A stretch of 64,000 nt of DNA from Vicinamibacteria bacterium (GTDB lineage Bacteria; Acidobacteriota; Vicinamibacteria; Marinacidobacterales; SMYC01): the NCBI GenBank assembly GCA_035457705.1, contig DATIBD010000019.1, positions 21,671 to 85,670 on the forward strand. Reading direction: 5' to 3'. The translations under genes were made by a program, and so were the position numbers. Below are positions 1 to 64,000 of the stretch, piece by piece. The notes beneath the pieces are model-generated. The model was not told the DNA's origin. It saw only the letters and a list, made by a program, of their open reading frames with translations, and ran no database searches. How positions within the stretch are numbered: position 1 is the first letter of the stretch; each line of letters opens with the position of its first letter.

Positions 1-1
1 T

Positions 2-1285
2 TTCGATACCGACGTGGCCGCCGACGGGATCGAAGGGATCGAGAAAGCGGAACGCTTCCGGCCCCAGGTCGTGATCGCGGACCTGGTGATGCCCCGCATG
101 GACGGACTGGAGCTCCTGAAGAACCTATCGCCGGAGCTCGACCATCTCGCCGTCGTCATGTTGACCGCCAAGGGCAGCATATCGACCGCGGTCGAGGCGA
201 TGAAGAACGGTGCCTTCGACTACCTGACCAAGCCGGTCGATACCCGCCAGCTTCGCCAGTTGCTCGATCGGGCCGTCGAGCGAACGAAGGCCTTCGACGA
301 GGTCGAACGTTATCGAATGGAGCTTGGCGAGAGCGGGTCCTTCGGGGAAATCGTCGGGACGAGCCGTCCGATGAGGGAGCTGTACGAGCTCATGGGCCAG
401 GTCGCGCCATCCGCGGCGTCGGTTCTCATCGTGGGAGAGTCGGGCACCGGAAAGGAGCTCGTGGCACGCACCCTGCACGCACTTTCGACGCGGCGGGACT
501 CGGAGTTCGTAGCGGTCAACTGCGCCGCAATTCCCGAGACCCTGCTCGAGAGTGAGATCTTTGGGCACGAACGGGGCGCGTTCACCGGCGCGGAAGCGCG
601 CCGTCAGGGCTTGTTCGAAGCCGCCGACGGAGGAACGCTGTTTCTCGACGAAGTGATCGAGATGTCGCCCGCCACGCAAGCCAAGCTGCTCCGAGTGCTC
701 GAGGACAGAAGGTTCCGCCGGCTCGGGGGCGCGGAGGAGATTCAAGCGGACGTGCGTGTGCTCGCTGCCACCAACCGTGGGCCGGAGCGCGCCCTCGAGG
801 AAGGCAAGCTTCGCGAGGACCTCTACTATCGGCTCAACGTGTTCACCCTCGAGCTTCCGCCGCTTCGCGAGCGCCAGGAGGATCTTCCGGCACTCGTCGC
901 TTCCTTCGTTCGGGAGGTGAGCCAGCGCGACAAGAAGCGCATCGAGGGTTTCGACGGCGAAGCGATGGCCGCGCTCCAAGCCTATCCCTGGCCCGGAAAC
1001 GTCCGCGAGCTGCGCAACGTCGTGGAGCGGTCGGTCATCGTGGCGAAAGGTTCTGTCATCGGCCTCTCTGACCTTCCTCCCTTCATTGCCGATCCGGGTG
1101 CGAGGGTACGGTCGTCATCCGGAGTGGAGCTACCGGTCGGCACCACAGTCGAACAGGCGGAGCGTAACTTGATTCTCCGGACGCTCGAAGCGACCGGTCA
1201 CAACAAGACGCGCGCGGCCGACCTTTTGGGAATCAGTCTCAAGACCCTGCACAACAAGCTCAAGAAGTACCGCGAGTCACCTTGA
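2..1285 (+). CDS. sigma-54-dependent response regulator, NtrC family (5' end cut by window edge)
   Basis: The frame is open to the window edge. Receiver remnant: [32 protein letters not shown]+ sigma-54 interaction module: Walker [15 protein letters not shown] loop (HERGAFTGA), Walker B LFLDEV. C-terminal Fis-type HTH: [21 protein letters not shown]. Confidence 0.93.
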
Positions 1286-1296
1286 AGAGCGAGTAA

Positions 1297-3093
1297 GTGG
1301 GGTTCCGTGGAAAACAGATCGTCACTTTGACGCTCGTTGCCGCGGTCGTCGCCGGGGCGACGAGTCTCGCGAACCTCGTGGTGCTCGCGCGAGTTTCGGT
1401 CACCGAAACCCGGTCGAGCGCCGAGCTCCTCGCCGAGACGCTCTACCACCAGGCGTCCCGGGTCATTCGCAAGCATCCGCGCGACGAGATCGAGAACGCG
1501 CTCACCTCGGATGCTTCACTCGAGAACTACGCGCAGGGCGTCGTCGGCTACTCCTCGACGGTCATGTACGTCGCGATCACCAACGAGAAAGAGGTCGCCT
1601 TGGTACACAGCGACCCGTCCCGAAAGGGCCGGCCGGTCGCGGCGACGCCATCGCTCGCGAGCCTCGCCGAAGAAGATCCTCTGTCGCAGCTCTGGCATCT
1701 GAGTCGGGGCCACCGGGTCCTCGAGGTGGCGATTCCTTTCGATGTCGACGGGGTGCGGTTCGGCGCGGTACGGGTCGCGATCTCCACACTGCTCCTCACC
1801 GAGGCCATCTCCGGCGCTCTGGCGAGAAACGTCCTCCTGGCCACGAGCGCCGTTCTCGTGGCGTTCGTTGCTTCGTTCTATCTGGCGAACCGGCTCCTCG
1901 CTCCCATCGAGAGGCTCCGGCGCGAGCTCGGACGCTTCGACCCCGGGGAGGGCAAGCCGCCGCTCGACCTCAGAGACGAGGCCGACGTGAGTCGGATCGC
2001 CGAATTCTTCTCCACCATGAGCCAGAGGCTTGCCGAGAGGAGCTCCCGCGACCCGGAATCGAGCTGGCTTCCCGCGATGCTCGGCGGGCTGACGGACGCC
2101 GTCTTGGTGGTGAGCGCCGAAGGTCGGGTCCTCTCCCTGAATGCGCCAGCGGAAAAGCTCCTCGGTCGGCCTCGCGACGAGCTCCAGGGCAGGCCACTCG
2201 AAGAGATCCTGCCCGCCGACCACCCCGTGGTGGACATCGCGTCCAAGGCCATGCACGCCAGCGAGCCCGTTGGGCCTTTCAACGCGAAGATCGAGAACGG
2301 AGGACGGCCAGTCATCTACTCCCTTCAGGCCCAGGTGCTCCGCGATGCGAGCGGGATCTCGGGCGTGATGGTGAGCGCGAGAGACATCGAGAGGCTCGCT
2401 CGGCTCGGCTCGCAGCTCTCCTATTCGCAAAAGCTCGCGGCCCTCGGCCGTTTGACGTCGGGCATCGCCCACGAGATCAAGAATCCGCTGAACGCGATGG
2501 TGATACACGTCGCCTTGCTCAGAGAAAAGTTCGCTCGAGCCTCACCCGAGACCCAGGCGTCCCTCGATACGCTCGAGCAGGAGATCCGCCGGCTCGATCG
2601 GGTAATCCAAGGATTTCTCCGGTTCACGAGACCCGAGGATCTCCGGCTGACCTCTGTCGAGATGGGAGAGCTGGTGGAGGAGGTCGCGCGACTCGTTTCG
2701 GCCGAGGCCCAAGCCGGCAAGATCGAGATTGTGACCGACGTGCCCGAGGGGCTTCCCCCGGTCTACGGCGACCGGGAGCTCCTGCAGCAGGCTCTTCTCA
2801 ACCTCGTGCGCAACGCCTGCGAAGCGATGCCTCGAGGGGGCAAACTCAGTCTCGTCGTCAGGCCGGCGGAAGAGGGCGTGGAGATCTGCGTATCGGACAA
2901 CGGAGTCGGTATCGAGCCTGATTTGATCGACCGCATCTTCGATCTCTACGTCACGACGAAGTCCAAGGGGAGCGGGATCGGGCTCTCCATGGTCTACCGC
3001 ATTGTCCAATTACATGGGGGCGAAATCACGGTAGAATCTACTAAGGGCAAGGGGTCCCAGTTCATCGTACGGCTCCCCGAGCTGTCGACGTGA
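1297..3093 (+). CDS. sensor histidine kinase (TM sensor, PAS, HisKA, HATPase_c)
   Basis: GTG start 11 nt after the regulator stop. N-terminal hydrophobic segments and a PAS-like region (LTDAVLVVSAEGRVLSLNAPAEKLLG). H-box SGIAHEIKNPLNAM, N box LVRNACEAM, G boxes SDNGVGI and GSGIGLS. Confidence 0.9.
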   Translation: MGFRGKQIVTLTLVAAVVAGATSLANLVVLARVSVTETRSSAELLAETLYHQASRVIRKHPRDEIENALTSDASLENYAQGVVGYSSTVMYVAITNEKEVALVHSDPSRKGRPVAATPSLASLAEEDPLSQLWHLSRGHRVLEVAIPFDVDGVRFGAVRVAISTLLLTEAISGALARNVLLATSAVLVAFVASFYLANRLLAPIERLRRELGRFDPGEGKPPLDLRDEADVSRIAEFFSTMSQRLAERSSRDPESSWLPAMLGGLTDAVLVVSAEGRVLSLNAPAEKLLGRPRDELQGRPLEEILPADHPVVDIASKAMHASEPVGPFNAKIENGGRPVIYSLQAQVLRDASGISGVMVSARDIERLARLGSQLSYSQKLAALGRLTSGIAHEIKNPLNAMVIHVALLREKFARASPETQASLDTLEQEIRRLDRVIQGFLRFTRPEDLRLTSVEMGELVEEVARLVSAEAQAGKIEIVTDVPEGLPPVYGDRELLQQALLNLVRNACEAMPRGGKLSLVVRPAEEGVEICVSDNGVGIEPDLIDRIFDLYVTTKSKGSGIGLSMVYRIVQLHGGEITVESTKGKGSQFIVRLPELST

Positions 3094-3686
3094 GTGCGGA
3101 CCACGGTCCGGATATGCGCGCTGGAACGACGAGTCGTATTGTCACACTCGGTCTGATGTCGGGTGTCCTGGGCCTGCTATCGGCCTGCGCGAAGGACGTC
3201 AAGGCGAATTTCCCCAGGCCTCCGGCCTCGGCTTCCGTAGTACCGCCCGAGCGCGACGAGCCGGATACCCCGGAGGTGGCGGAGCCCGAGAGCGAGCCGC
3301 AGCCCGACGCCGACGAGACCGAGACGGTCGTCGAGGCCGTGGAGCCCGTGCCCCCTCCCGAGGAGCCGCCCCGTCATGCCCCGAAGCCCACTCCTCCAGA
3401 GCCTGAATCCGCGGAGCCCGAAAAGCCGCCTCCTTCGACACAGCTCACGGGCACCGGTGAGACCAGCCCCGAGCTCGTGTCGAAGCTGCAGCGGGCGGGA
3501 TCCCTCCTGAGTGCCATCGGGGAACGAGCGCTGTCATCGCCCCAGAAGGACCAGCTCATCGCGGCCCGCTCTTTCGTATCCCAGGCGCGCCAGGCCCTTG
3601 CCGACGGAGACGAGAGGCGAGCTCTCGTTCTCATCGACAAGGGGCTCATCCTTGCCGTGGACGTCGAGCGCAGCAGCCGTCCCTGA
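3090..3686 (+). CDS. Pro/Glu-rich putative lipoprotein, function unknown
   Basis: Its start overlaps the kinase stop (GTGA). A hydrophobic stretch ends in a lipobox-like LLSAC. The middle is long Pro/Glu/Ala-rich low complexity and the C-terminus is helical. An alternative ATG lies at 3114. No enzymatic motif recognised. Confidence 0.55.
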   Translation: MSADHGPDMRAGTTSRIVTLGLMSGVLGLLSACAKDVKANFPRPPASASVVPPERDEPDTPEVAEPESEPQPDADETETVVEAVEPVPPPEEPPRHAPKPTPPEPESAEPEKPPPSTQLTGTGETSPELVSKLQRAGSLLSAIGERALSSPQKDQLIAARSFVSQARQALADGDERRALVLIDKGLILAVDVERSSRP

Positions 3687-3840
3687 CCCCGGGCCTTGGG
3701 CCCGGAGCGCGTCCTCTGCCCGAGAGGGAAGCGACAAAAAAAGTCACTCGCGTTCGAATCTGTTACACCGTGCCGCGGCTCTTCCCAGCGTGTGGGCGAC
3801 GTCTTCGTTGTTTTTCAGGGTCTTATAGAGAACCGCCTTC

Positions 3841-3856
3841 TTGGAACGCCCTTTGC
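3841..3856 (+). promoter_or_regulatory. candidate sigma-54 (-24/-12) promoter
   Basis: tggaacgccctttgct reads as TGGAAC-N5-TTGC, with the canonical GG-N10-GC spacing. It lies 30 nt upstream of the GTG at 3886 and just downstream of an NtrC-type activator operon. Confidence 0.4.
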
Positions 3857-3885
3857 TTGCGATCAGGGATAGAGACTCAGAAAAC

Positions 3886-4254
3886 GTGGACAGGGATACG
3901 GACACCACCGCGAAACGGATCCTCGTCGTCGAAGACGACACGGTCGTGAGGACCAGCCTGACGAGAATTCTGGAGCGCGCGGGTTTCGACGTCGTCGCCG
4001 TCGCGGAATATGGTCGCGCTCGCGATCTCGTCGAAGCGGAGCTCTTCCACGCGCTCATCACTGACCTGGACCTGCCGGATGGCACCGGGTTGGACCTTCT
4101 GGAATCGGTTCGCCACCTCCGCCCGGGAATGCGATCGATCCTGATCACGGGCTACGGCTGCAGCGCGATCCGCAAACAAGCCTTCGAGCTCGAGCACGTG
4201 GCCTATTTCGAGAAGCCATTCGACCCCCGCGAGCTCCTGGCGGCCCTGGATTAA
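3886..4254 (+). CDS. single-domain response regulator (CheY-like receiver)
   Basis: ILVVEDD, phospho-acceptor context ALITDLDLPDGTG, ILITGY, conserved Lys in FEKPF. The longest ORF starts at TTG 3841, but that codon sits inside the putative sigma-54 promoter, so GTG 3886 is preferred. Confidence 0.8.
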   Translation: MDRDTDTTAKRILVVEDDTVVRTSLTRILERAGFDVVAVAEYGRARDLVEAELFHALITDLDLPDGTGLDLLESVRHLRPGMRSILITGYGCSAIRKQAFELEHVAYFEKPFDPRELLAALD

Positions 4255-4857
4255 CTAGCTGCCCTCGGTGGAGATCTCGAGGCGGTCGTCGACGTTCCGC
4301 ACGCCCTCGACACTCTCGACGCGAACCAGGATTCTTTGGCGAAGCTCCTCGCTGGGAACGGATCCGCTCAAGCTCACCGTGCCTGCCGAGACGGAAACAT
4401 CGAGGTCGAGCTTGCGCAGCTCCCGGTCGAGGTGGAGCGCCGCCCGGATCTTGGCGAGCAGAGCGAAGTCGTCGAGCCGCTTGCCGAGGCTTTTTTCTTC
4501 TCTCCCGGAAGGCTCGGATCGCTCGGCGGGATCGACGGTGAGCTCGTTCTCGACCTTCGCGACGCCGGCGACGTGGCCCGCGAGCTCCGATGCGGCCTCC
4601 TTCTCCTCGAGGCTTCGGACGCGACCGCTCAGCCTCACCGTACCCTCGTCAGCCGAAACATGAAGCTCTCGCCGGGACAAGTCCTGGTGAAGGGCGATAG
4701 CGGCCTTGACCGAGCCCATCACTGTGGCGTCCTCTATGGCACGCTCGACGAGCGGCAAATGCCCCGAGCGGTAGAGGTGGTAGACCGAGAGCGCGGCGGC
4801 CGCGAGGAGCAGGAAAAGAACTCCCCGGAGGATCAGCCGAGCGAGCGCGCCCATCAT
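4255..4857 (-). CDS. membrane-anchored BON-domain protein (OsmY-like, two BON repeats)
   Basis: N-terminal hydrophobic anchor (VLFLLLAAAALSV). Two BON-type repeats follow: VKAAIAL...VSADEGTVRLSGRV...VAGVAKVENELTV and AKIRAAL...VSVSAGTVSLSGSV...VEGVRNVDDRLEI. Confidence 0.8.
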   Translation of the reverse strand: MMGALARLILRGVLFLLLAAAALSVYHLYRSGHLPLVERAIEDATVMGSVKAAIALHQDLSRRELHVSADEGTVRLSGRVRSLEEKEAASELAGHVAGVAKVENELTVDPAERSEPSGREEKSLGKRLDDFALLAKIRAALHLDRELRKLDLDVSVSAGTVSLSGSVPSEELRQRILVRVESVEGVRNVDDRLEISTEGS

Positions 4858-4917
4858 GATTTCTCTCGACGGCCCAAGCTTATCGTAGCGTGCCGCGGCG
4901 AGCGAGCGTGTCTATAA

Positions 4918-6402
4918 TTGGGGCCTATGCAAGAAATGAGAACCTTGGGCGAGCTCTCCAAATCGAGCTACGGCGAAAATCGCGATCGCAGGGTGCGAGA
5001 CGAGATTCGCGAGAATCTGATCCGAAGGATGGGTGCCGGAGAGGAGCTCTTTCCCGGCATCGTCGGCTACGAGGAATCGGTGATCCCGCAGATCGTGAAC
5101 GCGCTCCTCTCGCGACACCATTTCATTCTGCTCGGGCTCCGCGGACAGGCGAAGACGCGGATCATTCGCGGCCTCGCAGGCTTTCTCGACGAGAAGATTC
5201 CCGTGATCGAAGGCTGCGAGATTCACGACGACCCCTACCGGCCGATCTGCCTCGCCTGCCGGAGACTCGTGAGCGAGCGCGGGGACGAGACTCCGATTCG
5301 ATGGTTGCCTCGAGAAGCCCGCTATGTAGAGAAGCTCGCGACGCCGGACGTTACCATCGCCGACATGATAGGCGATCTCGACCCGATTCGCGCGGCGAAG
5401 AGCGGCCTGCATCTGTCGGATGAGCTCACCATCCATTACGGTCTGGTCCCGCGGGCCCACCGTGGGATCTTCGCCATCAACGAGCTTCCCGACCTGGCTG
5501 CGAAGATTCAAGTGGGTCTGTTCAACATCCTCCAGGAGGGAGACGTCCAGATCAAAGGCTATCCGGTACGCCTGCCGCTCGATCTGCTCATGGTGTTCAC
5601 CGCCAATCCCGAGGACTACACCGCGCGCGGCCGCACCATTACGCCGCTGAAGGATCGCATTGGAGCGGAGATCCGCACCCATTACCCGGCGACGCTCGAG
5701 CAGGGAGTCGCGATTACGCGCAGCGAGGCCTGGACGGATCGAACGAAACAGGGCACTCCCGTCGTGATTCCCTATTACCTGCGGGAGATCGTGGAAGAGG
5801 TCGCCATTCAGGCCCGCAGCGATCGGCGCGTGGACAAACGTTCGGGAGTGAGCCAGAGGCTGCCCATCACTCTTCTGGAAAGCGTCGTCTCGAACGCAGA
5901 ACGGCGTGCGTTTCTCGATGGTGACGATGCCGCCGTGCCGAGAGTGTCTGACATCTATGCGTCGCTTCCCGCCATTACCGGCAAGCTCGAGCTCGAGTAC
6001 GAGGGTGAGCTCAAGGGCCCCGAAGCCATAGCGCGGGATCTGATCCGTCGTGCGGTGGGCAGAATCTTCCAGAAATACGCGAGCGGGGCGGATTTTACTC
6101 CGGTGGTCGAGTGGTTCGACCGAGGAGGCTACCTTCGCCTTCCCGACTCCGGCTCCGCGAGCGACGCGCTGCGTTCGCTTCGCCAGATTCCGGGGCTGCT
6201 CGAGCGTACGTCCATCGTGAACGCCGACGAAAAGACGTCCGCCGGCCAGCGTCTTGCCGCCGCCGAGTTTCTTCTCGAAGGGCTGGTGGGTCTGAAGCGG
6301 GTCTCCCGCAGCGAGGAGCGTGGTTATCATGGAAGCGAAGAGCGTCGTACCGAGATTGGCTACGAGGACGCGATCGACAGCCAGAAGACGCATCTGAACT
6401 AG
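4918..6402 (+). CDS. AAA+ ATPase, Mg-chelatase ChlI/BchI-like family
   Basis: IVGYEESVIPQIVNALLSRHHFILLGLRGQAKT (P-loop-like) and GIFAINELPDL (Walker B-like), in the overall ChlI-like order. The true start may be ATG 4927. Confidence 0.72.
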   Translation: MGPMQEMRTLGELSKSSYGENRDRRVRDEIRENLIRRMGAGEELFPGIVGYEESVIPQIVNALLSRHHFILLGLRGQAKTRIIRGLAGFLDEKIPVIEGCEIHDDPYRPICLACRRLVSERGDETPIRWLPREARYVEKLATPDVTIADMIGDLDPIRAAKSGLHLSDELTIHYGLVPRAHRGIFAINELPDLAAKIQVGLFNILQEGDVQIKGYPVRLPLDLLMVFTANPEDYTARGRTITPLKDRIGAEIRTHYPATLEQGVAITRSEAWTDRTKQGTPVVIPYYLREIVEEVAIQARSDRRVDKRSGVSQRLPITLLESVVSNAERRAFLDGDDAAVPRVSDIYASLPAITGKLELEYEGELKGPEAIARDLIRRAVGRIFQKYASGADFTPVVEWFDRGGYLRLPDSGSASDALRSLRQIPGLLERTSIVNADEKTSAGQRLAAAEFLLEGLVGLKRVSRSEERGYHGSEERRTEIGYEDAIDSQKTHLN

Positions 6403-6404
6403 CC

Positions 6405-7664
6405 ATGAGCAGAACGAAGTACAGCCGATACACTCCCGATCCGTTCGACGATCTGTCGATGTCCGATTTGATCGACGAGCTCTCGGACTATTTGCTCCAG
6501 AGCGGCTTTGCCGATCCTTTCGGATTCACCGAGCTGTCCGATCACACGATGCAGGCGCTTCGCGAGGCCGTGCTTCGGGCGCTGCTTCGCGAGGGAAGGC
6601 TCACGCGACAGGACATCGACCGTCTCATGGGAGATGCCGAGAATTTCGAGGACTCCGAGCTCCGGGAATTTCTGGATCGTCTGATCCAGCGGATGCAGGA
6701 CGAGGGATACATCCGCGTGAGCGAGCCGAACCCGGACTTGACCGCTGCCGGTGACCCCGATGCGAACGAGCTCGGTGACGTGTCTCCGCCACGGTCGGGC
6801 CCCCGTTTCGAGCTGACCGACAAATCGATCGACTTCCTGGGATTCAAGTCGTTGAGAGGACTCCTGGGTGGGCTGGGAAAAGCGAGCTTCGGCCAGCACG
6901 AGACGAAAGAGCTCGCGACCGGCGTCGAGGTCGTGGGTAGCTCGAAGCCCTACGAGTTCGGCGACACGCTCAACCTGGACGTGGGCGCGACTTTGCTTTC
7001 CGCCGTCAGCCGCAACGGACTCGGAGTTCCGGTGGATCTCGGCTATCAGGATCTTCACGTGCATCAATCCGAATACCGGAGCTCGTGCGCGACGGTCCTG
7101 ATGCTCGATTGCAGTCACAGTATGATCCTCTACGGCGAGGATCGGTTCACTCCGGCAAAACGAGTGACGCTGGCGCTCGCACACCTCATCCGAACGCAGT
7201 TTCCCGGTGACAACCTGCATCTGGTCCTGTTTCACGATAGTGCCGAGGAAGTCCCCATGACCCGTCTCGCGTCGGTGCGGGTGGGGCCGTTCCACACCAA
7301 CACGGCCGAGGGGCTTCGGTTGGCCCAGGAGATTTTGCTTCGCGACCGGTCGGATATGCGGCAGATCATCATGATTACCGACGGAAAGCCCTCGGCGCTG
7401 ACGCTCGAGGATGGCCGCATTTACAAGAACCCGTTCGGCCTGGATCCACTCATTCTGGATCAGACCTTCAAGCAAGTCGTCGAGTGCCGCCGCAAGGGAA
7501 TCCTGATCAACACGTTCATGCTCGCTCGCGACTACTCACTCGTCGGCTTCGTCAAGAAGGTTACCGAAATCGTCAAAGGTAAGGCCTACTTCACCACCCC
7601 CGCGTCGCTCGGCCAGTACGTCTTGATGGACTACGTCAACAAGAAGATGAAGACGGTGCACTAG
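6405..7664 (+). CDS. von Willebrand factor A (vWA) domain protein, partner of the ChlI-like ATPase
   Basis: ATG 6405 lies 3 nt after the ATPase stop. The longest ORF from 6111 overlaps the ATPase and is rejected. MIDAS-type DxSxS in [10 protein letters not shown], plus IMITDGKPS. Confidence 0.75.
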
Positions 7665-7751
7665 CCCACTTCGCCATTTGCCGGAATCTCGCCCGGGCCG
7701 CTATCATGGGCGACGTAAATCCGTTTCAATCGAGCGAGGGAGCTTCTTCTC

Positions 7752-8132
7752 ATGTCCAAGGACTGGCAGGGCAACGAGCGCCGCAGCAACCCGCGGATTC
7801 CCATGAGCCGAGCCAAAGGCGCCGTCGAGACCAGGGAAGCCGCGATCGTCGACATCTCTCTCTCGGGGGCTCTCCTCGAGGTATCCTCCGCGCTGCCATC
7901 GAGCGCGCGCTGCGTGTTGAAGCTCTATCTCGACAAAGAGACCCTCGACCTCTCCGGTGAGGTGGTTCGAAGCTATGTTCACGGCTTCGACAAGGCCGGA
8001 GCCGGACTTCCCTCGGTCAAGTATCGGGCCGCATTGAAGTTCGCCGAGGTGAAGGACGAAGAGCGGGTGAAGCTCGAGAAATTCCTCGACGGTCGCGGTG
8101 ACGGCGGCCTCCGGGTGGAGCTGTCAACATAG
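7752..8132 (+). CDS. PilZ domain protein (c-di-GMP receptor type)
   Basis: RxxxR (ERRSNPR) followed by D/NxSxxG (DISLSGA), in a 126-aa single-domain protein. Confidence 0.8.
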   Translation: MSKDWQGNERRSNPRIPMSRAKGAVETREAAIVDISLSGALLEVSSALPSSARCVLKLYLDKETLDLSGEVVRSYVHGFDKAGAGLPSVKYRAALKFAEVKDEERVKLEKFLDGRGDGGLRVELST

Positions 8133-8351
8133 AGCTCCGGCTCGGGTGCCCTCTTCACACAATGGCGCCAGCAATTTGCGCGGAGACAAACGACGTGCCT
8201 ATTATGCGTTCAGAGTGGGTTGAGGGTCACGCCGATACTTACTGAATGAGACTGGGACCACAAGCTACGGCCCTCTAGGGCCAGCCAACTTCATCAAAAT
8301 CCGCTTCGTGCTTCAACCCCCCAATCGTAATCCCTCGCCCACTCATCAGTC

Positions 8352-8380
8352 TTGACCGCGAGTTACCGCTTCGCTAGGAT
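8352..8380 (+). promoter_or_regulatory. candidate sigma-70 promoter of tRNA-Ala
   Basis: TTGACC, 17-nt spacer, TAGGAT. The -10 element ends 19 nt before the mature tRNA 5' end. Confidence 0.4.
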
Positions 8381-8399
8381 CAAGTCTCCGCGCACGCGT

Positions 8400-8475
8400 G
8401 GGGCTGTGGCGCAGCTGGGAGCGCGCCTGAATGGCATTCAGGAGGTCACGGGTTCGATCCCCGTCAGCTCCACCA
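8400..8475 (+). tRNA. tRNA-Ala (anticodon GGC)
   Basis: 76-nt cloverleaf folded by hand. Acceptor GGGGCTG/CAGCTCC with the G3:U70 alanine identity pair. D arm GCGC-AGCTGGGA-GCGC. Anticodon arm CCTGA-ATGGCAT-TCAGG. T arm ACGGG-TTCGATC-CCCGT. CCA is encoded. Confidence 0.92.
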
Positions 8476-8609
8476 ACCTTCGCTCGACGACGTACTGGGA
8501 AGCGCCGAGCTACGGCTAGGTAAACCAACTTCCCGAGCGAAGGCTGTCTCGCCGTAGCCCGAAGGGCGAAGGCGGGCCGGAGGTTGGATCCCACAACCGT
8601 CCTTCGGCT

Positions 8610-9842
8610 ATGCTGTCCCACCGCATGTCCCCGAACTCGGATCGCATCCGCACGAGGAAGCGTCCGTCCACGGCCGTCACCCGCACGAAGCCTCCCGAGT
8701 TTCGGGTGCAGCGTTTCGTGCCCTACTTGAGACCCAGGCAGATAATCCATAGCCCGGAAACCGAGCTGCGCTACCGAATCGAACGTCTGCTGGGCGAAGG
8801 AGGTTTCGGCCAGGTTTATCTCTCCCGGCGGCTGGGAATCTCTTCCACTGTTCCCGAGGCGGTCTGCATCAAGATCAGCGCTCGCATTGACGGCTGGCTT
8901 CGCGAGGGCTACTTCGGGCAGCTTCTAGACACGCATCCGCGGGCGATTCGCGTTTTCGACGTCTTCCCGCTCGTCGTCCCTGAGAGCCGGACGAGCGATG
9001 TGCTCTACTGCCTCGCACTCGAATACGCGCCCTACGGTGACCTCAGCACGTTCTTGCGCCGCACGGGCAAAGGGTGGCCGGAAACGATGGCTCGCCGCGA
9101 GATTGCGGGTGTTCTCGAGGTTCTGACGAAGCTCCACCGGGGCCAGCTGCTTCATCGCGATCTCACGCCCCTCAACGTTTTCGTTTGCGAGGGGCGTCGG
9201 TTGAAGCTCGGGGACTTCGGCATCGTTCGCCAGCAGAGCGATCACCGGGGAATCACCGCGCGTACCCTCAATGTGCTCACCGCGCCGAGCGACATTCTCG
9301 CCGGTGAGGCGCCGAAATGGCAGGCGCGCGACGACGTCTACCAGGTCGGGCAGCTTCTGGCGATGCTGGTGAAGGGTGACGCCCAGAAGCGGGTTCGCAC
9401 TCCCGACGTCCGACATCTACCGTGCAGCGATCACCTGAAAGAGATCATCTATCGCTGCATTGGTGAGCGCCGGAAGCGGTACGACAGCGCCGACGAAATG
9501 ATAGAGGCCTTGAGAAATCCACCGGCGGCGCTCAAGCCGGGGGCGCTGCGCTCGCTCGAGGGCGTGCACCTGGCGTTCACCGGCATCTTGAGCAAGCCGC
9601 GGAAAGAGGCGATCCGGGCCGCGCGACGGGCCGGAGCCATCGTCCACGGGATGCCCTCCGCGCGAACGAGCGTCATCGTCCGCGGCCGGCCGAATCCGCT
9701 GCAGGCCGCGGGCCGGGATGCGGGCCTGAAGCTGATGGAGATCAAGCGGCTGCGTGAAAAGGGACACCGGATCACCGTGCTCGGCGAGAAACAGTTTTGG
9801 CGTCTCGCGGGCCGGCGGCGGGCCCCGCGGCGCGCCAAGTAA
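8610..9842 (+). CDS. Ser/Thr protein kinase with C-terminal BRCT domain
   Basis: Kinase core: GEGGFGQVY, VCIKI (Lys), HRDLTPLNVF, KLGDFG. The C-terminal ~90 aa look like a LigA-type BRCT: LEGVHLAFTGILSKPRKEAIRAARRAGAIVHGMPSARTSVIVRG...VLGEKQFWRL. The exact start is uncertain. Confidence 0.78.
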   Translation: MLSHRMSPNSDRIRTRKRPSTAVTRTKPPEFRVQRFVPYLRPRQIIHSPETELRYRIERLLGEGGFGQVYLSRRLGISSTVPEAVCIKISARIDGWLREGYFGQLLDTHPRAIRVFDVFPLVVPESRTSDVLYCLALEYAPYGDLSTFLRRTGKGWPETMARREIAGVLEVLTKLHRGQLLHRDLTPLNVFVCEGRRLKLGDFGIVRQQSDHRGITARTLNVLTAPSDILAGEAPKWQARDDVYQVGQLLAMLVKGDAQKRVRTPDVRHLPCSDHLKEIIYRCIGERRKRYDSADEMIEALRNPPAALKPGALRSLEGVHLAFTGILSKPRKEAIRAARRAGAIVHGMPSARTSVIVRGRPNPLQAAGRDAGLKLMEIKRLREKGHRITVLGEKQFWRLAGRRRAPRRAK

Positions 9843-9882
9843 GACCCAGCTTGGGTGTGATACGTTCGCGAAGGAGGTCCTC

Positions 9883-11790
9883 ATGAAGTGGATGGGGCTC
9901 GCGATCTCGCTGCTCGCGTTGAGCTGTGCCGGCCGGGAAGAACCTGTCGTCATTCCCGTGTACGACGCGGCGACGTTTTTCGACACGATCACCTTCGGAG
10001 GCCCGCTCTCGTTCTCGGCCGACGAAAGCCGTATTCTGGTGACCTCGGACGAAAGCGGCGTATTCAACGTGCGGGCTCTCCCCGTTTCCGGCACGGGAGC
10101 GCCCGAGGTCCTGACCGCTTCCGGCGACAACGCGCAGTTCGCGGTGAGCTACTTTCCTGGAGACGACCGGCTGCTGTTCACCGCCGACCAGGGAGGCAAC
10201 GAGCTCAACCACCTCTTCGTCCGGGAAACGGACGGCTCTACTTTGGACCTCACCCCGGGGGAGAATCTGAAGGCGATGTTCTTCGGCTGGAGTGAGAACG
10301 GCGACTCTTTTTGGGTCCTCACCAACGAGCGCGACCCCAAGCACTTCGACGTCTATCGCTTCGAGGCACAGGGCTACCAGCGAGAACTGATTTTTCAGAA
10401 CGACTCCGGCTGGTCTCCGGGAAGCATCAGCCGGAACGGCCGCTTCGTCAGTTTACTGAAGTCGATCACCAACGCCGACAACGATATCTATCTTCTCGAT
10501 CTTCAGGGGGACGACGAGCCCCGTCTCATCACCGGGCATGAAGGTGACGTCGAGCACGCGCCGATGGGCTTCACGCCCGATCACCGGGAGCTCTACTACC
10601 TGACGAACGGCCACGGCGAGTTTAGCCAGGCCTGGGCTTACGACATCGAAACGGGCTCGCACCGGCTCGTGCGCAAGGCGGACTGGGACGTCATCTACGT
10701 CGCGCTATCTGAGACGGCCAAGTATCGGGTCTCCGCGACCAACGAAGACGCGCGGACGGTTCTCCAGATCGTGGATACGAGCACATCAGCACCAATCGAG
10801 CTTCCGGAGCTTCCGGAAGGGGACATCACCGGGGTCGTCATCTCCCGCAGCGAGCAGCGAATCGCATTCTACGTGAACAGCGACACGTCACCGAGCAACG
10901 TGCACGTGCTCGATCTGGTCACGGGGGAGCACCGCAAGCTCACCGAGGCCTTGAATCCGTCGGTTCATCGGGAGCACCTCGTCGACGGCGGCGTCATCCG
11001 CTACGAAAGCTACGACGGCCTGGAGATTCCCGCGGTCTTGTACCGGCCCCACCAAGCCTCGAGCGCGAACCGAGCTCCCGCCCTCGTGTGGGTTCACGGA
11101 GGCCCCGGCGGGCAGAGCCGCAAGGGCTACAACGCTGCGATCCAGCACCTCGCTAATCACGGATACGCCATTCTCGCGGTGAACAACCGAGGCTCGTCGG
11201 GCTACGGAAAGACGTTCCATCACCTGGACGACGAGAAGCACGGTGACGTCGATCTGAAGGACTGCGTCTTGGCACGCCGCTATCTGGAGTCTCTCGATTG
11301 GGTGGATGGATCGCACATTGGGATCATCGGGGGAAGCTATGGCGGATACATGGTGGCGGCGGCCCTCGCGTTCGAGCCGGAGACGTTCGACGTCGGCATC
11401 GACATCTTTGGTGTCACCAACTGGGTGCGGACGCTCGAGAGCATTCCCCCATGGTGGACCGCTCAGCGAGATGCCCTGTATGCGGAGCTGGGCGACCCCG
11501 CGACGGACGAGGAACGTCTTCGCGCCATCTCACCTCTGTTCCATGCCTCCAACATCGTGAAGCCTCTCCTCGTGGTGCAGGGCGCGAACGACCCGCGAGT
11601 GCTGCAGGTGGAAAGCGACGAGCTCGTGGCCGAGGCCGAGGCGAACGGGGTGCCGGTCGAGTACATCGTCTTTCCCGATGAAGGACACGGCTTTCGAAAC
11701 CGGGCCAATCGCATCACCGCCTCGGAGCGCTACGTGGCTTTTCTGGATCGGCACCTGAGAGGTGAGGGTTCGTCCGGACCCACGGAGTGA
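9883..11790 (+). CDS. S9 family serine peptidase (prolyl oligopeptidase / dipeptidyl aminopeptidase type) with N-terminal beta-propeller
   Basis: AAGGAGG precedes ATG 9883, so the longer ORF from 9754 is rejected. Lipoprotein-type signal LLALSCAG. Nucleophile elbow GGSYGGYM, with VQGANDPRV and FPDEGHGF as the Asp/His contexts. Confidence 0.88.
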   Translation: MKWMGLAISLLALSCAGREEPVVIPVYDAATFFDTITFGGPLSFSADESRILVTSDESGVFNVRALPVSGTGAPEVLTASGDNAQFAVSYFPGDDRLLFTADQGGNELNHLFVRETDGSTLDLTPGENLKAMFFGWSENGDSFWVLTNERDPKHFDVYRFEAQGYQRELIFQNDSGWSPGSISRNGRFVSLLKSITNADNDIYLLDLQGDDEPRLITGHEGDVEHAPMGFTPDHRELYYLTNGHGEFSQAWAYDIETGSHRLVRKADWDVIYVALSETAKYRVSATNEDARTVLQIVDTSTSAPIELPELPEGDITGVVISRSEQRIAFYVNSDTSPSNVHVLDLVTGEHRKLTEALNPSVHREHLVDGGVIRYESYDGLEIPAVLYRPHQASSANRAPALVWVHGGPGGQSRKGYNAAIQHLANHGYAILAVNNRGSSGYGKTFHHLDDEKHGDVDLKDCVLARRYLESLDWVDGSHIGIIGGSYGGYMVAAALAFEPETFDVGIDIFGVTNWVRTLESIPPWWTAQRDALYAELGDPATDEERLRAISPLFHASNIVKPLLVVQGANDPRVLQVESDELVAEAEANGVPVEYIVFPDEGHGFRNRANRITASERYVAFLDRHLRGEGSSGPTE

Positions 11791-11847
11791 CTCTCGGCCG
11801 ACGACACCGTCGGCTCCAAACGTCAGCTCGAGGCAGACGTATTTGCC

Positions 11848-12198
11848 TTACAAACCGAGGACTCTTTTCACACCCAGCCCGACGTCGGCGAGATCGCCGG
11901 ATGACAGGTGGCCAATCTTCCTCTTCAGTCGCGACTTGTGGACTGGGCCGACGGACTCGCATTTGGCGAAGGTCATCTCCTTGAGCCCGGTCCTGGCAGG
12001 TTCCCCGGAGAGTCTTACGCGGAGCGGTGCCTCTTTCGTCGTGAGCGGCACGAGCAGCACGTCGGGACGAAGGTCGTTGATCGCGTTGATACTGAGCACC
12101 AAAGCAGGGCGCGGCTTGGGGAACCCGATCGGCTCCACGAGCCAAATATCTCCTCGGCTTATTCGCTCCACATCGCCTCGTCGAACGTTCGCTCCCAT
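11848..12198 (-). CDS. PemK/MazF-family type II toxin (endoribonuclease fold)
   Basis: The pattern RGDIWLV...KPRPALVLS...LLVPLTT is typical of MazF/PemK. It is the second gene of a two-gene cassette. Confidence 0.78.
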   Translation of the reverse strand: MGANVRRGDVERISRGDIWLVEPIGFPKPRPALVLSINAINDLRPDVLLVPLTTKEAPLRVRLSGEPARTGLKEMTFAKCESVGPVHKSRLKRKIGHLSSGDLADVGLGVKRVLGL

Positions 12199-12389
12199 GA
12201 ATCCTGCTCCCGCCGCTCGTCATCGTCCTCTCGGTATCCCTCGAGTTGTTCCCGAAGGCGCTTGTCGTCAAACATCCGTTTGAACCGCGTGAGGACGCGT
12301 TCGAGCTTCTCGGACCTCGTTCTTCCCGGAAGCGAATCAAGAAAGTCCAGGAGCGGCGCCTCGACCGTTGCCGAGATTTTGCCTTTCAT
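12159..12389 (-). CDS. putative ribbon-helix-helix antitoxin of the MazF-like toxin
   Basis: ATG 12389 is preceded by GGAGGACAAGGAG. The N-terminal KISATVEAPLLDFLDSL fits a beta-strand plus helix of the RHH fold, and the tail is acidic. It overlaps the toxin ORF by up to 40 nt. The longest ORF (to 12506) is not used. Confidence 0.6.
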   Translation of the reverse strand: MKGKISATVEAPLLDFLDSLPGRTRSEKLERVLTRFKRMFDDKRLREQLEGYREDDDERREQDSWERTFDEAMWSE

Positions 12390-12647
12390 ACTCCTTGTCC
12401 TCCATAGCGTCCTACATAGGATAATATATCGCCCTTCCCGTCTAGCGAACACACAGTAAGGAAAAAGGGCGCCATCGGTCGTGTCGTCCACTCCTTTGTC
12501 CTTCAACGCGAAGACTTTTCGCGCTATATTCCGGGTGAGGGGCGCCGCAACCGAGTCGGCCGCGCCTACGCTCGCTAATCTCTCACCTGGGCTGCATCAA
12601 GATGAACCGGGTGCCCCCCCCCGAGCCACGAGCCGGAGGGTGGCTTC

Positions 12648-15116
12648 ATGGAAAGCGGCGGGTCGAGCCAGAGACCATCGAGACTCGGTCATTTCGAGAT
12701 CAGCGAAGTCTTGGGCGTTGGCGGAATGGGAGTGGTTTTCCGCGCCCAGGACCTCAGGCTTGGGCGTCAGGTCGCACTGAAAGTTCTCTCCCGCCGGCTC
12801 TTCGCGAACGAGGGCGCGCGGAGCCTCTTCTTTCGAGAAGCGAGGCTCGCCGCGTCGCTGACGCATCCGAACGTCGCGGCGATTTACGAGGTCGACGAAG
12901 AGTCCGGGACCCCATTCATCGCCATGGAGCTCGTTCCCGGGGTCACGCTCAAGGAGTCGTTGCTAGAAGGTCCCCTTCCCGTCGACAGGGTCTTGTCCAT
13001 CGGTTGCCAAGTCTGTGAAGGTCTCGCTGCGGCACACGAGCTCGGCGTCGTTCACCGGGACGTGAAATCTGCCAACATCATGCTGACGCCCGAGGGCCGC
13101 GCCAAGATCCTCGACTTCGGGCTAGCCAAAGCTTCGATGACGTCTCGAGTCTTGCCAGCGTCCGAAGAATCATCACCGCCGATCGAGTTGACGCCAGTGA
13201 AGCCGTTGATGCAGGCAACTTCCGTTCCTCGCCGCGAATGGACCGACACGGGGCTTCTGTTCGGCACGCCGAGCTACATGTCTCCCGAACAGGCACGTGG
13301 AGAAGCCGTGGACGCTCGAAGCGATCTGTTCTCGCTCGGCGTCGCGCTCTACGAGGCCTCAACGGGCGAGCTCCCTTTCCAGGGCCGCAATGATCGAGAA
13401 GTGATCGAGGCGGTGCAGTTGAAAGAGCCGATCCCTCTTTGCGAGAGCCGGGCTCATCTTCCCCCGGACTTCTCACGGGCCGTGGAGAGATGCTTGGCCA
13501 AGGATCCGGGGAAACGCTATGCGAGCGCCGTCCAGCTGAGGGACGAGCTGGCGCGACTGCAAAAGAAGAGAGCTCTACGTCCCTGGCTGCGATGGGGGCG
13601 ACTCGGGGAACGCTTCCGCCTGGCGGCCGCAGCGGTCGCTGTGATCGCCCTCGCCGCAGCCTACCTCACGGGAACGAAGCTCACCGACCTGGCGGGACGG
13701 GCAGAAGACCCGAGGAATGCTCCCATGGCGCGAGTGGAGCGAATCGCTGTGCTCCCCTTCGAGAGTATCTCCGGGGACGAGGACGAAAGCTACCTTGCGA
13801 ACGCCGTTCCCATCGAGCTCACCGCGCGTCTCGGCCAGCTCGGCGCTCTCAAGGTCGTTCCCTGGAGCTTCATGAAAGGCCTGCCGCAGGGCTCGATGAA
13901 GCTCAGTGACATCGCGAAAGCCACCGGCGCGGATGCCGTCGTGGAAGGAGCGGTCCAGTTCTCGCCTCCTTCGAACCCGTCAGCCCGGCGGCTTCAGGTC
14001 CACGCCCAGATGTTCGACGCGCGCACCGGCGCCGTGCTCTGGTCTCGCAGCTTCGAGCGCGGATTGGGTGACTTCTTCGAGCTTCAGAGTGAGCTGGCGA
14101 GGCACATCGCCGCCCAGATTCGTATCGGGCTCGAGCGTCGAGAACAACGCCTGCTGGCCATGTCGCGTCAAGTGGCACCGGAAGCCATGGAGCTTTACTT
14201 GAGAGGTCGAGAGGCTTCTGGATTTCGGACCGAGGAGTCGTTGACGGAAGCGGCTCGTTTCTTTCGCTCGGCGATCGATGCCGACCCCAGCTTCGCCGAA
14301 GCCTACGTGGGCCTCGCTCAGGCGGACGTACTGCGATGCACGTACTTTGGTTCCGTGCCGAGCAACGAAGCTTATCGGCATGCGCTCGACGCGACCTCAA
14401 CGGCTCTCGATCTCGACCCCGACCTCGCCGAAGCGTGGACGTCGAGAGCCTTTGCACGCTACGCGTTCGCCCTCGAGTGGGACGAAGCCGAGCGGGATTT
14501 TCGTCGGGCCCTCGAGCTCGCACCGAGCTCCGCCGAAGCGCATCATTGGTACGCGGACTATCTCACCGCCGTTGGCCGCCACGAGGAGGCCATCGATCAC
14601 GCCCGGCTGGCCGAGGAGAGGTCTCCGCTCACGCCCATCATGAGCCGCGACGTCGCCTGGGCCTACTTCTACGCGAGACGCTACGAAGACGCGATCCGAC
14701 AGCTGGGGATGACGCTCGCGCAGGATCCGGATTTCACTCCGGCGCGCACTCTTCTGGGGCGTGCCTACGTGGCCGTGGGACGTTCCGACGAAGGAATCGA
14801 GGAGCTGCGAGCCGCGGGAGAGCCCTATCTCGCCATGCTCGCGCAAGCGCAGGCCCTCACCGGACGTCGTGAAGAGGCCCAACAGCTGCTGAGCGAGATC
14901 CTGGCTCGGCCGACTCTCTCGCCCGTTCTACCGTATGAAGTGGCCGCTGTCTACGTGGCACTCGGCGAGCGCGACGAAGCCATTGCCTGGCTCCGCCGCG
15001 CCATCGAGGCACGGGACGCAACCATTACCAATCTCAAAACCGATCCGACGTTGGATGGCCTTCGGGAAGATCCTAGATATGCGGGGCTTCTCCAGGAGCT
15101 CAGGTTTCCGGAGTAG
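12648..15116 (+). CDS. membrane Ser/Thr protein kinase with extracytoplasmic region and C-terminal TPR repeats
   Basis: GVGGMGVVF, ALKVL, HRDVKSANIM, DFGLAK, SPEQ. TM segment AAAAVAVIALAAAYL. The C-terminal ~350 aa are TPR-like. Confidence 0.88.
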   Translation: MESGGSSQRPSRLGHFEISEVLGVGGMGVVFRAQDLRLGRQVALKVLSRRLFANEGARSLFFREARLAASLTHPNVAAIYEVDEESGTPFIAMELVPGVTLKESLLEGPLPVDRVLSIGCQVCEGLAAAHELGVVHRDVKSANIMLTPEGRAKILDFGLAKASMTSRVLPASEESSPPIELTPVKPLMQATSVPRREWTDTGLLFGTPSYMSPEQARGEAVDARSDLFSLGVALYEASTGELPFQGRNDREVIEAVQLKEPIPLCESRAHLPPDFSRAVERCLAKDPGKRYASAVQLRDELARLQKKRALRPWLRWGRLGERFRLAAAAVAVIALAAAYLTGTKLTDLAGRAEDPRNAPMARVERIAVLPFESISGDEDESYLANAVPIELTARLGQLGALKVVPWSFMKGLPQGSMKLSDIAKATGADAVVEGAVQFSPPSNPSARRLQVHAQMFDARTGAVLWSRSFERGLGDFFELQSELARHIAAQIRIGLERREQRLLAMSRQVAPEAMELYLRGREASGFRTEESLTEAARFFRSAIDADPSFAEAYVGLAQADVLRCTYFGSVPSNEAYRHALDATSTALDLDPDLAEAWTSRAFARYAFALEWDEAERDFRRALELAPSSAEAHHWYADYLTAVGRHEEAIDHARLAEERSPLTPIMSRDVAWAYFYARRYEDAIRQLGMTLAQDPDFTPARTLLGRAYVAVGRSDEGIEELRAAGEPYLAMLAQAQALTGRREEAQQLLSEILARPTLSPVLPYEVAAVYVALGERDEAIAWLRRAIEARDATITNLKTDPTLDGLREDPRYAGLLQELRFPE

Positions 15117-15145
15117 GGGTCCGGTTCGTCGAGGAGAGGAGGACG

Positions 15146-16042
15146 ATGATGAGCCACGAGGTAACGACGAGAGAAAGAGCCGCGCTGACTCGGCTCGCTC
15201 AGCCGCCGCCGTCCAACGCGCCGCCCGAGGAGCACCTTCGTTACGCTGAGGCGCTGGTTCTTCTCCGATCCCACTTCGGCGATTCGCCCGGTGTCGCACA
15301 GATCGTGATCGACGTGACCACGCGCCTCATCGGAGGACCGGCTCCGCCGCCAATACAAGCCTCGGCGCAGGTGACGCGAGGGTTTGCCCGATACGTGTTG
15401 CAGTACGATTGGCATGGAGCGAAGCAAGACTTCGACGCCGCAGCAGGATCCAGCGGTAACTCGCTGCTTCACTTGTGGCGCGCCGATTTTCTCACGGCCC
15501 TCGGTCGCCACGACGAGGCGATCGCGGAGATCGGCCAAGCGACTTCGGGCGCACCGATCGTGGAAAGGGACAGAGCGAGGACCCATTACTTTGCGCGTAA
15601 CTACGACCTGGCCATCGAATTTCTCACCCGTCTTCTCCAAAGAGACCCGGATTTCGCTCCGGCACGCGCCCTTCTTGGGCGAGCGTACGTCCAAAGGGGC
15701 GAGCCCCATAGAGGAGTCGCCGAACTGCTGCGGGCGGGAGGAGGCTACGAAGCGATTCTGGCCTGGGCTTACGCGCGCGCCGGTCTGAGAGATGATGCCG
15801 AGCGGGTTCTCGGAAGCCTGGTCACCAACCCGGCCAGCAAGGGCGTTCTCCCTTATGAGATCGCCCTGGTATACGTGGCCCTGGGCAATTCGGATGAGGC
15901 TTTGACCTGGCTCCGGATTGCCTACGAGGATCGTGACCCTTCGATGACCGATCTGGCAACCGATCCCGCGCTCGATGATCTGCGAAGCGACCATCGATAT
16001 CGTGCTCTCGTGAGAGACGTTGGCTTCCCGCTTGTTTTTTGA
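15146..16042 (+). CDS. TPR-repeat protein, paralogous to the C-terminus of the upstream kinase
   Basis: DPDFAPARALLGRAYV matches kinase DPDFTPARTLLGRAYV. VLPYEIALVYVALGNSDEAL matches VLPYEVAAVYVALGERDEAI. TDPALDDLRSDHRY matches TDPTLDGLREDPRY. Confidence 0.75.
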   Translation: MMSHEVTTRERAALTRLAQPPPSNAPPEEHLRYAEALVLLRSHFGDSPGVAQIVIDVTTRLIGGPAPPPIQASAQVTRGFARYVLQYDWHGAKQDFDAAAGSSGNSLLHLWRADFLTALGRHDEAIAEIGQATSGAPIVERDRARTHYFARNYDLAIEFLTRLLQRDPDFAPARALLGRAYVQRGEPHRGVAELLRAGGGYEAILAWAYARAGLRDDAERVLGSLVTNPASKGVLPYEIALVYVALGNSDEALTWLRIAYEDRDPSMTDLATDPALDDLRSDHRYRALVRDVGFPLVF

Positions 16043-16055
16043 GGAGGTGTAATCC

Positions 16056-16229
16056 ATGACCGACGAGTCGAGACCAAAGAAAACCAGCAACGGGACCGAG
16101 AAAGTGTCGCGTCGACATCCGGAGCCCGTACGCGATGCCGTGGAGGCGCTTCGACTCGCGGTGGCCGACGCGTACAGGGGGCAAGCCCCCCCGCTTTGCA
16201 AAAAGATACGTCGCATCGAGAACGCTTAG
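16056..16229 (+). CDS. candidate small protein (57 aa), unknown function
   Basis: Below the ORF-track size cut-off. ATG 16056 has GAGGAGG 8 nt upstream. Translation: MTDESRPKKTSNGTEKVSRRHPEPVRDAVEALRLAVADAYRGQAPPLCKKIRRIENA. Third-position G+C is only moderately high and no homology is recognised. Confidence 0.3.
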   Translation: MTDESRPKKTSNGTEKVSRRHPEPVRDAVEALRLAVADAYRGQAPPLCKKIRRIENA

Positions 16230-16278
16230 AAGGCTCGAGGCGAGGCCCTCGAGGCCGGGGAGGCGCTCGACCCCGCCG

Positions 16279-17427
16279 ATGTCTCAGTCCAGGCTGCGCT
16301 ACCGGCGCTCGCCCCACATCGTAAGCTACTGGTCTTGCGAGGGGCTCGTTTTCCACAACTACGCCACGGGCGCGAGAGTCACTGCGACGCCCCTCGCCAC
16401 CAGGCTGCTCGACGCCTTCGACGAATGGCGTGAGCCCGAGACCCTCCTCGAGGCGATTCCAGAGTTCAGCCGCTCCTCGCTGCGAGAAGCCATCCGAAGG
16501 CTGGCCAGACGAACTCTCTTGCAGCGATCCGACCGACCTCCTCATGCTGCCGAGCGCATGATGGATCCGTGGGAGAGCTGGAATCCTGCGGCAGGCTTTT
16601 TCCACTTCACGACCAAGGATCTTCCCTACGATCGCGGCGAAGCCGAGGCCGATTCGATCCTGAGCCGAAAGCTCGCGCAAGGACGGCCACCGGCGCCAGT
16701 CAAAAGGTACGCCGGGGCACCGATGCTGAGCCTGGCGAAGCCGAGTGTGTCGGGAAGATTCGCGGACGTTCTCGTGGCAAGGAGGACGTGGCGCAGGTTT
16801 TCCCGCTCCGCTCTGCCGCTACCTGCCCTCAGCACTTTGCTCGGGCTCACCTTTGGAATCCAGCGCTGGGTCGATCTCGGCGAGCTCGGCCGCGCGCCCC
16901 TCAAGACCTCTCCGTCGGGCGGAGCCCGGCATCCGATCGAGGCCTACGTCGTCGCCCGGCGGGTCGAGGGTGTCGAAGCGGGTCTTTACTACTACGACCC
17001 GGACCGCCACGGGCTGGTGATTATGAGGCGCGGGGCCACGCGCAAAACGCTCGGCGCCTACCTCCCCGGGCAACCCTGGTTCCAGTCCGCCGCGGCACTC
17101 ATCATGATGACGGCGGTTTTCGGCAGGACGGGATGGCTATACCCGTACGCCCGGTCTTACCGCACCGTCCTTCTCGAAGCCGGCCACCTGTGTCAGACAC
17201 TTTGTTTGACGGCAACGGCGCTCGGTCTCGCCCCTTTTTGCACCGATGCGCTCGCCGACACGCGCATCGAGCGGGACCTCGGCCTCGATGGTGTCGAGGA
17301 ATCCGTTATCTACGCTGCGGGCGTCGGAGCCCGCCCCGCCGGCGTCGATTGGGCGCCCTGGCCCGATGAAAGCGAACTGCCTGGACGCTTTCCGCCGAAA
17401 AGCGAGGGGCGATCGCACACGAAGTGA
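16279..17427 (+). CDS. SagB/ThcOx-family (nitroreductase-fold, FMN) dehydrogenase with N-terminal RRE-like domain
   Basis: ATG 16279 (MSQSRLRY...) is chosen over the longer ORF. C-terminal nitroreductase-like motifs: RRTWRRF, TSPSGGARHPIE, LYYYDP, YRTVLLEAGHLCQ. The N-terminal ~110 aa (three strands, then ATRLLDAFDEWREPETLLEAI...LREAIRRLARRTLLQ) resemble a PqqD-like peptide-recognition element. Confidence 0.78.
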   Translation: MSQSRLRYRRSPHIVSYWSCEGLVFHNYATGARVTATPLATRLLDAFDEWREPETLLEAIPEFSRSSLREAIRRLARRTLLQRSDRPPHAAERMMDPWESWNPAAGFFHFTTKDLPYDRGEAEADSILSRKLAQGRPPAPVKRYAGAPMLSLAKPSVSGRFADVLVARRTWRRFSRSALPLPALSTLLGLTFGIQRWVDLGELGRAPLKTSPSGGARHPIEAYVVARRVEGVEAGLYYYDPDRHGLVIMRRGATRKTLGAYLPGQPWFQSAAALIMMTAVFGRTGWLYPYARSYRTVLLEAGHLCQTLCLTATALGLAPFCTDALADTRIERDLGLDGVEESVIYAAGVGARPAGVDWAPWPDESELPGRFPPKSEGRSHTK

Positions 17428-17783
17428 AGTTTGGCGGCCAGCCACCAGCGGAGTTTGGAACCGCACGGGGTCCGAGTTCTCTGTGTTTAATCCCACATGG
17501 GTGAGCGATCCCACCCATGCGCACACCGCACCGTCGCGTTGCTCGCGAGTGCATGCCAAATACCTTGCGATTCAGCGCTGATGTTACGCTCCAACAGTTG
17601 GTCTGCGCCTTGCAATTCCTTGGGTTGGGTTGAAAGGGGGGTCTCGACGAGCGAGGCCGTGATTATACATCGCGCCATGGGCGCTCACTTATTCTAGAGG
17701 ACATTCATGTAAAACGGGGGAGCGTTCTGTTCCTGCGTTAGACGTCCTTACCCTCCTGAACCTTAACGAGGAGGAGGTCTGTC

Positions 17784-19769
17784 ATGATTACGAGACGGAA
17801 GTTCGTACAATTGGGTGCTGCGGCCGGTGCCTGGTTACTATCGCCGTGGCCGAGCGCCAGACGGGCATTTGCCCAGTTACCCGGCGGTTCGCTCGCTCCG
17901 GGCGACGTCGACAAATTCGTTCTCCCTCTGGTCAAACCACCGGCCATGCCTGGTAAGTTCCAGAAGAGGATGGATCAATACATGATTGCCGTGCGGCAGT
18001 TCAAGCAGAGAATCCTGTCGCCGCGACATCCCAAGACCACCGTGTGGAGCTACGGCTCGGTCAATCATCCGGGGACGTTCAACTATCCCGCCTTCACCAT
18101 CGAGGCCAGTTACAACAGACCCGTGCAGGTAGTCTGGAGAAACGAGCTCATCGACAAGAACGGAAACTTCCTGCCCCATCTACTCCCCGTGGATCCAACG
18201 CTTCACTGGGCCAATCCGCCTGGCGGTTTGGCGGGGCGTGACCGCCGGCCCACGTTTACCACGACGCCAGGGCCTTACAGGGGACCGGTGCCCATCGTCA
18301 CGCACGTGCACGGGGCCCATACGACGGAGGATTCCGATGGGTATCCCGAAGCCTGGTATCTACCCGCGGCGAAGAACATTCCTGCCGTTTTCGCCCGCGC
18401 GGGTACCTTCTGGGATTACTTCAACACCAAGTACGGCCACGGGTGGGAGTACGGTGACGCGGCGTTCAGGTACCCGAACAATCAGCGAGCCACGACCTTG
18501 TGGTATCACGACCACACGCTGGGGATGACTCGTCTCAACGTATATGCCGGTCCCGCGGGCTTCTATCTGATTCGGGGCGGCAAGGATGATGTCGTCCTCG
18601 ACATGCAGAATGGCTCGAACGCGATCCTGCCCGGGCCCGCTCCGGGAGTCGGTGACGACCCGTTGGGCGAGTATCGAGAGATCCCCATCGCGATTCAAGA
18701 TCGGTCGTTCAACGCCAACGGATCGCTGTTCTATCCGCAAAGCCGTGAGTTCTTCGATGAGTTTGCCGGGCCCTACATCCCCGATAGCCCGGTGTCGCCC
18801 ATCTGGAATCCGGAGTTCTTCGGCAACATGATGGTGGTCAACGGGCTCACCTGGCCATACCTCGAGGTCGAGCCGCGCCGCTACCGCTTCCGCCTGCTCA
18901 ACGGTTGCAACTCGCGGTTCCTCATCCTGCAGTTCGAACACCCCGGCGTAGAGGTTTGGCAGATCGGCACGGAGGGCGGATTTCTCCCGGCCCCGGTGCG
19001 CCTGAACGATTATCCGTATCCTGGAAGCACGGGCGGTGGGGCGACAGTCCTCATGGGTCTGGCCGAGCGAGCAGATATCATTGTGGATTTCAGCGCTGCA
19101 GCGGGCACTTCGTTCCGCCTTCTCAACCTGGGTCCTGACGAGCCATTCGGCGGCGGAGAAATCGGAGTCGATTTCGACCCATCGCATCCGGACTCGACGG
19201 GCCAGGTCATGGAGTTCCGAGTGCGGGCTGGCTCCCCCTATGATCCCACCACGCCACCTCAGTATCTGAAGCTGCCCAAGATCAAATCACTCGGTAGTGC
19301 ATCCAACACGCAATACGTGAGTCTCAACGAGGAGGTCTACGAGCCGGCGGATGTCCCTTTCGCGGCTCTTCTGGGCAGGTTCAACAAGGGGAGTGGCAAT
19401 CCGACTCCATTGCAATGGAAGGACCCGATCACCGAGAATCCCGCTCTTGGCGCCACCGAACTCTGGGAGTTGCGCAACTTCACCGTGGACGCGCATCCGA
19501 TCCACATTCACCAGGTCCAGTTCCAGGTGGTTGGACGTGAGGCGATTGGCGGCGGTCCGAGTGTTGCCGGCAGTGATGGCCCTCTGCCCTGGGAGAGAGG
19601 ATTCAAGGACACGGTAATTGCCTATCCGGGTGAGGTTACGCGGGTCAAGGCGAAGTTCGACATCCCGGGCTTCTACGTTTGGCACTGTCACATCGTGGAA
19701 CACGAGGACAACGAGATGATGCGGCCGTATCACGTCGGGCCGATTTCATCCGGCGCACCAACGACATAG
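17784..19769 (+). CDS. Tat-exported multicopper oxidase (CotA / bilirubin-oxidase-like laccase)
   Basis: Twin-arginine signal MITRRKFVQLGAAAGA...AFA. Copper-ligand motifs HVHGAH, WYHDH, HPIHIHQ, HCHIVEHEDNEMM. GAGGAGGAGG RBS. Confidence 0.92.
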   Translation: MITRRKFVQLGAAAGAWLLSPWPSARRAFAQLPGGSLAPGDVDKFVLPLVKPPAMPGKFQKRMDQYMIAVRQFKQRILSPRHPKTTVWSYGSVNHPGTFNYPAFTIEASYNRPVQVVWRNELIDKNGNFLPHLLPVDPTLHWANPPGGLAGRDRRPTFTTTPGPYRGPVPIVTHVHGAHTTEDSDGYPEAWYLPAAKNIPAVFARAGTFWDYFNTKYGHGWEYGDAAFRYPNNQRATTLWYHDHTLGMTRLNVYAGPAGFYLIRGGKDDVVLDMQNGSNAILPGPAPGVGDDPLGEYREIPIAIQDRSFNANGSLFYPQSREFFDEFAGPYIPDSPVSPIWNPEFFGNMMVVNGLTWPYLEVEPRRYRFRLLNGCNSRFLILQFEHPGVEVWQIGTEGGFLPAPVRLNDYPYPGSTGGGATVLMGLAERADIIVDFSAAAGTSFRLLNLGPDEPFGGGEIGVDFDPSHPDSTGQVMEFRVRAGSPYDPTTPPQYLKLPKIKSLGSASNTQYVSLNEEVYEPADVPFAALLGRFNKGSGNPTPLQWKDPITENPALGATELWELRNFTVDAHPIHIHQVQFQVVGREAIGGGPSVAGSDGPLPWERGFKDTVIAYPGEVTRVKAKFDIPGFYVWHCHIVEHEDNEMMRPYHVGPISSGAPTT

Positions 19770-19914
19770 GCGGGAGGTGCAAGAGTATTGAGGGTTCAAA
19801 GTAAAACGACGACGACGGACAGCCTGGGTGCCGCCCTGGCGAATGCAGCAACTCTCGTGACCATGATGCGATATGCTCAAAGCGGGGCTTCAAGAGGCCG
19901 TGGCGTCTTGACAT

Positions 19915-20012
19915 GGAAGTGACTGGGGTCTGGTGGCCTCCTCGGACTTCAAATCCGATGGTCCCGGGTTAGCCCTCGGGACGGTGGGTTCGATTCCCAC
20001 GCACTTCCGCCA
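19915..20012 (+). tRNA. selC: tRNA-Sec (selenocysteine tRNA, anticodon TCA)
   Basis: 98 nt. Acceptor GGAAGTG.../...CACTTCC plus GCCA. 6-bp D stem (GGGGTC/GGCCTC, with G:U pairs) and a 4-nt loop. Anticodon arm TCGGA-CTTCAAA-TCCGA. Long extra arm (GTCCCG...CGGGAC). T arm GTGGG-TTCGATT-CCCAC. Collinear with E. coli selC as I recall it. Confidence 0.85.
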
Positions 20013-20208
20013 GCTCTGTCCGGGCAAGGTCGCTTCGAGTAGCACCTGACCTTCGCGAACAGATGTGCGTTTGGGCTGCCCTTTTCGAACGACCTCGACA
20101 GATGCTCCGAGGACGGCCGAGCTTTCGTCGATGACCCGAAGCGCTCGCCGTCGGGACTCCATGACCGGTCGGGGATTCTTCTCCTCGAAGCCGGAGCCAG
20201 CGTGACGT

Positions 20209-20705
20209 CTACTCGTGGTCCAACTCGTCCAGTAGGGTTCCAACTCAGCGATGGCTTCGAAGTCTTTAGGCCGTCCGGCTGCGCGCTTCACTCGAATCAA
20301 GTCTGGCAGGTCTATGCATCGACATTCGACGCCGAGCGCCTCCACCGTGATCGAGTGTGGCCCGAGCTCCTCGAACGTCCCACCTCCCGCGATTTCCCCG
20401 AGCACGTCGATGAGTCCGGCGTCCGTCGTCAGCGTGAAGTTGGGACCTGCTTGGATGGTCTCCGCGTCCCGCCGAAACGGCAGATTTGGCGGCGCTCCAC
20501 GCAGATAGGGCTTGAGCGGGGCCAACGCCGACACCAGTCGCTCGATGTTCTCGGGTGAGCAGCTCGTACACGATGTCCAGGTCGAGCGTCAGCCGGACGG
20601 AGCCATGGATCGTGCCCGCGACGCCTCCAACGATGATGTAAGCGACCCGCCTTTCGCGAGAGCCTGCAAGAGGCTATCGAACTCGATCGGGGGTGTGTCT
20701 GGCAT
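20209..20705 (-). pseudogene. frameshifted minimal nucleotidyltransferase (TA/AbiE-like NTase family)
   Basis: Read on the minus strand: MPDTPPIEFDSLLQALAKGG, then a frame change, VAYIIVGGVAGTIHGSVRLTLDLDIVYEL, a frame change, SPENIERLVSALAPLKPYLRGAPPNLPF...RVKRAAGRPKDFEAIAELE, and a probable third change to LLDELDHE*. Without that last shift the ORF runs antisense through selC. Confidence 0.55.
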
Positions 20706-20874
20706 CCCGGCCGGCGCGGCGAAGCTCGAGCGCCGCCCGCTGCAGCCTCATGAGTGCACGGAGCCGATCTTCGACCGAAAGTTTGAGCGTGGATCGCAGG
20801 ATGGTCCGATCGACGTCCTTCTTGTACACCTCGATCACGGGGTCGAGTCGCAGCGTTGCGGTGCGTTTCACCAT
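20674..20874 (-). CDS. small (66 aa) putative antitoxin-like partner of the decayed nucleotidyltransferase
   Basis: MVKRTATLRLDPVIEVYKKDVDRTILRSTLKLSVEDRLRALMRLQRAALELRRAGR.... Its 3' end overlaps the NTase ATG. The longer 171-aa ORF is not supported. Confidence 0.45.
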   Translation of the reverse strand: MVKRTATLRLDPVIEVYKKDVDRTILRSTLKLSVEDRLRALMRLQRAALELRRAGRDARHTPDRVR

Positions 20875-21036
20875 GGCCTCTATTTTATCATCGGCATAGG
20901 CCCGGCATTGGCAGCGTGGACACAGCTTGACGCAAATGCTCGACGACAGTTTGAGTCGGTTAGCAACGTGATACCATCGCCGCAGGTTTGCCGAATCGGT
21001 ATTGCAGCGCACGCCGGGCCACCGCCGAGCAAGGTT

Positions 21037-21327
21037 ATGATCGAACCCGACCAAGACGAACCGGTCACCTTTCCCATCGAGGACGCCATCGATCTGCACG
21101 CGTTCGCCCCCCGCGACATTCCCTCGGTCGTCGAGTCCTACCTGGAAGCCGCGCGAGAGAAGGGGCTCACCGAAGTGCGCATCATTCACGGCCGCGGCAA
21201 GGGCGTTCAGAAGGAACGCGTGCGGCAGGTACTCTCGCGGAGCGCGCTCGTCGAGCGTTTCGAAGAGGCGACACCCGACCGCGGGGGCTGGGGTGCGACC
21301 GTCGTCAACCTGAAGCCTCGCCGGTAA
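21037..21327 (+). CDS. Smr (small MutS-related) domain protein
   Basis: ATG 21037 (MIEPDQDEP...). Smr signature DLHAF...LTEVRIIHGRGKGVQKERVRQVL. The upstream part of the 271-aa ORF has no coding character. Confidence 0.72.
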   Translation: MIEPDQDEPVTFPIEDAIDLHAFAPRDIPSVVESYLEAAREKGLTEVRIIHGRGKGVQKERVRQVLSRSALVERFEEATPDRGGWGATVVNLKPRR

Positions 21328-22591
21328 GAAGCGCGGGAAGCCATAGAGATAGCGCGGGGAAGAACGTCACCAGAAGCAGCACGACGAACAGCGCGAAGAT
21401 GAAGTACACGTTGACGCGCATGACCTCCCACATCGGCACCTTGGCGATCGAGCACGTCGTGATCAAGACCGAGGCGACCGGTGGAGTCTGCTGTCCGATG
21501 GCGAGGCTCACGGTAACCATGAGACCGAAGTGGATCGGGTCGAGACCGAGCTCGGTCGTGAGCGGCAGCAGCACCGGCACGAGCAGCACGATCGCGGCAG
21601 CGCTATGGAGGATCATCCCTGCCGCCAGGAGTATGCCGTCTATTACGAGAAGCGGCAGCACCTCGCCTTCGACGCGCTGGAGCACGAAGCGGGCGAGGCG
21701 CTCGGGAACTTGCTGGTTCGCGAGATACCAGCCCAGGACGGCCGATCCGGCGACCAGGATCATGACCACCGCTGTCTGGCGGGCGGACTCTACCAGGATC
21801 GGGGGGAGCGCTCTCGGCCCAATCTCGCGATAGGCGAAGAGACCGAGTCCGAGAGCGAGCACGACCGCGACCGCCGCGGCTTCCGTGGCCGTGAAGATGC
21901 CGGCGAAGATTCCGCCGAGAATCACGACGGGAAGGCTCAGCGCGAGAACGGCCCGTTTGCCACTTTGACCGACCCGGCGCCACTCGAAAGGCTCGGAGTC
22001 GGCGAAACCCTCCCGCCGGGCGAGAACGTAGCTCGTGACCATGATGGCGAAGCCCGACAGGACACCGGGCACGATACCCGCGATGAAGAGCTTGACGATG
22101 GAAGCTCCGGTGATCGCGCCGAAGAGGATCATGGGGATCGAAGGAGGGATGATGATCGCGATCGTGGCGGAGGAGGAAAGCACCGCGGCGGCGAATCGCG
22201 CGGGGTAGCCCCGCTCCTTCATCGCCGGGATGAGAACGCTCCCGAGCGCGGCGGCGTCGGCGACCGCCGACCCCGAGACCTCGGAGAAGAACATGCTCGA
22301 GAGCGTCGTGGTCATGGCCAATCCGCCGCGTACGAAACCGACCAGGCTCGCGGCGAAGTCGACCAGCCTTTTCGAGAGTCCCGCCTCGTTCATGAGCGCG
22401 CCCGCGAGGATGAACAAGGGCACGGCCACCATGGGAAAGCTGTCGGTTCCGTTGAATAGACGCAGCGGCACGACGGTGAGAGGCGTTCCCGTCGTCGCGA
22501 TCACGATGATGCTGCCGGCGATGAGCGCGTAGCCGATGGGAAGGCCGAGGAGGATCAGGATTCCGGTGAGTACGATGAGCAGCAGCTCCAT
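21305..22591 (-). CDS. TRAP transporter large permease subunit (DctM family)
   Basis: 428-aa polytopic membrane protein with typical DctM-family sequence (MELLLIVLTGILILLGLPIGYALIAG...). It is the last gene of a Q-M pair downstream of a DctP-type binding protein. Confidence 0.9.
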   Translation of the reverse strand: MELLLIVLTGILILLGLPIGYALIAGSIIVIATTGTPLTVVPLRLFNGTDSFPMVAVPLFILAGALMNEAGLSKRLVDFAASLVGFVRGGLAMTTTLSSMFFSEVSGSAVADAAALGSVLIPAMKERGYPARFAAAVLSSSATIAIIIPPSIPMILFGAITGASIVKLFIAGIVPGVLSGFAIMVTSYVLARREGFADSEPFEWRRVGQSGKRAVLALSLPVVILGGIFAGIFTATEAAAVAVVLALGLGLFAYREIGPRALPPILVESARQTAVVMILVAGSAVLGWYLANQQVPERLARFVLQRVEGEVLPLLVIDGILLAAGMILHSAAAIVLLVPVLLPLTTELGLDPIHFGLMVTVSLAIGQQTPPVASVLITTCSIAKVPMWEVMRVNVYFIFALFVVLLLVTFFPALSLWLPALLTGEASG

Positions 22592-22594
22592 CGC

Positions 22595-23077
22595 TCAGCC
22601 CGCCCGCAGCGTTCTCGCGATCTGGATCGACTCGACGAGCAGCATGAAAATCGCCGAGACCGGCAGCACCGCGTAGATGTAACCCATGGGAATGGGAAGC
22701 GTGATCGCCCTCTCGGTTAGGAGACGAGCCACGATCTGGAAGCCGTAGACGAGGAGCACGAGATGAATCGCCACGAGGATGGCATGGTTCGCAAGTCGAA
22801 GCGCGAAGCGGAGCCTGTCCGGCGCGCTGTCGAGAAGGTTCTCGATCCCGATGTGCTGGCCCTGGGACTGGGCGAGGACCGCGCCCAAAAACGTGAGCCA
22901 GACGAGCAGGTAGCCGACGAACTCGTCGTACCAGCCGAAGCTCGATCCGAACCCGTAGCGAAGAACGACCTCGACGAAGCAAATCCCGGCGATGGCGGCC
23001 AGGGTGACGGATGCGGCACAGGCGAGAGCCGTTCGGACCGCGCTCTCGGCGCGATCGAGCCAGGAGCTTGCCATCAC
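22595..23077 (-). CDS. TRAP transporter small permease subunit (DctQ family)
   Basis: 160 aa with four hydrophobic segments. Ends 3 nt before the large permease start and overlaps the binding-protein stop by 4 nt. Confidence 0.8.
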   Translation of the reverse strand: MMASSWLDRAESAVRTALACAASVTLAAIAGICFVEVVLRYGFGSSFGWYDEFVGYLLVWLTFLGAVLAQSQGQHIGIENLLDSAPDRLRFALRLANHAILVAIHLVLLVYGFQIVARLLTERAITLPIPMGYIYAVLPVSAIFMLLVESIQIARTLRAG

Positions 23078-24087
23078 TCGGCCGCGCGATGGCCGCGGAT
23101 GGCCTCGACGAGCTCGGGGCCGAACTTCTCGTTGAACTCCTCGAAGAGCGGCTCCGCGACTCGGGCAAACGCCTCGCGGTCGATCTCGGTAATCTCCAGG
23201 TCTTTCTCCAGAAGCACGCGGTACCGCGCGTCCTCTTTTTCGCCCAGCTCGCGATGGTACCGGCCCACTTCCCGGGCCACCTCCTCGATGCCCCGCCTTA
23301 TGTCCTCGTCCAGGCTCTCGACGTACTGCCGGCTCATGAGGGGATAGGCAGGCGAGTAGACGTGCTTCGAGAGCGAGAGATAGCGCTGGACCTCGTGGAA
23401 GCGGGCGGGGACGATCTGGGAGAAGGGGTTTTCTTGGCCGTCGATCACGCCCTGTTTCAGGGCGGAGAAGACCTCGCCGTAGCTCATCGACGTCGGGTTC
23501 GCGCCGAAAGCGCGGAAGAGCTTGACTCGCTCCGGGTCCTTCGGGGTCCTGATCTTGATGCCGCGGAGATCCTCCGGCCGCACGATGGGACGCACGTTGT
23601 TCGTAATCATCCGAAAGCCGTTTTCCCAGAAACCGAGAAGCACCAGATCGTGCGCGAGGAGGCTCTCACGCAGCTTCGCACCGATCGGGCCCTCGGCGAT
23701 CGCTTCCATTTGGGCGCGATCCTCGATGAGAAACGGCAAATCGAAGACGCCGAACATCGGCTCGACCGAATGAAGGACCGACGAGGGCACGTGCATCTCG
23801 AGCGTTCCGAACCGGAGGCCTTCGAGCATCTCCTTGTCTTCGCCCAGTTGCGCCGAGCCGAAGATGCGGACCTCGACACGATCCGGAAAACGCGCCTCGA
23901 GGAGCTCTTTGAACTTTCGCGCGCCCTGGTCGAAGGGTGACTGGGGAAACCCGATGTGTCCGAGGCGGATAACAAGCTTGCCGTCGCCGGGTCCTCCTCC
24001 GCAAGCGGCGAGAACGCTCAGCAGGCTGGCGAGACAGGCTCCCGCCGCCCAACGCTTTCCGCCTCGTCTCAAAGAAATTAGCCGCAT
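23074..24087 (-). CDS. TRAP transporter substrate-binding protein (DctP family)
   Basis: Lipoprotein-type signal LLSVLAACGG. DctP-like body (HIGFPQSP...LGEDKEMLEGLRFGTLEM...). First gene of the P-Q-M operon. Confidence 0.88.
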   Translation of the reverse strand: MRLISLRRGGKRWAAGACLASLLSVLAACGGGPGDGKLVIRLGHIGFPQSPFDQGARKFKELLEARFPDRVEVRIFGSAQLGEDKEMLEGLRFGTLEMHVPSSVLHSVEPMFGVFDLPFLIEDRAQMEAIAEGPIGAKLRESLLAHDLVLLGFWENGFRMITNNVRPIVRPEDLRGIKIRTPKDPERVKLFRAFGANPTSMSYGEVFSALKQGVIDGQENPFSQIVPARFHEVQRYLSLSKHVYSPAYPLMSRQYVESLDEDIRRGIEEVAREVGRYHRELGEKEDARYRVLLEKDLEITEIDREAFARVAEPLFEEFNEKFGPELVEAIRGHRAAE

Positions 24088-24107
24088 GCCCTCGGAGGTC
24101 GAAGGCT

Positions 24108-24135
24108 AGCACAATGGTCGAATCGCCGCTAGATG
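24108..24135 (+). promoter_or_regulatory. second copy of the conserved AGCACAATGGTnGAATCGCCG box with ATG at the same spacing
   Basis: agcacaatggtcgaatcgccgctagATG compared with agcacaatggtagaatcgccggcatATG at 28118. Here the -10-like hexamer is the weaker TCGAAT, and the ATG opens only a 15-codon ORF. Confidence 0.25.
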
Positions 24136-24441
24136 AAGACGCCGCTCGTAGAGTGTTCAATGCCGTGGCGGGACCCGTAATTGATCGGGCCGCCACGGCT
24201 CGGGCTGCTTGCGGCGCGGCAATTTTGCGGCGGGAAGCCCTTCGCAGCAGCCCCGCAACATCTCGTTCCTTCGAAGCAGCCCGAATGCGGACGATTATTC
24301 GCGCTGCGCGCTCACATCTCATGCCCTCGAAGGAGCCTGATGCGGACGATTGCGCCGGGCTCGCTCCGCTAGCGCAGGCTGGGATGCACTTTTTCATCCG
24401 CCTGCTCGTGATGCATCAGTGAACGAGCGGGTCGATGACGC

Positions 24442-25299
24442 TCACTCCAAAACTTCCGGCCGGCTGCGCAGGTAATCGATAGCAGACGACATCTCCCCCT
24501 GCTCCCCTTTTTCGGCAATTTCTTCCATGAGATCGAAATCCGACTTCGTGACCAGGTCTGTCAGCGTAAAGCCGAGGCTCCGGCCCGATGGTTTCGGATT
24601 GAAACCGTTCCGCAGAGTCATTATGTAAAAGGCAATGTCCCACGCCTCCTGCCTCGAGAAAGCTTCCTGGAAGGATGGCATCGAGGTTCCGGTTACGCCG
24701 AGCTCGATCACGTTGTAGAAGTAGTAAGGGGTCGCCTCACGCATCCTCTCCTCTTCCCGAAAGCTGCCCGGACCCGGTTCCAACCCGCTAGCCGCCCAAC
24801 CGTCTCCGTCACCCTTGGCACCATGACACACCTGGCAGCCTCCGGCATGATACGAGCGCTTGCCCAAGGCCACGTCGGGGGTCGCGACAGGTGAGGAGTC
24901 CGTCGCCAATTCCAAGCTCAGTTCTTTGACGAGGGTCTTGGAAAGATCCGCAATCGAGTAAGGGTCGGATTTTTCATAGACCATTTGGCGCAGCTGCTGC
25001 AGTTGAAGAACGGTCTCACTCTTCTCGAGATCCTGCTGAAATCCCGTATAGCTCTCGATGACGCGGTCACAAAACGCCGAAATCTCGCGATACTCGAATG
25101 GATTGATGATCGAGCCATCCTCCACGGCGTCTCGATAGTCTCTACCGATGTATTGCAGCATGAGAATGAGCTCCTGGTGGTCCCGGGCGGCTCGGCTCAC
25201 TGCGACGTCCTCTGGCTTCTCGACACCGTTCCGGATGAGCCTTGCTCCGATGACCACACCAACGCCGAGAAATATCGCTGAGATAATGGTTGGCTTCAA
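24442..25299 (-). CDS. membrane-anchored monohaem c-type cytochrome with N-terminal helical domain
   Basis: TTG start. TM anchor KPTIISAIFLGVGVVIGARLI. A single CxxCH (CQVCHG) and a Met context (TGTSMPSF) in a C-terminal class-I-like cytochrome c domain. Confidence 0.75.
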   Translation of the reverse strand: MKPTIISAIFLGVGVVIGARLIRNGVEKPEDVAVSRAARDHQELILMLQYIGRDYRDAVEDGSIINPFEYREISAFCDRVIESYTGFQQDLEKSETVLQLQQLRQMVYEKSDPYSIADLSKTLVKELSLELATDSSPVATPDVALGKRSYHAGGCQVCHGAKGDGDGWAASGLEPGPGSFREEERMREATPYYFYNVIELGVTGTSMPSFQEAFSRQEAWDIAFYIMTLRNGFNPKPSGRSLGFTLTDLVTKSDFDLMEEIAEKGEQGEMSSAIDYLRSRPEVLE

Positions 25300-25308
25300 T
25301 GCGGTTTT

Positions 25309-26367
25309 TTATAAAGCGGCCCAGGGCGGACGTTGTTCCAGTCGGACCCGCCGGGTCAGCAGGACGCCGTCACGAATGAGCTTCAGCTCCAGTGCCGTAT
25401 TGGCCTCTGTCCGGAAGAGAATGCTCTCGAGATGCATGGTGGTCATGACGATCTCGTCATTGACCATCACCAGGATATCCCCGCTTCGAATGTCCGCCTT
25501 TCCTGAAGGGCCTTCCGGCCAAACGAAATCGACCAGGATCCCGCAACGTTTGTTCATGACCTGGCGGACAATTTGTACTGAATCCCTGCCCATGTGACGT
25601 ACGTTGAATCCCAGCCATTTGCGTTCGAATGTCGGATAGGCCAACAACAGCTCCAGAATCCTGTTGATGTCGGCAATCGGTGTGGCATGTTCCTCGCCGG
25701 GCCCTTCGTCCTGACATTCCTTCTTTCGCGGCATGTTGATCCCGATCAGGTTCCCTTTGTCGCTTACGAGCGGGCCTCCATAGGCAATGGCAGGAAACTC
25801 GATAAAGGTATCGATGAGCTCGTTGCCGCAGCCCTCCGCGTAGATGGTCGAGTTGTTTTCCGCCTTGACCACACCTGTGAAAATGGGACCCTCTTCGTTG
25901 GATCTCGATCCGGCAACGGCCCATACTCTGTCTCCGGGCCCTATCTCGGGTGCGACCATCCGTTCGATCGCGGGGTATTTGTTCTCATCGGCCATCTTCA
26001 GTACGGCAAAGTTCAGTATCGGGTCGACCAGGAACATCCGCGCCTCGACCGTCTGGCCATCGTGGCGAGTAATCTCGAATTTTTCACACAACTTTCTTTC
26101 TTTCGGCGCGACGAATGGGTCGTAGATCGTCAACAATAGGCCGCTTTCATCCACGAAAAATCCTGTGCTCTCGGCGAATCGCCGGTACTCACCCCTTCCG
26201 GCACCATCTCGCATGTAGCCCGTCACCCGAACGACGGCTGGAAGAAGCTCCTCGATGGCTGCGGGCGCTTTCGCTTCTTGGGCCAAGGAAAGACTGCCCG
26301 CAAGCAATCCCCCTGTCAGCATTGGCAAGAGCATCATCGCGTTCTGATTCGAACGATCGCGGTTCAT
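25309..26367 (-). CDS. HtrA/DegP-like trypsin-fold + PDZ protein lacking the catalytic triad (pseudoprotease)
   Basis: S1C-like order: STGFFVDESGLLLT..., NFAVLKM, IAYGGPLVSDKGNLIGIN, then a PDZ-like C-terminus (GILVDFVWPEGPSGKADIRSGDILVMVND). The positions expected for His, Asp and Ser read D, N and Y. Confidence 0.75.
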   Translation of the reverse strand: MNRDRSNQNAMMLLPMLTGGLLAGSLSLAQEAKAPAAIEELLPAVVRVTGYMRDGAGRGEYRRFAESTGFFVDESGLLLTIYDPFVAPKERKLCEKFEITRHDGQTVEARMFLVDPILNFAVLKMADENKYPAIERMVAPEIGPGDRVWAVAGSRSNEEGPIFTGVVKAENNSTIYAEGCGNELIDTFIEFPAIAYGGPLVSDKGNLIGINMPRKKECQDEGPGEEHATPIADINRILELLLAYPTFERKWLGFNVRHMGRDSVQIVRQVMNKRCGILVDFVWPEGPSGKADIRSGDILVMVNDEIVMTTMHLESILFRTEANTALELKLIRDGVLLTRRVRLEQRPPWAAL

Positions 26368-26378
26368 TGTCTACTCAC

Positions 26379-27839
26379 TCATTTCTCGATTGAATTGAGA
26401 GCGTGGCAGCCGAGGCAAGGTGGCTGAACGCGGTCTGAATGGCATGTCGTACATGCCATTCTTTCCCCATGCTCCTTGGCCTCGAACATGGCTTGGCGTG
26501 AAAACGGTGACTTCCATGCCTCGTTCTGCTGGATCTGTTTGAGAATCGGGACGTCGAGTAGTTGCCCGGTGGCAGAATGTAAAAGGACTCGATCGCCATC
26601 CTTCACCACGTTGCCAAAAGGATTACCCCGCGAGGTCAACAAATAGCCTTCCCGGCCATCGTAGAAGGCACCTACCACGTCCGGCGGCTCTTTCACCAAG
26701 CCGCGAGCAAGATCCGGCGGATTCTTCCGGGGCTCGCCGCCGTAACCGATCGGTAGTTCCCAGGGCGCCTTGTCAATGGTGCCGTGACAGTCCTCGCACC
26801 GGATCTCGACCTGGGCACGAGAAGACAGGGGGATGTTGCCGTCGCCATGCATCTCGATCGAAGTGTGGCAATCCTGACACAGCATGGTACCGCCCACATG
26901 CGTCTGATGGCTGCTGCCGTAATGGCTGATCACGGATCCGATGGGATTGAGGTCTTCATGCCGGACATCGTTGTGACAAGTAAAACAGTTGTCTAGCAGG
27001 ATGCCACGAAAACTCTCGGAGTCGTCTCCGTTCGCGCGGAGGGCAATCGTCGTGTTTGCCGTTCCCTGCAGACGGTGCAGCAAGAGTTTGCCGGTTTGAT
27101 TCCGGTCGATCGTGGGGTCGTCTCCCAGGTAGAAGCCGCCGATGCGATAGGGCACATGGCAGGACGAACAGCCGGTGCCGTGTTCGTCCTCGAGCTCGCT
27201 TTTGGCTTTTCGAATATGGCAGCTGGCGCATTGAGATTGCCCCACGCCTTCGGAAGAAACCGGAGGGGGCTCTAGCCTTTTCGCGAAGAGGTCCGGGTCT
27301 GACGCCAGTGGCCTCATGAATTCCTTGTAGACCGCCGAGCCAACAACGGGCGCGTTGCCGTCGTCGTCTTCGATTGCGTAAGAACCGAACCGTTTCTCAA
27401 CGCCGCCGGAGGCCGCTTCACTCAATGCGAAACGACAAAGATTGCGATGGATCTTCGTCGTCTCTGTTCCCGTCGATGATTTCAGCAAACGCCTCGCATA
27501 GCCTTGATGGCATTGACCGCAGGTGAGCTCGGCCACGAAGAAGCTCCCGGGATTGGGATAGAAACGCTGGGGACCCGTGGGTCGAGGCGCGCTACGGTGG
27601 GCTTCTTCTTTGGTGATGGCCGAAGGGGTCCCGCCGTGACAAACGACACACCCTTCCGGATCGCCGAGTTTCCGGCCACGCGCTCTGATCTGTTCCATCA
27701 TCTTACCTTCCGCAAACGGAAGGATTCCGCCGTGACAAGAAAGACAGCCACGACCTTCGGAAGGGCTCGTAGCAGGTTCCATGCTCCGCGGTATCAATGG
27801 AAGCGAGAACATCAAGGCAGTCAGAGCCCCTAACTGCAT
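26379..27839 (-). CDS. decahaem c-type cytochrome
   Basis: Ten CxxCH motifs: CLSCH, CVVCH, CGQCH, CASCH, CSSCH, CFTCH, CQDCH, CEDCH, CTTCH, CLGCH. Hydrophobic N-terminus. Confidence 0.9.
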   Translation of the reverse strand: MQLGALTALMFSLPLIPRSMEPATSPSEGRGCLSCHGGILPFAEGKMMEQIRARGRKLGDPEGCVVCHGGTPSAITKEEAHRSAPRPTGPQRFYPNPGSFFVAELTCGQCHQGYARRLLKSSTGTETTKIHRNLCRFALSEAASGGVEKRFGSYAIEDDDGNAPVVGSAVYKEFMRPLASDPDLFAKRLEPPPVSSEGVGQSQCASCHIRKAKSELEDEHGTGCSSCHVPYRIGGFYLGDDPTIDRNQTGKLLLHRLQGTANTTIALRANGDDSESFRGILLDNCFTCHNDVRHEDLNPIGSVISHYGSSHQTHVGGTMLCQDCHTSIEMHGDGNIPLSSRAQVEIRCEDCHGTIDKAPWELPIGYGGEPRKNPPDLARGLVKEPPDVVGAFYDGREGYLLTSRGNPFGNVVKDGDRVLLHSATGQLLDVPILKQIQQNEAWKSPFSRQAMFEAKEHGERMACTTCHSDRVQPPCLGCHALNSIEK

Positions 27840-28117
27840 GAATCGATTTCCTTATTCCATGGCAAATCCGGTGCTTCGTCCGCGGATGCCGTTTCAATTA
27901 GGCCGATTACGGGGGGATGAATAACTCTCGAGAACATTATACAAGCTGGCACGGGAGCAGTGATGCCGCAATCCAAATGTCATTCGTCGGAATGGCGGGC
28001 ATTGACTCGGAGAGATGCCGCGACCCGCGAGTAGCGGTCCGCCGTTACCAAAGCTCCCGCAAGTTTCGCTCGCATCGACTTCCGGAGCGAAGCCAGTGGA
28101 GTAGGAGGGTGCTAACG

Positions 28118-28133
28118 AGCACAATGGTAGAAT
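28118..28133 (+). promoter_or_regulatory. candidate extended -10 promoter giving a leaderless or near-leaderless mRNA
   Basis: TGgTAGAAT (extended -10). The hexamer ends 9 nt before the ATG at 28143 and no Shine-Dalgarno fits in between. Confidence 0.4.
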
Positions 28134-28142
28134 CGCCGGCAT

Positions 28143-30989
28143 ATGAACATCGCCCACGAGCTGCGTGAGCGCGTCGAAGGCGAGGTTCGATTCGATCGCT
28201 ATTCACGGATCCTTTACTCCACGGACGCCAGCATCTATCAGATCGAGCCCATCGGTGTCGTCATTCCGAAACACGCGGGTGACGTCGCCGAGGTGATACG
28301 TTTCGCCTCGCGCGAAGGCATCCCGGTTCTGCCTCGAGGCGGGGGCACCTCGCTCGCCGGGCAGGCCGTGGGCGAAGCCATCGTCATCGACTTTTCGAAA
28401 TACATGCGCGATGTGGTGGAGGTCTCGCGCGAGGAATCGTGGGCGCGGGTCCAGCCGGGCATCGTACACGACGTGCTCGGTGCGCACCTGAAGCCCTACG
28501 GCCTCCGCTTCGGGCCCGAGACCGCCACGAGCAACCGGGCGAACATCGGCGGCATGATCGGAAACAACTCTGCCGGGGCGCGCTCGCTCATCTACGGGAA
28601 GACCGTCGACAACGTTCTCGAGGTCAAATCCGTTCTCGCCGACGGGTCGACGGCGACCTTTGGTTCGGTTTGCCGGAGCGATCTCGACTTCAAGACCCGA
28701 GGCGACGGGCTCGAGGCGGCTATCTATCGCACGGCACTCGGTATTGCGGAGGCACATCGGGCGGAGATCGAGGCCCGCTACCCGAAGATCCCGAGGCGGG
28801 TATCCGGCTATAACCTCGACGAGCTCTTCGACCCCCGGGAGATCAACCTCGCCAAGCTCGTTGTGGGCTCCGAGGGAACCTTTGCTTCCGTGGTCGAAGC
28901 CAAGCTCGCTCTCGCTCCGCTTCCTCCCGCATCGGGACTCGCCGTCCTGCACTTCGGGGGGCTTCTTCCTGCCCTCGAGACTGGCTGCGAGGTTCTGTCT
29001 CTCGAGCCGTCTGCCGTGGAGCTCGTCGACGAGATGGTCATGGACCTTGCGCGGCGCTCCCTCGAGTACTCCCGGCGCATGCATTTCGTTCACGGCCAGC
29101 CCAAGGCGCTCATCATCGTCGAGTTCGTCGGCGAGACGAGGAAGGAAGTGGAGGCGAAGCTCGATGCGCTCGACGAGCTCGTCGGGCCGAGCGGAAAGCC
29201 GATGGTGCGCGTGCTCGAGCCCGAGGCCCAGGCGAATGTGTGGAAAGTGAGGAAAGCGGCGCTTCCTCTTCTGCTCGGCCTGCCGGGCGACAAGAAGCCG
29301 ATTGCGTTCGTGGAAGACACCGCTGTGGCTCCGGAACGCGTCCCCGATTTCATCCGCCGTTTCGAAGCAATCCTCGCCGATCACGATACCGTGGGCTCCT
29401 TCTACGCCCACGCGGGAGCGGGCTGTCTGCATATCCGCCCGCTCGTCAACCTGAAGGACGGAGCGGAGGTCCGAAAGATGACCTCGATCTCCGAGGAGGT
29501 GTTCGCGCTCGTCATCGAGTTCGGTGGCTCCATGAGCGGCGAGCATGGGGACGGCCTCGCCCGCAGTCACTTCAACGAGCGTCTGTTCGGTCAGCGCCTC
29601 TACCGGGCGTTTCGCGAGCTGAAGGCGGCTTTCGACCCCAAGGGAATCATGAACCCCGGGAAGGTCGTCGATGCCCCGGGGATGGCGGAAAATCTGCGCT
29701 ACGGCGAGTCCTATCGAGCGTCGGAGCCGAAGACGGCGTTTCCCTACTCTCGTGAGGGCGGGTTCGCTCGGGCCGTCGAGCTCTGTAACGGCTCCGGTGT
29801 GTGCCGCAAGAACCTCGAGGGCACGATGTGTCCGTCGTTCATGATCACGAGGGACGAGGCGCACTCGACCAGGGGCCGGGCGAACGCGCTTCGCGCCGTG
29901 CTCGATGGACGCTTGCCGACGGACGATATGGCGAGCGAGCGCCTCTACGAGATCATGGACCTTTGCATCTCGTGCAAGGGCTGCAAGGCGGAATGTCCCT
30001 CGAACGTGGACCTGGCCCGGTTGAAGTCGGAGTTTCTCGCCCTCTACCACCGCGAGCATCCGTACTCGCTGCGGGAGAAGCTTCTCGTCCGACCCGAGAT
30101 GCTGGGACGGCTGGGAGTGAAGACCCGCCCTCTCGCCACCGCTTTGGCTCGGCAGAGCTGGTTCCGGGCTCTTCTCGAATCGTTGGCCGGGATCGACCGG
30201 CGCCGCACCCTGATGCCCTTCGCTCGCGAGACCTTCGAAAGCTGGTTTCGGAGGAGAGCGAAGCCTCCACGAAGCGGCGCGAAGCGGGTCGTTCTCTTCC
30301 ACGATACCTTCATGAACTACCACGAGCCCGACATCGGGAGGTCGGCCGTCCTCCTGCTCGAGGCCGCCGGATACGAGGTGGTTCTTGGCAAAGCGTCGTG
30401 CTGCGGGCGGCCGTCGATTTCCAAGGGGATGCTCGACCGAGCGCGGAAACAGGCCAGCGAGAACGTAAGGGCGCTCCATCCTTTCGTTCGCGAGGGGATT
30501 CCCGTCGTCGGCGCCGAGCCGTCGTGCATTCTCGGCTTTCGTGACGAGTATCCCGATCTGGTGCCCGGCGAAGCGTCGAAGGCGCTTGCCGATAGAAGCT
30601 TTCTTCTCGAGGAGTTTTTCGACCGAGAGGGGCTTTCGTTGGATTTTCCTGGCGCACCGGGAAAGCTGCTGGTGCACGGCCACTGCCATCTCAAGGCGCT
30701 CGTGGGAACGGAGTCCCTCGTTCGCTTCCTCGCGAAGCTCGGCGGCACCGTCACGATAGTGGACTCGGGGTGTTGCGGCATGGCCGGCTCGTTCGGCTTC
30801 GAGAAGGAGCATTTCGACCTGTCGGTGCAGATGGCGGAGCGGCGTCTCGCCCCCGCGGTTCGTGCCGCATCGGAAGACACGACCGTCGTGGCGCCGGGCA
30901 CCTCATGCCGCCATCAGATCGCGGACCTCACCGGCCGCGAGGCCTATCATCCCGTGGAGGTCGTTGCGCGCGCTGCCGCGCTCGTGTGA
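28143..30989 (+). CDS. FAD-binding (GlcD-like) oxidoreductase fused to Fe-S / CCG cysteine-rich domains (YdiJ-like)
   Basis: N-terminal FAD-binding PCMH-type domain (PRGGGTSLAGQ). Central ferredoxin-type cluster motif CISCKGCKAECP. C-terminal CCG-type motifs (ASCCGRP, SGCCGMAGSFG). 948 aa, the same architecture as E. coli YdiJ. Confidence 0.88.
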   Translation: MNIAHELRERVEGEVRFDRYSRILYSTDASIYQIEPIGVVIPKHAGDVAEVIRFASREGIPVLPRGGGTSLAGQAVGEAIVIDFSKYMRDVVEVSREESWARVQPGIVHDVLGAHLKPYGLRFGPETATSNRANIGGMIGNNSAGARSLIYGKTVDNVLEVKSVLADGSTATFGSVCRSDLDFKTRGDGLEAAIYRTALGIAEAHRAEIEARYPKIPRRVSGYNLDELFDPREINLAKLVVGSEGTFASVVEAKLALAPLPPASGLAVLHFGGLLPALETGCEVLSLEPSAVELVDEMVMDLARRSLEYSRRMHFVHGQPKALIIVEFVGETRKEVEAKLDALDELVGPSGKPMVRVLEPEAQANVWKVRKAALPLLLGLPGDKKPIAFVEDTAVAPERVPDFIRRFEAILADHDTVGSFYAHAGAGCLHIRPLVNLKDGAEVRKMTSISEEVFALVIEFGGSMSGEHGDGLARSHFNERLFGQRLYRAFRELKAAFDPKGIMNPGKVVDAPGMAENLRYGESYRASEPKTAFPYSREGGFARAVELCNGSGVCRKNLEGTMCPSFMITRDEAHSTRGRANALRAVLDGRLPTDDMASERLYEIMDLCISCKGCKAECPSNVDLARLKSEFLALYHREHPYSLREKLLVRPEMLGRLGVKTRPLATALARQSWFRALLESLAGIDRRRTLMPFARETFESWFRRRAKPPRSGAKRVVLFHDTFMNYHEPDIGRSAVLLLEAAGYEVVLGKASCCGRPSISKGMLDRARKQASENVRALHPFVREGIPVVGAEPSCILGFRDEYPDLVPGEASKALADRSFLLEEFFDREGLSLDFPGAPGKLLVHGHCHLKALVGTESLVRFLAKLGGTVTIVDSGCCGMAGSFGFEKEHFDLSVQMAERRLAPAVRAASEDTTVVAPGTSCRHQIADLTGREAYHPVEVVARAAALV

Positions 30990-31001
30990 CGCTCACCGGC
31001 C

Positions 31002-31622
31002 ATGGAGATCGTTCTCGACATCGAGACCGTGGGACAGGGGGTAGAAGACGTCCCCGAGCGCGCTCTGGAGTACCTCTATCGTTCGCTCCAGCGCGACCAG
31101 CCCGATCCCGAAGAGCTCGAGAGGCGGCGCGAGGATCTCGTTTCCCGCTTCGGCCTGGACCCAACTACCGGTCGCGTCGTCTGCGTGGGCACGTTTGACG
31201 TCGAAACGTCCCGTGAGCGGGCTTTCGTGGAAGCGTCTGAGCGTGCCCTACTGGAATCGTTCTGGCAGTGGCTCTCGGATACGAGACCGAAGCTTCTCGT
31301 CACATTCAACGGGAAGCGCTTCGATGTTCCGTATCTCGAGATCCGAAGCGCCATTCACGGCATCGAGCCGGAGTCGTCCTTTTCCAGCATCGCCCACATC
31401 GATTTGAGGCAGACGCTCGAAGGCGACGAGCGGCGGCGGCGCGGAAGCCTCGATTACTTCTGTGCGATCTTCGGAATTCCGTCACCCAAGACAGAGCTCG
31501 ATGGCTCGCGTGTCGAGGAGGCTTTTGGCCAAGGGAGAATCGAGGAGATCACCCGCTACTGTCTCGAAGACTGTCGCGCCACGGCAGCTCTGTATAAAAG
31601 GTTGAGGCCCTTCTGCAGGTGA
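31002..31622 (+). CDS. RNase H-like 3'-5' exonuclease domain protein (PolB-exonuclease-related)
   Basis: LDIET (DxE motif), LVTFNGKRFDVPYL, YCLEDCRATAALY. Starts 12 nt after the oxidoreductase stop. Confidence 0.62.
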   Translation: MEIVLDIETVGQGVEDVPERALEYLYRSLQRDQPDPEELERRREDLVSRFGLDPTTGRVVCVGTFDVETSRERAFVEASERALLESFWQWLSDTRPKLLVTFNGKRFDVPYLEIRSAIHGIEPESSFSSIAHIDLRQTLEGDERRRRGSLDYFCAIFGIPSPKTELDGSRVEEAFGQGRIEEITRYCLEDCRATAALYKRLRPFCR

Positions 31623-31799
31623 CTGATACGCTAATGGGCGCAGGACCGGAGTCAAGGCGGTGGAGCAGGGGAAGAAGCCCAATTTCGCGCAGTAGACCTG
31701 CGTGTGCTCTCGATGGCCCACGCTCTTCGAAGCAGCCTGATATAGGCGGCGCGCGCAGCTCCGGATCCCTCGAGCTCCGTTTAGAAGGAGCTTCGGGCA

Positions 31800-32942
31800 T
31801 CACCGAAGGACTTCGGCGTCGAACCAGGTCTCGAGCCGAATTTCCGGGTGCTTGCGGGGCGCGACGAGCGCGTTCTCGACTTCGAACCTGAGCTCGAGAC
31901 GCTCTCCCAAAGACGCTCCCTTGACTCCAAGAGTCGTTTCCTCGTGAGGTGCAAGGGTCACGATATCGGTGCTGCGCTGAAAGGAAACATCTCCCAGGTT
32001 CCTCAACGAGAATGACGCATCGGAGAGGTTTTCGATGGTCACTTCGACCACCTTGGAATCCTCCAGATAGCGCGCCCCACGGACGACAATCGACGCGAGC
32101 AGTAGCGGTTCCACGAACTCGGGAAGTCCTATCAGCTGGTTTCGGTACCAGACGACCGTGCGTCCCGCGAAAAGAGCCTCGCGAATGGCCTCCGAGGTGC
32201 GCTCCTTCGCGAACACTAGCGTGATCGGGCGATGACCGCCGCCCGGGACGTCGAACTCCCAGTCGACGAGCCCATGGATATCGGACGTTCCCAAGACGGT
32301 CAGGCCCTCGTCGAGAGCGATCTGAAATGCCTCTTCGGAAATCGTTTGCTCGTTGACGACCTCGATCCCGTGAAGGAGCCTCTCGTCAATGAGCTGACGA
32401 TGCAAGGGGGTCAGCCGCGCGATCCCATCGGGAGCTTGTTCCACCCAATCGGGGTGGTTCCAAAAGATGAACGCCCCCTGAGAGTGAGCTTCGCGGAAAG
32501 CACCCATCGCATCTTCTTGAAGGATTGTGTTCGCGTCCCGGATGAAGATGGCGTTGGCATGCCCTGGAGGCATGTCGCGGGTGATCTCCGAGCCATGAAC
32601 GACGAGAAGGTCGTGGTCTCGAGCGAGCTCGCGGGCGAGCTCATAGGAGCGATTGCGGTCCTCGTGGGGAATGTCTTCCCGATGAGGCTGATACTCGAGA
32701 TGCTCGGTGAGGGAGATCGCGTCGAGTCCGTCCTTCACGGCTTCCTCGACCCGTATGTCCGGCCACACGCTGCCATCCGAGAAAACCGAGTGCTGATGGA
32801 GGTCACATTTGAGCGTCAGATAGTCGGGAACGTTCGGAAAGGTGATGCGGCGAGAGCCGCGCTCCTGAGCCTCGGCCCTCGAGGCGCTGGAGAAGCTCCA
32901 CGAAGCGAGAACCAGAACGAGAACTTTGAATTGGCGAACCAT
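31800..32942 (-). CDS. secreted PHP-domain phosphoesterase
   Basis: Signal peptide (VLVLVLASWSFSSASRAEA). PHP metal-binding start CDLHQHSVFSDG, later HLEY and GTSDIHG. Confidence 0.72.
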   Translation of the reverse strand: MVRQFKVLVLVLASWSFSSASRAEAQERGSRRITFPNVPDYLTLKCDLHQHSVFSDGSVWPDIRVEEAVKDGLDAISLTEHLEYQPHREDIPHEDRNRSYELARELARDHDLLVVHGSEITRDMPPGHANAIFIRDANTILQEDAMGAFREAHSQGAFIFWNHPDWVEQAPDGIARLTPLHRQLIDERLLHGIEVVNEQTISEEAFQIALDEGLTVLGTSDIHGLVDWEFDVPGGGHRPITLVFAKERTSEAIREALFAGRTVVWYRNQLIGLPEFVEPLLLASIVVRGARYLEDSKVVEVTIENLSDASFSLRNLGDVSFQRSTDIVTLAPHEETTLGVKGASLGERLELRFEVENALVAPRKHPEIRLETWFDAEVLR

Positions 32943-33036
32943 GGCCAGGATTTTCGCACAACAAGGAAAAACGGAGATGAAAGTTCTGTAAAGTGCGGGA
33001 GAGCTTTTCCGAGCTCAGAACGATGGCAATCGGCCG

Positions 33037-33855
33037 CTACGGACCACGACTATTCAGAACCCGAAGCGTGAGATCGATTCCGGCTGTCGGAGACAGATCT
33101 TCTTGGGCACGGACGCGGCTCACGAAAACGTACTCCCGAGAATCCGTCTCGATGTGCCCGACGATCCAGCTCACCCGCTCATCGCCGACGCGGGTAAAAC
33201 CCGTTTTTGCCCGCAGTACGTGAATGCCGGGCCAAGAAAGCCCGAAGTCGTGAATGCCCGCTGCATTCGTGATCTTGCCGGGGGGCATCGTGAACGCTGC
33301 CTTCACGGCATCGACGATCTGGCGTTCCACCGGAAGCTCGAAGCGCACGAGGCGGCGCAGGAAACGAAGCTGCTCGTCTGGCGAGACGACGAGATCCCCG
33401 TTCAGCCAGAACCACGTTACGTCATCTTCGAAGGAGTCCTTGGCATATTCGAGCCCTTTCAGAGACTCGCGCATCCGCTCGGGTCCGATCAGAGACGCGG
33501 TACGCTGGAAGAACCAGACCACGGATGACTTCATGGCGGAGTCCAAGGAGTGATCGCGCTCCCAGGTCGCGAATGGCTGCGTCTTTCCGTCCCACGCGAC
33601 TCGTTCCAACGGGTCGGAAACGATACCCGTGTCGAGCGCGATCAACGCGTGCGGTATCTTGAACGTCGACGCGGGGGCCGTCGGGACGGCACACTCATCG
33701 GGGTCGGTGACATACGGGGTTTGGGCGTCAAGCGGCAGCAGCAGGACGCACTCACGGCGATCCGAAAAAAACCTGCTCGGCCGCGCGAGGACGTGCTGCG
33801 CCGGGGTGACCGTCAATATCAAAAGCGCGGCAGTTCGAGCTCGACCCGGATTCAT
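33037..33855 (-). CDS. class D beta-lactamase family (OXA-like) / penicillin-binding transpeptidase-fold protein
   Basis: Signal peptide. STFK (ASTFKIPHAL), SxV (SSVVW), FWLNGDLVVSPDEQLRFL, KTG (AKTGFT), WIVGH. The usual YGN position reads YAK. Confidence 0.72.
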   Translation of the reverse strand: MNPGRARTAALLILTVTPAQHVLARPSRFFSDRRECVLLLPLDAQTPYVTDPDECAVPTAPASTFKIPHALIALDTGIVSDPLERVAWDGKTQPFATWERDHSLDSAMKSSVVWFFQRTASLIGPERMRESLKGLEYAKDSFEDDVTWFWLNGDLVVSPDEQLRFLRRLVRFELPVERQIVDAVKAAFTMPPGKITNAAGIHDFGLSWPGIHVLRAKTGFTRVGDERVSWIVGHIETDSREYVFVSRVRAQEDLSPTAGIDLTLRVLNSRGP

Positions 33856-33882
33856 GTTCCACGTTCCTCTAGCTCGGCCTGC

Positions 33883-35604
33883 TTAGAAGCGGTACCGGAC
33901 TTGGAATCTCGCCAAGACGGCATCGTCTCGGTGTCGAAACGCAGGGCCGGGCCGGAAGAAACCCCCCACGACCTCGATATCCCAGCTCGGCAAGCTTCGG
34001 CTGCCAAAAATGAGATCGGCCTCCCACCCCAGTCGGCGGTCCAAGCCATTGGGCCGGCGGTCGAGCTCCGAGATCAGCGTGGTCGTCGTCTTGTCCTGCT
34101 CGAATCGATGATATACGAAATCGAGCGACGTCCTTTCCGCCAGCCGAGCTCCCATCCCCAGGGTGAGGATTCTCAGGTTCGCGAGCTCGGGATCGACTAA
34201 TTCACCGTAATAGCGGAACGAGGTCACTCCGGCGAACTTGGCGCTGTTGTCCTGGAAGCCCGTCTGCCTAAAGGTGCGGTCACCATTCTCCGGCGAATCG
34301 TCTCCACTCCCGAAGGCGTATCCGGCCGTGAGCGCAAGCGGGCCGACGGTCGACCAGGTCGAGCCAACGTCGAAACCCCATCCTTCCATCGCGACCAACC
34401 CGTTGTGTCCGCGAAGGATCGCTGCGTCCAGCCAGCTATCCAATGCCGGAAGCCACTCGCCGTCGAGGCTGATGCCGAGGTGCGTGGTGTGCTCCAGCGG
34501 CTCCAGATTGAAATCGCGTCGAATCACGTAACCGCCGAGATGCCGTTTTCGGTCGTTGTTCGAAAGGTAGGCGATCCAATTCGTGGAGGCCAGGTCTCTG
34601 GGGCCACCGTCCGAGAGTATCGTGCTCACCGACAGATCGAAGCGCCACCTTTCTCGCAACGCAACCAGCCGAATCGCATCGAGGTTCTTGTCGAACACCC
34701 ACTCCCGGGCCTCGTCGAAGTCCTGGCGACCGATGTACAAGTACGTTCCCAGGTTCCAGGGATCCCGCACGTAGAGCCAGGTCTGGCCAAAACGAGTCGT
34801 GCCCACAGTGCTGGTACCGTCCTCCTCATCGTTCCGGTGGCGACCCGCAGTGCGAACCTCGAATACGCCTCCCCAGCGGTCGTCGGGTGACCACTCGAGG
34901 CGCAGGCGGGCGGAGCCGTCGTAATCGGTGCGGTCCTCTGCGGACTCGACGTTCAGATTGAAATTACCCTCTCGGGTGCTCTCGAGCTCGAGCTGCCCCG
35001 TGAAACGAAGGCTTCGAGACAGCGCGATTCCTCGCCCGAAGAGATCGTCCTCGTCGACGCGTTCTTGGGCCGCAGCGCTGACGGCGGAGGCGAGAGGAAT
35101 GTCCGCGAGCGGAAGCTCGTGCTCCACGAACGGCGGCAGGCGGACCCACATGTGCAGGATGCGCACTTCCGTGCCGCCCTCCGTGTGCCGAAGTTCTTCC
35201 ACTCTCCCCCCCACGCGATCCCGGCCTGCCCCTCGGGCACTCACTTTTTCCGCGAGGAATCGCTCGGGCCCGCGATCGAAACCTTCGACCTTGACCCGAT
35301 TGCCCACGAGGCGCTCCCGGTCCACCCGAAATCGCGTTTCGCGAGAAAACTCGAGCGCCTCGCCCAGAAGAAAGAGGTCCTCGCGGCGATCATCTCGCCC
35401 TTCGCCATTCGTAATGGTTCCGATCAGCACATCGTAAGGCTGTGGGAGCAGAACCTCGGCCTTGTCCGCGACAAAGACTCCATTCGACGAGAGATTGCCC
35501 CGGACCTCGAGCCAATGTCCCTCGGTCACTTCGGACGAGCTCGACGTCGCCAAAGTAACGGAAGTGAGTGCGAGACTGAAGACGACCAAACCGATTTCCA
35601 TCAT
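33883..35604 (-). CDS. outer-membrane beta-barrel of the alginate-export (AlgE-like) type with N-terminal soluble domain
   Basis: Signal peptide. C-terminal ~400 aa have alternating beta-strand character and AlgE-family-like segments (FRYYGELVDPELANLRILTLG). Ends with an aromatic residue (VRYRF). Confidence 0.65.
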   Translation of the reverse strand: MMEIGLVVFSLALTSVTLATSSSSEVTEGHWLEVRGNLSSNGVFVADKAEVLLPQPYDVLIGTITNGEGRDDRREDLFLLGEALEFSRETRFRVDRERLVGNRVKVEGFDRGPERFLAEKVSARGAGRDRVGGRVEELRHTEGGTEVRILHMWVRLPPFVEHELPLADIPLASAVSAAAQERVDEDDLFGRGIALSRSLRFTGQLELESTREGNFNLNVESAEDRTDYDGSARLRLEWSPDDRWGGVFEVRTAGRHRNDEEDGTSTVGTTRFGQTWLYVRDPWNLGTYLYIGRQDFDEAREWVFDKNLDAIRLVALRERWRFDLSVSTILSDGGPRDLASTNWIAYLSNNDRKRHLGGYVIRRDFNLEPLEHTTHLGISLDGEWLPALDSWLDAAILRGHNGLVAMEGWGFDVGSTWSTVGPLALTAGYAFGSGDDSPENGDRTFRQTGFQDNSAKFAGVTSFRYYGELVDPELANLRILTLGMGARLAERTSLDFVYHRFEQDKTTTTLISELDRRPNGLDRRLGWEADLIFGSRSLPSWDIEVVGGFFRPGPAFRHRDDAVLARFQVRYRF

Positions 35605-35608
35605 GGCG

Positions 35609-36676
35609 TCAACGGTTCCGCGAAGACACCAGACAGCACCGCGCCAGGCGCAGAAGAGCCGGGACTCGATCGAGCCACCGAGGGCGCAGGGAGTATACGA
35701 GCGCCAAACGCAGGTAACTGGATGTCTGGTAGAAACCGAGCCTCTCGCGGAACCCTGGCTCGCCCGAACGGCCCAAGCCCGCGAGAAATGCTTCGCTGGC
35801 GCCTTCGGCGGCTCGGCCGTCGAAATCCTTTTGAAGCGCGCGCAGATGAAGGTGAGCGATCAAATTCGCCGGATCCAAAGCGACATCGGCGCGGCAAAGC
35901 AAATCGCAGTCCAGAATCGCCAGCCCGCTCCGGGTAATGAGGAGTTGTCGGTCGTGGAGATCCCGATGCGTCATCCCCACCCGACACGAGGTCGGATCGG
36001 GCCGCTTCCGCTCCAGATCGGCTCGCAATTGACTCCATTCTTCGGGGAGGCCGCCCGAGGCCTCGTGGACCTTGGCTGCCCACCGATCGAGCACCGCGAT
36101 CTCTTCCTCGGGACCGAATGGCTCGAGGCGCTCGACCGCACCGTGATCCTGGAGCTTCCGAAGCGCCGCGCCGAGGCGGGCAAACACGTCCGGGCAGGCC
36201 GTGGGGGACGTCAAGGATTCGCCGCGAATATGCTCGAAGACCAAGGATTCGGTCTCACGACGATGACGAATCAGACGCGGAACGACGAAACCGGACCCGC
36301 GAGTCTCCTCCATGCAGGAGTAGCGATCGGCCGCGAGCCTCGAGCGGCCCTTCCGATAGCCCTTCTCGACAACTCGATGACCTTCCTGGTCGTGCTCGAT
36401 CACGATCCTGCGGTCGGGACGGTAGCTCAGAACCCGAGCGTCGCCGGGTAGCCTTCGCGCTAGAGGCAGCGAGCGGTCGTGCTCCGGAAGGAGCTCGCGC
36501 GATTGACGGGAATCCCACCGGAACCAGCGTTGCCCCCCCGGCACATCGGCGGTCAGATCCAACCAGCCTTTCCGGCCGACCTCGACGCGCCGGATCGACC
36601 CGCTCCGTATCTTCTCCCTCGAGCCCGACTCCAGCCGTTCGAGCGCTCGTCCCATCGGGCTGGCGTTCATGCTCAT
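35609..36676 (-). CDS. APH/choline-kinase-like phosphotransferase (small-molecule or sugar kinase fold)
   Basis: Catalytic loop HRDLHDRQLL and metal-binding ILDCDLL. ATGA overlap with the upstream gene. Confidence 0.62.
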   Translation of the reverse strand: MSMNASPMGRALERLESGSREKIRSGSIRRVEVGRKGWLDLTADVPGGQRWFRWDSRQSRELLPEHDRSLPLARRLPGDARVLSYRPDRRIVIEHDQEGHRVVEKGYRKGRSRLAADRYSCMEETRGSGFVVPRLIRHRRETESLVFEHIRGESLTSPTACPDVFARLGAALRKLQDHGAVERLEPFGPEEEIAVLDRWAAKVHEASGGLPEEWSQLRADLERKRPDPTSCRVGMTHRDLHDRQLLITRSGLAILDCDLLCRADVALDPANLIAHLHLRALQKDFDGRAAEGASEAFLAGLGRSGEPGFRERLGFYQTSSYLRLALVYSLRPRWLDRVPALLRLARCCLVSSRNR

Positions 36677-38091
36677 GCTCTCGCTCGCGTCCTCGGCACG
36701 GAGCTCACCCCGAATCTCGAGGACCGGTGAAGCAGCGTCGTTCGTGCCCGGGCGAGAAGTCTCTCCATGTGTTCTCGCCAGCTCGACTCCCGGCTGCGAA
36801 AAGGGTCGGGCGTAAGACGGAGCAACGCTGCGGCGGTGTGGACGTCGACGACCTCATCCCTCACCGGCATGCCGCTTTCCCGATAGCCCTCGAGCAGAGC
36901 GCATCGGTAAGTGTCGACGCGGTCGCTCGATCCGTACCCACGGACGGAATCTCGCTCCAAATGGGCGATGAAATTTCCGACGTCGGCCAACGGGTCGCCG
37001 AAAGCCATGGAATCGAGATCGATGACCGCCACCGACTTTTCCTGGAGGAGAACCTGCTTTGCGTAGAAGTCTCCGTGAATCGTTCCCATGACTATCGGTA
37101 TCTCGCTCAGCGCCGACTCGACTTGTCCGAGAAGCTTGCTGGCGCCGTCCTCGAGTCCGGGCGCCAAGAACCCTATGGCCTCCGCCACCGCCCGCAGACC
37201 TTTGACCGCGTCTTTAGAGCCGCGTTCAGAGAGCCCCACGGGGCTCGACCGGTGGAGCTCGGCGAGCGCCCACCCGACTCGCTTCAGCTCTCGAGCGTCG
37301 AAACCTGAGGCTCGAAGGGCGTCGCCGAGCACGCGTCCTTCCAACCACTCGAGCACAACGAACCGGTGGCGCTCGGATCGTCCCAGGGGCCTTGACAGCC
37401 GCAGGGGCCCATTTGCAACAGGCAACCTGTGCGCTCGACCGATTCGCGTGAAGCCGGAGCGGGAGTACTGCCTGACCACCGCCATATCGCCATTTGGTAC
37501 GCGGAGCTGCCCGACGAAGCGTCGGTCCGGCTTATACGCCAGGGGCCGTAGCTCTGCGCTCCAAAGGTCGGGATGTGCTGGCAAAGCCTTGCGCAGCAAG
37601 CGAGCGCGGGTCGTCGCCTCTCCGAGTCGCCTCAAGCTCCGGATCTGGTTGTCGTTGGGGTACAAACAGACGACGGTCAGAAGCTCTGCCCAGAGGAGCT
37701 TACCCGGGCCGAGTCCCGTTGGGGCCTGTGCTCGAGCCATTGCCTTCGAGACTTTGTGGGCGTCGGCGGGGCGATACGCCTTTGCATATACGTCTTGCCA
37801 CTCGCCGGAGGCGAGCACCCGGTGAGCCGCCAGACAATTGGTCCCGGGTTTGTAGCGGACGTAGCGACATTCCGCTTTCTGGATATCGAGGCCGGGAAGT
37901 TCATTCGCCAGACGCTGGGCAAAAGCTTCGGCGTCGAGCACGGTAGCCAACCCCGGGAGACCCGGGTCCCGCCCGACGAGGTCCCTTTCATTACGACAAA
38001 GCAGAGTCAGCCTCCTCGCTCCGCCAGAGCTCCTTCGGCGCCGACCGTCGCTCGGAGCTTTGCGCCACGACGCCGCAATTCCTCTTCCCAC
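36673..38091 (-). CDS. APH-like phosphotransferase family protein (second copy, longer)
   Basis: IHGDFYAKQVLL catalytic loop and VIDLDSMAFGDPLADVG. N-terminal YVRYKPGTNCL nucleotide-lobe-like segment. The real start is probably downstream of 38091 (TTG/GTG candidates near 37950-38000). Confidence 0.62.
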   Translation of the reverse strand: MGRGIAASWRKAPSDGRRRRSSGGARRLTLLCRNERDLVGRDPGLPGLATVLDAEAFAQRLANELPGLDIQKAECRYVRYKPGTNCLAAHRVLASGEWQDVYAKAYRPADAHKVSKAMARAQAPTGLGPGKLLWAELLTVVCLYPNDNQIRSLRRLGEATTRARLLRKALPAHPDLWSAELRPLAYKPDRRFVGQLRVPNGDMAVVRQYSRSGFTRIGRAHRLPVANGPLRLSRPLGRSERHRFVVLEWLEGRVLGDALRASGFDARELKRVGWALAELHRSSPVGLSERGSKDAVKGLRAVAEAIGFLAPGLEDGASKLLGQVESALSEIPIVMGTIHGDFYAKQVLLQEKSVAVIDLDSMAFGDPLADVGNFIAHLERDSVRGYGSSDRVDTYRCALLEGYRESGMPVRDEVVDVHTAAALLRLTPDPFRSRESSWREHMERLLARARTTLLHRSSRFGVSSVPRTRARA

Positions 38092-39035
38092 CAGGCGTAA
38101 GAACGGAGGGCGACCCGTGCGATCGATGAAGAGATCCCCGGGAAGGCTCTCGGGTAACCCAATTCCCCGAGGAGATCGCCGGCGAGCGCCTCGAAGAGCT
38201 CGATCGATCGTTCGTCCATCTGAGTCCGCCAGTCACGAAGTCCGGGCGTCGGTGAACGCCAGGCCCTCTTCGCCGACAAGGAGGGATCCAACCGCTCCTT
38301 TCCAGCGTTGAACGAAAGCATCTCTTTGGCGTCCACCAGGCCCAGAAAGTCCGCTACCTCGTGGATGGTCGCGGCCGGGTCCCTCACGAGTCGCTCGTAG
38401 CTCACCTCGAGGTAGCTACCGGTGCGAAGCTTCGCCCCACCACGTCGCCCGGAGCCCACCTGCCATCGCCACCACAGGGCGCAAACCGCCACGGGCTCCT
38501 CTCGCCAGAGGTCGAACCGAGCAGGCCCCTTCGTCTCGCGCGCCCATTCGAGGGTCGAGAGCGCGACATCCCGTCCGTCCCGAACGATGTGAACGCTCTG
38601 CACGTCGGGGAAGAGCTCGTGCAAGAGAGGTAGGCATCGTACGTAGTCGGGAGTCTTCTCTCCTCCAAGCTCCTTGCCTCGAGCCGCCGCGAACTCACGG
38701 TAGAGATGGCTGACGAAATCCGCGTAGCTCGCGGATCGCCGCGCGGCCCGGTTCACGCAAGCCTCATCGAGCCCCAGCCGCGCGAAGCGGTGGTAGCTCC
38801 TAGCCCAGCGCACGAGTGCGTCGTGTTGAGTCAACCAGCGGGCCCGCGCCGGCTCGAGCCAGACCGCCGGTGTTACCGCCTGGACGGCGCGAGGAATGAA
38901 ATGAGTGTCGTTGGCGACGGCAAGGCGCGGGTGAGCGTCGAGCATGCGCTGGAGCAGGGTCGTTCCCGAACGCGGGCAGCCAACCACGAAGACGTACGGC
39001 GAGCGGGTGATGCGACGTGGCGACGTCTCAGACAT
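38007..39035 (-). CDS. PAPS-dependent sulfotransferase
   Basis: ATG 39035 (MSETSPRR...) overlaps the ABC gene stop (ATGTCTGA). 5'-PSB loop VVGCPRSGTTLL and 3'-PB motif IVRDGRDVALS. Confidence 0.8.
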   Translation of the reverse strand: MSETSPRRITRSPYVFVVGCPRSGTTLLQRMLDAHPRLAVANDTHFIPRAVQAVTPAVWLEPARARWLTQHDALVRWARSYHRFARLGLDEACVNRAARRSASYADFVSHLYREFAAARGKELGGEKTPDYVRCLPLLHELFPDVQSVHIVRDGRDVALSTLEWARETKGPARFDLWREEPVAVCALWWRWQVGSGRRGGAKLRTGSYLEVSYERLVRDPAATIHEVADFLGLVDAKEMLSFNAGKERLDPSLSAKRAWRSPTPGLRDWRTQMDERSIELFEALAGDLLGELGYPRAFPGISSSIARVALRSYAWWEEELRRRGAKLRATVGAEGALAERGG

Positions 39036-40902
39036 TGGAGACCGCCTCCTCCTGCGTGTCCCCGGAACGGAGACGACAAAGCGACGCGTAACGCCCACCT
39101 CGTGCGACGAGCTCTTCGTGGGTCCCTTTTTCGGCGACCTGTCCATCGTCAAGGTAGAGGATTACGTCCGCGTGCATGCTCAGCCGCAGGTCGTGAGCGA
39201 TGATCAATACGGTTCGACCGATCGCCAAACGCTCGAGGGCTTCCAAGACGGACCGGCGATTCTCATCGTCGAGACCGGTCGTCGGCTCGTCGAGAACCAG
39301 GATTGGAGATTTTCGAACGGCGGCTCTCGCGATCGCGATCCGCTGGCGCTGACCGCCGGAGAGGTTTACGCCTCTTTCTCCTACGATCGCCTCGTAGCCG
39401 CCGGGCAGATTCGAGGCGAATTCGTGAACATTGGCCAACCGGGCCGCTGCCTCGATCTCCTCCCAGGAGCAGCCCGGCGCTCCGTAGGCGATGTTGTCGC
39501 CGAGGCTCGCGGCAAAAAGAATGGAATCCTGAAGGACCACGGAGATCTGGGATCTCAAGGACCCGATGCGGAACTCGCGAATGTCGCGACCGTCGATGAG
39601 CACCCGTCCGAACGTTGGATCGTAGAAACGCAGCAACAAGTTGACTACGGTCGACTTGCCGATGCCTGACGGTCCGACGAGCGCCACGCGTTGGCCCGGC
39701 TCGATCGCGAAGGACATTCGACGCAGCACTTGAGGAGACGGACCGTAGGTGAACCCGACGTCCTCGAAACGCACGCTGCCGGCGAAGCGGGGCGCCGCGA
39801 TGGCCCCGGGAAGATCCCGGACCTCGGGCTCGCGATCGAGAAGCTCGAAGACCCGCTCGCCCGCCGCACAGGCCTTCGCGACCCGCCCCGTATACTTGGC
39901 AAAGTCCTGCGCCGGATTGAACGCCCGGCGAAGATAGGTGAGAAAAACCAGGAGCTCACCAGGGCTCAGCCCAGAGGTGAGCACAAGTCGGGTACCGTAA
40001 AGGAGAACTGCTGCGGTGGCGATTGCCAGCACGAGATCGACCGAGCGGCCCAGGCTCGCGGTCAACTTCGCGCCCCTGACGTCATACTTCTCTCCCATCA
40101 AGTTGCTCGATTCGAAAGCCTCCAGGAACATTCCCTCCAAAGAGAAAGCTTGGACGTTCTTGATCGCGCCGACCGATTCGGAGGCGGTCGCTGCCAGCTT
40201 CCCTTGACGCTTTCGCTGCTTGCTGCCGGCCTCCCGAATCTTGCCGGCCAGGCTCCGGGTTCGTAACCAGATGAGTGGGACGATGGCGGTCGCGAGCAAA
40301 GCGAGCTTCCACTGCATCCAGAACATGGCGACCCACATCCCGATCAGAAGCAGCGAGCTCGCAAAAAGCGGCAGGATGGCCGTGACCGCTGCATCGCGCA
40401 ACAAGTTGACGTCCTGGATGACGCGCAAGATCAGATCGCCGCTCCGGGCGGAAGAGTGAAAGGAAAGGGACAGGCCCTGAAGGTGCCGGAAGACGTCCGC
40501 ACGAACCTGCGCCAGAACGCGGTTGCCGATCTTTGCGAAATTGACCTGGTTGACGTACTGAGCGAGAGCGCGAAGCCCACTGATCGCAACCACCGCGGCC
40601 GCCGAAAACACGACCAGCAGCATCGGATCGACGCCCGTCGGATCAGGGAGGATTGACGTCGGAGTGCGATCATTCCGCTTCAGGATCACCTCGTCGAAGA
40701 TAAATTTGAGCGGCCACGGCTCGAGGAGCCGCAGGAGGGTGTGAGTGACGAGTGCGGCGAGCGAGGTGGAGAGGAGAAAGCGCTCCCGCAAGCAGTAGGG
40801 CCACAAGCGCGTCAGAACACGACGTTGGGATCGCGGTTTTGTGTCGGAGGCGATACCGCGGTCGGACCGAGGGTCTTTGGTCTCGAATGAGCTTTGCCTC
40901 AA
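39028..40902 (-). CDS. ABC exporter, fused TMD-NBD (MsbA/NdvA-like)
   Basis: Six-helix TMD, then Walker A GPSGIGKST, signature LSGGQRQR, Walker B ILVLDEPT. TTG start overlapping the upstream stop. Confidence 0.92.
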   Translation of the reverse strand: MRQSSFETKDPRSDRGIASDTKPRSQRRVLTRLWPYCLRERFLLSTSLAALVTHTLLRLLEPWPLKFIFDEVILKRNDRTPTSILPDPTGVDPMLLVVFSAAAVVAISGLRALAQYVNQVNFAKIGNRVLAQVRADVFRHLQGLSLSFHSSARSGDLILRVIQDVNLLRDAAVTAILPLFASSLLLIGMWVAMFWMQWKLALLATAIVPLIWLRTRSLAGKIREAGSKQRKRQGKLAATASESVGAIKNVQAFSLEGMFLEAFESSNLMGEKYDVRGAKLTASLGRSVDLVLAIATAAVLLYGTRLVLTSGLSPGELLVFLTYLRRAFNPAQDFAKYTGRVAKACAAGERVFELLDREPEVRDLPGAIAAPRFAGSVRFEDVGFTYGPSPQVLRRMSFAIEPGQRVALVGPSGIGKSTVVNLLLRFYDPTFGRVLIDGRDIREFRIGSLRSQISVVLQDSILFAASLGDNIAYGAPGCSWEEIEAAARLANVHEFASNLPGGYEAIVGERGVNLSGGQRQRIAIARAAVRKSPILVLDEPTTGLDDENRRSVLEALERLAIGRTVLIIAHDLRLSMHADVILYLDDGQVAEKGTHEELVARGGRYASLCRLRSGDTQEEAVSNV

Positions 40903-42032
40903 GACTTGTCCTCCCTGGCGAGGCGGAGCGTGAAGTCGGCGATGCGCCTCCAGGAAAGCTCGCCGGTGCGGGCCAGGGCCGCCCGGGCGAGGCTTTGTCG
41001 CCGCTCGGGGCTATGGATCAGCCCCTCCACGATGTCCGCGATCTCGTTCGGCTTGCTGGCGCGATAGATTTCTCCTCCGGATCCCACGATCCGTGGAAGA
41101 TCGCCGACGTCGGGGACGATGGGTACCACGCCACAGGCCATTGCCTCCGCGAGCTTGAGAGGAGAGAAGTAGCAGGGAGCCGCCTCGTCGTAGGTCAAGG
41201 GAAGAACGTCGAAGGCGGCGACATATTTAGGAATCTCGGAGTGCGGTTTCCAGCCCACCAGAGTGCGACGCTCCACGGGAACATAGCCGTCGAGCTCGGC
41301 GGCGAAATCACCCTCGCCCACGGTCACGACGTGAATGGGGGCGTCCCTTCGCAAAAGCTCGTGATATACCGCGGCGAGGCGCTCGAAACAGTGCCACGGC
41401 CGCAAACGGCCATGAAATCCGAGGGCGAAACGTCCTTCGGGAACGAGCGAGGCGCGCAGGCGATCGTTGACGCCGCGCGGTCTAAAGAACCGTTGATCCA
41501 CGCCGTTTGGAAAGATGTGGATGGTATCGGGTCGGGCCCCTCGAGCCGAGGCGTACTCCGTGAGCTCGCTCGAAACGACGATCACCGCGGTCGCGGAACG
41601 GAAAAGAACGCCATCTCGGTCTCGTTCGGCTTTTGTTTCTGCTCTTCCCCGCCACCGCAGCGATTCCTGCGCCAACGGGGCATTGACCTCGAGCACGAGG
41701 GGGATGCCCCACTCCACGGCAACCTCGGCGGCCTCCGATCGGCCGAGCGCGTACCGCTCAAAGACCATTGAGACGGAGTTTTCCTTCAAGACCCCGCGGA
41801 GTCGTGATTGGAGTCGCGCGGGGTCGCTCTCGTCGAGAGCCACCACATCGGCACCGAGCTCGACGAAAGCGCTCCGCATAGCCGCAAGGTGAACCGCGGC
41901 TCCCTTCCTCCGATCCGGGGTCACTCCCGGATCCTGATTCACGAAAGCAACCCGCACGTCGCCTCCGAGCCCTGCATCGCCTGCTCGAAGCATGAACGTA
42001 GCGATGCAGCGGTCGTGCGAAGATCGAAGCAT
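40899..42032 (-). CDS. GT4-family glycosyltransferase
   Basis: GT-B C-terminal pattern (YVAAFDVLPLTY...PLKLAEAMACGVPIV-like). The likely true start is GTG 41957 (VRVAFVNQDPG...), giving a 19-nt overlap with the upstream gene. Confidence 0.78.
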   Translation of the reverse strand: MLRSSHDRCIATFMLRAGDAGLGGDVRVAFVNQDPGVTPDRRKGAAVHLAAMRSAFVELGADVVALDESDPARLQSRLRGVLKENSVSMVFERYALGRSEAAEVAVEWGIPLVLEVNAPLAQESLRWRGRAETKAERDRDGVLFRSATAVIVVSSELTEYASARGARPDTIHIFPNGVDQRFFRPRGVNDRLRASLVPEGRFALGFHGRLRPWHCFERLAAVYHELLRRDAPIHVVTVGEGDFAAELDGYVPVERRTLVGWKPHSEIPKYVAAFDVLPLTYDEAAPCYFSPLKLAEAMACGVVPIVPDVGDLPRIVGSGGEIYRASKPNEIADIVEGLIHSPERRQSLARAALARTGELSWRRIADFTLRLAREDKS

Positions 42033-43210
42033 TCCGTAACTCGGCGTCTTCCTTCCCGGGCCAGCTCACGGCGCTTCGGCGCGTTGGCCAACAAGTCTTC
42101 CAGCGCGACCGCCACGGCCGCGGCGTCGTTCTCCGGCACCAGAACGCCTGCTCGTCCACCATCGAGGATCTCGGGAATTCCCGAGATGGGAGTGGAAATG
42201 ACCGGAAGGCCGCTTGCCAGAGCTTCCAGCACCACGGTCGGCAGCGCATCGCGATTCCCGTCGGCGGCAACGATGCAAGGCAAGCAGAAAACCGTGGCCC
42301 GAGCCATCAAGGTGCGGATCTCCTGTTGTTCGACCGCGCCGGTGAGACGCACGAGCTCTCCGAGGCCGTTGTCGGCGATTTGGCGCTCGAGCGCGCTCCG
42401 CATCTCTCCCTCTCCCACGAGGGTCGCGGTCACTTTTAAGCCCCGGCGCCGTAGCAGCGCCAGCGCCTCGAGCAGCAGATGATGGCCTTTCTTCTCGACG
42501 AGGCGACCTACCGAGAGTACGTGTCGGGAATCCCGTTGGAGAGGATCCTCGGGAGCGTCCGCGAAGTCGGCAAGCGCAATCCCGTTGTAGAGCCGCCGCA
42601 CGCGTGAGGTGGCTCGTGGGTCGAGCCAGCTCTCCAAATACTTCACATTTGCGTCACATACGGTGACCACGAACTCGGCTCCGACGAAGATGCTCTCGAG
42701 CCATTGCGGCTTCACACTCGCTCGATAGATGTCCTTGGCATGCGCCGTGACGCTGTACGTGGGCCCGCCCAGCGCGCGGAGCAGCGCCGCGACCATCGCG
42801 GAATCCGAAGCGAAATGGACGTGAAGGTGACGGATTCCGAGAGATTGGGTTCGGTGGAGCAGATAGATGGCTTCGCTCAGCAAACTGGCGAAGCGAGGAG
42901 GCGCTCCCCCGGGTCGTCTCCTGATATCCCGGCTCAGTTGTTGAACGCGCCGGAGACGATCGGTCGATCCTGCGAACAGCGGCTCCCAGAAGTCGAGCTC
43001 GCGGATATAGGGAAGGGTCTCGACCGGCGCCTTCAACTGGTTCAATATCCGGTGCCGGGGCTCCGCATCCGGCTCGTGCCGGGAGAAGATGTAGACGGAA
43101 ACGCCCTTGTTCTCCTGCTCCAGGATCTCGTTCAGGATGAACGTCTCCGAAAGACGGGGAAACTTCTTGAGCAGGTAACCGACTCGTAACGCGTTCAGTT
43201 TCGAGTGCAC
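41939..43210 (-). CDS. GT4-family glycosyltransferase (WcaL-like N-terminus)
   Basis: GTG 43210 is chosen, because the longer ORF overlaps the upstream gene by ~450 nt. N-terminus LRVGYLLKKFPRLSETFILNEI. C-terminal PTVVLEALASGLPVISTPISGIPEIL. Confidence 0.78.
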   Translation of the reverse strand: MHSKLNALRVGYLLKKFPRLSETFILNEILEQENKGVSVYIFSRHEPDAEPRHRILNQLKAPVETLPYIRELDFWEPLFAGSTDRLRRVQQLSRDIRRRPGGAPPRFASLLSEAIYLLHRTQSLGIRHLHVHFASDSAMVAALLRALGGPTYSVTAHAKDIYRASVKPQWLESIFVGAEFVVTVCDANVKYLESWLDPRATSRVRRLYNGIALADFADAPEDPLQRDSRHVLSVGRLVEKKGHHLLLEALALLRRRGLKVTATLVGEGEMRSALERQIADNGLGELVRLTGAVEQQEIRTLMARATVFCLPCIVAADGNRDALPTVVLEALASGLPVISTPISGIPEILDGGRAGVLVPENDAAAVAVALEDLLANAPKRRELAREGRRRVTECFDLRTTAASLRSCFEQAMQGSEATCGLLS

Positions 43211-44403
43211 GCCAAGGCCGCCAGACTGTTGGGAAACGACAGGAGTTCGGCGGCGATTCTCGAGAGATTCCGCAGCCCGTCCATGCTGGGATAGCTCGAA
43301 CGAGGGGGCGGTGCCGCAAGGACTTCTTCGACCGCTCGGCGCAGTGCCAGAGGCTCCCGCTCGACGAGCAAGCGAGCCAAGCCCAGTCGTGAGAGACGAT
43401 CCGCTCGTATCAGCTGCTCGGTTCGTGGAAAAACGCGAGGCAGCAGAACCGAAGGACAGGCGCTTTGGAGAATCTCCACCGTCGTGTTGTAGCCGGACAT
43501 GCTGACCACGGCGCTGGCGCGCGATAGCATCCCCGGTACGTCGGGGTGGAATCGATGCACTTTCACCGAGCCCAAGGTTCGCGCAAGCAGGCGAATCCGC
43601 TTGTAATCGGCAGTCGGAATCAGGGGGCCGGTGATGACGTCCGTTTTCCACTCTCCCGGTGTCGCGGAGAGTCCGTCGAGGTACGCCAGGATTCGGCTGC
43701 TTCCGTCCTCACCCCCGCCGACGGTAACCAGCACGTGTGGCTGCTCGAACCGCATCCGAGTGATGGGTTTCGCCGGGCGAGCCACGTAACCCGTGAACTC
43801 GACCCGATGCGATATCTCCTTCAAGGGCCGGTATTCCACCCGGGGATCGAAAATCTCGGGGTCTCCGTAGACACAGACCTGGTCGTAGCCCTCGGTCAGT
43901 GCCCAGCGATGCTCCGATGAGCTCCATTCGCGGTCGACGACTGCAGGATCGTCGACGATATCTCGCAGCCCAAGGATGGTTCGGACTCCTGTGTCTCTTG
44001 CTTCCCGCAGCAACGGAAGGACCTCACCGTTGAGCCCGATCACCTGGTGGTCCACGATTACGAGCGTCGGGTGATAGGCCCGAAAGGATTCCAGAATGAG
44101 CCGAGTTCTCAGCTGCATCAGGTCGGGATAATCGACTCCCAGGGTCCGGACGTCGTAGGCGCCCTGGCTCGTTTTCGTCACCGACGGCAGCTTCACGACT
44201 TCGACCCTTTCGCGGCAACGGAACTGGGTCGCGGAAGGCGAGCCGCTCACGATCAACGCGCTTGCTCTGCGGAAGCTCCGGGTCAGACCCGCGGCGATGT
44301 TCAACGTGCGCCGCAGGTGGCCAAGTCCCCAGGAATCGTGGCTGTAGAGGAGGATGCGCACCGGACTATCGCGCAGAATCATGAGATCCGGATTCGTGTG
44401 CAA
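43195..44403 (-). CDS. GT-B glycosyltransferase (MurG/GT28 C-terminal-like)
   Basis: ILLYSHDSWGLGHLRR and SMSGYNTTVEIL motifs. Start assigned to TTG 44403, which has AAGGAGG 8 nt upstream. The longest ORF extends to 44502. Confidence 0.68.
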   Translation of the reverse strand: MHTNPDLMILRDSPVRILLYSHDSWGLGHLRRTLNIAAGLTRSFRRASALIVSGSPSATQFRCRERVEVVKLPSVTKTSQGAYDVRTLGVDYPDLMQLRTRLILESFRAYHPTLVIVDHQVIGLNGEVLPLLREARDTGVRTILGLRDIVDDPAVVDREWSSSEHRWALTEGYDQVCVYGDPEIFDPRVEYRPLKEISHRVEFTGYVARPAKPITRMRFEQPHVLVTVGGGEDGSSRILAYLDGLSATPGEWKTDVITGPLIPTADYKRIRLLARTLGSVKVHRFHPDVPGMLSRASAVVSMSGYNTTVEILQSACPSVLLPRVFPRTEQLIRADRLSRLGLARLLVEREPLALRRAVEEVLAAPPPRSSYPSMDGLRNLSRIAAELLSFPNSLAALACTRN

Positions 44404-44757
44404 AGTCTCACCCTCCTTACGCGGCGGACGATCGGCAAACTGGCCTCTCGGCCTGACTTTTCGTACTTTTCGAAGAATGGATGGAGGACGGGTCAGCGCC
44501 AAGATCCAATCTGGCGTCGGAGGTGAAGAAGTCGTCGGAGGAAATCGCTTCGACGGCTGTCAGGGAGCTACGTGTCCCTGGGAAAACGAAATAGATACAG
44601 AGAAAACCTGAGGCGAAAAGGACTCGGATAAGGCCGCCCATGATGTTCCTATCACGGCGCGCTCCGATTCGAGTTTTGTTTTTCGACCGAGTGAGCGCCC
44701 AATCTAGCGCCCGGCTTTCCAATACGAAATGATCTTGATCACAAATGCGGAACGGCG

Positions 44758-45675
44758 CTAGCCCTCTCTCCGGGCCCAGGGTTCGAGGATCGCAAGGACC
44801 GCTTCCGAGGCTGGTACTGGAAGGCGGTGACGCCGAGCCAGTCGGACGACGGTGCCGTGCAAGGCCTCGAGCTCCATCGGCTTTCCGTGGGTAAGGTCAT
44901 AGTGGAGCGAGGAATACATGTCCGCCGGGAGGCTTCGGGTGAGCTCGACGATTCGTTGCGGCGTATCGCCGGGAAGGGGAACGCCTTCCTTTCGAGCGAG
45001 ATCGGTGACCTCACGACTGATGCGCTCGAACATGGAAAAGGCTTCGGGTGAGTCTCTAATCTCGCCGATGGGAAGCCGCACCGCGGCGGTCATCCCCGCC
45101 ACCGCGCAGATCATCGCGAACTTGCGCCAGAGCTCCTGGCGAATGTCCTCTGACAGCTCGGCGTCGATGCCGCTCGCCGTGCAAAGCTCGTGGAACGACA
45201 CGAGCCGTTCGCTTCGGGGAGCGTCGAGCTCGCCGAATATGAGTCGTGCGAGCTTGCCCACATGAGTGATCTCTCCCGGAGCGGATATCGTCGCCATGAT
45301 GTAAGCGATTCCACCGCACGCGTGCCCCGGCCCGACGATCGAAGCGATCTTCTCCTCGTTGTCGACGCCGTTTTGGAACGTGATGACCGCCGTCGATCGA
45401 TGGAGGAGCGGCGGGATCCGTCTCGCAGCCCGCTCGGTGTCGTTCGACTTGACGCAGAAGAGAACGACATCCACCGCGCCCACTTCTTCCGGCCGGTCGG
45501 TCGCGGGAAGAGCGACGTCGACATTTCCCGAGGCGCTCAGCACCAGGAGGCCACGAGAACGGAGCGCCTTCAAATGCTCGCCGCGGGCGATGAGATGAAC
45601 GTCGGCGCCACCGCGAGCGAGCCGCGCCCCGAAAAAGCCTCCGACCCCACCGGCTCCGAACACTGCGACTCTCAT
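44758..45675 (-). CDS. panE: 2-dehydropantoate 2-reductase family (ketopantoate reductase)
   Basis: N-terminal Rossmann MRVAVFGAGGVGGFFGARLARGG. The length and C-terminal helical domain are typical of ApbA/PanE. Confidence 0.82.
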   Translation of the reverse strand: MRVAVFGAGGVGGFFGARLARGGADVHLIARGEHLKALRSRGLLVLSASGNVDVALPATDRPEEVGAVDVVLFCVKSNDTERAARRIPPLLHRSTAVITFQNGVDNEEKIASIVGPGHACGGIAYIMATISAPGEITHVGKLARLIFGELDAPRSERLVSFHELCTASGIDAELSEDIRQELWRKFAMICAVAGMTAAVRLPIGEIRDSPEAFSMFERISREVTDLARKEGVPLPGDTPQRIVELTRSLPADMYSSLHYDLTHGKPMELEALHGTVVRLARRHRLPVPASEAVLAILEPWARREG

Positions 45676-45808
45676 GGGGCGATCCTATCTCTCACTGTCG
45701 CGTGTCGTGGTCAGAATCGGCCGTAGTCGTTGTAGACGTCAGGATCTTCCACCTGCCCTGGGTAGGGATGAGGGAATCCGTCGGACAGAAGGAACTGCTC
45801 GATGGTAA

Positions 45809-45930
45809 CACCCTTGACCGCGGCCGACCTGAACTCACTCCCGCCAATGACCAGCGAGCTTCCGTTTGGGAAACACTTTAGGAAACCAGGCGAAATCGAC
45901 GAGGCCCGTCTGGCCGACCGTCACTTCGTA
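45809..45930. repeat. direct repeat copy A (3' end of DUF4143-type ATPase gene fragment)
   Basis: Aligns by eye at roughly 80 percent identity with 50971-51087 in the same orientation (...gcggccgacctgaac...aatgaccag.gagcttccgtt.gggaaa...ggcgaaatcgac...cacttcgta). Confidence 0.6.
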
Positions 45931-46308
45931 GAGCCTTCGTTCGGAATCGACGAAGTCGATCTCGTGCTCCTTGGACGCCCAGAACCAGACTTCGCCGGGC
46001 TCGGCATCGAGGAGACGGACGAAGTGCTTCAGACAGTCGAAGAAACCTTCCGAGCGGTTCCAGACGATGGCGGAGCTGGAAACGGCGTTCTCGGACCTGC
46101 GCAGCCGCTTCGACGACGGAACGCTCAGTTTCGAGGCGAGGTCGAAGGATCGCCGGTCCGCGATGAGATGGTTTCGGGAATTCCTCGATCGGTTGAGCCA
46201 GTAAATCGCACCTGCACTGGTGCTTGGATACGAGAGCTCTCGACAAAGATCGAGCCGTACCTGACGATCGCACCCCCTTCGACGCGGCTCGTCGAGGTCG
46301 GCCGTCAA
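45835..46308 (-). pseudogene. 5'-truncated fragment of a DUF4143-type AAA ATPase gene
   Basis: Only the C-terminal portion is present (...EVWFWASKEHEIDFVDSERRLYEVTVGQTG...). There is no P-loop region, and a divergent gene starts 25 nt away. Confidence 0.45.
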
Positions 46309-46333
46309 CCTCGGCTATACTTGACCCAGAATC

Positions 46334-46963
46334 ATGGCTGGGCGGCGCGTCGAGCCCGTGGCCGAAGCTCTCTTCGGACCATTCCGGCTCGACCTGGCCT
46401 CCGAGGAGTTGACTCGCGATGGGCGCGCGCTCAAGCTCCAGCCACAGCCCCTCAAGGTTCTCTGCCTCCTCGCTTCGCGTCCCGGAAAGATAGTGAGCCG
46501 GGAGGAAATTCGCGCCGCCGTCTGGCGGGACGACACGTTCGTCGACTTCGAACACGGCATCAACTATTGCATCAAACAGATCCGGGACGCGCTCGGTGAC
46601 GACGCCGAGATTCAGCGCTACGTCGAAACCATCCCGCGGAAGGGCTATCGTTTCCGAGGATCGGCGGTCCATGCTCAAGACGGCGAGAAAGAGCCGGGCC
46701 GTCGCCGCAACGTCCTCGCGCTCGCCGGAGCGGCGGCGGGCGTTGCTCTCGGTGTGGCGCTCGGAGTGGTGCTTCTCCGGAACGAGGCGGGCGAGAGGCT
46801 CGACTACACGCTGAGCCTTCCGCCGCCCGATGGATGGTCGTTCGGTTGGGAGTTCGGTGGAGGTCAAGTGCCGACGCTCTCCCCGGACGGGCGCCGGCTC
46901 GCGTTCGTGGCGCTCGACGCGAAGGCAACGCTTCCCTCTGGGTGCGGGAGAGTGCGCTATTGA
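46334..46963 (+). pseudogene. truncated CadC/OmpR-type winged-helix regulator with TM segment and only the first blade of a TolB-like propeller
   Basis: Trans_reg_C-like FGPFRLDLASEELTRDGRALKLQPQPLKVLCLLASRPGKIVSREEI...VETIPRKGYRF, then a TM segment (VLALAGAAAGVALGVALGVVLL), then LSPDGRRLAFVALDAK. The expected continuation GNASLWVRE is in another frame, and the sequence then becomes AT-rich and non-coding at about 46958. Confidence 0.62.
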
Positions 46964-47025
46964 AGAAGAGGATTTTCCAGAGCGCGTCGCCACGAGTCAG
47001 TAGGAAAGGAGGATAGAATTACGGT

Positions 47026-47250
47026 ATGGAAGAGCTCACCGCGCTGAGCCCGGCCGAGCGGTTTCGGATCGCGATGGATTTGTTCCAGACCGGCGTCGAT
47101 TTGATGCGGCAGAACCTCAAGAGACAGCATCCCCACGCCACCGAGGATCAGATCGAAGAACTCCTTCGCGCTTGGCTTCGACACCGGCCCGGGGCCGAGT
47201 TCGGAGACTCCGAGGGGCGGCCCGGCGCCTGGCCCCGAAAGCGGAGGTGA
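47026..47250 (+). CDS. small helical protein, putative antitoxin partner of the nucleotidyltransferase
   Basis: 74 aa. AGGAGG lies upstream. Its stop overlaps the NTase GTG (GTGA). No family recognised. Confidence 0.42.
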   Translation: MEELTALSPAERFRIAMDLFQTGVDLMRQNLKRQHPHATEDQIEELLRAWLRHRPGAEFGDSEGRPGAWPRKRR

Positions 47251-47843
47251 GTTTTCTCGAATCCGCGCTGCGCCGGCTGTGTGCCGACCTCCTCGCCGCC
47301 AGAATCAAATTCGCCCTCGTCGGTGGCCTTGCGGTTTCGGTCCGAACCGAGCCACGGTTTACCCGCGACGCGGATCTAGCCGTTGCGCTTCGGGACGACG
47401 AACAAGCCGAAGCGCTCGTCTGCGACCTGCAGCAGAAGGGTTACACGATCGTGGCGACCGTCGAGCAAGAGGCGGTCGAACGGCTGGCGACCGCGCGGCT
47501 GCAACCGCCTTTGGGTGCTCGGACGGGCGTCCTTCTCGACCTGCTATTCGCTTCGTCGGGAATCGAAGACGAGATCGTGAATGAAGCCGAGCCTCTCGAG
47601 GTCTTGCCGGAGCTCACCATTCCGGTGGCTCGCACCGGGCATCTCATCGCTCTCAAGATTCTGTCCCGAGACGATGAGACCCGCCCGCAGGATATCGTGG
47701 ACCTGAGGGCACTATCGAAGAAGGCTCCTCGAGAGGAGATCGAGCGCGCCAGGAAGGCGTTGAAACTCATCGAATCGCGGGGGTTTCACCGCGGTCGACC
47801 ACTTCTGAAGATGCTGGAGGAGTTTCGCAAGAATCGCTCGTGA
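47247..47843 (+). CDS. minimal nucleotidyltransferase (TA/AbiE-like NTase family)
   Basis: GTG 47247 is coupled to the upstream stop. NTase core ALVGGLAVSVRTEPRFTRDADLAV (GG...R.T.D.D). Intact ORF. Confidence 0.68.
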   Translation: MSFLESALRRLCADLLAARIKFALVGGLAVSVRTEPRFTRDADLAVALRDDEQAEALVCDLQQKGYTIVATVEQEAVERLATARLQPPLGARTGVLLDLLFASSGIEDEIVNEAEPLEVLPELTIPVARTGHLIALKILSRDDETRPQDIVDLRALSKKAPREEIERARKALKLIESRGFHRGRPLLKMLEEFRKNRS

Positions 47844-47855
47844 GCTTCCCAAGCC

Positions 47856-50375
47856 TCACGGGACGAAGTTCTCCACCAGCATGATGTCGGATCCGTGCGC
47901 GTCCTGCTGCATGTAGTAAATCCACTCTCCGTCCGCGGTGATCGTAAACAGGTTGGGGTTTTTGTCCTCACCGAGCTCCACCAGAGTGGCTACTTCACCC
48001 GTCTCCCGGTCGAGCGCATCGAAGGAATGGTTGCCGCTTCCGAACACGATGAGGTTCTGCCACCGGGCCCACAAGACCCATCGATCGAGGACGAGTGTCG
48101 GATTCGGGTCGCCCTCCCGCAGGGCCAAGATCTTGTCGTCCCTCTCGAAAAGAATCTCGTCGGGGCTCGAAAAACCGAAGAATTGGGCGTTGGGAGAACC
48201 AGCTCCGCGGCTCCGCTTTCCGCGGGAACTCGTCGAACCTGGCCTTCGCCGTCCCGGCGCGTGAAAAAGAAGATGTGGCGGCCGACCGCGGACCATCGGG
48301 GACCGACGTTGTCGAACCGATCCTCGGTCAGTCGACGGGGGAAGCCGCCGGATGCGGCGACGACGAAGATGTCGGAGAACCCTTCGGTGCCCGATTGAAA
48401 CGCGATCCGCGAACCGTCCGGCGACCACCTTGGCATCGCGGCTCCTCCGACGTTCGTGACCTGGCGCGGTGACGATCCGTCGGCGTCGGCGATCCAGATC
48501 TGCCACCCCGAGCGGCCCGACATAAACGCGAGCTGCTTCCCGTCGGGGGAGACGTCCGGGGCCATGTCATGCCACGTCGATCCCACGACGAGCTCGGGCG
48601 GAAGCCGATTCTTTGCGGCGGGCCCCGAGACGCGCCAGAGGTTCCAGTTGCCCAGCTGCGCTCGTAGACGAGCCGGTTGGCTCCCCGAGCCATCGACGGC
48701 GCTCCCGTGCGCTCTCCAGGAAGGTGAGTCTTCGCTTCGCCGCCGCTCACCGGGTCCACCGGGATGGATTCGAGGTGGGTCGAGTCCATGCTCTGTCCGA
48801 TGGAGAAGATGACGTGACGACCGTCGGGGGAGAAATCCGCTCCGCAAATGAGCCCCGGTTTCGACACCAGGGTGCGCTCCTCGCCCTTCGCCAGGTCGTA
48901 CGAGAGAAGGTCTCCCGGTCGCTCGATCTGGGGAGCGGGATGGGTGCGCTGGAACAAGATCGTCCGTCCGGGGAGAACTTGGGGAAGCGGTCGTGCAGGA
49001 ACTCGCGGCTCGGCGACGTCAACCGCCGAACCTGGCCCGTTTCTCTCGAGAGGAGGAAGATCGCGCTCGGCTCATCGAGGGTCTCCCCGTTCACCATCGC
49101 GAGCTCTTTCCCGTCGGGTGAGTACGAGAGGCCATGGCCCCCCGTCCGCCTGGCCCAGCCCCCAACCGCGGGCACTTCGAGAACGTCGTGCTCGGGTCTC
49201 CCTTCGCGATGCCGGAGGAACGCGACGCGAGCTCCGTCGGGAGACCACGCCGGGCTGACGTCGTGTCCGCCGTTCGTGAGCTGTACCGCTTCTCCTTCGC
49301 CAACGAGCTGCACGAAGATGTGGCCGTCTTTCACGAAAGCGAGTTGCTTCCCGTCGGGAGAAAGAGCTGGCTCTCGCTCGAAGTCCGGGTCGCTCGTCAT
49401 GGGCACGAACCGCAGGGGCGGGAGGTCGGGGGAACGCATCGACAGGACGATCGCGACGCCCGCAACACCGACGGCGGCAGCTGTCGCGAGCGGCCACCAC
49501 CGCCTTTTCCTTCGGGCGGTTCGGATATCGCTCGCGGTCAAGGCGTCGCCCGATTCGAGATCTTCGACGAGCTCGGTGAGCGCCACTTTCAGATCCGACG
49601 CGTTCTGGAAGCGCCGGTCGGGATCCTTCCGGAGTGCCCGGTGGACGATCTTGTCGAAGTCGACCGGAAGCGACGGGTCGATGGCGGTGAGCCGCTCCGG
49701 CTTGCCACCCACGATCTCGGCGAGAACGGCGATGGACGTGTCGCCCGAGAACGCTCTCCGGCGCGCGGCCATCTCGTAGAGCACGGTTCCGAACGAGAAG
49801 ATATCGCTCCGGGCGTCGATGGTCGTTCCCTGCGCCTGCTCGGGGGACATGTAGGGAGCGGTGCCGGCGATGCGGCCCTCTTTGGTCTGGGACTGGACGC
49901 GATCGAGCGTCGTCAGGGCCGAGTCGACGACGGCGTCCAGGAGCTTTGCCAGTCCGAAGTCGAGGATCTTCACGAGCCCGTCGGCGTTCACCATGATGTT
50001 CTCGGGCTTCAGATCGCGGTGCACGATGCCGTGACGGTGCGCTCGGGACAATCCATCCGCCACCTGAGTGACGATGGCGAGGACTTCCTTCAAGCCGAGC
50101 CGGCGGGAGTCGAGGAGCTCGCGCAGGCTCTTCCCTTCGACGAGCTGCATCACGAGTTAGAGCTGACCGTCCACGGTCTCGCCGATCTCGTGGATGGTGA
50201 CGATGTTCGGATGGTCGAGTCCCGATGCCGCGCGGGCTTCCCGCTCGAATCGCTTCCGCCGCTCCGGATCGGAAGCGCCGTGGGCGGAGAGAACCTTGAT
50301 GGCTACGTCCCGCTGGAGCCTCGAGTCGCGGGCTCGATAGACGACTCCCATGCCGCCCGAGCCGAGCTCCGCCAC
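47856..50375 (-). pseudogene. Ser/Thr kinase - TM - TolB-like beta-propeller gene inactivated by one in-frame TAA and at least three frameshifts
   Basis: The kinase reads ...ETVDGQL-TAA-LVMQLVEGKSL... (TAA at 50157-50159), with HRDLKPENIM and DFGLAK intact. The propeller (repeated SPDG[KR]xxAF blades) has to be assembled from four different ORF-track frames: 48747-50153, 48328-48957, 47990-48847 and 47856-48506. Confidence 0.8.
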
Positions 50376-50483
50376 GATCTCGTAGGATCCCAGACGGTCG
50401 GGGGTGACATCTTCCGACGATTCACTATAGGGCGAGCGTTTTCTTCACGTCAACCAACGACAGCGACGAGGTAGACTGCGAGC

Positions 50484-50969
50484 ATGCTCAGCTCAATCAT
50501 TCTCTCTTTCCTGGTTTCGTCCCCGCTCGTCTACGACGCTCCGAAGGAGTGGACGCCTTCTCCGTCGACTTCGTCGATGCGGCTCGCCCAATGGAAAATG
50601 GGGACGAGCTCCGAGGTCGTCATCTTCTACTTCGGCCCGGGTCAGGGCGGGGGAGTGGAAGCCAACCTCGAGCGGTGGTACGGGCAGTTTGTCCAGCCCG
50701 ACGGTAGCGCCACGCGAGAGCACGCTCAGGTGCGCAAGATGAAGGTCGGTAACCTCGACGTCACACGCGCCGACGTTTCGGGAACGTACGTGGCGCCCGT
50801 TCGTCCCGGTGCGAGCGATCGGCACGACGAGAAGGACTACCGCATGATCGCCGCGGTGGTGGAAGGACCGTCGGGGCCATGGTTCATCCGCCTTCTCGGG
50901 CCGCAGGCGGAGGTGTCCGCGGCCGAAGCGTCCTTCGACGCGTTTCTCACGAGCCTTCGGATTTCGTGA
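50484..50969 (+). CDS. hypothetical protein (161 aa)
   Basis: Intact ORF with a short hydrophobic N-terminus. No motif recognised. Confidence 0.45.
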   Translation: MLSSIILSFLVSSPLVYDAPKEWTPSPSTSSMRLAQWKMGTSSEVVIFYFGPGQGGGVEANLERWYGQFVQPDGSATREHAQVRKMKVGNLDVTRADVSGTYVAPVRPGASDRHDEKDYRMIAAVVEGPSGPWFIRLLGPQAEVSAAEASFDAFLTSLRIS

Positions 50970-50970
50970 G

Positions 50971-51087
50971 CACCCTAATTGCGGCCGACCTGAACCACTT
51001 CCCCAATGACCAGGAGCTTCCGTTGGGGAAAGACCTTCGGAAGCGAGGCGAAATCGACAAGCCGGTAGGGCCGACTTTCACTTCGTA
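50971..51087. repeat. direct repeat copy B (decayed 3' remnant of a DUF4143-type gene)
   Basis: Same orientation as copy A. The minus-strand translation YEVKVGPTG / LVDFASLPKVFPQRK needs a 1-nt frameshift relative to copy A (YEVTVGQTGLVDFAWFPKVFPKRK). Similarity stops abruptly at 51087. Confidence 0.6.
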
Positions 51088-51499
51088 ATGCCAGGTGCTG
51101 TAAGTGGGTGTCCGGGTCGATTCGCTCGCTCAAACTCATCGCCGGGATGAGAGTCCCTAGACCTCTGTAATTGAGAGATTCGAAGTATATGAGTCAAGTT
51201 TTGGAGGTGGGGGGAAGAGTCTGGCGTTTTGAATGAGTTTGTCACCACGCGGAGAGCGCCGCCGCAGGGGCACAAAAGGGGTCGCGTTCGAGGACCCTAC
51301 GAATCAGATTTGCCCACCGTCGGCGCAGAGCCTGTTTTCGGACTGGGCTCTCGGTTTGAGGCGAAGCTTCGCTGGCAGGGTGATGAAAAACTCAGGCCCA
51401 CCCTGCGCGAGTGGAGCGTTCGACTTCGCCAAGGCTTCAGCCATGCGCTTCGCTTCGGCGAGACACGACTATCACGGGTCCCGCCACGGCATTGAGCAT

Positions 51500-53443
51500 C
51501 TAGAGAGCAGAGCCCCCGAGGGCCTCGAGCGCTGAGCGCAGGCCCCCGGCGTCGAGGTATCTCTTGGCGGGCTCTTTTTCCAGGCAGCGAAGAATCACGG
51601 CCGAGAGCTCGGGTGAAACACCCGGGTCGAAGTCACGGGGATCCGGCGGAGGCGTACTTCGGTGCATCTCCAGGACTTCCTCAATTGTGGGGGCTTCGAA
51701 GGGACGTCTCCCGGTTGCCATCTCGAACAGGACGACCCCCAAGGCGTAAAGATCCGACCGTCGGTCGAGCGGCGAGAGACTGGCCTGCTCCGGAGAGGCG
51801 TAGTTCGGAGTTCCAAGGAAGACGCCGGTCCGCGTCGTGCCCGGCTCGCCCAGAAGCCGGGCGACACCGAAGTCCGTGAGATAGGGCTCTCCCTCTCCGT
51901 TCATCAGGATGTTCTGCGGCTTGATATCCCGATGCAGGACCTTGTGGGCATGGGCGGCTTCGAGAGCGGCGGCGAGTTTGGCTCCGATCGCGGCGCACCG
52001 GCTCGGAGACAGCGGCGACTCGGCGCTGATCAGCGTCCCGAGGGTCTGGCCGTCCACCCATTGCATCGTCAAGTACTTCTTACCTCCGAACTCCCCCAGG
52101 TGATACATCCTGAGGACGTTGGGGTGACCGATATCCCGGGACAGAATGATTTCCTTGCGGAAGCGCTCCAGGATGGCTTCATTGGACGCGAACTCCGAGC
52201 GAAGCATTTTGATGGCGATCTTGACTTGCAGCATCTGGTCGTAGGCCTTGTAGACGATTCCGGCGGCGCCCGCGCCCACCTGCTGAAGGAGCTGATACCG
52301 TCCGTCGATGACGCCCAGACCCAGATCGTGTCCGATGGTCGTTCCTTCCGTCGAGATCCCTTTCCGGAGCGAAGCGGGGCTCGCGCTCGTCGGCGATTGC
52401 TGCATGCTGGCGAAGTCCTTGATCCACCGGCGGAAGAAATGATTGACCAAGACGAAACGGCGTTCTTCGTTCCGACGGATGAATCCGAGCTGCTCGAGAC
52501 GGTGCAAGCTGTCGCGCAGCGCTCCGTCGCTGATGCTGAGGCTGTCTTGAATCGAGTGGCTCACCGCGGCGCTCTGCTCGGCGATGATCCGAACGATGTC
52601 TCGTTCGCTCTGGGAAAGCATCTCGAAATCCACGGAGAAGAAGTAACTGACCATACGATCGTTGGCTACTTCCTCGAGAGCATCGCCGACATCTTCCAGC
52701 TCGAGGTAACGCTTGCAAACGAGCTGAATGAGATAGGGGTGGTTGTCACAATGCTCACGGATGGTGGTGACGGTCCGATCATCGAACCGCGGGCGAGACG
52801 CGCCGTCAAGGTTCTGCTGGCGAATCAACGACGTGGCCTCATCGTCGGAGAGAGCCCGGATGTAGAGAGGCGGCGTGAATCCATGGAGGAAAGGTGACGT
52901 GTCACCCTTTTGCTCGGCCAGTGCCCAGAGCCGAATCGTAGATGCCAAAACCGACCGGATTCCCTCCCGCGATTGCATTTCGCGCCTGAGCTTCCGCAGG
53001 AGGGACGGTTCTTTCTCGTTCAAACGGATGAGCTCCTCCACCTCGTCGCAGAGCAAGAGAAGCCGCAAATTCCTCACCCTCAACTGACGACGGAGGTGCC
53101 CCAAGGACACGAAGAGATCGTCGGCTTGGATTTTCTCCAGGGACAGGCCGAGCCGCTCGAGACGCTCCTCGGCATCGAGAAGGGCGTCGCCGAAATCGGC
53201 ATGGAGCTCGTCTGGATCTTCGGCCCCCTGGAGATCCCAGAATATCGGAAAGTAACCATTCTCGGGAGACGAAGCCGTGATCTGCTCGACCTGTTTGAGC
53301 AGAGAAGTCTTTCCGATTCTCCTCGTCCCCAAAAGCCACAACCAGTTGCGAGGACCATCCAGAATCTCGGTGATCTCGTTGGCCCGTCCGTAGAATTTTT
53401 CGCCTCGCACCCATTGGCCGACGACGTAAGGGATGGCTTTCAC
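51500..53443 (-). CDS. STAND-like P-loop ATPase + winged helix + C-terminal Ser/Thr protein kinase
   Basis: GTG start overlapping the upstream stop (GTGA). N-terminal IPYVVGQWVRGEKFYGR, Walker A GTRRIGKTS, Walker B LLLLCDEVEEL, NHPYLIQLVC. wHTH-like LHRLEQLGFIRR. Kinase motifs GAGAAGIVY, IAIKML, HRDIKPQNIL, DFGVAR, SPEQ. Confidence 0.85.
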   Translation of the reverse strand: MKAIPYVVGQWVRGEKFYGRANEITEILDGPRNWLWLLGTRRIGKTSLLKQVEQITASSPENGYFPIFWDLQGAEDPDELHADFGDALLDAEERLERLGLSLEKIQADDLFVSLGHLRRQLRVRNLRLLLLCDEVEELIRLNEKEPSLLRKLRREMQSREGIRSVLASTIRLWALAEQKGDTSPFLHGFTPPLYIRALSDDEATSLIRQQNLDGASRPRFDDRTVTTIREHCDNHPYLIQLVCKRYLELEDVGDALEEVANDRMVSYFFSVDFEMLSQSERDIVRIIAEQSAAVSHSIQDSLSISDGALRDSLHRLEQLGFIRRNEERRFVLVNHFFRRWIKDFASMQQSPTSASPASLRKGISTEGTTIGHDLGLGVIDGRYQLLQQVGAGAAGIVYKAYDQMLQVKIAIKMLRSEFASNEAILERFRKEIILSRDIGHPNVLRMYHLGEFGGKKYLTMQWVDGQTLGTLISAESPLSPSRCAAIGAKLAAALEAAHAHKVLHRDIKPQNILMNGEGEPYLTDFGVARLLGEPGTTRTGVFLGTPNYASPEQASLSPLDRRSDLYALGVVLFEMATGRRPFEAPTIEEVLEMHRSTPPPDPRDFDPGVSPELSAVILRCLEKEPAKRYLDAGGLRSALEALGGSAL

Positions 53444-55878
53444 CCGATTCGAGCCTCCGGCGAAAGACCGATGGCATCGACATCCGCGAGCGTGATGGTC
53501 CGCCGGTTCTCCTCATGAGCGCGATTCACGAGGGCGACGCAGAGTTTCTGGATCAGGTAGGGTTTGCACTCGGTGACGGAGATGATCCGGTCCACACAAC
53601 CGTCCTCGAGCTTGAATATGCCGCGGATGGGACGCTCGATGAGCTCTTCGGCGTCCTCGCGCCGGAACGGCTTGACTTCGATCTCCTCGAAGAAGTTGTA
53701 CCAAGGACTTCCTTCTCTTTCCCACTGCTTCTTGATCTCGACGCCGGAGACGACGGAGACCAGACTCTCGGCAAAGCTCTTCATGAAGAGGCTTCTCAAT
53801 TTCTGGTTGATCTTTGGATCGTAGTCGTTGAGCTCGTCGACCTCGTCGATCAGCAGCACCAGCTTCACGCGCTTCGAGCTCTTCTCATGGAGCCTCTTGA
53901 GAATTCGATGAATGTCACGGACGAAGTCGCGGTAGGTGTAGCCTGCTCCGTCCTCCCCGGTGGTCGGCTCGAGTCCATCGAGCATTGGAGCGAGGTCGTG
54001 AAAGATATCGTCTGCCAGCGTCCGGAAGAATCGATTTTCGGGAGTACCCTGAAGATCGACATAGACGGGGTAGAAGTCGTAAACGGGATCGTCGAGGCGC
54101 TCGAGCCTCTTCTTTAGCTGATGCTGGATCGAGGTCTTGCCGATGCGTCTCTCACCATAGAGTAGGAGGCTGTTGTTGTGGATCGTTTGCAGAATCCGAT
54201 CGATCAGTCGAGCGCGGCCGAAGAAGAGGCTCTCGTCCAGCACCGGCGCGCCGGCCACATAGGGATTGAAGCGGCGCTTGATGAGCCGCTCCCGCTTTTG
54301 GGCCCGCCGACCATAGAGGAGCCCACCGAAGCCCAGCAGGATTGCACCGACGGTCAGGTAGAACCAGGCTGTCCGGTAGAAGGGCGGTTCGTAGACGACG
54401 ATGTACTCGCTGCTCGAGCTCAGGCTCTCCGCGTCCGTCGCCACCAACCGGAAGGTCGACAGGCCGGGTGGCAGCATCTCGTCGAGGGTAAACTCGGTGA
54501 TGTAGTAGTCCCCTAGCGGTTGGCTATTGCTGCGCCCGCGAATCTCCCGGTTCTCCCGGTCATAGAAGACGACGTCTACGGGGGAGTCGTCGAAGATGAT
54601 GCCGCTCAGACGAAAGTCGGACGTTACGATTTGCTGGACCCGCGATCCATCATCGAGCTCTCGGCGAAAATCGGCGAATCGGATGGCGGGAGGAATGTTG
54701 CCTCCCGTTCCGGTCCCCAGTAGCCTCCGGTTGATTTCCCGATAGGCTCTCGCCACCTTCTCGAGCGCGGACGCGTTGCCGGCGTCCAGTGCGAGCACCC
54801 GATTCGCGGCGGAGAGGGCACTCTCGAATCGACTCGCCCCGATATCCGATTCCGCTTCGGCCAGCATCCGATCGAGCGACGCGCGTCTGGATTTCTCCCC
54901 CTCGGTCCTGGCGCGAGCTTCGAGAAGGCGGTCCTGGAGCCGAGCCGCTTGCTCGTTGGCGGGATCCAGGGCAATCACGGTCTGTAGTCGCGTCAGGGCT
55001 GCCTCGATGTCCCCTCGAGCTTCCAACTGCCCCACTTCCTTCAACCCATCGGCGACGAGATCGCTTCGCCGTCGAGCGTCCTTCCTTCCTTCGATGTCAC
55101 GAAGGATTCTCGCCTGCGCGTCCTCCAGCAGGGACTGAACTTCGGGATCCGACGAGAGCACCGCGGCCTGCTTCAAAACGCTCGAGGCCTCGCTGTATCG
55201 GCCGGAGTCGAGGAGCGCACGACCGTCGTCGACCAAACGGGCCGCCCTTTCCTGCCGTTCTTGTTCGGCCTGCTGGCGGCCGATTTTGTCGAGCAGTCTC
55301 TCCCTTGCGGCCAAGGCGTCCGCGTCCTCGGGTGCCACCGACAGTCCCCGGCTCAGAGCCGTCATCGCCTCATCGAGCCGGTCTCCGGCCTCGAGCCTCG
55401 ACGCCTCCTCGAGGCTCGTTCTCACGATTTGTCGAACGCGTTGCTGCTCCTGGGCGAGGCGATCGTCGCGTCCTTCCTCCGCCCGAACGCGGAAGTCTCG
55501 TAGCTCGGCCAGCCCGCCTTGCGATTGAGTAACGGCCCCGAGTCTTTCTTCTGTCTCGAACGCCTGGAGGGCGGCGTCGAACTGCCCGAGTTGGTAGTAG
55601 GCTATCCCGAGCTTGAGGTAAGGAAAATACGAGATGACTTTCATCCCGTAGCTCCTCACTCGGGCTCCTGAATCGCCTTTCCTCTCGATCGCCTGGTTGA
55701 TCTGAACGACCGCTTCCTCCCAGTTTTGGGCCTCGAGCGCCCTTTCGGCCTTCTCATAATGCTCGTACCAGGGGTCGGTCCAGGCCAGCCGCGTCGAGGC
55801 GGTCAGTAAGAATAAGAGGGCAAGGACATGGTGACGACGCAGACGAGCGAACCGGCGCCTTCGTCCTCGCGGGCTCAT
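53440..55878 (-). CDS. signal peptide + extracytoplasmic TPR/coiled-coil region + TM helix + cytoplasmic STAND-like P-loop ATPase
   Basis: ATGA overlap with the upstream gene. N-terminal signal (VLALLFLLTASTRLA). TPR-like repeats and a long Ala/Arg/Glu-rich helical region. TM helix AWFYLTVGAILLGFGGLLYG. ATPase paralogous to the downstream gene: NPYVAGAPVLDESLFFGR, GERRIGKTS, VLLIDEVDEL, CKPYLIQKLC. Confidence 0.8.
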   Translation of the reverse strand: MSPRGRRRRFARLRRHHVLALLFLLTASTRLAWTDPWYEHYEKAERALEAQNWEEAVVQINQAIERKGDSGARVRSYGMKVISYFPYLKLGIAYYQLGQFDAALQAFETEERLGAVTQSQGGLAELRDFRVRAEEGRDDRLAQEQQRVRQIVRTSLEEASRLEAGDRLDEAMTALSRGLSVAPEDADALAARERLLDKIGRQQAEQERQERAARLVDDGRALLDSGRYSEASSVLKQAAVLSSDPEVQSLLEDAQARILRDIEGRKDARRRSDLVADGLKEVGQLEARGDIEAALTRLQTVIALDPANEQAARLQDRLLEARARTEGEKSRRASLDRMLAEAESDIGASRFESALSAANRVLALDAGNASALEKVARAYREINRRLLGTGTGGNIPPAIRFADFRRELDDGSRVQQIVTSDFRLSGIIFDDSPVDVVFYDRENREIRGRSNSQPLGDYYITEFTLDEMLPPGLSTFRLVATDAESLSSSSEYIVVYEPPFYRTAWFYLTVGAILLGFGGLLYGRRAQKRERLIKRRFNPYVAGAPVLDESLFFGRARLIDRILQTIHNNSLLLYGERRIGKTSIQHQLKKRLERLDDPVYDFYPVYVDLQGTPENRFFRTLADDIFHDLAPMLDGLEPTTGEDGAGYTYRDFVRDIHRILKRLHEKSSKRVKLVLLIDEVDELNDYDPKINQKLRSLFMKSFAESLVSVVSGVEIKKQWEREGSPWYNFFEEIEVKPFRREDAEELIERPIRGIFKLEDGCVDRIISVTECKPYLIQKLCVALVNRAHEENRRTITLADVDAIGLSPEARIG

Positions 55879-57536
55879 TTCGAGGGTACGCTCACGACGA
55901 AGGTCGATCCTTTGCCGAGCTGGCTGTGCACGCGAATCTCACCGCCCTGCTTCTGAACGAACTGACGCGCGGTGAAGAGACTCCAGTCTCCCGTCGAGAT
56001 GCGTCCATCGGCGATCTGGAAAACGGGATTGAACAGGCGGGTCACCTGGTCGGGCGTCATTCCGCCTCCATTGTCCTCGATCCGGATTTCGATCCGATCT
56101 CCCATGGCCTCGGTCGTGATGACGATCGTTCCGTAAGCGTCGTTCTGTCGGCAGGCCGCGATCGCACACCGGAGCAAACCCGTGAGGCTCGAGCTCAACG
56201 ATTGTCGGTGACATCGAATCGACGGCAGCGGCGCCGAGTGCAACTCGATACCGATGGACGGCTCTCGGGCCAGCGCCACTATGTCGGACAATAGCTCGTT
56301 CAGATCGATCGCTTGCACCTCGGCTCGATCCAGATTCGTGAAACGCTGGATGCGCCCGATCACTTCGTCCATCCGCTCCAGGGCCGCGTCAAACGACTTC
56401 CGCAAATCGGCCTGCACCGCTTCCAGGCGACCCCGCTCTTCGGGTGTTGCCGAGCCTCTCCGGGCGGCGGCGCGCACGAGAGTATCGACCGTGCTCTTCA
56501 GGGTCCCGAGGGGAGTGTTGAGTTCGTGGCTGAGGGCGGCCGCGAGACGGCCGAGACTCTCCACGTTCTCGGCGATCAACATCCGGCGTTGCATCTCCCA
56601 TCGCTCCCGCTCGATCCGGATCCCCGCGACGTTGGCCATCGCGGTCAACAGGATCAGATCGTCGCTGGTGAACGTTGGCCCCTGGTCGACGGAGTCCAGA
56701 TACATCAGTCCGATGACACGTTCTTCCGTCTGCAACGGGACGGCGATCAGGGAGTGCACACCTTGCTCGATGATGGTCTGGCTTCTCTTTACCAGCTGGT
56801 CGTCGAGGGCGTCCGTTACCAAAAGGGACGTCTTCTCTTTCAAAACCTTCTCCCTGACGCGGGAGCTGATCTGAAGCTCGGAGCCCCGGGAGGCTTGCAC
56901 CACCAACCGGTCTCCCTCATCTAGAGTCAGAAGGACTCCTCGTTCGGCGCCGACCGCCTCGAGCGAGAGATCGAGGATGATGCGGAAGAGCTCTTGAAGC
57001 GGTCGACGCACCACGAGCTCGCGACCGGCACGCACGAACGCCCAGAGCGCGCCGACATGAGGACCTCGCGCCACGTCCTCGACGCGGCTCTGGGAACCTC
57101 CCGCCGACAGGACCTCTTCGAGAGACGTGCTCTTGGTACTCGAGTGCGCCTCGGTATCCGGCGAATCGAACCTAAGGTTGTCACCCTGGCTCTGCCGCGA
57201 GAGAGCTAACGTCACACAGCTCGCGGTGATGCGATCGCCGGGCTCGAGAATCTGCCTCCTCGTCACCAGTCCCCCGTTGACGAACGTGCCGTTCTTGCTG
57301 GCCAGGTTCTGGACGAACCATTGGTCTCCCTCTCTATCGACAATCAGATGCTGTCGGGACAATCCTTCGTCCTCGGGAAAAGAAAGGGTGTTGGTTGCCG
57401 ACCTGCCGAGAGAGATCCGACGGCGTTCGAGACGCAGGGTGCTCGTATGGCCGGACGGCGCTGTAACGAGAAGCACGAGACCCGGCTCGCTCCGATCGCC
57501 GGCATCGGCCTTGGAGCTTGCGGATTTGCGAGCCAT
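55875..57536 (-). CDS. FHA - GAF - histidine kinase (HisKA + HATPase_c)
   Basis: ATG 57536 has GAGG upstream, and the longer ORF to 57743 is unlikely. FHA: ISLGRSATNTLSFPEDEGLSRQHLIV...NGTFVNG. GAF-like middle. H-box LGRLAAALSHELNTPLGTL. G boxes EDNGGGM and GKGSTF. No receiver gene in the operon. Confidence 0.85.
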   Translation of the reverse strand: MARKSASSKADAGDRSEPGLVLLVTAPSGHTSTLRLERRRISLGRSATNTLSFPEDEGLSRQHLIVDREGDQWFVQNLASKNGTFVNGGLVTRRQILEPGDRITASCVTLALSRQSQGDNLRFDSPDTEAHSSTKSTSLEEVLSAGGSQSRVEDVARGPHVGALWAFVRAGRELVVRRPLQELFRIILDLSLEAVGAERGVLLTLDEGDRLVVQASRGSELQISSRVREKVLKEKTSLLVTDALDDQLVKRSQTIIEQGVHSLIAVPLQTEERVIGLMYLDSVDQGPTFTSDDLILLTAMANVAGIRIERERWEMQRRMLIAENVESLGRLAAALSHELNTPLGTLKSTVDTLVRAAARRGSATPEERGRLEAVQADLRKSFDAALERMDEVIGRIQRFTNLDRAEVQAIDLNELLSDIVALAREPSIGIELHSAPLPSIRCHRQSLSSSLTGLLRCAIAACRQNDAYGTIVITTEAMGDRIEIRIEDNGGGMTPDQVTRLFNPVFQIADGRISTGDWSLFTARQFVQKQGGEIRVHSQLGKGSTFVVSVPSK

Positions 57537-57760
57537 CAACGCCTCGGTGTCGAGAAAACCTTCCCTATTTCCTCGTTCGCGAGCAGAGACTCCACGCCAC
57601 GACGGAGCTCCAAGGAGAAGGCGAAACGAGTCATTATAAGTTTTGGTTCCGCCCGCTGACAACTTAGCCGCCGAGCTAGACCGTACCAGCGCATATAATG
57701 ACGCGGACCCGTGACCGGAGTCGCTCTTGGAAGTCACCTCCATCCCTGACCGGAGGAGAA

Positions 57761-59119
57761 ATGAGCCCGCGTCCCGCGCGATCCTGTTACATTCTTTTCG
57801 CAGCTCTTCTCGCTGCCCGCACCCTCTGCGGTCAGGCGGAAGTCCCGACGATTTTCCAGTTCAGCCTTTCCAATCCTGGGGCGCGAAGCCTCGGGCTCGG
57901 TGGCGCTTTCGTGGCGCTCGCGGACGATGCGACCGCTGCCTTTGCCAATCCGGCGGGGCTGGTCCAGCTCACGAGGCCGGAGGTTTCCGTTGAAGGACGG
58001 TTATGGAGCTACTCCACACCCTTCACCGAAGCGGGACGGATCTCGGGTCAGCCCACGGGCATTCTCCTCGACAATTCGCCCACGACCCGAACCGGCGTTT
58101 CCTCCGAGCTCGTCACCGGGCTGTCTTTCATCTCCTTCACCTATCCGCAAGAAGATTGGTCCGTGGCCGCTTATCGACATGAATTCGCGAATTTCGAGGC
58201 CGCTGCCGAGACCCAGGGGTTCTTTGCGGCCCCCCCTCTCCCAGACGACGACATCGTGGCGCTCTCCCTCCAGGTTGATGACACGTTGCGGCTTCCTGAT
58301 CTCCGTCGGTTTACCGATCTCGAGATCGTCACCTATGGATTCTCCGGCGCCTTTCGGCCCACGGACTCCTTCAGTGTGGGCGCCGGGGTCTCCTATTTCG
58401 ATGGAGCGCTCCGCAGCACCGTTGATGTCTTCGCTGCGGTCGATGAAACTCTGCCTCAGGGTCCTTTCGGCGAGAACGCGTACCACGAGGCGGCGCGGGC
58501 TTTCTCCGCCGACAGCACCGTCGACGACTCGGACTGGGGCTTCACCGGCGGATTCTTGTGGAACGTTTCCGACCGGTGGAACGTGGGTGTCTCCTACCGC
58601 GAAGGTCCACGGTTTGACTTGCACAACCTGGAGCTTTCCGGGCCGGCTCTCGAGCCATTCGTTCCGGAAGGCACGGTGACCCTTTCGAGCCCAACGCGGA
58701 TCGGCTTTCCCGACGTTTTCAGTCTAGGGGTCGTCTACCAGTCCGAGGGGGGAGCCACTACCGTGAGCTTCGAATGGGACCGCGTACAACATTCCAATCT
58801 CTTCGAGGCGGAGCCCGAATCACTCGAATTGGGCCTGCGGTTGGATGACGTCGATGAGCTTCACCTGGGCTTCGAGTACGTTTTCATCAATGCGACGCCA
58901 ACGGTCGCGCTTCGTTTGGGTGCCTGGACGGATCCCGACCACCGCATCCGATACGTTGGGGATGACCCCGTCCTTCGGGCTCTCTTCCCGGCGGGAGACG
59001 ATGAAGCCCACTTCGCCGTCGGCTTCGGCATGGCCTTCAGCAAGTTCCAGATCGACGTGGGCGTCGACCTCTCGGATTTGGTGAAAACGACTTCGTTCTC
59101 GGCGATTTACAGTTTCTAG
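57761..59119 (+). CDS. outer-membrane FadL/OmpP1-type transporter
   Basis: GGAGGAG RBS and ATG 57761. Signal peptide ILFAALLAARTLCGQA. Hallmark N-terminal GARSLGLGGAFVALADDATAAFANPAGL. C-terminal aromatic residue (IYSF). Confidence 0.75.
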   Translation: MSPRPARSCYILFAALLAARTLCGQAEVPTIFQFSLSNPGARSLGLGGAFVALADDATAAFANPAGLVQLTRPEVSVEGRLWSYSTPFTEAGRISGQPTGILLDNSPTTRTGVSSELVTGLSFISFTYPQEDWSVAAYRHEFANFEAAAETQGFFAAPPLPDDDIVALSLQVDDTLRLPDLRRFTDLEIVTYGFSGAFRPTDSFSVGAGVSYFDGALRSTVDVFAAVDETLPQGPFGENAYHEAARAFSADSTVDDSDWGFTGGFLWNVSDRWNVGVSYREGPRFDLHNLELSGPALEPFVPEGTVTLSSPTRIGFPDVFSLGVVYQSEGGATTVSFEWDRVQHSNLFEAEPESLELGLRLDDVDELHLGFEYVFINATPTVALRLGAWTDPDHRIRYVGDDPVLRALFPAGDDEAHFAVGFGMAFSKFQIDVGVDLSDLVKTTSFSAIYSF

Positions 59120-59140
59120 CCCCGTGCCCGAGGTGAACCC

Positions 59141-59464
59141 TCAGGTCTTCCACTCATCGTCTTCGGCGACGAGAGTCGACTTGAGCCGGGTCACCGTCAG
59201 AAGCTCCACGATCCGCTTGCTGGGATTGACGACGCGAAGCTTGCCGTCGATGCGGGACACGCTCGTATAGCAGCGCACGATCTCTCCGAGTCCCGCGCTG
59301 TCGACGTAGGGAACGTCGGCGAGGTTCAAGCCAATTCGCTTGTGCCCGGCCTGCACGAGGCTATCGACTTTCTCACGCAGGATGTCGTCGCCGTCGCCGA
59401 TCATTAGCTTTCCCGAGAGGTCGAGCATCACGACGTCGCCTTCGTGCCTTTCTTCGATTTTCAT
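59141..59464 (-). CDS. STAS-domain protein (anti-sigma-factor antagonist, SpoIIAA-like)
   Basis: 107 aa. VMLDLSGKL...LNLADVPYVDSAGLGEIV, with a conserved Ser in DSAGLG. Confidence 0.85.
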   Translation of the reverse strand: MKIEERHEGDVVMLDLSGKLMIGDGDDILREKVDSLVQAGHKRIGLNLADVPYVDSAGLGEIVRCYTSVSRIDGKLRVVNPSKRIVELLTVTRLKSTLVAEDDEWKT

Positions 59465-59629
59465 TGGTGATTCACCTTTCCCGATCTGGACTGCCGCATC
59501 CCAAACCCGCAGTCGTGTCGGGTGAAGTTACCGCTGGTTGGGCCTGAACACAAGTCTCTTGGCTCGTCTGGACGTGCGGCCAGGACCCGAGACCGGGATT
59601 CCGCATCATTCAAGAGGGATCCTGGCATC

Positions 59630-60235
59630 TCAGGTGAGCTCGCGTATCGTTCGCCCCAGGTCCTTTCGCGGAACGATGTTGTGTTTTATCCAGAAGCCGG
59701 GGTAGAGCGTCACGAAGCCCGTGGGGTCCACGTCGAGCTCGGTGAGGAAACCCGACGTGCTCTCGTAGCGATAGCGAGAGGAATCGATGCGGTAGTAGCT
59801 TTGCTCCAGCGGCACCAGGTCGAAACTCGGGAACCGAAGCCAAGCGGCTCGAACCGCAGATCCCTGTCCGATCGGGAGGTCCAGCCGGCGAATGGGCAGG
59901 AGGTTGGTCGATGGACTGAAGTTCAAGTCGAGATCGAGGGCGCCTTCGACCTCCGGACAGTGGGACTCTCCGAGCCACCAGCGCCCGCGCTCGGCGCGGA
60001 TCTCGAGAGCCACGAGCTCACTCCCGAGCCAGCCCGCAACCTTCCCGCGACGAGTTCTCCAGTGGGAGTCGCACTGGATGGCGTAGTCGAGACGACAGGG
60101 CTTCCCGTCGTAATCGAAGACCGCCGTCCCCTCGAGACACCAATCCTTGCCGCGGGAGTCGAGCCGGGCACATTCATGACCGGCTCGATCCAGCCTCTGC
60201 CAGAGTATGGTGTTCGCGGGCACGCGCTTCCTCAA
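59630..60235 (-). CDS. putative glycolipid-binding domain protein (DUF1089-like)
   Basis: The pattern W.RLD..G.E...L......L.G......G.P..L.Y.I.CD..W.TR plus ALDLDLNFSPSTNLLPIRRL matches my recollection of that family. Confidence 0.55.
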   Translation of the reverse strand: MRKRVPANTILWQRLDRAGHECARLDSRGKDWCLEGTAVFDYDGKPCRLDYAIQCDSHWRTRRGKVAGWLGSELVALEIRAERGRWWLGESHCPEVEGALDLDLNFSPSTNLLPIRRLDLPIGQGSAVRAAWLRFPSFDLVPLEQSYYRIDSSRYRYESTSGFLTELDVDPTGFVTLYPGFWIKHNIVPRKDLGRTIRELT

Positions 60236-60322
60236 AGGATTTTACTGTGCCGATGAGCCAGATGGGTGGCGCGAGCATGCCGCGGGAGCGATTGCCATAC
60301 GGAGATACCTGTCCTGACGCAG

Positions 60323-60922
60323 TCAGAACCGGAGGCCGATGCTGAACGTCAGCTTCAGGTTTCCACCCCAGAAGCTGTCTTCGGTGACCGCCTCACGATC
60401 CCGGTTGATGGCCGGTGCCGGGTAGCGGAGAAGCAAATCAGAGACGTCCACTCGCACGAGACTCCGATCCGTTGGATAGAGCTCGATTCCGCCTCCGAGA
60501 TCGAGAGCGAGAACCGTTCGGCCCCCGGCGAGGAGGCAGGACAGCGGTGGAGGATAAATGAGAATGCAAGCGAACGGCTGCCCGGCTCCGGCGAATCGCA
60601 CGAAGCCCGGCCGAGCCTTACCGAAGACCGAAAGCCAGTCGAAACGCGGTCCGACCTTGATCCCAAAGAGTCCTTCGATACGTGAGCTCGTGATGGTGAC
60701 GCGGTCGGGAATGTCTTGGGGATAGAAGCTCAGCTCGCCTTCGACCCCCAGAAGCGGAGTCGCCTGATAGCCGATTCGGCCCCCGATGCCCAGGTCCGTG
60801 GCGTCGAGCTCGTGTTGGAACGTCGTGCCCAGGAGTGCGCTCAACTCGAGGCCTCGTTCCTGAGCACGGGCGTTCATGACTGTGGAAAGAAAAATGAGCG
60901 TGGCGATGGTGACGTTTCTCAA
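60323..60922 (-). CDS. small outer-membrane beta-barrel protein
   Basis: Signal peptide (IATLIFLSTVMNARAQE). Alternating hydrophobic beta pattern. C-terminal SIGLRF. Confidence 0.62.
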   Translation of the reverse strand: MRNVTIATLIFLSTVMNARAQERGLELSALLGTTFQHELDATDLGIGGRIGYQATPLLGVEGELSFYPQDIPDRVTITSSRIEGLFGIKVGPRFDWLSVFGKARPGFVRFAGAGQPFACILIYPPPLSCLLAGGRTVLALDLGGGIELYPTDRSLVRVDVSDLLLRYPAPAINRDREAVTEDSFWGGNLKLTFSIGLRF

Positions 60923-61100
60923 AGGTTATGGCTCCATGTCGGTAGAATTTAGACAGATCGGTGCGCGGAGCACAAGGCCGCACCAATCGTCAAGAGACTC
61001 CTCACGAAGACTTCGTGAGCTCCGGGAAGCGGCCGAGCCGTGACCATTGCTCCGCGCTTCTATGACCCCCGAGGTCCGTCCAGCGACGTCGCGACAACTC

Positions 61101-61589
61101 TCATTGCACCCCCCTCAGGAGCGTGAGGGCTTTCAACGCGGCCAGCCAGGCCACGAGGGTCGCGGCGTGCCGAACGTAGCCTAGCCGAACCCACCGGAGT
61201 GCCGTCGCAACGGCGTCCCCTTGGGAAAGCGTCTCCTCGCGCATCAGCCGCAGCATCGTGGGGATGAAATAAGCGAAGGTCATGCTCCGGTCGACGAGCG
61301 CGGCAAGCCCCGCGGTCAGCCACCAGCCGCGGACCGGCGCCTCGGTCCAGAAAGACCCTACCAGGCTCGCCAGGGTGAGAAGAGTGAGGGGGATCGTCGT
61401 GACAAAGATCCAGAACCGAAGACCGGTGTTCGCCTGCAGTGCAGCGGCGCGGTTCCACTCATAGCCAGACTCGGTTGGCACGAGCCATTGAGGAACCACG
61501 ATTCGTGACTCGTAGAGACCGGCCCCGAAAGCGATCCCCAGATTGATCACGAACAGCCACAGCAAAACCTCGGTGAGCGATCCTGTCAT
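61101..61589 (-). CDS. DUF1772-family integral membrane protein (anthrone-oxygenase-like)
   Basis: 162 aa with four hydrophobic helices. N-terminal LLWLFVINLGIAFGAGLYESRIVVPQW is typical of DUF1772 as I recall it. Confidence 0.55.
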   Translation of the reverse strand: MTGSLTEVLLWLFVINLGIAFGAGLYESRIVVPQWLVPTESGYEWNRAAALQANTGLRFWIFVTTIPLTLLTLASLVGSFWTEAPVRGWWLTAGLAALVDRSMTFAYFIPTMLRLMREETLSQGDAVATALRWVRLGYVRHAATLVAWLAALKALTLLRGVQ

Positions 61590-61682
61590 GTCTCAGTCAC
61601 GGCCCTTAGGGGCTGCCATCGACGAATTCTTCCTGCTCTCCAAGGTGGAGTAAGACTGAACTGTCGACAATGGACTGTCTCC

Positions 61683-62063
61683 TCAGCTCCTCCTGGGAAG
61701 CGATCGTGCGAACGAGGCGCCGAGGTCGACCCATTTCTTCAGCGCCGCGGTGGTGCGGTAACCAGGAGGAGAGACGTAGACGAACCCTTTGAGGGCGCGT
61801 CCGGTGAAGTCCATCGGTCGTGTCGAGGACTTCGAGAGGGCCCGCTCGTACTGCTCCGGCCCGACCCGAACCATCAGGTTCTCCTTTTCCACGCCGCAGG
61901 CCATGTTGCCGTTCACTAGGAAGCAGACTCCTCCAAACATCTTCTTTTCCGTCACTCCGCGGCGGCGCCCGAGAACTTCTCGGACCCGCTCCGCGAGCTT
62001 TTCGTCATACGGCACATCAAGCCTCCTGAGAGCGTCTGGTTCCATACGCGAGCGCGACGGCAA
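61683..62063 (-). CDS. TfoX N-terminal domain protein
   Basis: KKMFGGVCFLVNGNMACGV...LMVRVGP is characteristic of the TfoX_N family. Confidence 0.68.
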   Translation of the reverse strand: MPSRSRMEPDALRRLDVPYDEKLAERVREVLGRRRGVTEKKMFGGVCFLVNGNMACGVEKENLMVRVGPEQYERALSKSSTRPMDFTGRALKGFVYVSPPGYRTTAALKKWVDLGASFARSLPRRS

Positions 62064-62149
62064 CGTCGGCCAGAGCGAATTGAAGCAATTTCATGCGATG
62101 GTAGCTCAAGACGATGACCCTGATACCGATGAGCCCGTTGGAAGAATTG

Positions 62150-63610
62150 CTACACCGTTACCTTTTTCCATCCACCTCGCTTGAACAGCCACAGCGTGAA
62201 TAGTCCCACGGAGGTTTCTGAGAGGAAGATGGCCCAAAACACACCCGTGTGCGCCATCCCGAGTGTTTTTGCCATGAAGTATGACAGCGGGATCTGGATG
62301 AACCAGAAAAAGACGAGGTTGATCTTCGTTGGCGTGGCCGTGTCGCCTGCTCCGTTGAACGCCTGCACCGCCACCATCCACCATGCGTATACGAAGTAGG
62401 AATAGGAAACGATGGTCAGCCACTGTCCTCCGACAGAGATCACTTCGGCATCGTCGGTGAAGATGCTCACCAACGAATCACTGAACAGAAAATACAACAC
62501 GGAGACCCCAATCAGGAAAAACATGTTCCACGAACCGGTAACCCAGACCGCGCGTTCGGCGCGCTCGGGCTTTTGGGCGCCGAGATTCTGCCCCACGAGT
62601 GTCGCCACGGCGTTCGACATACCCCAGGCGGGCATCAACGTGAACATCATGATACGCATAGCGATAGTCGCCCCGGCGACCGCCTGGCTCCCGAACTCGG
62701 CGATGATGCGCATCAAGAAAATCCACGAGGTCATTGCAATGATCATCTGTCCAATTCCGCCCAGTGATGTGCGGACGAGTTTGGCAATGACCTGTCGGTT
62801 CAAACACAGCTGGGAACGAAGCAGGCGAATATGTTTGCTGCCTTTGAACAGGACGCCCAGTTGACTGAGCACGCCAATGCCTCTGCCGATATTGGTCGCC
62901 AGGGCAGCACCTTCTATTCCCAGCTCGGGAAAAGGTCCCAGGCCGTAGATGAGAACCGGGTCGAGAACCATATTGAATCCATTCGCAAGCCAAAGAACGC
63001 GCATGGCAATGGCGGCATCGCCCGCTCCCCGGAAAATGGCGTTGATCACAAACAGCAGCATGATCACGGCATTGCCGCCCAGCATCCATTGCGTGTAGGG
63101 GTAGCCATGTTCGAGCGTCCAGGCATCGGCTCCCATCAACCCGAGCAAATCTTTCGCAAAGACGATACCGACGATGGCAAACGGCAGGGAGACCAGCACG
63201 GCGAGAAATATGGCCTGGACAGCGGCGACCCCCGCTTGTTCTTTGTGCTTTTCGCCGATTCGCCTTGCGACGACAGCGGTTACAGCCATGGACAACCCGA
63301 TGCCGATGGAATAGAGCAGAAACAGATAGGTTTCCGTCAGCCCAACCGTCGCCACCGCGGAGGCGCCGAGTGTGCCGACGAAGTAGATGTCTACGACGGC
63401 AAACGTGGACTCCATGATCAATTCCAAGATCATCGGTACGGCCAGCAGGAACACCGCTTTACCGATACCGATCTGCGTGTAGTCGGCTTCGGTCCCGCGG
63501 ATCGCGTTCTTCAATTCCTGCCATAGCGATGGAGTGCCCTCTCCGAGTGACGATGTGGCTTGGCCATCTATGGCCGCTTCAATTTGCGTTTCTCGAGATT
63601 CTTCCTTCAA
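62150..63610 (-). CDS. MATE-family multidrug/toxic-compound efflux transporter
   Basis: 486 aa with 12 predicted helices. MATE-like N-terminal segment (LAVPMILELIMESTFAVVDIYFVGTLGASAVATVGL) and an internal duplication. Confidence 0.9.
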   Translation of the reverse strand: MKEESRETQIEAAIDGQATSSLGEGTPSLWQELKNAIRGTEADYTQIGIGKAVFLLAVPMILELIMESTFAVVDIYFVGTLGASAVATVGLTETYLFLLYSIGIGLSMAVTAVVARRIGEKHKEQAGVAAVQAIFLAVLVSLPFAIVGIVFAKDLLGLMGADAWTLEHGYPYTQWMLGGNAVIMLLFVINAIFRGAGDAAIAMRVLWLANGFNMVLDPVLIYGLGPFPELGIEGAALATNIGRGIGVLSQLGVLFKGSKHIRLLRSQLCLNRQVIAKLVRTSLGGIGQMIIAMTSWIFLMRIIAEFGSQAVAGATIAMRIMMFTLMPAWGMSNAVATLVGQNLGAQKPERAERAVWVTGSWNMFFLIGVSVLYFLFSDSLVSIFTDDAEVISVGGQWLTIVSYSYFVYAWWMVAVQAFNGAGDTATPTKINLVFFWFIQIPLSYFMAKTLGMAHTGVFWAIFLSETSVGLFTLWLFKRGGWKKVTV

Positions 63611-63901
63611 GGGTCTCCTTTATCCCGGAGTGCAAGCCTATTCTGTCGCAGCCCGCTCCGAAATGATCCGCAGGCGCGGACCGCGCCATCCGCCCCGTGG
63701 CGTTTCCACGGGTAGCCGAGAGGTGAACAAAAAGCGTGGAATCCGACCCCCTGTCCGTCGCCCAAACGGGGCGCGGATCGTTTTTCGAGCGCGACGCCGT
63801 GCTCGGCACGTGTTTGGGTTTGCTTAGAAACCTTTACCCATCCCTTCAGGACTCTTTAGGCCCCCGAGCTCCATGCTCTCCCCTGAGCGAGGAGGGATGG
63901 G

Positions 63902-64000
63902 ATGCGAAGATGGATCGGATTGGCGGCTTGGGTCCTGTCGACCGGCGCATCGGCGGCCCAGGAATGCGTCGGGGCCGGCCCTGGTGCTGCGCTGGTGCGA
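63902..64000 (+). CDS. 5' end of a secreted protein gene (runs off window)
   Basis: GGAGGG RBS. ATG 63902 opens MRRWIGLAAWVLSTGASAAQEC..., which is signal-peptide-like. Only 33 codons are visible. Confidence 0.3.
   Translation, partial: MRRWIGLAAWVLSTGASAAQECVGAGPGAALVR

Follow-up and report, generated by a model that had tools for sequence, protein, structure and literature searches.

A three-gene operon beside a FadL/TodX gene

We analysed a stretch of 64,000 nucleotides (the window) from a Vicinamibacteria bacterium. Three minus-strand genes and a divergent outer-membrane channel gene lie in it as follows.

57761-59119, plus strand: FadL/TodX-family (Toluene_X) outer-membrane channel gene (PF03349, E 9e-14)
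57633-57662, minus strand: promoter-like TTGTCA-18-TATAAT, about 100 nt upstream of the gene 1 start (consensus match)
55875-57743, minus strand: gene 1 ORF, longest frame
55875-57536, minus strand: gene 1, cytoplasmic FHA-GAF-HisKA-HATPase_c protein, 553 aa (ORF, Pfam, L079 orthologue); FHA about 57225-57413, GAF 56613-56999, HisKA 56328-56555, HATPase_c 55881-56171
53440-55878, minus strand: gene 2, membrane sensor, 812 aa (ORF, Pfam, AF2 model, topology); signal-like helix about 55780-55878, periplasmic TPR-like superhelix 54718-55773, Ig-like beta-sandwich 54391-54687, TM helix 54313-54372, cytoplasmic P-loop NTPase 53467-54237
51500-53443, minus strand: gene 3, cytoplasmic NTPase-lid, winged helix and Hanks-type Ser/Thr kinase (ORF, Pfam, fold search); NTPase-lid 52709-53443, winged helix 52409-52708, kinase 51557-52297
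51397-51415, minus strand: terminator-like hairpin with T run, downstream of gene 3 (consensus match)

The ORFs confirmed that the three genes are joined by 4-nt overlaps, as the initial annotation had proposed. The gene 1 stop and gene 2 start share ATGA (55875-55878), and the gene 2 stop and the GTG start of gene 3 share GTGA (53440-53443). The most likely start codon of gene 1 is the ATG at 57536, for a product of 553 aa; its orthologue in the related locus L079 is called at 552 aa. The promoter-like site matched 11 of 12 consensus positions, while shuffled sequences gave 0.9 sites of at least 9/12 in the region. It is kept in L079, but its conservation is weak evidence because the whole intergenic region is 92% identical there. 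Terminator-like hairpins occurred at 9 sites in the region against 6.1 expected. No receiver domain was found within ~45 kb of the operon, in agreement with the earlier remark that the histidine kinase has no receiver partner in it. The window also contains no ECF sigma gene.

Domain architecture of the three proteins

Gene 2 had been described as a signal peptide, an extracytoplasmic TPR region, one TM helix and a P-loop ATPase, and Pfam, topology prediction and the AF2 model all agreed with this. The N-terminus is an Arg-rich signal-like helix, and the one strong TM helix (503-522) is preceded by a net charge of -1 and followed by +7. In the model, a helical TPR region (36-387) and an Ig-like beta-sandwich (398-496) lead to the TM helix (504-534) and the NTPase (556-810). 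Pfam found TPRs and, at 548-804, nSTAND1 (37.8 bits, cutoff 27.1) and ATPase_2 (35.6 bits, cutoff 33.2), with Walker A and B reading GERRIGKTS and LLIDEVDEL. No winged-helix domain was found in gene 2, and a fold search with its ectodomain returned generic TPR and Ig matches only. The gene 2 family comprises 542 matches of ~800 aa each. An alignment of the family (67% mean column identity) has invariant Walker motifs and a strongly conserved ectodomain, which would be expected if the physiological signal is fixed.

In gene 3, Pfam gave a weak ATPase_2/nSTAND1 match (15-166), a MarR-like wHTH (276-325) and Pkinase (383-629, E 7e-48); the NTPase fell below the cutoffs of every Pfam NTPase model. 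Its Walker motifs are GTRRIGKTS and LLCDEVEEL. The best fold matches of the module were, in order, the PF01637 ATPases 2qen and 2fna, Orc1/Cdc6 and STAND proteins; the MalT-MalK inhibitory complex 8bob is also among its fold matches. The winged helix and the complete Hanks kinase noted earlier are both present, with Gly loop, AIK, HRDIKPQN, DFG and SPE readable. The fold search assigned the winged helix to the NTPase module as its WH domain, and we rejected it as a separate DNA-binding output.

The two ATPases had been called paralogous and STAND-like, and both statements held. BLASTP aligned them at E 2e-11 (29% identity over 256 aa) and hhalign profile-profile comparison at a probability of 99.4% (E 2.5e-21). 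Pfam and fold search placed them in the ATPase_2/nSTAND1 (AAA+/STAND-like) group. Neither family shows variation in Walker A or Walker B, and no sequence-level PDB relative was found.

For gene 1, Pfam recovered all the domains originally named: FHA (42-104), GAF (180-308), HisKA (328-403) and HATPase_c (456-552). The FHA domain carries readable pThr-binding motifs (GR, SxxH, NG), the H-box SHELNTPLG is invariant across the family, and no TM helix was found. The NCBIfam match was FhaB-like and below cutoff (E 9.5e-14). The part of the description that did not stand firm is the word kinase: a Cys stands in place of the N-box Asn in the CA domain and the G2 box departs from the canonical form, which leaves it uncertain whether the protein acts as a histidine kinase.

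A conserved NTPase pair with exchangeable outputs

We surveyed synteny in 72 loci from species-representative genomes and 6 metagenome loci. The hosts of all cassette loci, sediment Acidobacteriota and Woeseiaceae, are uncultured MAGs. Gene 2 was found within 5 kb of 62 of the 66 gene-3-like units, and it is the immediate neighbour on the same strand in 36/40 kinase forms and 4/4 sigma fusions. The conserved unit is gene 2 plus a gene-3-like protein, without gene 1. In Sulfomarinibacteraceae a short soluble gene-2-type NTPase precedes a wHTH form of gene 3, indicating that the NTPase pair is the constant element. Such near-universal pairing is compatible with a putative heteromeric NTPase relay.

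The output fused to the gene-3 NTPase module, itself 60-85% identical across relatives, is exchangeable. We found a Hanks kinase in 46 units, an OmpR/SARP wHTH in 28 and an ECF sigma, of PF07638 type, in 4, as well as AraC; across the family, the module occurs with Pkinase, Trans_reg_C, ECF, AraC, FHA and SpoIIE domains. An ECF gene directly follows the kinase gene in six loci (L018, L027, L034, L054, L063, L077), and one NTPase-STK-ECF triple fusion exists.

The FadL/TodX gene of the window belongs to the conserved cassette. Its longest ORF begins at 57698 and its likely start is 57761, where the signal peptide begins; the same divergent arrangement with gene 1 recurs in L079. In 38 of 44 units a gene of this type is no more than 5 kb away, and orthologues of 40-65% identity adjoin genes 2 and 3 in most loci, often in the same operon. 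Together with the exchangeable outputs, this neighbour points to a transcription-directed envelope pathway. Toastrack domains (DUF4097/DUF2807), which have been linked to membrane-proximal signalling (PMC11237479), are also often encoded beside the NTPase pair. A promoter motif shared by the output and FadL genes was not found in the window, and those in relatives were clade-specific. The FadL/TodX gene and the exchangeable outputs had both been overlooked in the initial annotation.

Gene 1 is a recent local add-on to the cassette. All three genes occur together only in the window, L079, L080 and L061, four independent assemblies from one narrow clade. Elsewhere gene 1 is not syntenic with the pair, contrary to the earlier proposal of a three-gene unit. 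In sister genomes, gene-1 orthologues (71% identical) are flanked by an amino-acid permease on one side and a MacB/FtsX gene on the other, an unrelated context that lies megabases away from the pair; in the genome that holds L001 the distance to genes 2 and 3 is 3.6 Mb. Because of these other locations, the coupling of gene 1 to gene 3 may be opportunistic. The proposed link of an FHA domain to this ATPase/kinase family does recur independently. A second form of the operon, ECF-FHA-gene 2-gene 3, occurs in one relative, where the FHA shares 55% identity with the gene 1 domain, and NTPase-FHA-STK and FHA-NTPase fusions exist.

Interpretation and alternatives

On balance we think it somewhat probable that this locus exemplifies a conserved, FadL-linked envelope signalling cassette with paired NTPases and mainly transcriptional outputs. 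The analysis shows the domain architectures, the paralogy, the synteny statistics, the swapping of outputs and how labile gene 1 is; the signal, the hetero-association of the NTPases, the kinase substrates and the target genes are inferred. A signal from the periplasm or outer membrane, tied to FadL channels or hydrophobic substrates, would alter the nucleotide-dependent association of the two NTPase modules. This change would then switch on the output by induced proximity. The end result would be mainly transcriptional, with the adjacent FadL genes as probable targets. The wHTH, sigma and AraC forms could act on transcription directly, and the kinase forms indirectly, by phosphorylating an adjacent ECF sigma or FHA protein. 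In the lineage of the window, gene 1 appears to have been recently recruited upstream and translationally coupled. We infer that phospho-Thr produced by the gene 3 kinase is the most likely docking site for the FHA of gene 1; this docking would link the cassette with a branch based on a His-kinase or phosphatase. No description of a paired-NTPase cassette was found in the literature, and PADLOC and NCBIfam matched no named system, in keeping with the first impression that the pathway had not been described. The cassette looks like an undescribed mode of cross-envelope signalling in sediment bacteria.

A possible but less probable reading has the sign reversed. The membrane NTPase of gene 2 would keep the gene-3-type protein inactive through NTPase-NTPase contact and free it upon a signal, much as an anti-sigma factor may hold its sigma, or MalK the STAND regulator MalT. 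The ECF sigma, wHTH and AraC outputs must reach DNA or RNA polymerase, so that release from the membrane would be a natural switch; the fold match to 8bob points the same way, and gene 2 is without the winged helix that STAND proteins use for oligomer closure. The short soluble NTPases of Sulfomarinibacteraceae cannot hold anything at the membrane, however, and the sequence data do not separate release from activation.

It is rather unlikely that gene 1 is an ordinary FHA-GAF sensor kinase with no functional tie to genes 2 and 3, placed in front of them by a rearrangement and overlapping incidentally. The context of its orthologues in close relatives differs, and its flanks elsewhere, MacB/FtsX and a glyoxalase, also occur near the L079 triad, which suggests that a local rearrangement joined cassette and gene 1. 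FHA-GAF is a common portable input in Acidobacteriota, also on SpoIIE phosphatases, and the host genomes encode many Ser/Thr kinases, at least three others being in the window. Yet the 4-nt overlap is kept where gene 1 identity is 89% (L079) and 72% (L080), and the same FHA type was independently recruited upstream of gene 2 in L002/L003; FHA domains are also fused into the NTPase family.

The chain first proposed, in which the TPR sensor drives an ATPase hetero-oligomer, this the Ser/Thr kinase and the kinase the FHA-histidine kinase, is improbable as an obligate conserved triad, and the synteny survey largely refuted it. The overlaps, the four assemblies and the recurring FHA link speak for it. 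Against this, an FHA is present in 2/31 fully flanked kinase-type units, locus L081 has a gene-1 orthologue (61% identical) with no gene 2 or 3 within 8 kb, gene 1 is distant in the L001 genome, and the partner of most kinase forms is an ECF sigma rather than an FHA protein.

A conflict or defence role was raised earlier. A STAND-type system of this kind, Avs-like or nSTAND1-like and sited in a variable island of the genome, is very unlikely given the high conservation of sensor and NTPases (56-91% identity over two phyla and many ectodomain positions that do not vary, where diversifying immune sensors differ), the lack of a defence-database match (generic kinase-domain matches for gene 3 and near-threshold noise for gene 2 in PADLOC; nothing above cutoff in NCBIfam) and the absence of copies from 2.9 million viral contigs. 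In addition, close-clade outputs are signalling domains rather than toxic effectors, the sensor faces the periplasm whereas phage proteins appear in the cytoplasm, and the link to FadL genes is constant. These points outweigh the nSTAND1 match of gene 2 above cutoff, the fusions of distant representatives to TIR_2 and SIR2_2 (2 each of 97), the toxin-antitoxin genes nearby (AbiEii in the window; PIN/RHH, PemK and AbiEi in L001 and L079) and the adjoining decayed gene.

Relation to known systems

In paired sensor/helper NLRs (NAIP-NLRC4; plant paired NLRs), one of two paralogous NOD-type NTPases is the sensor and the other the output. Here, too, adjacent paralogous NTPase genes appear to share the labour. 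The sensor partner is, however, transmembrane with an extracytoplasmic sensor, hetero-oligomerisation is putative, and kinase or transcription domains take the place of death effectors as outputs.

Like FecA-FecR-FecI, the cassette encodes together an outer-membrane channel, an inner-membrane sensor with a periplasmic domain and, in relatives, an ECF sigma. The outer-membrane partner is of FadL/TodX type and not a TonB-dependent transducer. Several relatives have a kinase gene followed directly by a PF07638 sigma gene, as in Ser/Thr-kinase-controlled ECF systems (ECF43-type: V. parahaemolyticus VP0055; X. citri PknS-EcfK). Phosphorylation of sigma by Hanks kinases is documented (PMC7826278; PMC13147305), and such phosphorylation by Ser/Thr kinases is established in ECF groups that are associated with kinases (PMC7826278). 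By contrast, there is no anti-sigma domain here, the relay would be the NTPase pair, and the window lacks an ECF sigma gene.

The canonical FHA of gene 1 resembles those of FHA proteins read by Hanks kinases (mycobacterial FhaA/FhaB, EmbR), and its FHA-GAF input is that of the abundant Acidobacteriota FHA-GAF-SpoIIE (RsbU-like) phosphatases. It differs from both in its HisKA/HATPase output, with the atypical CA domain and no response regulator nearby.

STAND/AAA+ regulators (MalT; AfsR-type large SARPs; PF01637 2qen/2fna) share the P-loop core, helical lid and winged helix; nucleotide-switch logic is plausible here as well, and TPRs serve as sensor repeats in both. In the cassette these repeats sit on a separate, membrane-anchored and periplasm-facing paralogue rather than on the output protein. 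Kinase and sigma outputs are C-terminal, gene 2 has no winged helix, gene 3 is below the cutoffs of all Pfam NTPase models, and there is no sequence-level PDB relative. The Trans_reg_C-NTPase relatives are similar to SARP-NTPase regulators of the AfsR type, and some of them carry the label SARP in JGI.

Organisation of the operon

The three-gene minus-strand operon described in the initial annotation was recovered by ORF calling together with both 4-nt overlaps, and Pfam agreed with the domain architectures given for the three proteins. ATGA at 55875-55878 is the gene 1 stop overlapping the gene 2 ATG, and GTGA at 53440-53443 is the gene 2 stop overlapping the GTG of gene 3. A FadL-family gene divergent from gene 1 had been passed over. 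The operon and the genes beyond gene 1 are:

51500-53443, minus strand: gene 3, NTPase with Ser/Thr kinase (ORF call; GTG start)
53440-55878, minus strand: gene 2, membrane sensor NTPase (ORF call)
55875-57743, minus strand: gene 1, FHA-GAF-HisKA/HATPase_c protein (553 aa from the most likely start, an ATG at 57536)
57761-59119, divergent from gene 1: FadL/TodX-family outer-membrane channel (Toluene_X, PF03349, 51.2 bits, cutoff 29.7)
59141-59464, minus strand: STAS anti-sigma-antagonist-like gene
59630-60235, minus strand: putative glycolipid-binding protein gene
60323-60922, minus strand: small OMP beta-barrel gene

At L079, a Vicinamibacteria MAG locus of about 90% identity, the triad of genes 1-3 is flanked by the identical set of STAS, FadL, glycolipid-binding and OMP genes; its gene 1 orthologue (89% identical) is called at 552 aa. 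Two features are consensus matches only: a terminator-like hairpin 3' of gene 3, and TTGTCA-18-TATAAT (11/12) about 100 nt 5' of the likely gene 1 start. The FadL protein has a signal peptide and ends in an aromatic residue (...AIYSF), and a PDB sequence search with it returned no relative.

A membrane sensor and its cytoplasmic paralogue

Gene 2 has the topology assigned to it initially: signal, ectodomain, single TM helix and NTPase. Its N-terminus is Arg-rich and signal-like, and one strong TM helix was found at residues 503-522, the net charge being +7 C-terminal and -1 N-terminal to it. In the AF2 model (pLDDT 73) a TPR-like superhelix (36-387) and an Ig-like sandwich (398-496) precede the TM helix and the NTPase. 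Pfam likewise placed TPRs before nSTAND1 (PF20703, 37.8 against a gathering cutoff of 27.1) and ATPase_2 (PF01637, 35.6 against 33.2). The Walker A (GERRIGKTS) and Walker B (LLIDEVDEL) motifs are intact and invariant in the family alignment, and the protein ends after the lid, with no winged helix. The family comprises 542 homologues of about 800 aa, conserved from end to end including the ectodomain (67% mean column identity; sensor identity 56-91% across two phyla). Gene 2 thus encodes a strongly conserved sensor that faces the periplasm and is linked to an NTPase. A Foldseek search with the full model gave generic TPR (OGT, P58IPK) and Ig matches only, with no clue to a ligand, and a PDB sequence search with the NTPase domain alone gave no match.

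Gene 3 has neither a TM helix nor repeats. Pfam found weak ATPase_2 (25.6 against a gathering cutoff of 33.2) and nSTAND1 (20.3 against 27.1) similarity, a MarR-like wHTH and a full C-terminal Pkinase domain (E 7e-48, profile positions 1-252 of 263). Both Walker motifs (GTRRIGKTS and LLCDEVEEL) are intact and invariant in the family, and the translated Hanks-type kinase core is complete (GAGAAGIVY, IAIK, HRDIKPQN, DFG, SPE). An AF2 model of residues 1-370 (pLDDT 72) matched best the PF01637 archaeal ATPases 2qen (E 2.7e-10) and 2fna, followed by Orc1/Cdc6 and then by the STAND proteins Apaf-1, MalT and plant NLRs. Because these fold matches cover the full module, it is modelled as core, lid and winged helix; the winged helix of the initial annotation belongs to this NTPase module and is not an independent DNA-binding output. 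A PDB sequence search with the family profile returned kinases only, because kinase columns had entered the profile.

The paralogy of the two ATPases was upheld by BLASTP (E 2e-11) and by hhalign of the two family alignments (probability 99.4%; 220 columns aligned, E 2.5e-21). They are not mutual closest relatives, as many gene 3-like families outscore gene 2 against gene 3 by far. Measured against the definition of STAND NTPases, reportedly that of Leipe et al. 2004, both proteins share the intact P-loop core with Walker A and B, but of the lid and winged helix that should follow it, the gene 3 model shows both while gene 2 ends after the lid, and the best fold matches of gene 3 are PF01637 and Orc/Cdc6 rather than the classical STAND clades. 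Furthermore, STAND repeats and effector share one polypeptide with the NTPase, whereas here the TPRs sit at the N-terminus of gene 2, with the TM helix between them and the NTPase.

The NTPase pair recurs with exchangeable outputs

A word index yielded over 1,100 homologues of the gene 3 module, 60-85% identical to it, whose extra domains vary (C-terminal Pkinase, N-terminal Trans_reg_C, AraC). When 50%-identity representatives were searched exhaustively, 197 clusters matched with E<1e-30 and 1,947 with E<1e-3. Among 97 NTPase representatives, 20 were fused to Pkinase, 12 to Trans_reg_C, 3-4 to ECF sigma, 3 to FHA, 2 each to TIR_2 and SIR2_2, and 1 to SpoIIE; architectures such as NTPase-STK-ECF, NTPase-FHA-STK and FHA-NTPase were found.

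We then scanned one genome per species and mapped the window proteins by tblastn onto the loci recovered. There were 72 loci, all in MAGs of Woeseiaceae or of Acidobacteriota (Thermoanaerobaculia, Polarisedimenticolia, Sulfomarinibacteraceae, Holophagales, Marinacidobacterales). The loci hold 81 gene 3-like units, with a kinase output in 46, Trans_reg_C in 28 and an ECF-sigma fusion in 4, while 3 are cut by a contig end. A gene 2-type gene was found within 5 kb of 62/66 units, and directly upstream on the same strand in 36/40 kinase forms and 4/4 sigma fusions. The neighbour of the sensor is accordingly a paralogous NTPase in the cytoplasm whose output domain can be exchanged. In Sulfomarinibacteraceae a short soluble gene 2-like NTPase precedes the wHTH form of gene 3; at L032 (18276-19052, directly upstream of a Trans_reg_C form) it has no ectodomain or TM helix and carries DG instead of DE in Walker B, and similar genes occur in L038, L041, L043, L048, L053, L055 and L062. 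Since such an NTPase still precedes gene 3 there, the pair itself is the constant element of the cassette.

The cassette is also coupled in the genome to FadL-type channels and Toastrack proteins. A FadL/TodX-type gene lies within 5 kb of 38/44 units and is often co-operonic, as in the FadL-FadL-g2-g3-ECF order (g2 and g3 being gene 2- and gene 3-type genes) of L018, L027, L034, L063 and L077. In Woeseiaceae the wHTH-gene 3 homologue is separated from a divergent gene 2 homologue by a Toastrack-type gene (DUF5666-DUF2807), and DUF4097 proteins are present in L001-L003. Earlier work connects the Toastrack domain with signalling complexes close to the membrane (PMC11237479).

ECF sigmas adjoining the cassette in relatives are of the PF07638 type. 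The kinase gene stands beside such a sigma gene in L018, L027, L034, L054, L063 and L077, and one triple fusion was seen; no ECF sigma gene was found in the window. In L047, L069 and L074 a lone gene 2 homologue is followed by a g3-ECF-sigma fusion, and a second g3-kinase gene without a gene 2 of its own lies convergent across FadL. One sensor may serve two outputs at these loci.

Gene 1 is a local addition

Gene 1 carries, in Pfam order, FHA, GAF, HisKA and HATPase_c, and has no TM helix. Its H-box (SHELNTPLG) is preserved, with H337, E338, N340 and P342 invariant in 22 homologues, and a G1 box (DNGGG) is present. Compared with reference kinase sequences, the N-box Asn is replaced by Cys (LLRCAIAAC) and the G2 box of the CA domain (55881-56171) is TGDWSLF, not GxGLGL; the Pfam HATPase_c match begins at profile position 15. 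The N-box position varies across the family, close homologues included, and Asn is kept in the more distant homologues P0428 and P0433 (both Bryobacteraceae) and P0415. Gene 1 may act as a phosphatase or a scaffold and not as an autokinase. That it lacks a receiver partner in the operon was borne out: no receiver domain was found within about 45 kb, the only receiver-like sequences in the window, 17-289 and 3910-4233, being more than 50 kb away. The atypical CA domain and the lack of a nearby receiver both qualify the label 'histidine kinase' for gene 1.

The initial observation stands as such and its interpretation is upheld in part, but the triad as a conserved unit does not stand. Our survey found the full triad in four assemblies only: the window, L079, L080 (gene 1 72% identical) and L061. 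An assembly chimaera as its source was rejected because these assemblies are independent. At L061 (6668-12489, Candidatus Marinacidobacterales chromosome) the triad appears as many short tblastn segments in different frames, probably reflecting assembly indel errors rather than decay. Elsewhere, the gene 1 orthologues P0394 and P0392 (71% identity) neighbour an amino-acid permease gene and a MacB/FtsX gene; P0394 shares a 7-Mb contig with the g2-g3 locus L001, yet lies 3.6 Mb from it. L081 has a 61% orthologue with no gene 2 or gene 3 homologue within 8 kb. We read gene 1 as a recent, lineage-specific addition to the cassette. As the FHA-histidine kinase is a local add-on, the finding is less specific than first held, and the more general one is a widespread paired-NTPase, FadL-linked cassette.

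FHA-GAF is also joined to SpoIIE phosphatases in many clusters and is a portable input module in Acidobacteriota. FHA was present in 2/31 fully flanked kinase units. L002 and L003 have the operon order ECF sigma, 195-aa FHA protein (its FHA 55% identical to that of gene 1), gene 2 homologue, g3-kinase. Several representatives of the NTPase family also contain a fused FHA domain. Because FHA recurs with the cassette in these ways, a phospho-Thr link from the gene 3 kinase to the gene 1 FHA domain is plausible, though optional for the system. A partner-switching link between gene 1 and the STAS protein is conceivable by analogy, since FHA-GAF-SpoIIE, a sister architecture of gene 1, is RsbU-like.

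Proposed mechanism and alternatives

In our proposal an envelope or hydrophobic-substrate signal would alter the nucleotide-dependent association of the gene 2 and gene 3 NTPases, and the changed association would activate the output by proximity. Sigma, wHTH and AraC forms would act on transcription directly, and kinase forms would have the adjacent PF07638 sigma as their probable target; ECF sigmas are known to come under kinase control (PMC7826278). In the window the gene 3 kinase would act on the FHA protein encoded by gene 1. In a rival version of the activation step, the gene 3 output would instead be freed from sequestration.

Signalling across bacterial membranes is commonly ascribed to two-component systems, anti-sigma/ECF pairs, chemoreceptors or receptor-type Hanks kinases. 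The split AAA+/STAND-like NTPase pair suggests a further solution, with the sensor half in the membrane and the output half open to interchangeable kinase, sigma or DNA-binding modules. Tentatively, and with more doubt than confidence, we propose a distinct trans-envelope class in which an outer-membrane FadL channel would be coupled functionally to an inner-membrane TPR/Ig sensor, and the cytoplasmic NTPase of the sensor would pass the signal on by nucleotide-dependent assembly with a paralogue fitted with interchangeable outputs (Ser/Thr kinase, ECF sigma, OmpR-type or AraC-type DNA binding). This 'paired-NLR-like' relay would serve envelope or lipid sensing, not immunity, and in the lineage of the window would be wired via phospho-Thr and FHA into a His-kinase-like protein.

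The cassette is not a member of the systems it resembles. STAND/AAA+ regulators (MalT, AfsR-type SARP-NTPases) are closest in their way of working, but here the sensor repeats lie on a separate membrane paralogue that lacks the winged helix, and gene 3 falls under every Pfam NTPase cutoff. Paired sensor/helper NLRs are alike in logic. Cell-surface signalling has a similar gene content (outer-membrane protein, inner-membrane sensor, ECF sigma), whereas the cassette has a FadL-type outer-membrane partner and no anti-sigma domain. The kinase and PF07638 sigma neighbours of the relatives, not seen in the window, recall the ECF43-like pathway. The triad matched no named signalling or defence system in PADLOC, NCBIfam or the literature searched, and the cassette was not described in the curated families, defence models and literature searched.

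The defence or conflict role raised initially is highly improbable. The nSTAND1 match of gene 2 would fit it, but PADLOC and NCBIfam gave no system match beyond the generic kinase domain: Avs1b matched gene 2 with E 0.0039 over 70 aa, DS8_antiphage scored 20 bits against a cutoff of 790, and the gene 3 matches to PD-T4-6, mad6, MkoA and PglW were rejected as system membership because they covered the kinase domain alone. Anti-phage STAND systems (Avs and related) combine a toxic effector with a diversifying cytoplasmic sensor; neither occurs in the close clade, where the sensor is periplasmic and non-diversifying and the outputs (kinase, wHTH, sigma, AraC) are those of signalling. The rare TIR and SIR2 fusions occur in distant representatives only. 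Toxin-antitoxin genes lie nearby (PIN/RHH, PemK and AbiEi flank the cassette in L001 and L079) and a decayed kinase gene adjoins the operon, but the constant linkage is to FadL, and a viral-contig scan found no relatives. The genes on this side of the operon are:

46334-46963, plus strand: Trans_reg_C-domain ORF, just past the decayed kinase gene
47172-47843, plus strand: AbiEii-type toxin-like nucleotidyltransferase ORF, just past the decayed kinase gene
47856-50474, minus strand: broken Ser/Thr kinase-TM-PD40 (TolB-like propeller) gene in at least 3 reading frames
50484-50969, plus strand: 161-aa ORF convergent with gene 3, with a hydrophobic N-terminus and no Pfam match

The 'gene-decay island' noted at the operon border is the kinase-PD40 gene. 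Its frames are indeed broken: the main ORF (48747-50153) does not include the kinase N-terminus (50154-50390), and the PD40 repeats are divided between 47990-48847 and 47856-48506. The gene is a pseudogene, or else the MAG assembly contains errors here.

The cassette is present in hundreds of sequence clusters, mainly from sediment MAGs, in Thermoanaerobaculia, Sulfomarinibacteraceae, Vicinamibacteria-like Acidobacteriota and Woeseiaceae. Characterised FadL-type channels take up hydrophobic compounds. Because the cassette is tied to such channels, it may control lipid or hydrocarbon acquisition by its hosts. It also offers a bacterial counterpart, outside immunity, of sensor/helper NLR pairs. 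Since nature has itself swapped the domains, with a kinase and a sigma in some forms and a sigma fused directly in others, the predicted pathway is open to direct testing.

Intergenic motifs

A regulatory motif common to the relatives and the window was sought, but the blocks of the relatives were clade-specific. Their sole match in the window (48046-48079, 2 mismatches) is at chance level and outside the operon, and the upstream regions of the window and L079, 92% identical, are too alike to inform on motifs.

The Woeseiaceae divergent promoter region between the Toastrack gene and the wHTH-gene 3 homologue (aligned from L015, L016, L020-L022, L025, L028, L036, L056, L058, L076, L004 and L005) contains invariant blocks. 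The first reads ATTGAAC...GCTTGATGAC...TGAT.TC...CTGAT, and its TGAT-type repeats recur at intervals of about 11-12 nt, as is typical of OmpR-family sites; the second reads CTAgGTACAT..CCGGGTTG..GCGTGTTAGCT. Both are candidates for the sites at which the Trans_reg_C output binds.

Upstream of the FadL-FadL-g2-g3(kinase)-ECF operon, in five Thermoanaerobaculia loci only, we found a two-block motif, GGGTNTTGNG-N15-TGNCANNGT, with the palindrome CCACCCCGCGGGGGTGG ahead of it. It is a candidate promoter, possibly ECF-dependent, at the following sites:

L018, 818-851
L027, 4837-4870
L034, 4803-4836
L063, 4858-4891
L077, 4338-4371
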